Source: Dickeya solani IPO 2222 | GTDB lineage: Bacteria > Pseudomonadota > Gammaproteobacteria > Enterobacterales > Enterobacteriaceae | DNA length: 32,000 nucleotides | Direction of reading: 5' to 3' | NCBI RefSeq assembly: GCF_001644705.1 | Contig: NZ_CP015137.1 | Location: forward strand, 4,590,001-4,622,000 | Shown here: piece after piece, positions 1 to 32,000 of the stretch | Numbering within the stretch: position 1 is the stretch's first letter | How the letters are laid out: every line of letters begins with the position of its first letter | The notes under the pieces: model-generated | Database searches by the model: none | What the model was told of the DNA's origin: nothing | Seen by the model: the letters and a program-made list of their open reading frames with translations, nothing else | Translations under genes and position numbers: made by a program

Positions 1-384
1 GGAGGCGCGCAGCGCGCCCTCGGTCGCCAGATGCTCGACCGCCAACCCCAACGACGAGGTATCCGCGTGCAGCAGACTGGTGTAAACAATCAGCCCGACA
101 GCGGCTTTTTTTGCCGCATCGATCACCGCGTTGTGCTGGGTTTCGCGCTTGCCGACTTCACTTGAGGAGATCAACAGCAACTTGTCTACCCCACTCAACG
201 CACTGACCAACGTCTCCGGCCGATCATAATCGCCATGTCGCACATGAATCCCCTGCGCGGCCAGAGCGCTGGCCTTGGCCGGGTCGCGCACCACCGCAAC
301 GATCTGTTCTGCCGGTACCGACTTCACCAGCGAATCAATCACCAGACGGCCCAGTTGGCCGGTTGCTCCTGTAATCGCAAACAT
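1..384 (-). CDS. qorB: NAD(P)H:quinone oxidoreductase, NmrA/QorB(YtfG)-like; first 128 codons only, the gene runs off the window start
   Basis: The reverse complement of 382-384 is ATG. My translation reads MFAITGATGQLGRLVIDSLVKSVPAEQIVAVVRDPAKASALAAQGIHVRHGDYD...LLLISSSEVGKRETQHNAVIDAAKKA. It has the GATGQLG Rossmann motif and is colinear with E. coli YtfG/QorB as I remember it. It is absent from the ORF track because the frame is open at the window edge. Confidence 0.8.
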   Translation of the reverse strand, partial: MFAITGATGQLGRLVIDSLVKSVPAEQIVAVVRDPAKASALAAQGIHVRHGDYDRPETLVSALSGVDKLLLISSSEVGKRETQHNAVIDAAKKAAVGLIVYTSLLHADTSSLGLAVEHLATEGALRAS

Positions 385-794
385 CACGTACTCCTGTTAA
401 TGAGAAAACCCTACGCCACGCTTCAACCCGAATGCTCTCAACGCCAAAACAGGCTAAAGCTCTTGCCAGCAAGCATATGGCCCAAACTCACTTTTAGTAA
501 GTACTAACAAAAAGGTTAGTGTGAAATAAAAATGCCAGCATTATCACAGAATGCTCGCGGCCAGCTTCCAGCTGGTATGCTGCCGGGTAACCTGTAAGAT
601 AATCGACCTACCGGTTTTTTAGTTTCAGTCACATCGCACTTATGCGATATTGCTTTTTCAGAGCGCTAATGACGCAAATATTTGTCATATTTGTCACTTC
701 TTTACGCATTTGATTCATGATCATCAGAATTATAATCGCAGATATTGAACACGATTTTCTGCCTTGACGGTTTATCACAAAGGGTCTCTTTGGC

Positions 795-2111
795 GTGGCA
801 AAATTATTTTTACGCAGTGGAAATTTAGACGATTTTCTTGCGTTGGGAGAGAACGGCCAGCCCGTTTATGCTTCGGCGCTACAATTACGGGAGACACTGC
901 GTCTTCGCAAACAACAGCACATCGCTGACTGTCTGGCCATTCCCCAACCTAACGAGGATGGCGATCGCATCGACTGGTATGCGCCCTTCGCCGGTAAGAT
1001 CACCTCCTGGATGGCGGCCAGCGACGAGCAACGCGAACAGGCGCTGCTGTTGCTGGAACAGTATCTCGGCACCGTTGACGCCATTAGCGAGCGGGCGCGT
1101 CAATCCAACAAACCGGCCCAGAAACTCTTCGGTGTATTGTTGTCGAAAGCCTTTCAGTTTCCGGGTTCCAATCATGTCTATTTGGTGGACGATAAACCGG
1201 TTATCACCTTCTGGGGTTTTGTCAGCCTGGGCAAAAAATCTCGCGTCGATGTGCTGGAGAGTTTGCGCCCGGTTGAGCCGGTCGAGATTCCCGAGCCGGT
1301 TCCGGAACCGCTGCCGGAAGTAACCACGCAGGTCGCCGACCCCGAACCGGAACAACCGGCGCTGCCGGTCGAACCGGAACCGGTCGTGGTTGCCGAACCG
1401 GTCGCTCCGCTGCAAACCGCCCCGGCGCGGCGCCGGGTCTGGACCAGCATGTGGTTGCTGGCGCCGGGTGCCGCGTTATTGGCGACGCTGGCGTTCCAGA
1501 TTCGCGGCTGCGTTTCTCAACCCGAAAACAACACCCCGCCGGCGGTGACCGCCATCAAACCGGAAAAACGCGCGCTGAGCGCCCCGCCGGCGGATACGCT
1601 TTCACCGCCGAATCTGCCGTTGGAAGTGGCGACGCTGTTGCCGTCGCCAGCGGTGGCTGAGCAGAAGAAACCCGAAGAAAAAGCGCCGGAAGCGCCCGCC
1701 CATGCAGAGATGAGCGCCGCGCCGAAGGGCGCGCTGGTGATGCCTGCCGACGCAGTAAAAATCGGCTCCATCCGTTTCCTCGACGGCAACTGGCAAGCGG
1801 TAGTCGCCATGAAAAATCCGCTGACCGGCAAACCACCGGTTCTCCGCTACCAGATCAAAGACGGTAAAGGCCGGGTACGCTTTAACTACAGCGAAAAAGT
1901 CACCTGTCAGGCTGAGGTAGAGGCCGGGTTGCACCAGTCCGGCAATCTGGTGATCAACAGCCGCTATCGGGCGCGCTGCAGCGATGGTTCCCGTTATCCG
2001 ATGCCGGAAATCGTCTGTACCCGGCAGGAATCGAGCGAGGCGGCAGAATGTAAAGGCCGCTACGATGCCGACACTGAGCTACCGATGACGATTAAGCGTG
2101 AGAGCAAATAA
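795..2111 (+). CDS. srfA: SrfA family protein; predicted bitopic membrane protein with Pro/Glu-rich linkers
   Basis: 438-codon ORF with a GTG start. The N-terminus MAKLFLRSGNLDDFLALGENGQPVY..LQLRETLRLRKQQ matches Salmonella SrfA as I recall it. It sits immediately upstream of srfB (3-nt gap). There is one hydrophobic segment, VWTSMWLLAPGAALLATLAFQI. Confidence 0.8.
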   Translation: MAKLFLRSGNLDDFLALGENGQPVYASALQLRETLRLRKQQHIADCLAIPQPNEDGDRIDWYAPFAGKITSWMAASDEQREQALLLLEQYLGTVDAISERARQSNKPAQKLFGVLLSKAFQFPGSNHVYLVDDKPVITFWGFVSLGKKSRVDVLESLRPVEPVEIPEPVPEPLPEVTTQVADPEPEQPALPVEPEPVVVAEPVAPLQTAPARRRVWTSMWLLAPGAALLATLAFQIRGCVSQPENNTPPAVTAIKPEKRALSAPPADTLSPPNLPLEVATLLPSPAVAEQKKPEEKAPEAPAHAEMSAAPKGALVMPADAVKIGSIRFLDGNWQAVVAMKNPLTGKPPVLRYQIKDGKGRVRFNYSEKVTCQAEVEAGLHQSGNLVINSRYRARCSDGSRYPMPEIVCTRQESSEAAECKGRYDADTELPMTIKRESK

Positions 2112-2113
2112 CC

Positions 2114-5104
2114 ATGCTGGCAACCCTGACAGATTACAAACAACACATTACGCTGATTCAGAATAGCGGTCTTCAGTTTCTCGATTTTGCGTTAAAGCTC
2201 CCGCCAGCCCGGTCAAGCTTCGCCAATCGCTTTGTTCGCAAGAGCGCCAACGGGCCGCTGTTGCGGCTGACGTACAACGAACACAGCGGAAAATACGCCT
2301 TGCCGAGCGCCATGCAGGTGCTGCCGGAAGCGGTCAATCCGGAATCCAGTTACACGCTGGAACAGTCGCTGCGTCTGCTGAGCAACGTATGGCTGCCGCT
2401 GCCCTTCTTCCGCTTTAATCCGCCGCGTACCTTCATGGGCGGCCCGAACAACTGGGCGCGGGTACAGGTGCTGGAGCTGGGCGAGCCGGACGATGACGGC
2501 AATACTCACCGCCTCTGTCTGGCCTTCGATACCCGCGTTTATCCGGAAAGCCACGATCTGGAAGCGCTGGCGCCCAACGAAAACGACATCAACGCCGGGC
2601 GTTTGTTCACGCTGGCCTATCACAGCGAAGAACTGGACGATTTTCTCGACCAGACCTGGGTGGACGGCTGGCTGCGCGAAGCGTTTTCCCAGCAGGCGCT
2701 GGTGGTGGAAAGCCGCAAACCCCGCGATATCCGCCAGAATCTGCGTGAATTCGAATATCAGGCACATTACCTGAATCTGCTGGATATTATGGCGACGCTG
2801 CTGGATGTGCCGGAAATCCGCATCACTAGCGGTACGCTGAAAGAGCCGGCCATCAATGTGGATCTGATTCTTGATGTCGGCAACTCCCACACTGCCGGGA
2901 TTCTGGTGGAGGATCACGCCGACGAAAGCAACGGCCTCAAACAGACCTACGAGCTACAGATCCGCGATTTGAGCCAGCCTCATTATCTGTACAACGAGCT
3001 GTTCGACAGCCGGGTGGAATTCGCCCAGGCGCGCTTCGGCAAGCAGAATTTTTCCTTCGAAAGCGGTCGCGACGATGCGTTTGTCTGGCCGTCGATTACC
3101 CGCGTCGGGCGCGAGGCCAGCCGTCTGGCGCTGCAACGTCAGGGAACCGAAGGCTCCAGCGGTATCTCCAGCCCGCGCCGTTATCTGTGGGACGAAGAGC
3201 CGTATGTGCCAGGCTGGCGCTTCAGCCAGACCAACGGCCCGCGTCAGCAGGAACCGCTGGCGACCGCCATGCCGTTGACCATGCTGGTCAACGATGAAGG
3301 CCAGCCGCTGTTCAGTTTACCGCTGGACGAACGCCTGCCGGTGTTCGACCCGCACTACAGCCGCAGTTCGGTGATGACGTTCATGCTCTCCGAACTGCTG
3401 GCGCAGGCGCTGATGCAAATGAACAGCCCCGCCCAACGGCTGAAGATGATTCACGCCAACGCGCCGCGCCAGTTACGCAACATTATTCTGACCCTGCCCT
3501 CGGCCATGCCTAAACCGGAACGCGAGATCTTCCGGCGCCGGATGATCGAAGCGATCGGGCTGGTGTGGAAAGCGATGGGCTGGCACCCGGCCGATGAGGA
3601 TTTCCTGACGGCGGATGGCAAGCGCCACAGCGGCGTGCCGGTACCGGAAGTTCAGATGGAGTGGGATGAAGCCACCTGCGGACAGATGGTATACCTCTAC
3701 AACGAAGCGCAGGTGAATTTCGGCGGCCGGGCGGAGGCGTTCTTCGCCAGCATGGCGCGGCCGGACAAAGAACTGGCGGACGACGAACAGCCGGGGAAAA
3801 CCTTACGTATCGCGTCTATCGATATCGGCGGCGGCACCACCGATCTGGCGATTACCCAATACTGGCTGGACGACGGCGTCGGCAGCAACGTCAAAATCAT
3901 CCCCCGCCTGCTGTTTCGTGAAGGGTTTAAAGTCGCCGGCGATGACATTCTGCTGGACGTGATCCAGCTGTATGTGTTGCCCGCGTTGCAGGTCGCACTG
4001 AAAAAAGCCGGCGTCACCAGTCCGGATAGCCTGATGACCCGGCTGTTCGGCAGCGAAGGCCGCATGGACGGCCAACTGACGCTGCGCCAGCAGGTCACGC
4101 TGCAGATGTTTATTCCTATCGGCCAGGCGATTCTGGAAGCCTACGAACAGTTCGATCCGCTCGATCTGAACGCGGAAATCGACACCACCTTCGGCGAAAT
4201 GCTGCCGCAGGCGCCGACGCGCAAAGTGCTGGAATACGTTAACAGCGAGATCCAGCGTGAACTGCCGGACGAGGAAACGCCGTTCGACATCCTGCAAGTA
4301 CCGTTGATCCTACGTCTTGGCAAGCTGCACAGCGAATTTCTGGCCAACCGCATGAGCATTACCCAGCACCTGCGGCTGATGTCGGAAGTGGTGTCGCTGT
4401 ATGCCTGCGACGTGCTGTTGCTGACCGGTCGCCCGTCCCGTTTCCCGGGCATTCAGGCGCTGTTCCGCCACCTGCAGCCGCTGCCGATTAACCGCATGAT
4501 GTCGCTGGATGGCTATCACACCAGCGACTGGTATCCGTTTAACAAGCGCGGACGTATCGAAAACCCGAAATCCACCGCCGCGGTGGGGGCGATGCTGTGC
4601 CTGCTGGCGCTGGATCTGCGTCTGCCCGGTTTCTACTTCAAAGCCGGGGATTTCGAACCCTATTCCACCGTGCGCTACCTCGGTATGCTGGACAGCAGCC
4701 ACACCCTCACCACCGATAACGTCTACTATAACGATATCGATCTGGATGACGCCGATTTCACGCTGGACGATCAGTCCGGTTTCGAAGTACGCGGCTCGCT
4801 GTGCCTCGGCTTCCGCCAGTTGGACAACGAACGCTGGCCCGCCTCGCCGCTCTACTCGCTGTCGATCGTCGATCCAGAGCTGGCCCGCAAGGTGGCCGGC
4901 GACAGCGTACTGCACGTGCGCCTGAAAGTGGTGCCGGGCGACGATAACCTCACGCCGGAGCGCGTCGAGATCGCCGACGCGGTGCTGGGTTCCGGGCTCG
5001 CCATTTCGCCGCATCAGTTAAGGCTGAAACTCAATACCTTGTCCAGCACGGTTTCCGGCATGGCACATTACTGGATCGATAGCGGGAGCGTCTTCAAGAA
5101 ATGA
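2114..5104 (+). CDS. srfB: SrfB family protein (annotated virulence factor SrfB); carries actin/Hsp70-type phosphate-binding motifs
   Basis: 996-aa ORF of the size and position expected for SrfB. It contains LILDVGNSHTAGILVE and ASIDIGGGTTDLAI. Its stop overlaps the srfC start (ATGA at 5101-5104). Confidence 0.9.
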   Translation: MLATLTDYKQHITLIQNSGLQFLDFALKLPPARSSFANRFVRKSANGPLLRLTYNEHSGKYALPSAMQVLPEAVNPESSYTLEQSLRLLSNVWLPLPFFRFNPPRTFMGGPNNWARVQVLELGEPDDDGNTHRLCLAFDTRVYPESHDLEALAPNENDINAGRLFTLAYHSEELDDFLDQTWVDGWLREAFSQQALVVESRKPRDIRQNLREFEYQAHYLNLLDIMATLLDVPEIRITSGTLKEPAINVDLILDVGNSHTAGILVEDHADESNGLKQTYELQIRDLSQPHYLYNELFDSRVEFAQARFGKQNFSFESGRDDAFVWPSITRVGREASRLALQRQGTEGSSGISSPRRYLWDEEPYVPGWRFSQTNGPRQQEPLATAMPLTMLVNDEGQPLFSLPLDERLPVFDPHYSRSSVMTFMLSELLAQALMQMNSPAQRLKMIHANAPRQLRNIILTLPSAMPKPEREIFRRRMIEAIGLVWKAMGWHPADEDFLTADGKRHSGVPVPEVQMEWDEATCGQMVYLYNEAQVNFGGRAEAFFASMARPDKELADDEQPGKTLRIASIDIGGGTTDLAITQYWLDDGVGSNVKIIPRLLFREGFKVAGDDILLDVIQLYVLPALQVALKKAGVTSPDSLMTRLFGSEGRMDGQLTLRQQVTLQMFIPIGQAILEAYEQFDPLDLNAEIDTTFGEMLPQAPTRKVLEYVNSEIQRELPDEETPFDILQVPLILRLGKLHSEFLANRMSITQHLRLMSEVVSLYACDVLLLTGRPSRFPGIQALFRHLQPLPINRMMSLDGYHTSDWYPFNKRGRIENPKSTAAVGAMLCLLALDLRLPGFYFKAGDFEPYSTVRYLGMLDSSHTLTTDNVYYNDIDLDDADFTLDDQSGFEVRGSLCLGFRQLDNERWPASPLYSLSIVDPELARKVAGDSVLHVRLKVVPGDDNLTPERVEIADAVLGSGLAISPHQLRLKLNTLSSTVSGMAHYWIDSGSVFKK

Positions 5105-7605
5105 AACCATTAACGCCCAAACAGTTGTCGAGCCGTCTCAGCCGTCAGTTGCAATCCGTTTCGCAAGGCGTAGATCAGGCGATCGCCTGGGTGGATGAAA
5201 CCCGGCGCAACGTTCCCCGCCTGGATATGGAAGCCGATCGGCTCGTCGTCAAGCTGCGACGTTGCCGCAACAAGGCCCGCGGGCTGTCCGATTCGTCGCT
5301 TAAAGAGATCGCCATGGGCATGTTCGGGTTGGCTCAGGGCGGCAAAACCTATCTGCTGACCTCGCTGGCCGGCGGCGAAACCGGACGGATTGAAACCTCC
5401 GTCGGCGGCGTCACGCTGGATTATCAGAAAAACATCAATCCGGATAACCAGCAGCCGGCCTTTGTCACCCGCTTTACCCGGCAGGCTGAAGGCAAAAACA
5501 CCCCGAACCCGGTGCAGATCCAGTTGCTCAACGAGGCCGATATCGCCCGTATTATGGCCTATGCCTTCGTACTGGAAGACAGTCAGAACCCGGTGCCGGA
5601 GCTCGACGAACAACATATCGCCGAGCACCTGAAAACCCTGTCGTTGCACCGCCAGCAGGAAGCGGTGCCTGGACTGGACGGCGATGACGTGGTCGCGCTG
5701 TGGGATTATCTGGTGCGCCACGACGCCCGTCGTCAAAAACCGCTGGAACGCAAATTCTGGCCGCTGGCGGTGGAACTGGCGCCGCATCTTAGCATTGACG
5801 ACCGCGCCAGCCTGTTCTCGGTTCTGTGGGGCGAACAGTCGGAATACACCTCGCTCTACCGCCATTTCGCCCACACGCTGGAGCAATTGTCCGGTGCCCG
5901 TAAGATACTGGCGCCGATCAGCCTGCTGGTGGATGAATCGCTACAGCCCGACAGCGGTATTTTCAACGCCAACCTGTTCGACCGGCTCAATAGCCCTTCC
6001 GATCTCAGCGCACAGGTGCGCCCTATCGTCAACGGCCGCGCGGCCAGAAATGTGGAGCTGTCGCTGGCAGAACTGCTCATGCTGGCGGCTGAAGTGCAAA
6101 TCCCGCTGTTGTCGCCGCCAAAGGAAACGTTGTTCGAGCAGGTTGACCTGCTCGATTTTCCGGGGTTCAGCCTGCAGGACGAGCCGGAATTCGAGTCGGA
6201 CGAGGACAACCCGGAGCGGCTGTTACGACTCAAACCACACCCGTTGTCCCGTGCGTTGCTGCGCGCTAAACGCGCCTATTTGCTGGAGCGTTATACCGAC
6301 GATCAGGAAATGAATCTGCTGATGGTCTGTACCGCCGCCGCTTGCAAAGCGGACGTGCGCCACGTCGGCCGGGCGCTGGATTTTTGGGTGCGTCATACCC
6401 AGGGCGAAAACCCGCAAATCCGCAGCCGCCGCAAGCCCGGCCTGATCTGGGCGGTGACCCGTCATGACCGGCGTTTCACCCACGGCTATAACAATGATGA
6501 AGCGGTACAGCGTTACGTCGGTAACCCCGGCGATGCCTGGGGCACCATGCTGGCGATGGACAAGCGCGGCATCAACCGGATGGCGGCCTGGCTGGACGCG
6601 GAAGTGCGCCGTGAAGTCAAACTGGGGCGCATCAACGAGCAACTGAGCGAATTGCAGCGCGAACTGTCCGATAACCTGCTCGGCAGTTGGTATCAGCCGG
6701 CCGGCGCCGATGATCCGGCACACAAACAGCATATCGCCGAGTCGATGCTCAAAGCGTTGCAAACCCGAACCGGCGTACACGGCGAACTGCTGGAGCGGTT
6801 ATTGCCTTCCCGCGATGAAATACGCCGACTGTATCTGCAACAGCAGGAGCAGACGCAACGCAACTTCGCGTCCTATCATGAAACGCAGGATACGGCGGTG
6901 CCGCTGGTCAGCTATGAACCGTTTGGCGTCGGGATGGATATCGACCTGTTCAGCGACGCCGCCGACCCGAGCGAAGAAGACGAAACCATCATCGCCCCGG
7001 CGCCGACCGAGGAAGAACAAACCGAAAACCACAGCTATGAGGCGGAGTTCGCCCGTAATCTGTACCGGTATTGGATCAACCACCTGCGTAACCTGCCGGA
7101 AAACATCGCCATCATTGAATTGCTGGGAATTAACCGCCCCACCATTGAAATGCTGGTGGAGGAACTGATTACGGCCAGCGTGCGGCTGAAGATTGAAGAT
7201 GAGCTGCAAACCATGCTGGTGGATTCCGGGCAGTTGGGTATTAACCGGGAAAGCAAGGCGGATCGTCAGGTATCGCGCGCGCTCAACGTCCTCGGCGATT
7301 TCGTCGCCTGGCTGGGCTTCCAGCAGGTGTCCGAGGCCAGCCGACCGGACAGCCGCGTCAACAAAGGCAACAAGATCTTTGCCAAGCCGGAAAAGCAAAC
7401 GGCCAACTTCGGCACCTCCCGCCGGTTGACCAAACTGTCGGCGACGCCGGTCAACAATACCGCTTATTACATTTATGACTGGCTGATCGGCCTGAACGAG
7501 ATGATTATCCAGAACGCCGGCTATGCGGCCGGCCGTGATATCAAACCCAAACAGCGCGAACGTCTGGGAACGATTCTGGGTCTGATCAAACCGGCCGAAG
7601 GCTGA
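5101..7605 (+). CDS. srfC: SrfC family protein (annotated virulence effector SrfC); P-loop NTPase, probably a GTPase
   Basis: 834-aa ORF, third gene of the srf operon. Walker A GLAQGGKT at 5326-5349, DLLDFPG at 6145-6165, and TRHD at 6457-6468. There is an acidic stretch near residue 620. Confidence 0.9.
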   Translation: MKPLTPKQLSSRLSRQLQSVSQGVDQAIAWVDETRRNVPRLDMEADRLVVKLRRCRNKARGLSDSSLKEIAMGMFGLAQGGKTYLLTSLAGGETGRIETSVGGVTLDYQKNINPDNQQPAFVTRFTRQAEGKNTPNPVQIQLLNEADIARIMAYAFVLEDSQNPVPELDEQHIAEHLKTLSLHRQQEAVPGLDGDDVVALWDYLVRHDARRQKPLERKFWPLAVELAPHLSIDDRASLFSVLWGEQSEYTSLYRHFAHTLEQLSGARKILAPISLLVDESLQPDSGIFNANLFDRLNSPSDLSAQVRPIVNGRAARNVELSLAELLMLAAEVQIPLLSPPKETLFEQVDLLDFPGFSLQDEPEFESDEDNPERLLRLKPHPLSRALLRAKRAYLLERYTDDQEMNLLMVCTAAACKADVRHVGRALDFWVRHTQGENPQIRSRRKPGLIWAVTRHDRRFTHGYNNDEAVQRYVGNPGDAWGTMLAMDKRGINRMAAWLDAEVRREVKLGRINEQLSELQRELSDNLLGSWYQPAGADDPAHKQHIAESMLKALQTRTGVHGELLERLLPSRDEIRRLYLQQQEQTQRNFASYHETQDTAVPLVSYEPFGVGMDIDLFSDAADPSEEDETIIAPAPTEEEQTENHSYEAEFARNLYRYWINHLRNLPENIAIIELLGINRPTIEMLVEELITASVRLKIEDELQTMLVDSGQLGINRESKADRQVSRALNVLGDFVAWLGFQQVSEASRPDSRVNKGNKIFAKPEKQTANFGTSRRLTKLSATPVNNTAYYIYDWLIGLNEMIIQNAGYAAGRDIKPKQRERLGTILGLIKPAEG

Positions 7606-7612
7606 CCCCTGC

Positions 7613-7640
7613 GGCGGAGCGTAACGCTCCGCCCTTTCAG
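7613..7640 (+). terminator. Possible intrinsic terminator after srfC
   Basis: GGCGGAGCG-taa-CGCTCCGCC, a perfect 9-bp stem 8 nt after the srfC stop. It is followed only by a weak CTTTC tract. Confidence 0.4.
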
Positions 7641-7841
7641 CATAAAAGTTTACACAATCAAATAATTATGCTGCTTTCCTTATCCCCTATTTCGATAAAA
7701 TCACGTTAGAAATCAGGCTGGTCTTGCAAAAATGCGACTCTCACGTCATAGTTTTACACGGGGTATGCACTGTTGTACCGAATGTATAACGAATGCTTTT
7801 ATTGCCATGTTTTTTCTTTGATTAGCCCGGTTTAAAGCAAT

Positions 7842-7898
7842 ACTGTCGATGTTAAAAAGTACTGTCGATGTTAAAAAGTACTGTCGACGCTAAAAAAG
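7842..7898. repeat. 19-bp tandem direct repeat, three copies
   Basis: ACTGTCGATGTTAAAAAGT at 7842-7860 and 7861-7879 (identical), then ACTGTCGACGCTAAAAAAG at 7880-7898. It lies in a 570-bp AT-rich intergenic region. Confidence 0.9.
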
Positions 7899-8175
7899 GC
7901 ACGCAGGCTACCCCGCTCTTTTTTCCACCATCATGACGACCAGGCTGTTATTCCTGTAAAGGAAAACAGAACGGCTCTTCTTCCAGGGATATCGGGTTGC
8001 AGTTATCCATTGGGTGTGTTCTGAAACGCACTAACACCCGTATTGACATACCAGGCTACTGGTGACGGCAACGTCGCCGGGAAACGATTGATATCCCCAT
8101 TCCACGACGCCTGACACCCCGCTCAGACGCGCGGTTTTCTCTCAGCTGTTCACGACATGGCACAGGTAACGCATC

Positions 8176-8631
8176 ATGAGTAACAGTAGTGAACCCGACA
8201 CCGCCTTTGACGATTTTCTGACCCTATCCGCTCTGCTTACCGGCTTCAGTCAGTTTGAACTGACCGGCACCGGGCTGGCCCGCGACTATTTCACCTGGCT
8301 GGAGCACAACGCCGCCGCGCCGTTCAAACACCTGCTGCACGACTTTGCGGCACAACCGGATGATGAAACATTACGGCTCAACTGGCTGGAAGCCACGGTG
8401 CTGACATCGCTGACGCTCGGCCCGATCGCCCGCAGCCTGCTGCGTCTGTGGTACACCGGCCAGTGGGTCCCCATCAGTCCGGAACCGGACGCCGCCTATT
8501 TTCTCAGCGATGCCGCCTGGCGCGAGGCGTTGATCTGGCAGGCCATCCACGCCCACCCACAGGCGATTCGGCAGCAGGAATTCGGCGCCTGGGCCGAGCC
8601 GCCCATCGCCGAGTGGAGAACCCGCGGATGA
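8176..8631 (+). CDS. Small subunit of an FAD-dependent sugar/polyol dehydrogenase complex (membrane-bound sorbitol dehydrogenase small-subunit type); no Tat signal
   Basis: 151-aa ORF whose stop overlaps the GMC gene start (ATGA at 8628-8631). FDDFLTLSALLTGFSQFELTGTGLARDYF resembles the conserved core of small subunits that pair with GMC large subunits. The assignment is from memory and from gene context. Confidence 0.6.
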   Translation: MSNSSEPDTAFDDFLTLSALLTGFSQFELTGTGLARDYFTWLEHNAAAPFKHLLHDFAAQPDDETLRLNWLEATVLTSLTLGPIARSLLRLWYTGQWVPISPEPDAAYFLSDAAWREALIWQAIHAHPQAIRQQEFGAWAEPPIAEWRTRG

Positions 8632-10466
8632 ATGTCATCACCCCTCATCAGGCTGAGCAGACCGATTACGACGTGGTGATCGTCGGCGGCGGCATTGCCG
8701 GTTCGCTGATGGCAAAGACCCTGACCCGCGGGGGAAAGCGCTGTCTGATACTGGAGGCGGGCGACGGTGATAACCTGCATTACGCCGGGTATCGGCATAC
8801 GCTGCAGCGTTATCGTCAGCACCCGGATAAAAGCCATCAGGTATACGGCCCGCGTAACGTCAACGCGCCGGCGCCGCACGATACCGCCCTCCAGCCCCTG
8901 ATGCCCGACGGCTATGATGACCGCGGCTATCTGGTGCAACGCGGTCCGTTGCCATTCAGCTCCACCTATTGCCGCCAGCTCGGCGGCACCTCGCTACAGT
9001 GGCTCGGCAGCGCCATGCGCATGCTGCCGGAAGATTTCGAATTACAAAGCCGCTACGGCATCGGGCTGGACTGGCCGTTGCGTTATAACGATCTTGAACC
9101 CTGGTATCGGGCGGCGGAGTACGAACTGGGCGTCTCCGCCAATGTGGAGGAACAGGCTTATCTGGGTATCCGGTTTCCGTCGGATTATGTCTATCCGATG
9201 CAAGGCCTCCCCCCAGCCTGGGGCGATCGACAACTGGCGCGTCGTCTCAATGGCATGACGGTCCTGGAAGACGGGCAGGCTACGCCGCTGACTCTGCGTG
9301 GCACGCCGTCCGCGCGCAACGGCGTGCCGCACCCCGGTTATGATCACAGCCGCGGCTATCATCCTCGCGGCGCGGCAGGCAGCCCGCACCTCGGCCTGCG
9401 CTGCTCTGGCAATAGCCACTGCACGCCGCTCTGCCCGACGCAGGCTCGCTACAACGCGTTGAAAACGCTGGAAGACGCCGCCCCGACATTGCTGGATGTG
9501 GTCACCTGTAGCGTGGTGCACAAGTTGCTGATAGACCCGTCGACCGATGCCATCACCGGCGTTCAGTTTCGCCATTATGTGCATCAGGAAACGGCATTAC
9601 ACCACCTGCATACCGTCAGCGCCCGACGCTATGTGCTGGCCGGCAACGCCATTGCCAATGCGGTGCTGTTGCTGGCGTCCGACGCTTGTAACGGTAATGA
9701 TCTGGTGGGACGTCATCTGATGGATCACCCGGTCCTGCCGGTCTGGGGCCGGGCCGACGCCCCCTTGTGGCCGATGCGCGGTCCGCTCGCCACGTCGGGG
9801 ATTGAAGCCATGCGGAGCGGCCCGGCCCGCGCGCATCGGGCGGCCTATCGCATCGAGCTGAGCAACGACGGCTGGCGCTGGCCGGTCAACGCCTTATACC
9901 ACGATATTGAACAGTTACTGGCTAAATCGTTATGCGGTCCGCGCTTACGCAGCCAAATGCGCGAACAGCTGTCACGACAATTTAGCGCACGTTGCCTGGT
10001 GGAACAGTTGCCGGAATACCATAACCGGGTGACCATTCATCCTGACTACCGCGACGCGCTGGGCAACTACCGTCCGGTCATCCACTATGACCTGTCGCTG
10101 TACACCCGCACCGGCGTCGCGCGCGCCGGCAACGTTATGCGGCAGATTTGCCGGCACGCCGGCATTCGCGACCACAGTCATTACTCGCCCGACGACCCTG
10201 GCTACTTTACCTGTCAGGGGCAGCCGCTGGTGTTTGTCGGCGCCGGGCATATCGCCGGCACTCACTGCATGGGCAGCTCACCCCACCATTCGGTGGTTGA
10301 TCGCCAGCAGCGCAGCTGGATTCATAAGAATCTCTATCTGGTGGGGGCTGGGAATATGGTCAGTATGGGAACGGCACCGCCCACCCTGACGCTGGCGGCG
10401 CTGACGCTATGGGCCGCGCACACAATTCTTTCCGAACTGGACAGAATGTGTGCCAGCACACGTTAA
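8628..10466 (+). CDS. GMC-family FAD-dependent oxidoreductase (dehydrogenase large subunit)
   Basis: From the ATG at 8628 the protein reads MNVITPHQAEQTDYDVVIVGGGIAGSLMAKTL, a dinucleotide-binding GxGxxG motif. The C-terminal GAGHIAGTHCMGS...LYLVGAGNMVSMGTAPPTLTLAALTL is typical of GMC enzymes. The track ORF begins at 8448, but that extension overlaps the upstream gene. Confidence 0.9.
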   Translation: MNVITPHQAEQTDYDVVIVGGGIAGSLMAKTLTRGGKRCLILEAGDGDNLHYAGYRHTLQRYRQHPDKSHQVYGPRNVNAPAPHDTALQPLMPDGYDDRGYLVQRGPLPFSSTYCRQLGGTSLQWLGSAMRMLPEDFELQSRYGIGLDWPLRYNDLEPWYRAAEYELGVSANVEEQAYLGIRFPSDYVYPMQGLPPAWGDRQLARRLNGMTVLEDGQATPLTLRGTPSARNGVPHPGYDHSRGYHPRGAAGSPHLGLRCSGNSHCTPLCPTQARYNALKTLEDAAPTLLDVVTCSVVHKLLIDPSTDAITGVQFRHYVHQETALHHLHTVSARRYVLAGNAIANAVLLLASDACNGNDLVGRHLMDHPVLPVWGRADAPLWPMRGPLATSGIEAMRSGPARAHRAAYRIELSNDGWRWPVNALYHDIEQLLAKSLCGPRLRSQMREQLSRQFSARCLVEQLPEYHNRVTIHPDYRDALGNYRPVIHYDLSLYTRTGVARAGNVMRQICRHAGIRDHSHYSPDDPGYFTCQGQPLVFVGAGHIAGTHCMGSSPHHSVVDRQQRSWIHKNLYLVGAGNMVSMGTAPPTLTLAALTLWAAHTILSELDRMCASTR

Positions 10467-10581
10467 ACGCGAAAAAAACGCTACAAAAGATGATGATATT
10501 CGGGTTTCATGCTACGAATAAATAGATAAGACTAACTACACACTTCGTCACTGCCGCAACTGACTAAGACGGAATAACATC

Positions 10582-12138
10582 ATGAACTTAAACGAACACG
10601 CCGTACACCAAGATTTGGACACGATGTTCAGGGAAAAAGGTTACGTCAAATTAACCAGCCATAAGGATCTGGCGCACGAGTTAGACGACATCCGGGACCT
10701 ATTGCAAAAAGCGATGGTGCTGGAACACGCGGTGATCCCCCCTTACCTGACTATGCTTTATACGATGGATGACGACATCGATCCGCGTGTCCCCGAGGTG
10801 ATCCATTCCGTCGTGATTGAAGAAATGCTGCATTTTGTGATGGTCAGCAACCTGCTGAATGCTGTGGGCGGCACGCCAAATATCAGCGGCCCCGATTTCT
10901 TGCCCGACTACCCAGCCACGCTGCCGTTCGGCATCGAGGATCTGGAAATTCAGCTACACCCGTTTTCTCAGCACGCCATACATCAGGCGATGCAAATCGA
11001 GCACCCAAAATACGTGCGCCCGGAAGTGGTGGCCAGCCATGTCTGTAGCGACATGTCGATCGGTGAATACTACGTTTATATTGAGTCGCGCCTGCGGGCA
11101 GCGGTGGAATCGTTTGGCGAAAAAGCCGTGTTCTGCGGCGACCCGACGCGCCAGATTGAGCCGGAGCAGTTCTGCCACGGCTCATACGGCACGGTCATTC
11201 CGGTGACCGATCTGGGCAGCGCGATCACCAGCCTGCGTCAAATCTGCGATCAGGGCGAGGGTTCGCCGCACAATATCTGGCAGGGCGAAGACAATGAGGT
11301 CCCGCACTATTATCGCTTCAACGAAATCTACTGCGAACGGCTGTACGCCCACGGCGACACCATCGCCAGCGGCCCGACCGGCGAACCGTTGACGATCGAA
11401 TGGGACAAAGCCGCCAGAACCCACAGCGCGGCCAAAGTCAGCGACTATCCGGAAGGCGAGTTGCACAAGGCGATTGTGCGTTTCAACCGTCGCTACTGCG
11501 AACTGCTGGAAAACCTGCAAATGGCGCTGTCCGGCCGGCCGCTAAAACTCACCCCGGCGGTGATGGCGATGGGTGCGCTGCGTGAAGATTTCCGGGCGAT
11601 CGTCTCCCACCCGTTCCCAGGCGACAACGCCTACCGCGCCGCGCCGACGTTCGAATATACGCCGCCGCCGCCGCCGCGTTTCCAGGCCAAGAGTCAGGCG
11701 GTGACGTTCTCCAACAATCAGACTACGCTGGAGAAACTCGGCCAGGCCTATGCCGCGGGCGACCTGTCGATGGCGCTCACCTGCCTGAGCGAACAGTTGG
11801 TGTGGGACATGACCGGCCCGGTGGATGTGCCTTATACCGGTGTGTTCTACGGCCACGAAGGCTTCTCCCGTTTCTGGTCGCTGATGAGCCAGACGGTAGA
11901 ATTCAGCAGCGAAGTGGTGGAAAAAGTCTTCTTCAGCGACAATCAGGCGATGGCGTACGGCAGCCAGCAAGGGATCACCAAATCCACCCGCGTACCTTAC
12001 AGCTACGATTGGGCGATACGGTATGAATTCACCGACGACCACCGTATCCGGCTGATGCGTAACTACTTCAACCCGATGCGTATTCAGGCCGCACTGGCCG
12101 CTACACCGCCGAAACCGCGCTCGTTCATCAACAAGTAA
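10582..12138 (+). CDS. Ferritin-like (putative di-iron) domain protein fused to a C-terminal SnoaL/NTF2-like domain
   Basis: 518-aa ORF. The N-terminal part, with LEHAVIPPYLTMLY and VVIEEMLHFVMVSNLLNAVGG (ExxH), resembles the ferritin-like family found in VioB-type proteins. A PPPPP linker follows. The C-terminal ~130 aa (LEKLGQAYAAGDLSMALTCLSEQLVWDMTGP...YGHEGFSRFW) looks SnoaL-like. Confidence 0.75.
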   Translation: MNLNEHAVHQDLDTMFREKGYVKLTSHKDLAHELDDIRDLLQKAMVLEHAVIPPYLTMLYTMDDDIDPRVPEVIHSVVIEEMLHFVMVSNLLNAVGGTPNISGPDFLPDYPATLPFGIEDLEIQLHPFSQHAIHQAMQIEHPKYVRPEVVASHVCSDMSIGEYYVYIESRLRAAVESFGEKAVFCGDPTRQIEPEQFCHGSYGTVIPVTDLGSAITSLRQICDQGEGSPHNIWQGEDNEVPHYYRFNEIYCERLYAHGDTIASGPTGEPLTIEWDKAARTHSAAKVSDYPEGELHKAIVRFNRRYCELLENLQMALSGRPLKLTPAVMAMGALREDFRAIVSHPFPGDNAYRAAPTFEYTPPPPPRFQAKSQAVTFSNNQTTLEKLGQAYAAGDLSMALTCLSEQLVWDMTGPVDVPYTGVFYGHEGFSRFWSLMSQTVEFSSEVVEKVFFSDNQAMAYGSQQGITKSTRVPYSYDWAIRYEFTDDHRIRLMRNYFNPMRIQAALAATPPKPRSFINK

Positions 12139-12162
12139 CGCGCACGATTTCTTCCCTTTCCC

Positions 12163-12193
12163 GCACCGCCAGTCCGGCGGTGCTTTTTTTTTT
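12163..12193 (+). terminator. Rho-independent terminator after the ferritin-like gene
   Basis: GCACCGCC-agtc-CGGCGGTGC followed by T10, about 25 nt after the stop at 12138. Confidence 0.8.
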
Positions 12194-12198
12194 GCGCC

Positions 12199-12963
12199 TT
12201 ACAGGCTGAAAAACGGTTCCACGATCTGTTGCACGTCGGGGATGGCGGTCGCCACGTGCATACCGCCCACGTCATAACTTCCCCGATATTTCACCACCAG
12301 CCCGGCTTCCGTACAGATCACTACTCCGGCGGCGATATCCCAAATGCTGGTGTTTTTCTCCACGTAACCGTCAGTCAGCCCCAACGCGGCAAACCCCAGC
12401 CCGACAGTGGCGCAGCGATAGCGCGCCACCGCCCAGCCTTCATCGCGCAGGTAGCCGTCCAGCATCGCCACTTCCGCCGCCGCCCACTTATTGCTTTCAC
12501 CCAACGCCACCAGCCGGACCTCGCTGAACGGCACCTGACGGCGATACGGCATCCCGTTGCGCCATACGCCGCAGCCGAGCGCCGCCGACAGCGTCAGATT
12601 CAGCATCGGCAACGCAATGGTGCCGACCATCGCCAGCCCGTTTTCGACGTACCCGATTGAAATGCCCCACAGCGGTAAACCGCGCAAAAAGTTGGTAGTG
12701 CCGTCTATCGGGTCGACGGCCCAGAAATTATCGCCAGCCTCGCCGCCCATTTCCTCGCCCAGAATCGCGTCCTGCGGAAACGCCTCCCGCAGGCGGTCGC
12801 GGATCAACTGCTCGACCTGCCGATCCGCATCCGACACAAAATCATTGGCGGATTTCTGTTCCACCACCACGCTGTCACGCCGGGCAAACAACTGCCTTGC
12901 CAGCAACGCGGCTTCCTCCATGACCGTGTTGGCGGTCTCAAAGCGCAACTGCAGATCAGACAT
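12199..12963 (-). CDS. Inositol monophosphatase family protein (SuhB paralogue type)
   Basis: 254 aa containing ILGEEMGG and WAVDPIDGTTNFLRGLPLWGISIG, the IMPase metal-binding motifs. Confidence 0.9.
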   Translation of the reverse strand: MSDLQLRFETANTVMEEAALLARQLFARRDSVVVEQKSANDFVSDADRQVEQLIRDRLREAFPQDAILGEEMGGEAGDNFWAVDPIDGTTNFLRGLPLWGISIGYVENGLAMVGTIALPMLNLTLSAALGCGVWRNGMPYRRQVPFSEVRLVALGESNKWAAAEVAMLDGYLRDEGWAVARYRCATVGLGFAALGLTDGYVEKNTSIWDIAAGVVICTEAGLVVKYRGSYDVGGMHVATAIPDVQQIVEPFFSL

Positions 12964-12973
12964 TATATCCTCC

Positions 12974-13019
12974 GGTTATCAACCCACTTTGGTTATCAAC
13001 CCAGCTTGGTTATCAACCC
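12974..13019. repeat. Three direct copies of GGTTATCAACCCA at 16-17 bp spacing
   Basis: Copies at 12974-12986, 12990-13002 and 13007-13019. They fill the 49-bp spacer between the phosphodiesterase stop (13013-13015, inside copy 3) and the IMPase start (12963). Confidence 0.85.
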
Positions 13020-13765
13020 AGCAAATCAGGAATATCAGACAGGATCGTCTGAGCGCCATTGTCGAGGAAACGCCGGGCCTGCGCGGCGTCATTGACGATC
13101 GCCACCGCGTATTCGATGCCGCTGTCCGCCAGAATGCGCTGGGCTTCGTCATCCAGCAGTTCCGACAGGCAATGCAAAATCTGGCAGTGGGTTTCCTGCA
13201 ACAACGCTACCGGACGTTTGGGCGGCACCACCACGGCAAACGCTCGCGGCACATCCGGCATCAGTCGCGCCGCCGTCTGAATGGAACGGACGGAAAAACT
13301 CGACAAAAACAGACGATCGCGGTTGGCGGGCCACATCGATTTCAGCACGCCCAGCGCCACCTCCGCGGTTTCCACGTCGTCACCCGCCGTCGGTTTCAGC
13401 TCCAACTGCAACCCCATATCCAGCTCCAGCACACACGCGATCAGCTCCTGCAACGTCGGGATGGTCACCCCGGCGAACGCTTCGCCAAATTGCGCTCGCG
13501 CATCCAACTGGCGAATTTCCGCCAGCGTCAGACCAGCGACCCAACCACGACCGTTGGTAGTGCGATCCACCCGATCATCATGGATGATCACCGGCTGGTT
13601 ATCCCGCGTCAGTTTGACATCGACTTCCAGCCACTTCGCCCCCTGCTGCGCTGCCTTACGCATGGCAACCAGCGTATTCTCCGGTGCCAGCGCCGAGGCG
13701 CCACGGTGGGCGATTAGCGCGTCATTCACCACGCGGTGGCGACGATCGGTTATTACATCAGACAT
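13013..13765 (-). CDS. Cytoplasmic glycerophosphodiester phosphodiesterase, UgpQ-like
   Basis: 250 aa. LIAHRGASALAPENTLVAMRKAAQQGAKWLEVDVKLTRDNQPVIIHDDRVDRTTNG is colinear with E. coli UgpQ as I recall it (HRG..APENT, E.D, HD motifs). No signal peptide. Confidence 0.9.
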   Translation of the reverse strand: MSDVITDRRHRVVNDALIAHRGASALAPENTLVAMRKAAQQGAKWLEVDVKLTRDNQPVIIHDDRVDRTTNGRGWVAGLTLAEIRQLDARAQFGEAFAGVTIPTLQELIACVLELDMGLQLELKPTAGDDVETAEVALGVLKSMWPANRDRLFLSSFSVRSIQTAARLMPDVPRAFAVVVPPKRPVALLQETHCQILHCLSELLDDEAQRILADSGIEYAVAIVNDAAQARRFLDNGAQTILSDIPDLLG

Positions 13766-13863
13766 AATGGTTTCCCTGGTGTTTCAATGCATCGGTGTTG
13801 AGTAAGAAAATATGTTGAATTAAATATGCGTTCAGCCTTGCCCGCGTCGGATACAGAAAACGG

Positions 13864-13905
13864 TTTTCAAACGTCAGTTTTTCAAACGTCTGCTGTTCAA
13901 ACGTC
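13864..13905. repeat. 15-bp-period tandem repeat, three copies of TTCAAACGTC
   Basis: TTTTCAAACGTC at 13864-13875 and 13879-13890, and TTCAAACGTC at 13896-13905. It lies between the binding-protein stop (13925) and the phosphodiesterase start (13765). Confidence 0.85.
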
Positions 13906-13924
13906 ATAACAAGGCCGCGCGATG

Positions 13925-15064
13925 TCATTTCAGCATCACGTTTTGAATAAACTGCTTTTTGATTTCGTCGCCCAGCGGTTTGGCCGCCCAGGCGAAACTG
14001 CGCGACCGATCCAGCGAATCCGCCGCTTGACCGCCATCGCCGGCCGGCTTCAACAGCGCCGTGCCGAACTGCGAGTGAAAGCGCAGTTGCGTGTCCGGCT
14101 GCGTCAGCCAGTGGATGAACAGTAACGCCGCCGCCTTGTGTTTGGCGTTGGCCGGGATTCCCACTACATTGCCGCCACCCGGCATGCCAAAATCAGGAAG
14201 GTAGAACTTGATATCCGGCGACACCTCGCCTTTGCGTTGCAGCGACAGCACCAAATCCTCCCATGAGGCGGCGAGCTTAAATTCGCCGGCGTTCAGTCGG
14301 GTGATGCTGTCGGCATTGGACGCGCTGATCACCAGGCTGCTTTTGTAACGGTTGAACCAGCGCCAGGACGGCGCAAGCTGCTGCAACACCGCCGGCGCGG
14401 CATTGCCGTCGCGGTAATTCACGTCGGTGACCAACGCCCGGGTGACGGATTCGATGAACGCCGGACCGGAGCCGCCATTCTCTACGTTAAAGGTGAATTC
14501 GCCGGGGTTTTTCACCAGAAATTGTTCGAACTGCGGCAGCGAATGCGGTAGATCGGCGGCGGCGATGCGGGCCGAGTTGTAGGCGATCACGGTCTGATTG
14601 CCCCAGAACGCCACCGCGTAGCCCTGTGTATCGACCCCTTCGATCTGGTAGGTCAGCTTGTCGCCGGCCGGCAACCGCGAAGTGAGCGGCCCCCAGAACA
14701 GTTTGGGCCCATTAAACAGCCCGAACTGGCTGCCGCCCACCGAGATCACGTCGATGTCGCCTTGCTCGCGGTGCTGCTCCGCCAGCAGCTTGTTGATGCT
14801 GGCCATCGCTTCGCCATCCGGAATGGTGACCCGAATGCCGTACTGTTTCTCGAACGCTTTCACCTCTTCGCGCAGCCGGTCCTGATAGTACCAGTTGAAC
14901 CAGGTAAGCTGACCTTCCTGGCGTGCCTGCGCTTCCACCGCCTGCCAGGACATCGTGGACAGATCCGGCGTCTGGGTCTGCGCCTGCGCCTGCAGTAACG
15001 GCAGCAGCAACACCGGTAGCGCCGCCAGCCGCCCTATTTTTGACAGTCTGAGTCGAGTGAGCAT
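13925..15064 (-). CDS. ABC transporter periplasmic substrate-binding protein
   Basis: MLTRLRLSKIGRLAALPVLLLPLLQAQAQ is a signal peptide. An AGGGGA Shine-Dalgarno lies 8 nt upstream of the ATG at 15064. The track ORF extends to 15097 (MMPLNHSGESC), which is an alternative start. It is the last transporter gene of a PotD/YnjB-like solute-binding family operon. Confidence 0.85.
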   Translation of the reverse strand: MLTRLRLSKIGRLAALPVLLLPLLQAQAQTQTPDLSTMSWQAVEAQARQEGQLTWFNWYYQDRLREEVKAFEKQYGIRVTIPDGEAMASINKLLAEQHREQGDIDVISVGGSQFGLFNGPKLFWGPLTSRLPAGDKLTYQIEGVDTQGYAVAFWGNQTVIAYNSARIAAADLPHSLPQFEQFLVKNPGEFTFNVENGGSGPAFIESVTRALVTDVNYRDGNAAPAVLQQLAPSWRWFNRYKSSLVISASNADSITRLNAGEFKLAASWEDLVLSLQRKGEVSPDIKFYLPDFGMPGGGNVVGIPANAKHKAAALLFIHWLTQPDTQLRFHSQFGTALLKPAGDGGQAADSLDRSRSFAWAAKPLGDEIKKQFIQNVMLK

Positions 15065-15099
15065 GCAAGATTCCCCTGAATGATTAAGCGGCATCATCG

Positions 15100-15933
15100 T
15101 TATCCCTTATTGACGAACGCAGACGCCGGAACATGTTTGAGACAGCGCTCCATCAGCAGCATCAACACCACGTTGGGTACCACCAGAATCAGCGACACCA
15201 CCGCCGCGTTGGGCCGAATGAAGTTATAACCCAGGTACGAATACAGAATGGTCGGCACGGTGATAAAGTCTGGCGCGCCCACAATGTAGGAAACGGAAAA
15301 CTCTTCAATGGACAGAATGAACACCATGATCATCGCCGCCATCGCCCCAGACTGGAGCGCCGGCCAGTAGGCCACCCGGAAGATCTCCCGCCGGGATGCG
15401 CCCAGGTTACGCGCCGCATCCACCAGATCCTGCCGGACCTGACTGAAAGAGACGCTCAGAATGCGGATGGCATAGGGCAGAAACAGCACCGTATGACCGA
15501 GAAAGATCCCCATGAACCGTGAGTACACACCCAGCCGCGTCAGCAATGAGGAGAAGAACACCGCGACCACGAACCCCGGCAACACAATCGGCAGCAGCGT
15601 CAGCGCCTGCGCCAGTCCTTTGCCGGGAAACGTCAGGCGGCCAAACGCATAGGCGGTCGGCATCGCCAGCAGCAGGCAGGTCAACGTCACCATCGGCGCC
15701 AGCAGATAACTGTGCAGCAGCGCATCCGGCAGCGAGGTGTTATTCCATAATTCACGCCAGCGCTGCAGCGACAATACCGGCGGGAAGACATCCGGGTACG
15801 CCCACGGGTGAGACGGGTCCACCAATGACCACAGCACCGCCATGGCAAACGGCAGAATCAACCAGACGGTCCCCAACAGCAGGATCAGTGTCACCAGCAA
15901 ACGGTTGAGTCGGTCAATCACATTTTGCTGCAT
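15100..15933 (-). CDS. ABC transporter permease
   Basis: 277 aa with about 6 hydrophobic segments. The DAARNLGASRREIFRVAYWPAL region is the EAA loop typical of binding-protein-dependent permeases. Confidence 0.9.
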   Translation of the reverse strand: MQQNVIDRLNRLLVTLILLLGTVWLILPFAMAVLWSLVDPSHPWAYPDVFPPVLSLQRWRELWNNTSLPDALLHSYLLAPMVTLTCLLLAMPTAYAFGRLTFPGKGLAQALTLLPIVLPGFVVAVFFSSLLTRLGVYSRFMGIFLGHTVLFLPYAIRILSVSFSQVRQDLVDAARNLGASRREIFRVAYWPALQSGAMAAMIMVFILSIEEFSVSYIVGAPDFITVPTILYSYLGYNFIRPNAAVVSLILVVPNVVLMLLMERCLKHVPASAFVNKG

Positions 15934-15936
15934 CGG

Positions 15937-16791
15937 CTATCTCCTCATCCCGTTCACGACCGCGCGAGCCGCGACCGCCAACAGCCCGGCGCCCGCCAGC
16001 GACAGCAGCATCAACATCACCGCCACCACCGCCGCCTGATTCCAGCCCTCAGCGCCCGACTGCTGCACACGCAGCATCAGTTGCGACATGGAATTGAGGT
16101 TGACCGGCCCCGCCACCGACTGAAAGGAAAAATCACCGGCGGCGCCAATAAAGATCAGCATCATCGCTGTTTGCAACGCCCGTAACGTCAGCGGCAGCAC
16201 GATGCGACGAAAACGAACCCAGGCGCCGGCGCCAAGATTACGGGCGGCGTCCAGCACCGTTTCGCCGATAGCCTGTACCGAGCCACTCAGCAACAGCAAC
16301 GCAAACGGCATCTGTTTCCAGATCTGCAACAGAACCACGCCGATGCCGCTGGCGTCGTTTTGCATGCGAATTGGCCGCTCCGTCAGCCCCAGCCGCAGCA
16401 TGGCTACATTGAGAAACCCCTGATAAGAGATGAAATTGACGAACAGAAACGCCGCGGTCAGCCCCGGCACCAGCAGCGGCGCCTTCAGCAACGCACGCAG
16501 GGTGATAGCCCCCGGAAACGGCTTGCGCAGCCAAATCGCCAATGGGTAAGCCAGCGCCACCGACAGCAGCGCGCTGAACAGCGCAATGCGCGCCGAGTAA
16601 AAAAAAGAGCGCCACAGCTGTTCGTCGACCAACATGGTTTGCCAGAAACGCAGCGACAGCCCGCTATCACCGGCGAAATTGAAGAACCCCAGCGACTGGG
16701 AAAACGCCATCCCCAGCACCGCGCCCATCGCCAGCACGATGATCCCCAGCCCCGGCAGCAGCATCAGGTAAGCCATCAACGGCGATCTCAT
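15937..16791 (-). CDS. ABC transporter permease
   Basis: 284 aa, polytopic, with EAA-loop-like DAARNLGAGAWVRFRRIVLPL. Its start overlaps the ATPase stop (ATGA on the minus strand at 16788-16791). Confidence 0.9.
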   Translation of the reverse strand: MRSPLMAYLMLLPGLGIIVLAMGAVLGMAFSQSLGFFNFAGDSGLSLRFWQTMLVDEQLWRSFFYSARIALFSALLSVALAYPLAIWLRKPFPGAITLRALLKAPLLVPGLTAAFLFVNFISYQGFLNVAMLRLGLTERPIRMQNDASGIGVVLLQIWKQMPFALLLLSGSVQAIGETVLDAARNLGAGAWVRFRRIVLPLTLRALQTAMMLIFIGAAGDFSFQSVAGPVNLNSMSQLMLRVQQSGAEGWNQAAVVAVMLMLLSLAGAGLLAVAARAVVNGMRR

Positions 16792-17870
16792 GCCGCCACC
16801 GCTTCACGCAAAAACTGCAACGCGCCGGGCTGCAGTGAAAAATAATAGGTTTCCCCTTCCAGCAGCGGCTGATAACCCAGCAGTTGAATACGGTAATGAA
16901 CGCTGTCGGTATCCTGATGGCAACCTTCGATATCCGTCAGGTTGCCGAGAAAAGTCTGGCGTTTAACCCGCAACGAAAAGATATTCTGCCCCAGCGCGGG
17001 CAACGACAGCAGGCAGGCATTTTCCGGCCGCCAGCACAGATAGACCCGTTGGTGAGCCGGCGGCTCGTCCGACGCGACCACGAATTCGCCCAGCGCGGTG
17101 GCGACCCGATACTGCCCGGCATCCCCATCCCGCGCGGTGACCGTGCCTACCATAATGTTGGCGGTGCCAATAAAATCGGCCACAAAGCGGTTGACCGGCC
17201 GGTGATAAATTTCCTGCGGGGTTCCAGACTGAATCACGCTGCCGCCGTGCATCACGATCACCTTGTCGGACATCGCCAGCGCCTCCGCCTGGTCGTGGGT
17301 CACATAAACCGCGGTGAAACCGTGCTTACGCTGCAACGTGCGGATCTGCAACCGCAGTTGTTCACGCAACCGGGCATCCAGATTGGACAGCGGTTCGTCG
17401 AACAGCATCACATCCGGACGCACCGCCATTGAACGCGCCAGCGCCACCCGCTGCTGCTGACCGCCTGATAACTGGGTGGGCAATTTATCCAAATGCCCGG
17501 CCATCGCCACAGTCAGCGCGGTTTCCACCACCCGATGACTCAACGACTCCCGCGGTACTTTGCGTTGCTGTAACCCAAAGGCGATGTTTTCCGATACCGT
17601 CAGGTGGGGAAACAGCGCATAGGACTGAAAGCACATCGCCGTATTGCGTTTTTCCGGCTCCAGGCCGTTCATTTCCCGGCCACCAATGCGGATATGCCCG
17701 CCATCCAGCGGGACAAAACCGGCAATGGCGCGCAGCAGCGTGGTTTTGCCGCACCCGGATGGCCCCAGCAGGGTGACGAACTCACCCTCGTTAACGTCAA
17801 ACGACACCCCTTTAAGGACAGGAACATCGCCGTAAGCCACACTGGCGCGTTCCACTTCCAGTCTACTCAT
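16788..17870 (-). CDS. ABC transporter ATP-binding protein (PotA/UgpC/MalK type with a C-terminal regulatory domain)
   Basis: Walker A GPSGCGKTT, signature LSGGQQQRV, Walker B MLFDEPLS. I prefer the start MSRLEVE at 17870 (GGGAGAG Shine-Dalgarno 7 nt upstream) over the track start at 17894. Confidence 0.9.
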   Translation of the reverse strand: MSRLEVERASVAYGDVPVLKGVSFDVNEGEFVTLLGPSGCGKTTLLRAIAGFVPLDGGHIRIGGREMNGLEPEKRNTAMCFQSYALFPHLTVSENIAFGLQQRKVPRESLSHRVVETALTVAMAGHLDKLPTQLSGGQQQRVALARSMAVRPDVMLFDEPLSNLDARLREQLRLQIRTLQRKHGFTAVYVTHDQAEALAMSDKVIVMHGGSVIQSGTPQEIYHRPVNRFVADFIGTANIMVGTVTARDGDAGQYRVATALGEFVVASDEPPAHQRVYLCWRPENACLLSLPALGQNIFSLRVKRQTFLGNLTDIEGCHQDTDSVHYRIQLLGYQPLLEGETYYFSLQPGALQFLREAVAA

Positions 17871-18230
17871 TACACGCTCTCCCGTGAGTCGCAAGGCATC
17901 ATGTTCAGCAAGGTGAAAACGTCGTTAATTCAATTTATAATGCAGTATGCATAATAATAATGACAGATATGTTGCAAAAGTGTAATCGAAAGAAGATGAC
18001 TTAATTCATTGATATAGTAAGAAATAGATAAAAAGACTCTTCATGCTCGTTATCACCACCTTCATTTCGTGGTTGTATATCAGATATGGTGCAATTATCA
18101 TTCATAATGTTTAATAATTAATGCGGCATGCATTAGCGGCAATACCTTGTTGACGCTGATTTAACTACACGATTTTTTGATATAAAAAGGATCAGCACAT
18201 CATGAACACTCGCTCTGGAGCCGGCGTCTA

Positions 18231-19355
18231 ATGCGGCCAATACTTCACGACAACGAAAGCATCACCGTGAACGAACGTATGGTGCTGGATATTGTCCGCC
18301 GCCACCGTCACATCATGCGCTCGGCGGTTTCCCCGCTGACCAACCTCACCCAACCGTCGGTACACCGAATCATCGACAGCCTGCTGGAACGCGGACTGCT
18401 GCGTCTGGGCGAAAGCATCGTACACGGACGCGGCAAACCCAGCCCGGCGCTGGAACTGGCGCCCGCCGCGCGCTACAGCATCGGCATTTCGGTAAATACC
18501 GATATGCTGGCGTTCTGCCTGTGCGATTTCAGTTGTCAGGTATTGCATGAAGAAACGCTGGATATCCCACTGGATGACCGCACGCGGGCGATGTTTACGC
18601 TGAAGGACCGGGTGCGCAAAGCACTGCAACACTATGCCATTCCCGTGTCGGCCGTCGTGGGTATCGGGTTTGCCATCGCCGGCTATCTAATGGAAGAGAA
18701 GCGGCTGTTCAATGCGCCGGAGCCGCTACGCGACTGGTCACTGGTGGATCTCAAAAGCGAGCTGGAAACCCTGTTCGACCTGGACGTCTGGACGGAGAAT
18801 AATGCCACCACCGGCGCCATCGGCGAATCGGTGCTGGGCGCGGGGTTGCACTATTCCACCTTCGGCTACCTGTCGTTCAATTACGGTTTTGGCGCCGGTC
18901 TTATCCTCAATGGACAACCTTTTTCCGGCGCGTTCGGCAATGCCGGGGAGATCAGCCGCATTTACACCGAGCAGGAATTCACCTCCCGTCCGGCGCTGGG
19001 CGAACTGCTCAAGCGGCTCAATGCGCACGGTATCGATATCCAGCGGGTAAGCGCCCTGCGCCAGCAGTTCGACCCGCAATGGCCGGGTGTCGACGACTGG
19101 GTGGCGGAAGTCAGGCCATACCTGAACCGGGCGATTGACGCGTTGCGGGCGGTGATTGACCCGGCCGCCATCGTGTTTGGCGGCGAATTGCCAACGGCGC
19201 TGGGCGAGATGCTGCTCGACGTACCGCCGACCCAACAGCTACCGCGTTACGGCCTCGCCGCCCAATATCCCCGGCTATTGCTAAGCCAGATCCAGCACGA
19301 CCCGTCGGTGATTGGCGCGGCATTGATGCCGTTCAAAGCGCGTTATTTCGCCTGA
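18231..19355 (+). CDS. ROK-family transcriptional regulator (NagC/Mlc type)
   Basis: 374 aa. There is an N-terminal winged-helix region (NERMVLDIVRRHRHIMRSAVSPLTNLTQPSVHRIIDSLLERGLL). It is followed by a ROK sugar-kinase-like fold (IGISVNTD..., GIGFAIAGY). It is divergent from the ABC operon. Confidence 0.85.
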   Translation: MRPILHDNESITVNERMVLDIVRRHRHIMRSAVSPLTNLTQPSVHRIIDSLLERGLLRLGESIVHGRGKPSPALELAPAARYSIGISVNTDMLAFCLCDFSCQVLHEETLDIPLDDRTRAMFTLKDRVRKALQHYAIPVSAVVGIGFAIAGYLMEEKRLFNAPEPLRDWSLVDLKSELETLFDLDVWTENNATTGAIGESVLGAGLHYSTFGYLSFNYGFGAGLILNGQPFSGAFGNAGEISRIYTEQEFTSRPALGELLKRLNAHGIDIQRVSALRQQFDPQWPGVDDWVAEVRPYLNRAIDALRAVIDPAAIVFGGELPTALGEMLLDVPPTQQLPRYGLAAQYPRLLLSQIQHDPSVIGAALMPFKARYFA

Positions 19356-19372
19356 GGTCCGTTTGGCGTAAC

Positions 19373-19392
19373 TCACCCATCAATCTGGGTGA
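19373..19392. terminator. Hairpin between convergent ROK and LysR genes; possible bidirectional terminator
   Basis: TCACCCA-tcaatc-TGGGTGA, a perfect 7-bp stem in the 47-bp convergent spacer. There is no clear U-tract. Confidence 0.3.
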
Positions 19393-19402
19393 CAATGTCA
19401 CT

Positions 19403-20296
19403 TTAAACTGACGTGGCTGCGGCCGTCAGCAACGTCACCAGGGTGGCGACCTCTGCGTCGCAGGGCTGTTTTTCTTCTTCCACCACCAGATACAACGGCG
19501 TAAAACGCCGCCCGCCCTGCGGCAGCGACAACGGTTTCAGCTCGCCGGAAGCCAGCCAGGGCGCGATACGCGCCTCCGGCATCCAGCCATAACCGACACC
19601 ATGCATGACGGCTTCTATCGCGGCCTCTACCGTGGTGAAAGTCCAGTTTTCAGCGCTGGCCGGCTTACGCAAACTGTCCTTTTGCTGTTGCCGGTCGATG
19701 ATTTCAATCAGCGGATACGCCGCAAGATCCTGAAACGACAACGGCGTGGCTAACCGGTGCAACGGATGTTCAGCCCGGGCGACGGCCACAAATGCCATTT
19801 CCATCAGCAGCCGTCCCCGGTTAATGCCGTCCCACGGTCGGGAAATCAGCCAGATATCCGCCTGACGATCCGCCAGTTGCGCCCGGTTTTCACTACGCAG
19901 CACCTCCATCAGGTGCACCTGCGTATGCGGATGGCGAGACTGAAAGGTGCGTAGCGCGCCAAACAGCGTGGATTTGGGAAAAATGCTGTCCACCACCAGA
20001 TCGATTCTGGCTCGTCCGCCACGCCGCAACACCTCCGCCCGCGACTCCAGCGCCTGAAAGGCGTTTAGCAACGGAATAACCTGCGCCAGCAATTGCTGAC
20101 CCTGCGCCGTCAGCACCGTTCTGCGCCCGGATGGCGCCAACAGCGACACCCCCAACCGTTCCTGCATCAACGACAATTGGTAACTGACCGAAGACTGGCT
20201 ACGGTTGAACGCTTGCGCCGCCGGGGCAAAACCGCCCAGCTCAACCACCGCCTGCAGCAGCGTCCATTGTTCCAGTGTGGTTTTCGTCAACATCAT
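19403..20296 (-). CDS. LysR-family transcriptional regulator
   Basis: 297 aa. The N-terminal helix-turn-helix is FAPAAQAFNRSQSSVSYQLSLMQERLGVSLL. It is divergent from padC. Confidence 0.9.
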   Translation of the reverse strand: MMLTKTTLEQWTLLQAVVELGGFAPAAQAFNRSQSSVSYQLSLMQERLGVSLLAPSGRRTVLTAQGQQLLAQVIPLLNAFQALESRAEVLRRGGRARIDLVVDSIFPKSTLFGALRTFQSRHPHTQVHLMEVLRSENRAQLADRQADIWLISRPWDGINRGRLLMEMAFVAVARAEHPLHRLATPLSFQDLAAYPLIEIIDRQQQKDSLRKPASAENWTFTTVEAAIEAVMHGVGYGWMPEARIAPWLASGELKPLSLPQGGRRFTPLYLVVEEEKQPCDAEVATLVTLLTAAATSV

Positions 20297-20313
20297 GTAC
20301 TTCAGCCCGCCTT

Positions 20314-20352
20314 TGTTTACCGGATTTGTTTAACGAATCTGTTTAACGAATA
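20314..20352. promoter_or_regulatory. Three tandem 13-bp repeats (TGTTTAACGAATC type) containing an LTTR-box-like dyad
   Basis: TGTTTACCGGATT at 20314-20326, TGTTTAACGAATC at 20327-20339 and TGTTTAACGAATA at 20340-20352. ATTTGTTTAACGAAT (20324-20338) is an imperfect dyad (12 of 15 symmetric) with T-N11-A geometry. It lies 18-56 bp upstream of the LysR ATG. Confidence 0.5.
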
Positions 20353-20472
20353 TAGTGTTCGGCTCATCCTCTCAACTCATCTAATTATCGAATTAATTAG
20401 CGCTAAAAACAGCGTTATTCATCAACTTAATCCGCTTTTATACTCCAGCTAAGTCAACAGAAGGAAAACAGT

Positions 20473-20979
20473 ATGAATAGCTTCGACAAACAGGATCTCA
20501 GCGGTTTTGTGGGAAAACATCTGGTCTATACCTACGACAACGGCTGGAATTACGAGATATACGTGAAAAATGACCACACGCTGGATTACCGTATCCACAG
20601 CGGCATCGTGGGCAATCGCTGGGTGAAAGACCAGCAGGTGTTTATCGCCCGCGTCGCCCGCGACGTCTACAAGATCTCCTGGACGGAACCAACCGGCACC
20701 GACGTAAGCCTGATCATCAATCTGGGCGATCGGATTTTCCACGGCACCATTTTCTTCCCCCGCTGGGTGATCAATAACCCGGAAAAAACCGTCTGCTTCC
20801 AGAACGATCACATCCCGCTGATGGAGTCCTACCGTGCGGCAGGCCCGGCCTACCCGACTGAAGTGATTGATGAATTCGCCACCATCACCTTTGTGCGCGA
20901 CTGCGGCGAAAACGATAACAGCGTCATCAATTGCCCGGCCAGCGACCTGCCGGACAATTTCCCGCAGAATCTGCGTTAA
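20473..20979 (+). CDS. padC: Phenolic acid (p-coumarate/ferulate) decarboxylase
   Basis: 168 aa. HLVYTYDNGWNYEIYVKNDHTLDYRIHSGIVGNRWVKDQ...YKISWTEPTGTDVSL...FFPRWV...VCFQNDHI is near-colinear with Bacillus/Lactobacillus PadC as I recall it. AAGGAAA Shine-Dalgarno upstream. Confidence 0.92.
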   Translation: MNSFDKQDLSGFVGKHLVYTYDNGWNYEIYVKNDHTLDYRIHSGIVGNRWVKDQQVFIARVARDVYKISWTEPTGTDVSLIINLGDRIFHGTIFFPRWVINNPEKTVCFQNDHIPLMESYRAAGPAYPTEVIDEFATITFVRDCGENDNSVINCPASDLPDNFPQNLR

Positions 20980-21134
20980 GTCGCCCTACGGCGGCCCGCC
21001 CGGTCCGCCGTTGCTTGTCTCCTGCCGTACCGCATTCACACCACCGTTATGCACCCGCATCGGGCAAAATCAGACTTCATCAACTTGACCTGTAACGCCA
21101 TAAATTAAAGTGGAACGCTATTTTGAAAAATGCA

Positions 21135-21164
21135 AAAATCACCCGTTACGCGTGATTTTCACGC
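21135..21164. promoter_or_regulatory. Two overlapping inverted repeats upstream of the EIIC gene
   Basis: AAAATCAC-N9-GTGATTTT (21135-21159) overlaps GCGTGA-ttt-TCACGC (21150-21164). The region lies 38-67 bp upstream of the ATG at 21202. Confidence 0.3.
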
Positions 21165-21201
21165 TTTACAGAATAACCGTTAACTTTATGGATGAAGAAA
21201 T

Positions 21202-22479
21202 ATGGATATTTTGCTTAGTCTGGTCAAAACCCCTGCGGTGATTATCGCCATCGTGGCGTTTCTCGGGTTGCTGTTTCAGCGCGCACCGCTTTCTCGCCTG
21301 ATTACCGGCACGTTTCTGTCTTTTATCGGTTTCACGATGATCAAAATCGGCGGCGGCATTCTGATGAAAGTGCTGACCGCCTTCAGTTCGCTGTTTTCTC
21401 ACGCCTTCGACATTGTCGGCGTAGTGCCCAGTAATGAAGCCATTATGGCGGCGACCATCGACAAGATTGGCGCGACCGCCGCGCTGATCCTGCTGTTTGC
21501 CATGGTGCTGAATATTCTGTTGGCTCGATTTACCCGGCTGAAATACATCTACCTGTCGCTGCATCTGGTGCTGTTCATGGCCTTTGCCTTCACCGCGGTA
21601 CTGATTCAGCTCAATTACAGCAATACCACCATCATTGTGGTGTCCTCGCTGTTGATCGGCCTTTACATGGCGGCGTCGCCCTATATTCTCAGCCGGTTCA
21701 GCCGCACCATCATCGGTTCCAACGAATACGCCATTTCCCATGCCGCCATCTCGTCCTATGTGCTGGGGTCTTATATGGGAAAATGGTTCGGTAACAAAAA
21801 CAGCGACACCGAGCACCTGACGCTCAGTCAGCGCTTCGACTTTCTCCGCGAACCGAATGTGGCCACGCTGCTGACCATGCTGGTGCTGTTGCTGCTTTCC
21901 TGCCTGTTTGCCACCCGGCCGCAAATCACGGACGCCATGGTGATGGTGTATGGCACTGGCGCAGCGGATAAAAACGTAGTGATTTTTATTCTGGAACAGT
22001 CCGCCACCTTCGCCTGCGGGCTTTATCTGGCCAAGGCTGGCGTGAACCTGTTCACGGCTGAAATCGTGCCGGCGTTCAAGGGTTTCGCTAATGTGTTCGC
22101 CCCTGGCGCCATTCCGGCGGTCGATGTGATGGTGCTATTTACCAAAGCGCCCAACGCGACGCTGATCGGCTTTTTGATCAGTTTCTCGGTGGAACTGGTG
22201 TGCATTCTGCTGTTCCCGCTGGTTGGGCTGCCAATTATCGTGCCCGGCATCATGGCCAGTTTTATCACCGGCGGCGCGGCCGCCATTTTCGGCAATGCTA
22301 CCGGTGGCGTGCGCGGCGCGGTGATCGCCAGCAGTCTCAATGGTCTGCTGCTGTGCGTGCTGCCGGCGCTGACCTTACCGCTGTTTTCGCACCTTGGCGC
22401 ACAAGGCGTCACCTTCGCCGACCCGGATTTCACACTACCGGCGCTGATTCTGGATCGTCTGCTGCGCTGGTTTAACTGA
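21202..22479 (+). CDS. PTS ascorbate-family EIIC membrane component (UlaA/SgaT family), orphan
   Basis: 425 aa, highly hydrophobic. MDILLSLVKTPAVIIAIVAFLGLLFQR...FIGFTMIKIGGGIL resembles the UlaA/SgaT N-terminus as I recall it. No EIIA or EIIB gene is adjacent. Confidence 0.8.
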   Translation: MDILLSLVKTPAVIIAIVAFLGLLFQRAPLSRLITGTFLSFIGFTMIKIGGGILMKVLTAFSSLFSHAFDIVGVVPSNEAIMAATIDKIGATAALILLFAMVLNILLARFTRLKYIYLSLHLVLFMAFAFTAVLIQLNYSNTTIIVVSSLLIGLYMAASPYILSRFSRTIIGSNEYAISHAAISSYVLGSYMGKWFGNKNSDTEHLTLSQRFDFLREPNVATLLTMLVLLLLSCLFATRPQITDAMVMVYGTGAADKNVVIFILEQSATFACGLYLAKAGVNLFTAEIVPAFKGFANVFAPGAIPAVDVMVLFTKAPNATLIGFLISFSVELVCILLFPLVGLPIIVPGIMASFITGGAAAIFGNATGGVRGAVIASSLNGLLLCVLPALTLPLFSHLGAQGVTFADPDFTLPALILDRLLRWFN

Positions 22480-22496
22480 CGTATCGCTCAGTCCAC

Positions 22497-22531
22497 CCCA
22501 AAACCATTCATCCCAAACCATTCATCCCAAA
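22497..22531. repeat. Tandem direct repeat CCCAAA(A)CCATTCAT, about 2.5 copies
   Basis: Full copies at 22497-22511 and 22512-22525, then a partial CCCAAAAAAA. It sits just upstream of the terminator hairpin. Confidence 0.8.
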
Positions 22532-22565
22532 AAAACGGCAGGCCATCAGGGCCTGCCGTTGTTCT
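22528..22565. terminator. Bidirectional rho-independent terminator between the EIIC gene and the MCP gene
   Basis: A7 run, then CGGCAGGCC-atcag-GGCCTGCCG, then a TTGTT tract. The geometry suits both convergent genes. Confidence 0.8.
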
Positions 22566-22586
22566 CTGTGAGACCGAAACGCCGGC

Positions 22587-24584
22587 TCAGAACGTCGTCC
22601 AGTTATCCGTTGACGAACCGGCTGAACGGCCGGCAGGCAACGCGGCGGTACGGGCGCCGTTATCCGCCATTCGCGCGCTGCTATCCATCATTCGCGCGCT
22701 GCTATCCGTCATGCGCGGGCGTAAAAGCGCCGGGGCGTGGCCGGATAGCGCCGGTTCATCCTGTGGCGACAGGCGGAATACCGATACCAGCCGCGACAGC
22801 TTCGCCGCCTCATCCTCCAGCGAATTCGACGCGGCGGACGATTCATGCACCATTGAGGCGTTCTGCTGAATGGTAGTGTCCATTTCCGATACCGCCGCGC
22901 CTATTTGCGCAATGCCACGGCTCTGTTCATCCGACGCCGAGGCGATTTCGCCCATGATGTCGTGTACCCGCTTAACGGATGCCATGATGTCATCCATCGC
23001 GCTCCCCGCATCCGACACCAGCACCGTCCCGGTATTTACCCGGGTCACCGATTCTGAAATCAGCCCTTCAATCTCTTTGGCCGCCTGGGAACTGCGCTGC
23101 GCCAGATTGCGCACCTCGCCGGCCACCACCGCGAAACCGCGCCCCTGTTCCCCTGCGCGCGCCGCTTCCACCGCGGCATTCAGCGCCAGAATATTGGTCT
23201 GGAACGCAATGCTGTTGATGACGGTGGTAATATCGGAAATCTTTTTCGAACTGCCGGAAATGTCATCCATGGTCTGGATCACCTTGTGGATGATCTCACC
23301 GCCCCGATTGGCGTTACCGGAAGCCTGCTCGGAAATCTGGCTGGCATGGCGGGCATTGTCGGCATTGTTTTTCACCGTAGCGGTTAACTGCTCCATGCTG
23401 GCGGCGGTTTCCACGATCGCCGACGATTGCTGCTCAGTACGCGAAGAGAGGTCGTTGTTGCCAGCAGCGATATCCGAAGAAGCTTTCGCCACACTGTAGA
23501 CGCTGTGCCGAATATCGGCGATCAGCTGGCGCAATTTTTCAGTCATCGACATCATCGCCAGCGTCAATTGCCCCAGCTCATCATGGCGCTCCACCACCAC
23601 GCTGGCCGACAGGTCGCCGCCGGCGATCTTCTCCGCCAGTTTCAGGTTGGCGATCACCGGCCGGGTAATCTGGCGGGTGACCGACCAGGCAATGAATAGC
23701 CCCAGCACCGCGGCGGCAATACCGGAAATAACCGTCTGGAATACCGAGTTATTGATAATATCGTTGTTACGGGCACCGATTTTTTTGAGAATCCCATCGA
23801 TGTCGTTAATCAGCTTGTCCCCGGTCGCTCTAAGCGCGGAATCGGTCGTTCTCAGTTGATTAACCTTGTCGTTATATTTCACGCCGCTCTGGTTATAGCG
23901 CTCAATTCGGTTACCGAGTTCGCTGACGCTATTTTTAGCCTCTGCAGGGAGCAATCCATTCAGGCTGTCGAAAGATTTTTTCGCCTGATCATAAACGCCC
24001 TGCATCGATTTAAATGCCGCCTCGCTGCCCTCTTTTTGCAGCAAATGCACTTTGTCCACCAACTGTGCGTAGAGCACGGAGGTCTGATGGTACTGACGTA
24101 ACAGATTGATATCGGTTGAGCTGGCGTAAAGCGTATCGCTCAGGGCTTCTTTCTGGTCAAGCGCTGCGATCTCTTTAGTGACATCGTTCATACCGTCAAC
24201 ACTGTTTTTGACACGATCGATATTTTTGGCGTATTCCGTAAAGTCCTGCGCTACATTGCTGAAATCGCCCTGATACGTCGCATCCCAACGCAGCGCGTTG
24301 GCCTTTTCATTTAGCTGACGGGCCTGTTCAAGGTATTTATTCAGGTTGTTGAGGTTGTCATTATTGAGCGTATACGTGAATTTGATCCGGGCAATTCGGG
24401 TAAGATCAATGAAGTTTCCCATTTCATTCATGATCGAGCTTTTAACATACAAATCCTGAATCATGAAAAAACGAACCGAGCTGAAGGCCGACGCCAGAAT
24501 AACCAGCAGCAGCACAAGGCCAAATCCGCCATACATCTTGTGCGAGATCTTTAAATTTCGCACATAATTCCCAAACACACTCAT
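22587..24584 (-). CDS. Methyl-accepting chemotaxis protein: two transmembrane segments, ~240-aa helical periplasmic sensor, HAMP domain, C-terminal NWTTF pentapeptide
   Basis: I take the start as [31 protein letters not shown] at 24584, with GGAG/AAGG upstream. It has the conserved hairpin [30 protein letters not shown] and ends in NWTTF. The track ORF extends to 24698 with an implausible Cys/His-rich leader. Confidence 0.92.
22650..22712 (-). repeat. In-frame 21-bp tandem repeat inside the MCP C-terminal tether
   Basis: On the plus strand, 22671-22691 (TCGCGCGCTGCTATCCATCAT) and 22692-22712 (TCGCGCGCTGCTATCCGTCAT) match at 20 of 21 positions. 22650-22670 is a degenerate third copy. The repeat encodes [21 protein letters not shown]. 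Confidence 0.85.
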
Positions 24585-24640
24585 CCTTGCTTCTCCGACT
24601 GGGTGGAATGCGCCGTGACAAAGGCGACAGATATTTTTAC

Positions 24641-24667
24641 TTATCGGAAGAAAATGGTGTTTTTTTA
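24641..24667 (-). promoter_or_regulatory. Candidate sigma-28 (FliA) promoter for the MCP gene
   Basis: The minus strand reads TAAAAAAA-N11-TCCGATAA against the consensus TAAAGTTT-N11-GCCGATAA. The -10 element matches 7 of 8 positions. It lies about 57 nt upstream of the ATG. Confidence 0.45.
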
Positions 24668-24676
24668 GCAAAACAG

Positions 24677-24692
24677 CGTGATGAAAGTCACA
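24677..24692. promoter_or_regulatory. Candidate CRP-binding site
   Basis: CGTGA-tgaaag-TCACA with a right flank of TTT. It matches 9 of 10 positions of the TGTGA-N6-TCACA core. It lies upstream of the MCP promoter region. Confidence 0.35.
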
Positions 24693-24767
24693 TTTCATGC
24701 AAAATAATGCTTTATTACAATCAAGATTGATTAGTTATCATCATCAAACGGCATTGTATTCGATCAC

Positions 24768-24796
24768 AAAAAAAGCCCCTGCCGGAAGGCAAGGGC
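24768..24796 (-). terminator. Rho-independent terminator of the exported hypothetical gene
   Basis: The minus strand reads GCCCTTGCC-ttcc-GGCAGGGGC followed by T7, about 25 nt after the stop at 24822. Confidence 0.8.
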
Positions 24797-24821
24797 TAAG
24801 TCATTGGGCAAAGAAATAGGA

Positions 24822-25391
24822 TTATTTGGTCGCTGCCAGGCTCTTGCCAATCGCCAGAACCACACTGGCCTGACGCTGCTGCGCCGGCTCAAACATTTTG
24901 TTGTCCACCAGCGTCACCGGCTGGACTTCGACGATACGACCTTTTACCACCGCAGAGCACAGCGAATGCACCACCTGGTCATTCAGAATGGTCAGCAGGC
25001 AACGGAATTTGGGCGCGCCGTCAGCGACCAGTTCCTTTTTTTCCGGCCGAATACGTTGGCGCAGCATCTCTTTCTCGGAGCTGGCGACCACGACATCCAG
25101 CGCGCTGTCGCCAGCCACCGTCTGCCCGTTGACCAACGGTGGCATATAAACGGTTACCAGCGCCTTACGCTTGGTTGCGGTATCCACATATTCCGCCTGC
25201 ACCGAATGCTCTTTCGCATCCACTTCCACCTTCTGCCGTTTCAAACTATCGACAACAGCCGGCAATGCATCGCCCAGTTGTTGCGAGGTATAACCGGCGA
25301 TCAGATCCGGATTGCTGTTGTCGGCAAAGCCATAGAGCGGCATAGCCAGCAACAGACCGCACAGTCCTTTCGTTATCACGCCCTTACTCAT
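24822..25391 (-). CDS. Hypothetical exported protein (Sec signal peptide, ~166-aa mature form)
   Basis: I take the start as MSKGVITKGLCGLLLAMPLYGFA|DN at 25391, preceded by AAGGAGAG 7 nt upstream. I recognise no family. It has its own terminator. Confidence 0.7.
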   Translation of the reverse strand: MSKGVITKGLCGLLLAMPLYGFADNSNPDLIAGYTSQQLGDALPAVVDSLKRQKVEVDAKEHSVQAEYVDTATKRKALVTVYMPPLVNGQTVAGDSALDVVVASSEKEMLRQRIRPEKKELVADGAPKFRCLLTILNDQVVHSLCSAVVKGRIVEVQPVTLVDNKMFEPAQQRQASVVLAIGKSLAATK

Positions 25392-25633
25392 TTTTTTCTC
25401 TCCTTTAATGCGCCTGATTTTTTGATACAAACCATCCCCTGATAACACTATATATCGAATTGTTTTTTTATCAGTGTGATAGCGTCAATTTTTACCGCAA
25501 TTCGGTTGTTCCCAAACGGTCCTGGCGATTCAGCGCGACGATCGGTAGCCCGCTGTGCGGCTTTTCCAGACGATCATCCCTGCTTACCGTGTTCAGCCCA
25601 GGCAGGCGCATCAGCAACGAAGCCGAAACGCAG

Positions 25634-25655
25634 AGCGGGCTATACCCGCTTTTTG
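25634..25655 (+). terminator. Terminator-like hairpin with no annotated plus-strand gene upstream
   Basis: AGCGGG-ctata-CCCGCT followed by TTTTG. A weaker hairpin with a U-tract lies upstream at 25547-25565 (AGCC(C)GC-tgt-GCGGCT-TTT). Confidence 0.4.
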
Positions 25656-25688
25656 CCACATTGTCCGATAGCAGGCAGCGATTCAATA

Positions 25689-25703
25689 AGTGACATTGTC
25701 ACT
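25689..25703. promoter_or_regulatory. Perfect 15-bp palindrome upstream of sodC
   Basis: AGTGACA-T-TGTCACT, 144 bp upstream of the sodC ATG. Confidence 0.3.
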
Positions 25704-25846
25704 AAAAGGACTGGCGCGCTGCACCACGGGAACTATAGTTTTGTTGGGTGACCCGACACCACTCCGCGCTCTGCATAGCCGTCGGTTGCGCGGTGCAGTG
25801 AACCAAGACGCTGAAAACCCATGACAACGGAAAAGAAGGGAACATC

Positions 25847-26371
25847 ATGAAACTGAAAGCATTGATTCTGTCCAGCCTGTTCGTCAGCGCGATAGCCGGC
25901 GCAGCCAGCACCACGGTAACGCTAAAAGAGGCGCTGCCGACCGGAGACGGCGATACGCTTGGCGATATCACCATCACCGAAACAGAATACGGTCTGCTGT
26001 TCAGCCCCAGCCTGAAAGGATTGCCGCCGGGCATTCACGGCTTCCACGTGCATGCCAACGCCAGCTGCGCGCCGGGCGAGCAGAACGGCAACAAGGTGCC
26101 GGCATTAGCGGCCGGCGGCCATCTGGATCCACTAAAAACCGGCCGACATCTTGGCCCTTACAACGACAAAGGGCACCTCGGCGACCTGCCGGGGCTGGTG
26201 GTCAATGCCGATGGCACCGCCAGTTACGAGGTGCTGGCGCCACGGCTAAAATCGCTATCGGAGGTGAAAAACCACGCGCTGATGATCCATACCGGCGGCG
26301 ATAACTACGCGGATACGCCGAAAGAGCTGGGCGGCGGCGGCATGCGTATCGCCTGCGGCGTTATTCAATAA
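25847..26371 (+). CDS. sodC: Periplasmic Cu,Zn superoxide dismutase
   Basis: 174 aa with signal peptide MKLKALILSSLFVSAIAGAAS. Contains GIHGFHVHANASC, AAGGHLDP, GHLGDLPGL and MIHTGGDNYAD..LGGGGMRIACGVI, the copper and zinc ligand motifs. Confidence 0.95.
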   Translation: MKLKALILSSLFVSAIAGAASTTVTLKEALPTGDGDTLGDITITETEYGLLFSPSLKGLPPGIHGFHVHANASCAPGEQNGNKVPALAAGGHLDPLKTGRHLGPYNDKGHLGDLPGLVVNADGTASYEVLAPRLKSLSEVKNHALMIHTGGDNYADTPKELGGGGMRIACGVIQ

Positions 26372-26607
26372 CATGTTGTCAACCGACGCGGCCCAACCGG
26401 CGGCGTCGGCCATCTCTGCACGTTTTTCAGTCCCCCCTTTGTTTGCGCGGTATTCCTGATAAAACACCGAAAACATTAGATTTTATTAATTATAATCTGT
26501 CGTTATTAATCATTTCTATCACCACTTATTACCTTATTGATACCAAGGTTATTACCGATGTGATCCTGTACACGGAAATGAATTTCTTGCTTATACCGTT
26601 GATAGCA

Positions 26608-26623
26608 GGTGATCGAGATCACC
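26608..26623. promoter_or_regulatory. 16-bp palindrome upstream of the FIST chemoreceptor gene
   Basis: GGTGATC-GA-GATCACC, with perfect 7-bp arms, 77 bp upstream of the ATG at 26700 in an AT-rich region. Confidence 0.3.
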
Positions 26624-26699
26624 CTATGCCCTGAAAGCATCTCGTAGGATGAACTGTGCTTCCCATTAAATTAATTTAAATATAGGGAGTGGGAATATC

Positions 26700-28643
26700 A
26701 TGTCATCTTTCCTGAGCCATATCGCAATCCCGGGTTTAAAAAGGAACCGCCCTGCACGTGGGGCCTATCGCTGCGATGCTTTACCCTCCTCGCTGTCAGC
26801 TCTCGGGTTACCATCAAAACCGGGGTTGCTGCTGGTATTTGTGCCACCTGAAGCCAATTTTTCAGAGGTCAACCGCGCCTGGCAACGTTTCTCTGCCCCC
26901 CATCGCACCGTTATCACCCTTTCCTCCACCGGCGCATTATGCAGCCAGCGCAATAATTCCACTTACTGCGACATGAACGGCCCGTATGGCAGTTGGCTGT
27001 GGATGCCCCAGTCACTGATCGCTAAACATGAAGTGCATCTGGTGGATCTGCACATGCATGACAAACCCAGCGCCCGCGCCAGGATCGATGCCATCAGACA
27101 AGAACTGGAACGCCTGGATGTCAGTTTGCCGCTCTCTTCGGATAACACGTTCGCGCTGATTTATTGCGATGGCCTGGCTGCGTCGGAAGGGTTTCTGATG
27201 CAAGCCTGGTATGCCTGCCGCCGTTTCCCCTGTCTGACCATTGGCGGCGCGGCAGGCGGGCGGCTCGATTTCAGCGGAACCTACATCGGTGCGGACAATA
27301 CGGTGCTGCAAGGAAAAGCCGTGATTGTGTTCTGTCAGATGGCGCCCGGTAAGTCTTTTGCGCCGTTCAAGAGCCAGAACTTTGATCCGACAAAACAAAG
27401 CTGGCTGGTGGCGGAAGCCGACCCCGTCGCCCGCACGGTTAAGTCCGTCTTTGACGCCAACGGCCATGAGCAACCCATCATTGAGGCGATCGCCTCATGT
27501 TTGCGCTGCCCGCCGAACCAAATCAGCCAGCATCTGACAGGAAAAACCTTTGCGGTTAAAGTCAACGATGAATACTTCGTCCGATCCGTCGCATCGATTA
27601 AAGAAGACCGCATTGCCTTTTTCTGCGATCTGGAGTTTGGCGACCGTCTGTATCTTATGCAGTCAACGGATTTTATCGCCACAACCGAGCGGGACTGGCA
27701 ACAGTTCATATCGCAATATGGCAAACCGGATCTTGTTCTACTCAACGACTGTGTACTACGCCGTGCGGGCAACCCCAATTTGGAACAGGCCCAATTCTTT
27801 GATCAGGTCCCTGCGGCGGGTTTTTCCAGTTTTGGTGAAATTCTGGGTGTGCCGATCAACCAGACGCTATCTGCGCTGGCATTTTTCAGTCGTGACGTTA
27901 AGGCGATGACGCACTTCCCGGTCGAATACGCCGCGTATGCTGGCCACTACGCTCAGCGTTCCCTGCGGCGTTGGGAAGCCTTGCATGACATTCAGTCCGC
28001 GGTGGTCAAACAAGTGGTCGATTACGAGCAGGCGCTGGCGCCATTGCTAACGGCCATGCCGCAGCTTGAGCAGGCAACGTTACGACAAAGCGATACGCTG
28101 GATGTGGCCCAGACCAGTATTCGCGCGATTAGCGAATCCGCCGCAAAGACGCAGGAAGCGCAGATCCGTCTTGAAACCGGCCTCAACGATCTGGAGCGTA
28201 TTTCAAAAGGCATCAGTCATATCACCAGCGGCATTAACGCCATTGCGGATAAAACCAATCTGCTGGCGCTGAATGCGGCGGTGGAGGCCGCGCGCGCCGG
28301 CGAGGCGGGCCGGGGATTCGCCGTGGTCGCCGACGAGGTACGCAAACTGGCCAGCTCATCCAAAGAGCAGGTGGATGCCACCACTCACAGCATCAACGAA
28401 GCCGTTGAAACCATCGCGCATATTCGCACCATTGCACAGCAGACGGTAACGACGACAACGCAGATGGCGGATAAAAGCATCTCGGCGGCGAATCAAATCG
28501 CCGATATGAGCGCGGAAACCGAGAAAGACCGGTCCAATATGACCGCTAACCTGGGTAATTTGAAGGATCTTGCCAAAGGTATGGATGCTATGCAGGATGC
28601 CGTCAACCAGTTGACCACCCTGCAAAAACTCGCCTCCTCCTAA
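26700..28643 (+). CDS. Soluble chemoreceptor: FIST N and C sensory domains fused to an MCP signalling domain, with no transmembrane segment or HAMP
   Basis: 647 aa with no hydrophobic segment long enough to span a membrane. The N-terminal ~400 aa show FIST-like features (LLLVFV.., [25 protein letters not shown]). The C-terminus has the MCP hairpin [31 protein letters not shown]. Confidence 0.85.
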
Positions 28644-28816
28644 ATCGGCCTTCAACCGGCGCCGGCCCTTTCCCCACCCGCCGTCTCCGACGCTTTCCTG
28701 AGAAAACCATGCAGTTTTTATGTGACAGACGACGCTATTAAAGCGACAATGCTGACCACGTTTAAATCAGGTTACAGCGTCATCGTAATTGACCGACGTT
28801 TCACAGCACGATACCC

Positions 28817-29356
28817 ATGCAGACATTTTTATTTGACACGCTACCAACGCCCATCGGGGAATTATTATTGATTGCCGATGAAAATTATCACCTTAGGGCA
28901 GTGGAATGGCGTGAATATGAAGAAAAATTATATCAATCTCTGAATAAGCGTTATCGTCACGATCCATTCGTGTTAAAAGCTTGTGGTAATCCTGGTGGAT
29001 TAACCGATACTCTGCGCGCCTATTTCGCCGGCGACCTGCATATCATTGAATCGTTGCCAGTGGCCGCCGCCGGTACGGATTTTCAGCGCCAGGTATGGCA
29101 GGCGCTTCGCACTATATCCTGCGGTAGTACAACTACTTACGGCGAACTGGCCGCCAGACTCGGGCAACCGGGCGCCGCCCGCGCCGTTGGTCTGGCCAAT
29201 GGCGCCAACCCGATCAGTATCGTGGTCCCCTGCCATCGTGTTATCGGTGCGCAAGGCGCGCTCACCGGTTATGCCGGCGGCATTCATCGTAAACAATGGT
29301 TATTAACTCACGAAGGGTATTTGCCACAGCAGAATTTATTCAATACCGACCATTAA
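28817..29356 (+). CDS. ogt: Methylated-DNA-protein-cysteine S-methyltransferase
   Basis: 179 aa with LRAVEW.EY, FQRQVWQALRTI.CG, and the active site IVVPCHRVIG. It is colinear with E. coli Ogt and lies upstream of fnr, as in E. coli. Confidence 0.92.
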   Translation: MQTFLFDTLPTPIGELLLIADENYHLRAVEWREYEEKLYQSLNKRYRHDPFVLKACGNPGGLTDTLRAYFAGDLHIIESLPVAAAGTDFQRQVWQALRTISCGSTTTYGELAARLGQPGAARAVGLANGANPISIVVPCHRVIGAQGALTGYAGGIHRKQWLLTHEGYLPQQNLFNTDH

Positions 29357-29485
29357 CTTACCGTAGATGACGTAGCCGCAGGGTAAAAAATCCGAATGTG
29401 ATGGTAAAAATATTAATAAGCTCACTATTTATTGGTCAGTTCCAGAGATAGCAGATCTTATCAGACCCAATAAAAGCTGTTAAAA

Positions 29486-29499
29486 TTGACCGATATCAA
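29486..29499. promoter_or_regulatory. FNR box in the fnr promoter (probable autoregulation site)
   Basis: TTGAC-cgat-ATCAA against the consensus TTGAT-N4-ATCAA (9 of 10), 21-34 bp upstream of the fnr ATG. Confidence 0.6.
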
Positions 29500-29519
29500 T
29501 TATCGCCTGAGTAAAGTCT

Positions 29520-30272
29520 ATGATTCCTGAAAAGCGAATAATCCGACGCATTCAGTCTGGCGGCTGCGCAATCCATTGTCAGGATTGCAGCATCAGCCAG
29601 CTCTGTATTCCTTTCACGCTGAACGAGCATGAACTTGACCAGCTCGACAACATCATCGAAAGGAAGAAACCCATCCAGAAAGGGCAAGCGTTGTTCAAGG
29701 CCGGTGATGAACTGAAATCACTGTATGCCATCCGCTCAGGCACCATCAAAAGTTACACCATCACCGAACAGGGTGATGAGCAGATCACCGGCTTCCATCT
29801 GGCGGGCGATCTGGTCGGGTTTGATGCCATCGGCAACGCCCAGCATCCCAGCTTTGCTCAGGCGCTGGAAACCTCCATGGTGTGCGAGATTCCGTTTGAA
29901 ACGCTGGATGACCTGTCCGGAAAAATGCCCAATCTGCGTCAACAGATGATGCGGCTGATGAGCGGCGAAATCCGTGGCGATCAGGACATGATCCTGCTGT
30001 TGTCAAAGAAAAATGCCGAAGAGCGGCTGGCGGCGTTCATCTACAACCTGTCCCGCCGTTTCGCCCAGCGTGGCTTCTCGCCCCGCGAATTCCGCCTGAC
30101 CATGACCCGTGGCGACATCGGCAACTATCTTGGCCTGACGGTGGAAACCATCAGTCGCCTGCTTGGCCGTTTCCAGAAAAGCGGCATGCTGGCGGTGAAA
30201 GGCAAATACATCACGATCGAAAATATCGAAACGCTGGCCGAACTGGCTGGCACCTCGCGTAGCAAAGCGTAG
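29520..30272 (+). CDS. fnr: Fumarate/nitrate reduction transcriptional regulator FNR
   Basis: 250 aa. [55 protein letters not shown] is essentially identical to E. coli FNR, including the Fe-S cluster cysteines and the [10 protein letters not shown] recognition helix. Confidence 0.97.
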
Positions 30273-30286
30273 CACCGCCTTCCCCT

Positions 30287-30324
30287 GACCGGATCAATGA
30301 TTGCTCTGAATTGTCGATCCGGTC
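30287..30324 (+). terminator. Hairpin after fnr (possible terminator)
   Basis: GACCGGATC-N20-GATCCGGTC, a perfect 9-bp stem with a long loop, followed by TTCATC. The U-tract is weak. Confidence 0.35.
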
Positions 30325-30405
30325 TTCATCACCAGTTGTTCAAAGCGATTTCCTTGCGTTACTCTTAACGGGCAGGCTGCAGAGTGACAGCCAACAGGAG
30401 GAGCT

Positions 30406-31371
30406 ATGGCGAAGTATCAGAACTTACTGGTAGCTATTGACCCCAATCAGGATGACCAGCCCGCGTTGCGACGGGCCGTTTATCTGGTCCAGCGACTTGG
30501 TGGCCGTATCAAGGCGTTTTTGCCTATCTACGACTTTTCCTACGAAATGACCACCCTGCTATCTCCGGATGAAAGAACCGAGATGAGACAAGGGGTTATC
30601 GCCCAACGAACCGAATGGATTGCGGAACAGTGTAAATACTATCTTGATGCGGGAATCGCTATTGATATCAAGGTGGTCTGGCATAACAAACCTTATGAAG
30701 CCATTATTCAGGAGGTCATTGCCGGTAAACACGACTTATTGCTCAAAATGGCTCATCAGCACGACAGGCTGGAGGCGGTGATTTTCACCCCGACCGACTG
30801 GCAGTTGTTGCGTAAATGCCCCTGCCCGGTCTGGATGGTGAAAGATCAGCCGTGGCCGGAAGACAGCCGTGCGCTGGTGGCGGTCAATCTGGCCAGCGAA
30901 GACCCGTATCACGACCCGCTCAATATCAAACTGGTATCGGAAGCGCTGGATCTGGCTCGTCAGGTTAATCAGACCGAGGTCCATCTGGTGGGCGCCTATC
31001 CGGTCACGCCCATCAATATCGCCATCGAATTGCCGGATTTCGACCCCGGTGTTTACAACGGCGCCATTCGTGGTCAGCACCTGCTGGCGATGAAATCACT
31101 GCGACAGAAATTCAACCTGGACGAACGCGTTACTCATGTGGAGAAAGGATTGCCGGAAGAAGTCATTCCCGATCTGGCAGAACATTTGCAGGCTGGCGTG
31201 GTAGTGCTGGGATCGCTGGGGCGGACCGGTTTGTCCGCTGCGTTTATCGGCAACACAGTGGAACATGTCATTGACCACCTTAAGTGCGATCTGCTGGCTA
31301 TCAAGCCGGACGATTTCGCCTCTCCTGTGACCCAGCAGGAAGAAGCCGACAATCCGGATGAAAACGCCTGA
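30406..31371 (+). CDS. uspE: Universal stress protein E (tandem Usp domains)
   Basis: 321 aa. [30 protein letters not shown]...[36 protein letters not shown] is colinear with E. coli UspE. AGGAGG Shine-Dalgarno upstream. It follows fnr, as in E. coli. Confidence 0.93.
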
Positions 31372-31404
31372 CGGCTGCCGCTCGTCGCGCATACCACCAC
31401 ATAA

Positions 31405-31430
31405 CAACGGGGGCCAGACGGCCCCCGTTG
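31405..31430. terminator. Hairpin terminator between convergent uspE and pntB
   Basis: CAACGGGGGCC-agac-GGCCCCCGTTG, a perfect 11-bp stem, followed by a TGTGTT tract. Confidence 0.65.
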
Positions 31431-31467
31431 TGTTCCTGCAGTCGACCGCCTTCTGGCGGGATCAGGC

Positions 31468-32000
<533 letters not shown>

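What the first reader, a model, noticed from the sequence alone, without database searches (positions are those of the whole stretch)
795..7605. srfABC: a translationally coupled three-gene module of unknown biochemistry that reads like a membrane anchor plus an actin-fold ATPase plus a GTPase
Seen in sequence: the three ORFs (438, 996 and 834 aa) are packed with a 2-nt gap and then a 4-nt ATGA overlap, which points to stoichiometric co-expression. SrfA has one transmembrane segment. SrfB carries two ASKHA-type phosphate-binding motifs. SrfC carries Walker A, DxxG-like and TRHD motifs. Established knowledge: the family was named as SsrB-regulated factors in Salmonella and was later placed in the flagellar regulon. 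As far as I know it has no demonstrated molecular mechanism, so the virulence-factor label is historical. Inference: the trio may form a membrane-tethered nucleotide-driven machine. The ETEC LeoABC dynamin-like operon, as I recall, was also first labelled virulence and later reinterpreted as an anti-phage system. That makes a non-virulence role (envelope remodelling, defence) worth testing.
Basis: partly seen in the sequence, partly recalled or inferred. Interest (0 to 1): 0.7.

Follow-up and report, generated by a model that had tools for sequence, protein, structure and literature searches.

The report
Hsp70-like plus dynamin-like membrane operon
This is the long-annotated srfABC "virulence" operon of Dickeya dadantii; it encodes a membrane-spanning adaptor, an Hsp70-like ATPase and a dynamin-like GTPase, looks like a cut-down form of a widespread envelope gene cluster, and its real function is still unknown.

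Summary
Three ORFs lie at 795-2111, 2114-5104 and 5101-7605, with a 2-nt gap and an ATGA overlap, and they match the SrfA, SrfB and SrfC families. The organism is Dickeya dadantii.

Structure prediction and fold search support the fold guesses and sharpen them. SrfB is Hsp70-like: all 50 top PDB hits are Hsp70s, with E-values down to 2e-10. SrfC is a BDLP/mitofusin-type dynamin-like protein, and LeoA is among its hits. SrfA is a bitopic protein whose N-domain elsewhere precedes VWA, trypsin-like or subtilase domains, so it is more than an anchor.

srfB and srfC are adjacent in 61 of 63 loci across phyla. In 36 of those loci the trio heads a larger cluster with TagQ/R/S/T-like proteins and a periplasmic VWA protein. 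This was partly described in 2013. Dickeya has only the three genes.

SrfC G-motifs are canonical in every extended cluster and in Dickeya, but eroded in Yersinia, Enterobacteriaceae and Salmonella.

The defence reading is not supported: no PADLOC hits, no defence-island context, no phage copies, and silencing srfB in Serratia increases phage resistance.

Best guess (confidence 0.4): an inner-membrane-anchored, two-NTPase envelope remodelling or repair module. The locus itself is an ordinary orthologue of a named operon.

The parts
668..736 (+). Putative srfA promoter: TTGATT (710-715), 15-nt spacer, TATAAT (731-736), preceded by two FlhD4C2-box-like half-sites (668-683 and 696-710, 12 nt apart)
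   Evidence: Read. The block CAAATATTTGT...TCACTTCTTTAnGCnTTTGATTC is conserved upstream of srfA in Pectobacterium and Brenneria, and GTTTGATT in Yersinia, Rouxiella and Pantoea (alignment). The half-sites match the consensus I recalled at only 9/13 and 10/13. The sigma-70 scan found nothing because it requires a 16-18 nt spacer. Inference only.
795..2111 (+). srfA, 438 aa, GTG start: bitopic inner-membrane protein
   Evidence: ORF. NCBIfam SrfA_fam, 564 bits. Alignment of 25 orthologues.
795..1268 (+). SrfA N-domain (aa 1-158), predicted cytoplasmic, proposed docking module for SrfB/SrfC
   Evidence: Most conserved part of SrfA. 965 clusters at 50% identity in 1.84 billion proteins, nearly always at the extreme N-terminus. 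Elsewhere it precedes VWA, trypsin-like or subtilase domains. Conserved positions across 53 diverse sequences: G21 Q30 A48 P50 D60 W61 Y62 G67 L116 P123 P135 V136 W140 G141.
1443..1502 (+). SrfA transmembrane segment (aa 217-236), flanked by Pro/Glu/Val-rich variable linkers
   Evidence: Hydropathy scan: the single peak, 1.54. RRR on the N-side suggests N-in topology. The linkers vary in length and sequence.
1752..2108 (+). SrfA C-domain (aa 320-438), predicted periplasmic, with four invariant Cys (C371, C395, C408, C419)
   Evidence: Alignment and Cys positions. Found as a separate HMM hit in tandem paralogues in Desulfovibrio loci.
2114..5104 (+). srfB, 996 aa: Hsp70-like ATPase with an extra N-terminal beta-rich domain (aa 1-170) and a C-terminal beta domain (aa ~855-975)
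   Evidence: Pfam PF07520, 1493 bits. AF2 model pLDDT 71.4, pTM 0.55. Foldseek against PDB: all 50 top hits are Hsp70 family, best E 2e-10, probability 1.00, 190 hits at E<=1e-3.
2873..2893 (+). SrfB phosphate-1 motif DVGNSHT (aa 254-260)
   Evidence: Invariant or nearly so in 90 orthologues. DxGNxxT across phyla. Lies in the loop between strands 247-254 and 263-267.
3821..3844 (+). SrfB phosphate-2 motif DIGGGTTD (aa 570-577)
   Evidence: Invariant in 90 orthologues and in 70 sequences from several phyla. Aligns to DnaK DLGGGTFD in hhalign. Lies between strands 563-571 and 576-587.
4415..4450 (+). SrfB adenosine-type motif LLLTGRPSRFPG (aa 768-779)
   Evidence: Invariant or nearly so. Follows strand 767-771 and precedes helix 778-787.
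5101..7605 (+). srfC, 834 aa: dynamin-like (BDLP/mitofusin-type) GTPase. N-terminal helical hairpin, G domain (aa ~70-500) with a helical insert (aa 145-262), C-terminal helical bundle (aa ~504-830) with a disordered loop at 584-643
   Evidence: Pfam PF10139, 665 bits. AF2 model pLDDT 79.8, pTM 0.79. Foldseek against PDB: BDLP 2j69/2j68 (E 6e-4, probability 0.94-0.97), Campylobacter DLP 5owv (probability 0.99), Fzo1, MFN1/2, IniA, LeoA.
5326..5349 (+). SrfC G1/Walker A GLAQGGKT (aa 76-83)
   Evidence: G76 and G81 invariant, K82 in 78 of 79 orthologues, position 83 is S or T in 48 of 79. GKS in every extended-cluster locus.
6145..6165 (+). SrfC G3/Walker B DLLDFPG (aa 349-355)
   Evidence: P354 invariant, G355 in 42 of 79 orthologues. 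DLLDFPGxR in nearly all extended-cluster loci, with the PG pair kept in every one.
6457..6468 (+). SrfC G4-type motif TRHD (aa 453-456)
   Evidence: T453 and D456 invariant among the 79 close orthologues. T[KM]xD in most distant lineages, with a few exceptions.
7613..7633 (+). GC-rich hairpin (9-bp stem, 3-nt loop) 8 nt after the srfC stop, followed by CUUU: probable operon 3' end
   Evidence: RNA fold centroid -18.4 kcal/mol, z = -4.2, 0 of 200 shuffles as stable. The U-tract is weak, so the terminator scan did not list it.

Best explanation
srfABC encodes a three-protein complex at the cytoplasmic face of the inner membrane.

SrfA spans the membrane once, N-terminus in and C-terminus out. 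Its conserved N-domain recruits two soluble NTPases: SrfB, an Hsp70-like ATPase, and SrfC, a dynamin-like GTPase. Its Cys-rich C-domain sits in the periplasm.

By analogy with other bacterial dynamin-like proteins, SrfC assembles on the membrane in a GTP-dependent way and remodels or seals it. SrfB, like Hsp70 acting on other assemblies, uses ATP to clamp, load or recycle SrfA or SrfC.

In most lineages the trio is co-transcribed with a TagQRST-like envelope-damage sensor (outer-membrane glycine-zipper lipoprotein, periplasmic FGE-sulfatase-fold protein, FtsX/MacB-type ABC pair) and a periplasmic VWA protein. So the ancestral job is to respond at the inner membrane to trouble sensed in the envelope.

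Dickeya and its relatives lost the sensor genes, kept an intact SrfB and SrfC, and appear to express the trio from a flagellar class-2-type promoter. There it would serve envelope and surface homeostasis during surface motility.

Shown here: the folds, motifs, gene linkage and distribution. Published: complex formation. Inferred: topology, direction of signalling and membrane remodelling activity.
For: Folds: SrfB is Hsp70-like and SrfC is dynamin-like. Catalytic motifs are intact in Dickeya and correctly placed in the models.

Topology: one hydrophobic segment with RRR on the N side, no signal peptides, four invariant Cys in the C-domain. The SrfA N-domain is nearly always N-terminal. In other lineages it is followed by exported-type domains: subtilase, trypsin-like, VWA.

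Complex: native PAGE and pairwise co-IP of the Xenorhabdus orthologues (PMC6950479). The ATGA coupling of srfB and srfC is conserved across families.

Linkage: srfB-srfC adjacent in 61 of 63 loci, and the two exceptions are contig ends. SrfA is detectable in 55 of 63. The extended cluster is present in 36 of 63 loci, is annotated the same way in E. coli ET490, and was described with tagQRST labels in Deltaproteobacteria that mostly lack a T6SS (PMC3608642). TagQRST is a membrane-damage sensor in P. aeruginosa (PMC13584744).

Coupling of sensor and GTPase: all 36 extended loci keep canonical G1 and G3. Of 11 srfABC-only loci scored, 9 have lost the G3 Gly and 6 the G1 Ser/Thr.

Phenotypes are surface or envelope related. 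Salmonella mutants swim normally but swarm poorly (PMC4219756). Serratia srfB knock-down groups with LPS genes for phage resistance with swimming retained (PMC11797060).

A conserved promoter block with FlhDC-box-like half-sites lies upstream of srfA.
Against: No direct evidence of membrane binding, nucleotide hydrolysis or remodelling exists for any Srf protein.

SrfC lacks the hydrophobic paddle of BDLP-type dynamins. The fold-search E-values are modest (6e-4) and TM-scores low (0.17-0.25).

The SrfB model has only moderate confidence (pTM 0.55).

The SrfA TM segment is only moderately hydrophobic (1.54), and its topology is inferred.

Many enterobacterial SrfC proteins, Salmonella's included, have degenerate G-motifs yet the operon is retained and gives a phenotype. 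So GTP hydrolysis cannot be essential to every function of the trio.

A September 2026 preprint that I could not open discusses SrfA among protein-kinase-like domains. If SrfA's N-domain is kinase-like, signalling rather than docking may be its role.

The FlhDC-box matches are weak (9/13 and 10/13) and rest on a consensus I recalled.
Confidence: 0.4

Rival explanations
1. Secreted or released tripartite cytotoxin. SrfA, SrfB and SrfC are delivered to eukaryotic cells, enter them and trigger apoptosis, as claimed for Xenorhabdus stockiae.
For: PMC6950479: lysates of E. coli expressing the Xenorhabdus operon are cytotoxic to insect and mammalian cells. Each purified protein reportedly enters HeLa cells, all three are needed for full activity, and injection is insecticidal.
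Against: There is no signal peptide or recognisable secretion signal. SrfA is membrane-embedded, and SrfB and SrfC have housekeeping-type NTPase folds.

The cluster is conserved in free-living, non-pathogenic lineages such as Methylococcus, Methylocapsa, Vreelandella, Tenacibaculum, Polaribacter and Planctomycetota.

It is tightly linked to an ABC/FtsX pair and periplasmic sensor-type proteins. The assays used overexpressed proteins or lysates, and no natural secretion was shown.
Confidence: 0.08
2. Anti-phage defence system analogous to LeoABC/Eleos. The dynamin-like SrfC, with its partners, blocks phage infection at the membrane.
For: Dynamin-like fold with LeoA among the structural hits. 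Three-gene operon. From my own knowledge, bacterial dynamins (B. subtilis DynA, Eleos) protect against phage. The extended form sits on an integrase-flanked island in E. coli ET490 and is present in only 28 of 5426 E. coli genomes.
Against: No PADLOC match for SrfA, SrfB or SrfC (E up to 1) or for nine proteins of the extended cluster.

104 flanking genes from 34 genomes show no defence enrichment. There are no copies on 2.9 million viral contigs.

SrfB is 64-99% identical across Enterobacterales and sits in housekeeping context, which looks like vertical inheritance. The operon is regulated by FlhDC.

Silencing srfB in Serratia gives more, not less, resistance to a jumbo phage.
Confidence: 0.07
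3. Dedicated flagellar or swarming accessory. The trio acts on flagellar assembly, or on surface wetting or surfactant production, as part of the FlhDC regulon.
For: FlhDC control and a swarming-only defect in Salmonella. A conserved class-2-like promoter block upstream of srfA in Pectobacteriaceae and Yersiniaceae. Two MCP genes lie in the Dickeya window. FlgN appears in 2 of 104 flanking genes.
Against: Outside Enterobacterales the cluster is linked to TagQRST-like genes, not flagellar genes. It occurs in Bacteroidota (Tenacibaculum, Polaribacter), which from my own knowledge lack flagella. Swimming is normal in the mutants. The flagellar link looks like a lineage-specific regulatory recruitment.
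Confidence: 0.15
4. Transmembrane signalling module. SrfA is a PpkA-like receptor whose N-domain is a (pseudo)kinase-like signalling domain, and SrfB and SrfC are its regulators or substrates rather than membrane remodellers.
For: Alphaproteobacterial proteins with SrfA N-domain, TM segment and VWA domain copy the kinase-TM-VWA layout of PpkA (PpkA architecture is from my own knowledge). The TagQRST-like partners normally feed a kinase. A 2026 preprint lists SrfA in a survey of protein-kinase-like domains.
Against: The conserved residues of the SrfA N-domain include no Lys/Glu/Asp/Asn/Asp catalytic set. At about 158 aa the domain is shorter than a kinase fold. There were no kinase Pfam hits in 10 SrfA-like proteins. 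hhalign against PknB and PKA gave probability below 1%, an insensitive test. The preprint could not be read.
Confidence: 0.15

Closest known systems
SrfABC of Salmonella enterica and Xenorhabdus stockiae (the named family)
   Same: Orthologous three-gene operon in the same order. Full-length matches to the SrfA, SrfB and SrfC models. The Xenorhabdus proteins form a heteromeric complex.
   Different: Dickeya SrfC keeps canonical G1, G3 and G4 motifs, whereas Salmonella SrfC has GYAQSAKA and DIPVAP. According to PMC6950479, the Xenorhabdus locus has Tag-like genes nearby; Dickeya does not.
Bacterial dynamin-like proteins: BDLP (Nostoc), Campylobacter DLP1/2, IniA, DynA, and LeoA of LeoABC/Eleos
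   Same: The SrfC model's best structural matches are these proteins. It has a G domain with G1, G3 and G4 plus long helical bundles, and it is encoded in a small operon with partner proteins.
   Different: No sequence-level similarity: a profile search of PDB sequences found nothing. About 270 aa, including a helical insert, lie between G1 and G3. There is no hydrophobic paddle or TM hairpin. The partner is an Hsp70-like ATPase rather than a second dynamin. There is no PADLOC Eleos match.
Hsp70 chaperones (DnaK, HscA/HscC, BiP, Hsp110)
   Same: All 50 top SrfB structural hits are Hsp70s, and full-length DnaK scores better than the NBD alone. The phosphate-1, phosphate-2, AGDD, adenosine and PKxTxxVGA blocks are conserved.
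   Different: SrfB is 996 aa, with a 170-aa N-terminal beta domain, a helical linker and large inserts in the NBD. No sequence-level hit to any PDB Hsp70. No J-domain or GrpE-like gene in the operon. A substrate-binding domain is not established.
TagQRST-PpkA-Fha1 threonine phosphorylation pathway of the P. aeruginosa H1-T6SS
   Same: In 36 of 63 loci, srfABC is followed by a periplasmic VWA protein and by TagT-like (ABC ATPase), TagS-like (FtsX/MacB permease) and TagR-like (FGE-sulfatase) genes, with a TagQ-like (glycine-zipper) gene nearby. The same labels were used in PMC3608642.
   Different: These genes are absent from the Dickeya window. The 'PpkA' homologue has a signal-peptide-like leader and only the VWA part, with no kinase. 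There is no Fha or PppA, and usually no T6SS. SrfABC stands where the kinase and T6SS output would be.
ASKHA ATPases docked on bitopic membrane partners (MreB-RodZ, FtsA-FtsN, PilM-PilN, GspL) (own knowledge)
   Same: A cytoplasmic actin/Hsp70-superfamily protein is paired with a single-pass membrane protein whose cytoplasmic N-terminal part is conserved and whose periplasmic part varies.
   Different: This is an analogy only. No homology was detected, SrfB is Hsp70-like rather than actin-like, and an SrfA-SrfB contact through the N-domain is inferred, not shown.

Membership tests
SrfABC operon family | Full-length matches to the curated SrfA, SrfB and SrfC family models | tested here: met
   NF040486 at 564 bits (cutoff 150). 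PF07520 at 1493 bits (cutoff 27.1). PF10139 at 665 bits (cutoff 28.1).
SrfABC operon family | Gene order A-B-C on one strand with tight junctions | tested here: met
   2-nt gap and ATGA overlap. Same order in L001-L034.
SrfABC operon family | FlhDC (flagellar class 2) control, as in Salmonella | tested here: inconclusive
   A conserved upstream block has weak FlhDC-box-like half-sites (9/13 and 10/13) abutting a TTGATT-15-TATAAT promoter. No expression data were available.
Dynamin superfamily (BDLP/mitofusin type) | G domain with G1 GxxxxGK[ST], G3 DxxG and G4 [TN][KR]xD | tested here: met
   GLAQGGKT, DFPG and TRHD are present at canonical topological positions. They are conserved in all extended-cluster loci but eroded in several Enterobacterales.
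Dynamin superfamily (BDLP/mitofusin type) | Overall fold: G domain plus helical neck and trunk bundles | tested here: met
   Foldseek top hits are BDLP, Campylobacter DLP, Fzo1, MFN1/2, IniA and LeoA, with probability up to 0.99. E-values are modest (>=6e-4) and TM-scores are 0.17-0.25.
Dynamin superfamily (BDLP/mitofusin type) | Intrinsic membrane-binding element (paddle or TM hairpin) | tested here: not met
   No hydrophobic segment: the maximum 19-residue hydropathy is 1.52, in a buried strand/helix region. Membrane recruitment would have to go through SrfA.
Dynamin superfamily (BDLP/mitofusin type) | GTP-dependent dimerisation or oligomerisation with stimulated hydrolysis | not testable with these tools
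   Needs biochemistry.
Hsp70 family | Two-lobed ASKHA nucleotide-binding domain with phosphate-1, phosphate-2 and adenosine motifs | tested here: met
   The motifs are invariant. All 50 top fold hits are Hsp70s, E down to 2e-10.
Hsp70 family | C-terminal substrate-binding beta-sandwich plus helical lid | tested here: inconclusive
   A C-terminal beta domain (aa ~855-975) is predicted at low to moderate confidence. Full-length DnaK aligns over ~770 columns and scores better than NBD-only entries. No residue-level check was possible.
Hsp70 family | Sequence-level family membership (Pfam HSP70 or PDB homologues) | tested here: not met
   Only PF07520 matches. The profile search against PDB sequences found no Hsp70. 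hhalign to the DnaK NBD aligned only the DIGGGTTD block, probability 26%.
LeoABC / Eleos anti-phage system | Match to the defence-system HMMs and a defence-island context | tested here: not met
   PADLOC: no hit at E up to 1. The flanks show no defence enrichment.
TagQRST-type envelope sensor cluster (extended Srf cluster) | Adjacent ABC ATPase, FtsX/MacB permease, FGE-sulfatase protein and glycine-zipper lipoprotein | tested here: not met
   Absent from the Dickeya window within the 0.8 kb upstream and 24 kb downstream that it covers, and absent from 12 related enterobacterial loci. Present in 36 other loci.
Protein kinase-like superfamily (SrfA N-domain) | Kinase-like bilobal fold with catalytic Lys, Asp, Asn and Asp | tested here: inconclusive
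   No such conserved residue set. No kinase Pfam hit. hhalign to PknB and PKA gave probability below 1%.

The most novel reading that the evidence does not exclude
The Srf cluster is a bacterial envelope damage-response machine. A TagQRST-type periplasmic sensor signals through the modular SrfA adaptor to a dynamin-like GTPase and an Hsp70-like ATPase, which together reseal or remodel the inner membrane. This would be a prokaryotic Hsp70-dynamin partnership. It would also imply that the T6SS TagQRST pathway and the Srf system share one sensor with different outputs. Dickeya would hold a sensor-less but catalytically intact core, and Salmonella a GTPase-dead remnant.
Probability: 0.2. Interest if true: 0.8.

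Novelty: new member of a known kind. Interest (0 to 1): 0.5.

Why it matters
srfABC has carried a "virulence factor" or "effector" label since 2000 without a mechanism. It is present in a very wide range of bacteria: the SrfA N-domain alone defines 965 clusters at 50% identity.

Knowing that the trio is an Hsp70-like ATPase, a dynamin-like GTPase and a modular transmembrane adaptor, usually wired to a TagQRST-like envelope sensor, turns an opaque annotation into specific experiments on point mutants, localisation and envelope-stress assays.

It also warns that the two best-studied models are awkward. Salmonella SrfC has lost its GTPase motifs, and the Xenorhabdus work assumes a secreted toxin. 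Dickeya and Pectobacterium, or an extended-cluster species, would be better models.

For genome annotation, "virulence factor SrfB/SrfC" and the "ppkA" label on the cluster's VWA gene are misleading.

Tried and rejected
(1) Sequence-profile searches of SrfA, SrfB and SrfC alignments against all PDB sequences gave no meaningful hit. The folds had to come from structure prediction.

That was not enough.

(3) The bioRxiv preprint 10.64898/2026.09.18.752743, which mentions SrfA about 30-40 times in a survey of kinase-like domains, could not be opened under two id forms. A phrase-count probe returned nothing. Its claim about SrfA is therefore unknown to me.

I treat this as inconclusive.

(5) One literature query with min_terms=2 was too loose and returned irrelevant papers.

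(6) The sigma-70 scan found no promoter in 400-8200. A sigma-28 consensus search gave only weak matches.

(7) Rfam found nothing in the window.

(8) The scan of viral contigs for SrfB relatives found none.

(9) I considered D2 (the VWA protein) as a hidden PpkA-like kinase and rejected it. It has a conserved hydrophobic leader and only a VWA Pfam match.

Full report
1. The observation

The window holds three same-strand ORFs at 795-2111 (GTG start, 438 aa), 2114-5104 (996 aa) and 5101-7605 (834 aa). The first junction is TAA-CC-ATG, a 2-nt gap, and the second is an ATGA overlap. The products match the curated SrfA (NCBIfam NF040486, 564 bits), SrfB (Pfam PF07520, 1493 bits, end to end) and SrfC (PF10139, 665 bits) models. 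These are real genes and the identification as srfABC is correct.

SrfB is 99% identical to the Dickeya dadantii 3937 protein, so the organism is D. dadantii. A 9-bp GC-rich hairpin (-18.4 kcal/mol, z = -4.2) lies 8 nt after the srfC stop and marks the 3' end of the operon.

The rest of the window is ordinary chromosome: a GMC oxidoreductase, a ferritin-like protein, an inositol-phosphatase-family protein, a glycerophosphodiesterase with a sugar-type ABC transporter, ROK and LysR regulators, phenolic acid decarboxylase, a PTS EIIC, two MCPs, sodC, ogt and an fnr/crp-type regulator. There are no flagellar, T6SS or defence genes.

2. The three proteins

SrfA. An alignment of 25 orthologues shows five parts:
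- a very conserved N-domain (aa 1-158)
- a Pro/Glu/Val-rich linker of variable length
- one hydrophobic segment
- a second variable linker
- a conserved C-domain (aa ~320-438) with four invariant cysteines

The hydrophobic segment (aa 217-236) is the only one in the protein. It is moderately hydrophobic (1.54) and preceded by RRR. I infer N-in, C-out topology from the positive-inside rule, the lack of a signal peptide and the invariant cysteines.

SrfB. The blocks DVGNSHT, DIGGGTTD and LLLTGRPSRFPG are invariant or nearly so in 90 orthologues, and across 70 sequences from Proteobacteria, Desulfovibrionaceae, Bacteroidota, Clostridia and Planctomycetota, together with AGDD and PKxTxxVGA blocks. 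Sequence profiles did not reach any solved structure, and hhalign to DnaK aligned only the DIGGGTTD block. The AF2 model (pLDDT 71.4, pTM 0.55) puts each motif in the loop after a strand, as in ASKHA folds. Foldseek against the PDB returned only Hsp70-family proteins in the top 50 (DnaK, BiP, mortalin, Hsp110, Ssb, Ssz1). The best E-value was 2e-10, probability was 1.00, and 190 hits had E <= 1e-3. Full-length DnaK scored better than nucleotide-binding domains alone. So "actin-fold" is right at superfamily level, but SrfB is Hsp70-like, with an extra N-terminal beta-rich domain, a helical linker and a C-terminal beta domain.

SrfC. The AF2 model is good (pLDDT 79.8, pTM 0.79). Its best PDB matches are bacterial dynamin-like protein BDLP (E 6e-4, probability 0.94-0.97), the Campylobacter DLP pair (probability 0.99), Fzo1, mitofusins 1 and 2, Drp1, IniA and, at rank 12, LeoA. 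TM-scores are low (0.17-0.25), as expected for hinge-bending multi-domain proteins, and only two hits pass 1e-3. The assignment is therefore firm at superfamily level only. G1, G3 and G4 sit at canonical positions. SrfC has no hydrophobic paddle.

SrfB passes cleanly. SrfC passes only in part. Among 79 orthologues of at least 50% identity, G76, G81, P354, T453 and D456 are invariant, but the Mg-binding Ser/Thr is kept in 48 of 79 and the G3 glycine in 42 of 79.

Looking across 60-odd loci from many phyla resolves this. Lineages with the extended cluster keep GxSQxGKS, DLLDFPGxR and T[KM]xD. Erosion is confined to srfABC-only Enterobacterales:
- Yersinia: GKQ, DFPD
- Pantoea sp. C2G6: GKA, ELPA
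- Buttiauxella, Kluyvera, Citrobacter and RIT693: GKH or GKN, DIPx

Of 11 such loci scored, 9 lack the G3 Gly and 6 lack the G1 Ser/Thr. Salmonella SrfC reads GYAQSAKA and DIPVAP, and the gene is frameshifted in the record examined. Dickeya, Pectobacterium and Brenneria keep all motifs. Dickeya SrfC is thus plausibly an active GTPase. Salmonella SrfC, from which most genetic data come, probably is not.

4. Co-occurrence and the larger system

A scan of one genome per species found 76 loci with SrfB-like genes. HMMs built from my alignments show srfC next to srfB in 61 of the 63 loci with a strong SrfB match, and the two exceptions end at a contig edge. An SrfA domain is detectable in 55 of 63. 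Gene order is A-B-C in Proteobacteria, B-(x)-C-A in Bacteroidota and C-B in Planctomycetota.

Outside the core Enterobacterales, srfC is followed on the same strand by a conserved block:
- an unknown protein of ~340 aa
- a VWA protein of ~660 aa
- an ABC ATPase
- an FtsX/MacB-type permease
- an FGE-sulfatase-domain protein
- a glycine-zipper/coiled-coil protein of ~240 aa, sometimes located upstream instead

Thirty-six loci have this block, including Providencia, Pantoea eucrina, Pseudomonas, Aeromonas, Vreelandella, Achromobacter, Methylococcus, Rhizobiaceae, Acetobacteraceae, Rhodobacterales, Desulfovibrio and Anaerobiospirillum. Twelve enterobacterial loci, and the Dickeya window, have srfABC only.

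RefSeq annotation of E. coli ET490 shows the same long cluster on an island next to tRNA-Phe, an integrase and IS1. Only 28 of 5426 complete E. coli genomes have any SrfB match.

This linkage is not new. Campbell et al. [quoted passage not shown] The Xenorhabdus paper mentions T6SS post-translational control genes next to srfABC. TagQRST is the membrane-damage sensor that triggers the PpkA-Fha1 pathway of the P. aeruginosa H1-T6SS (PMC13584744).

This analysis adds three things: the breadth of the linkage, its loss in the clade that includes Dickeya, and the finding that the "PpkA" homologue has a conserved hydrophobic leader and only a VWA domain. It is a periplasmic VWA protein, not a kinase.

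5. SrfA is modular

The SrfA N-domain HMM also hits larger proteins in distant loci:
- N-domain plus VWA in two Alphaproteobacteria, in tandem with a canonical SrfA
- a weak N-domain match plus a trypsin-like peptidase in an Acetobacteraceae locus
- N-domain plus subtilase plus SrfA C-domain in a Bacteroidota locus
- subtilase plus SrfA C-domain in a second Bacteroidota locus, where the N-domain HMM found no match

Desulfovibrio loci carry two or three tandem paralogues with the SrfA C-domain.

An exhaustive search finds 965 clusters at 50% identity with the N-domain, nearly always at residues ~1-158 of proteins 370-670 aa long. Fourteen positions are conserved across 53 diverse sequences, and none forms a recognisable catalytic set. 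I read the N-domain as the constant, cytoplasmic, partner-binding end of a family of single-pass proteins with variable periplasmic ends.

The N-domain-TM-VWA layout mimics PpkA (kinase-TM-VWA, from my own knowledge). Together with an unreadable 2026 preprint that discusses SrfA among kinase-like domains, this keeps a (pseudo)kinase-like reading alive. My only test of it was negative but insensitive.

6. Function

Published phenotypes concern the cell surface.
- Salmonella srfC, polar srfB and whole-operon mutants swim normally but swarm poorly, and the operon is under FlhDC control (PMC4219756).
- Silencing srfB in Serratia gave more than 50% resistance to a flagellotropic jumbo phage while more than 50% of swimming was retained. 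It grouped with LPS biosynthesis genes (PMC11797060).
- The Xenorhabdus orthologues form a heteromeric complex by native PAGE and co-IP.

The Dickeya upstream region has a conserved block with a TTGATT-15-TATAAT promoter and two weak FlhDC-box-like half-sites abutting the -35. This is compatible with class-2 control but does not prove it.

My preferred model (confidence 0.4) is an inner-membrane-anchored Hsp70-like/dynamin-like pair, recruited by SrfA, that remodels or repairs membrane. Ancestrally it would act downstream of a TagQRST-like envelope sensor. In Dickeya it is sensor-less and tied to the motility programme.

7. Rivals

The secreted-toxin reading rests on overexpression and lysate assays. 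It fits poorly with the folds, the membrane anchoring, the lack of export signals and the presence of the cluster in free-living bacteria.

The defence reading is not supported:
- PADLOC finds nothing for the trio or for the extended cluster.
- 104 flanking genes from 34 genomes hit 112 Pfam families, none recurring more than three times, and show no defence enrichment.
- No relatives occur on viral contigs.
- Plasmid copies are mostly on very large non-mobilizable replicons.
- The Serratia phenotype has the wrong sign.

A purely flagellar role is contradicted by the distribution and neighbourhoods outside Enterobacterales. A signalling role for SrfA remains open.

8. Novelty

The locus is an orthologue of a named, annotated operon, and the extended neighbourhood was described in 2013. 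I found no paper in the searchable library that links bacterial SrfC with dynamin. The Hsp70-like call for SrfB, the modularity of SrfA, the non-kinase nature of the "PpkA" gene and the lineage-specific decay of SrfC's GTPase motifs appear to be increments on prior knowledge rather than a new kind of system.

Interest is moderate at 0.5. The locus is ordinary, but the analysis makes an old "function unknown" operon directly testable.

Noticed in passing
window 7841-7896: A 19-nt unit (TACTGTCGATGTTAAAAAG) repeated 2.9 times head to tail, 94% matching, in the AT-rich intergenic region between srfC and the next operon. It could be a set of regulator-binding sites for the downstream GMC-oxidoreductase operon.
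   Followed up: no
L030:6158-8236, L031:6921-8870, L048:5487-7226, L056:16847-19285, L059:16198-18045: SrfA domains recur with other domains: N-domain plus VWA (L030, L031), a weak N-domain match plus a trypsin-like peptidase (L048), N-domain plus subtilase plus SrfA C-domain (L056), and subtilase plus SrfA C-domain with no N-domain match (L059). Desulfovibrio loci L053 and L061 have 2-3 tandem SrfA C-domain paralogues.
   Followed up: partly
L003, L005, L007, L008, L011, L012; L078:11961-14119: SrfC G1 and G3 motifs are degenerate in Yersinia, Pantoea sp. C2G6, Buttiauxella, Kluyvera, Citrobacter and Salmonella, while every extended-cluster locus keeps them. In the Salmonella record srfC is also split by a frameshift.
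   Followed up: partly
L077 (E. coli ET490, NZ_CP100947.1 864310-882489): The extended Srf/Tag-like cluster lies on a genomic island next to tRNA-Phe, an integrase and IS1. It has two further conserved upstream genes: a 165-aa hypothetical and a 370-aa 'tellurite resistance domain protein' with no Pfam hit. Only 28 of 5426 E. coli genomes have any SrfB match.
   Followed up: partly
L009:16726-18720 and 11 homologues (alignment A7): The VWA gene of the extended cluster, labelled 'ppkA' in PMC3608642, has a conserved hydrophobic leader and no kinase domain. It resembles only the periplasmic part of PpkA.
   Followed up: yes
window 795; L001-L008, L010, L011, L014: The srfA start codon is GTG in Dickeya and in all 11 related loci where the start could be located. 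This is an unusually well conserved non-ATG start.
   Followed up: partly
P0361 (635 aa), P0390 (674 aa): Two representative proteins carry the SrfA N-domain twice (two matched stretches each).
   Followed up: no
plasmid collection: SrfB homologues below 60% identity occur on 114 Klebsiella plasmid records and on the ~500-kb Rahnella plasmids. Of the 144 matching records, 127 are typed non-mobilizable. I did not check whether the Klebsiella copies are the extended form.
   Followed up: no
window 8176-8631 and 8448-10466: A 151-aa ORF with no Pfam hit overlaps the listed start of the GMC-oxidoreductase ORF, so the real start of the latter is probably further downstream. This may be a small subunit plus flavoprotein pair, followed by a ferritin-like/SnoaL protein at 10582-12138.
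   Followed up: no
window 24001-25000: A local GC dip to 0.47, against 0.51-0.63 elsewhere, lies just downstream of an MCP gene and coincides with two overlapping ~210-aa ORFs on opposite strands. The + strand ORF has no Pfam match; the - strand one was not scanned.
   Followed up: no
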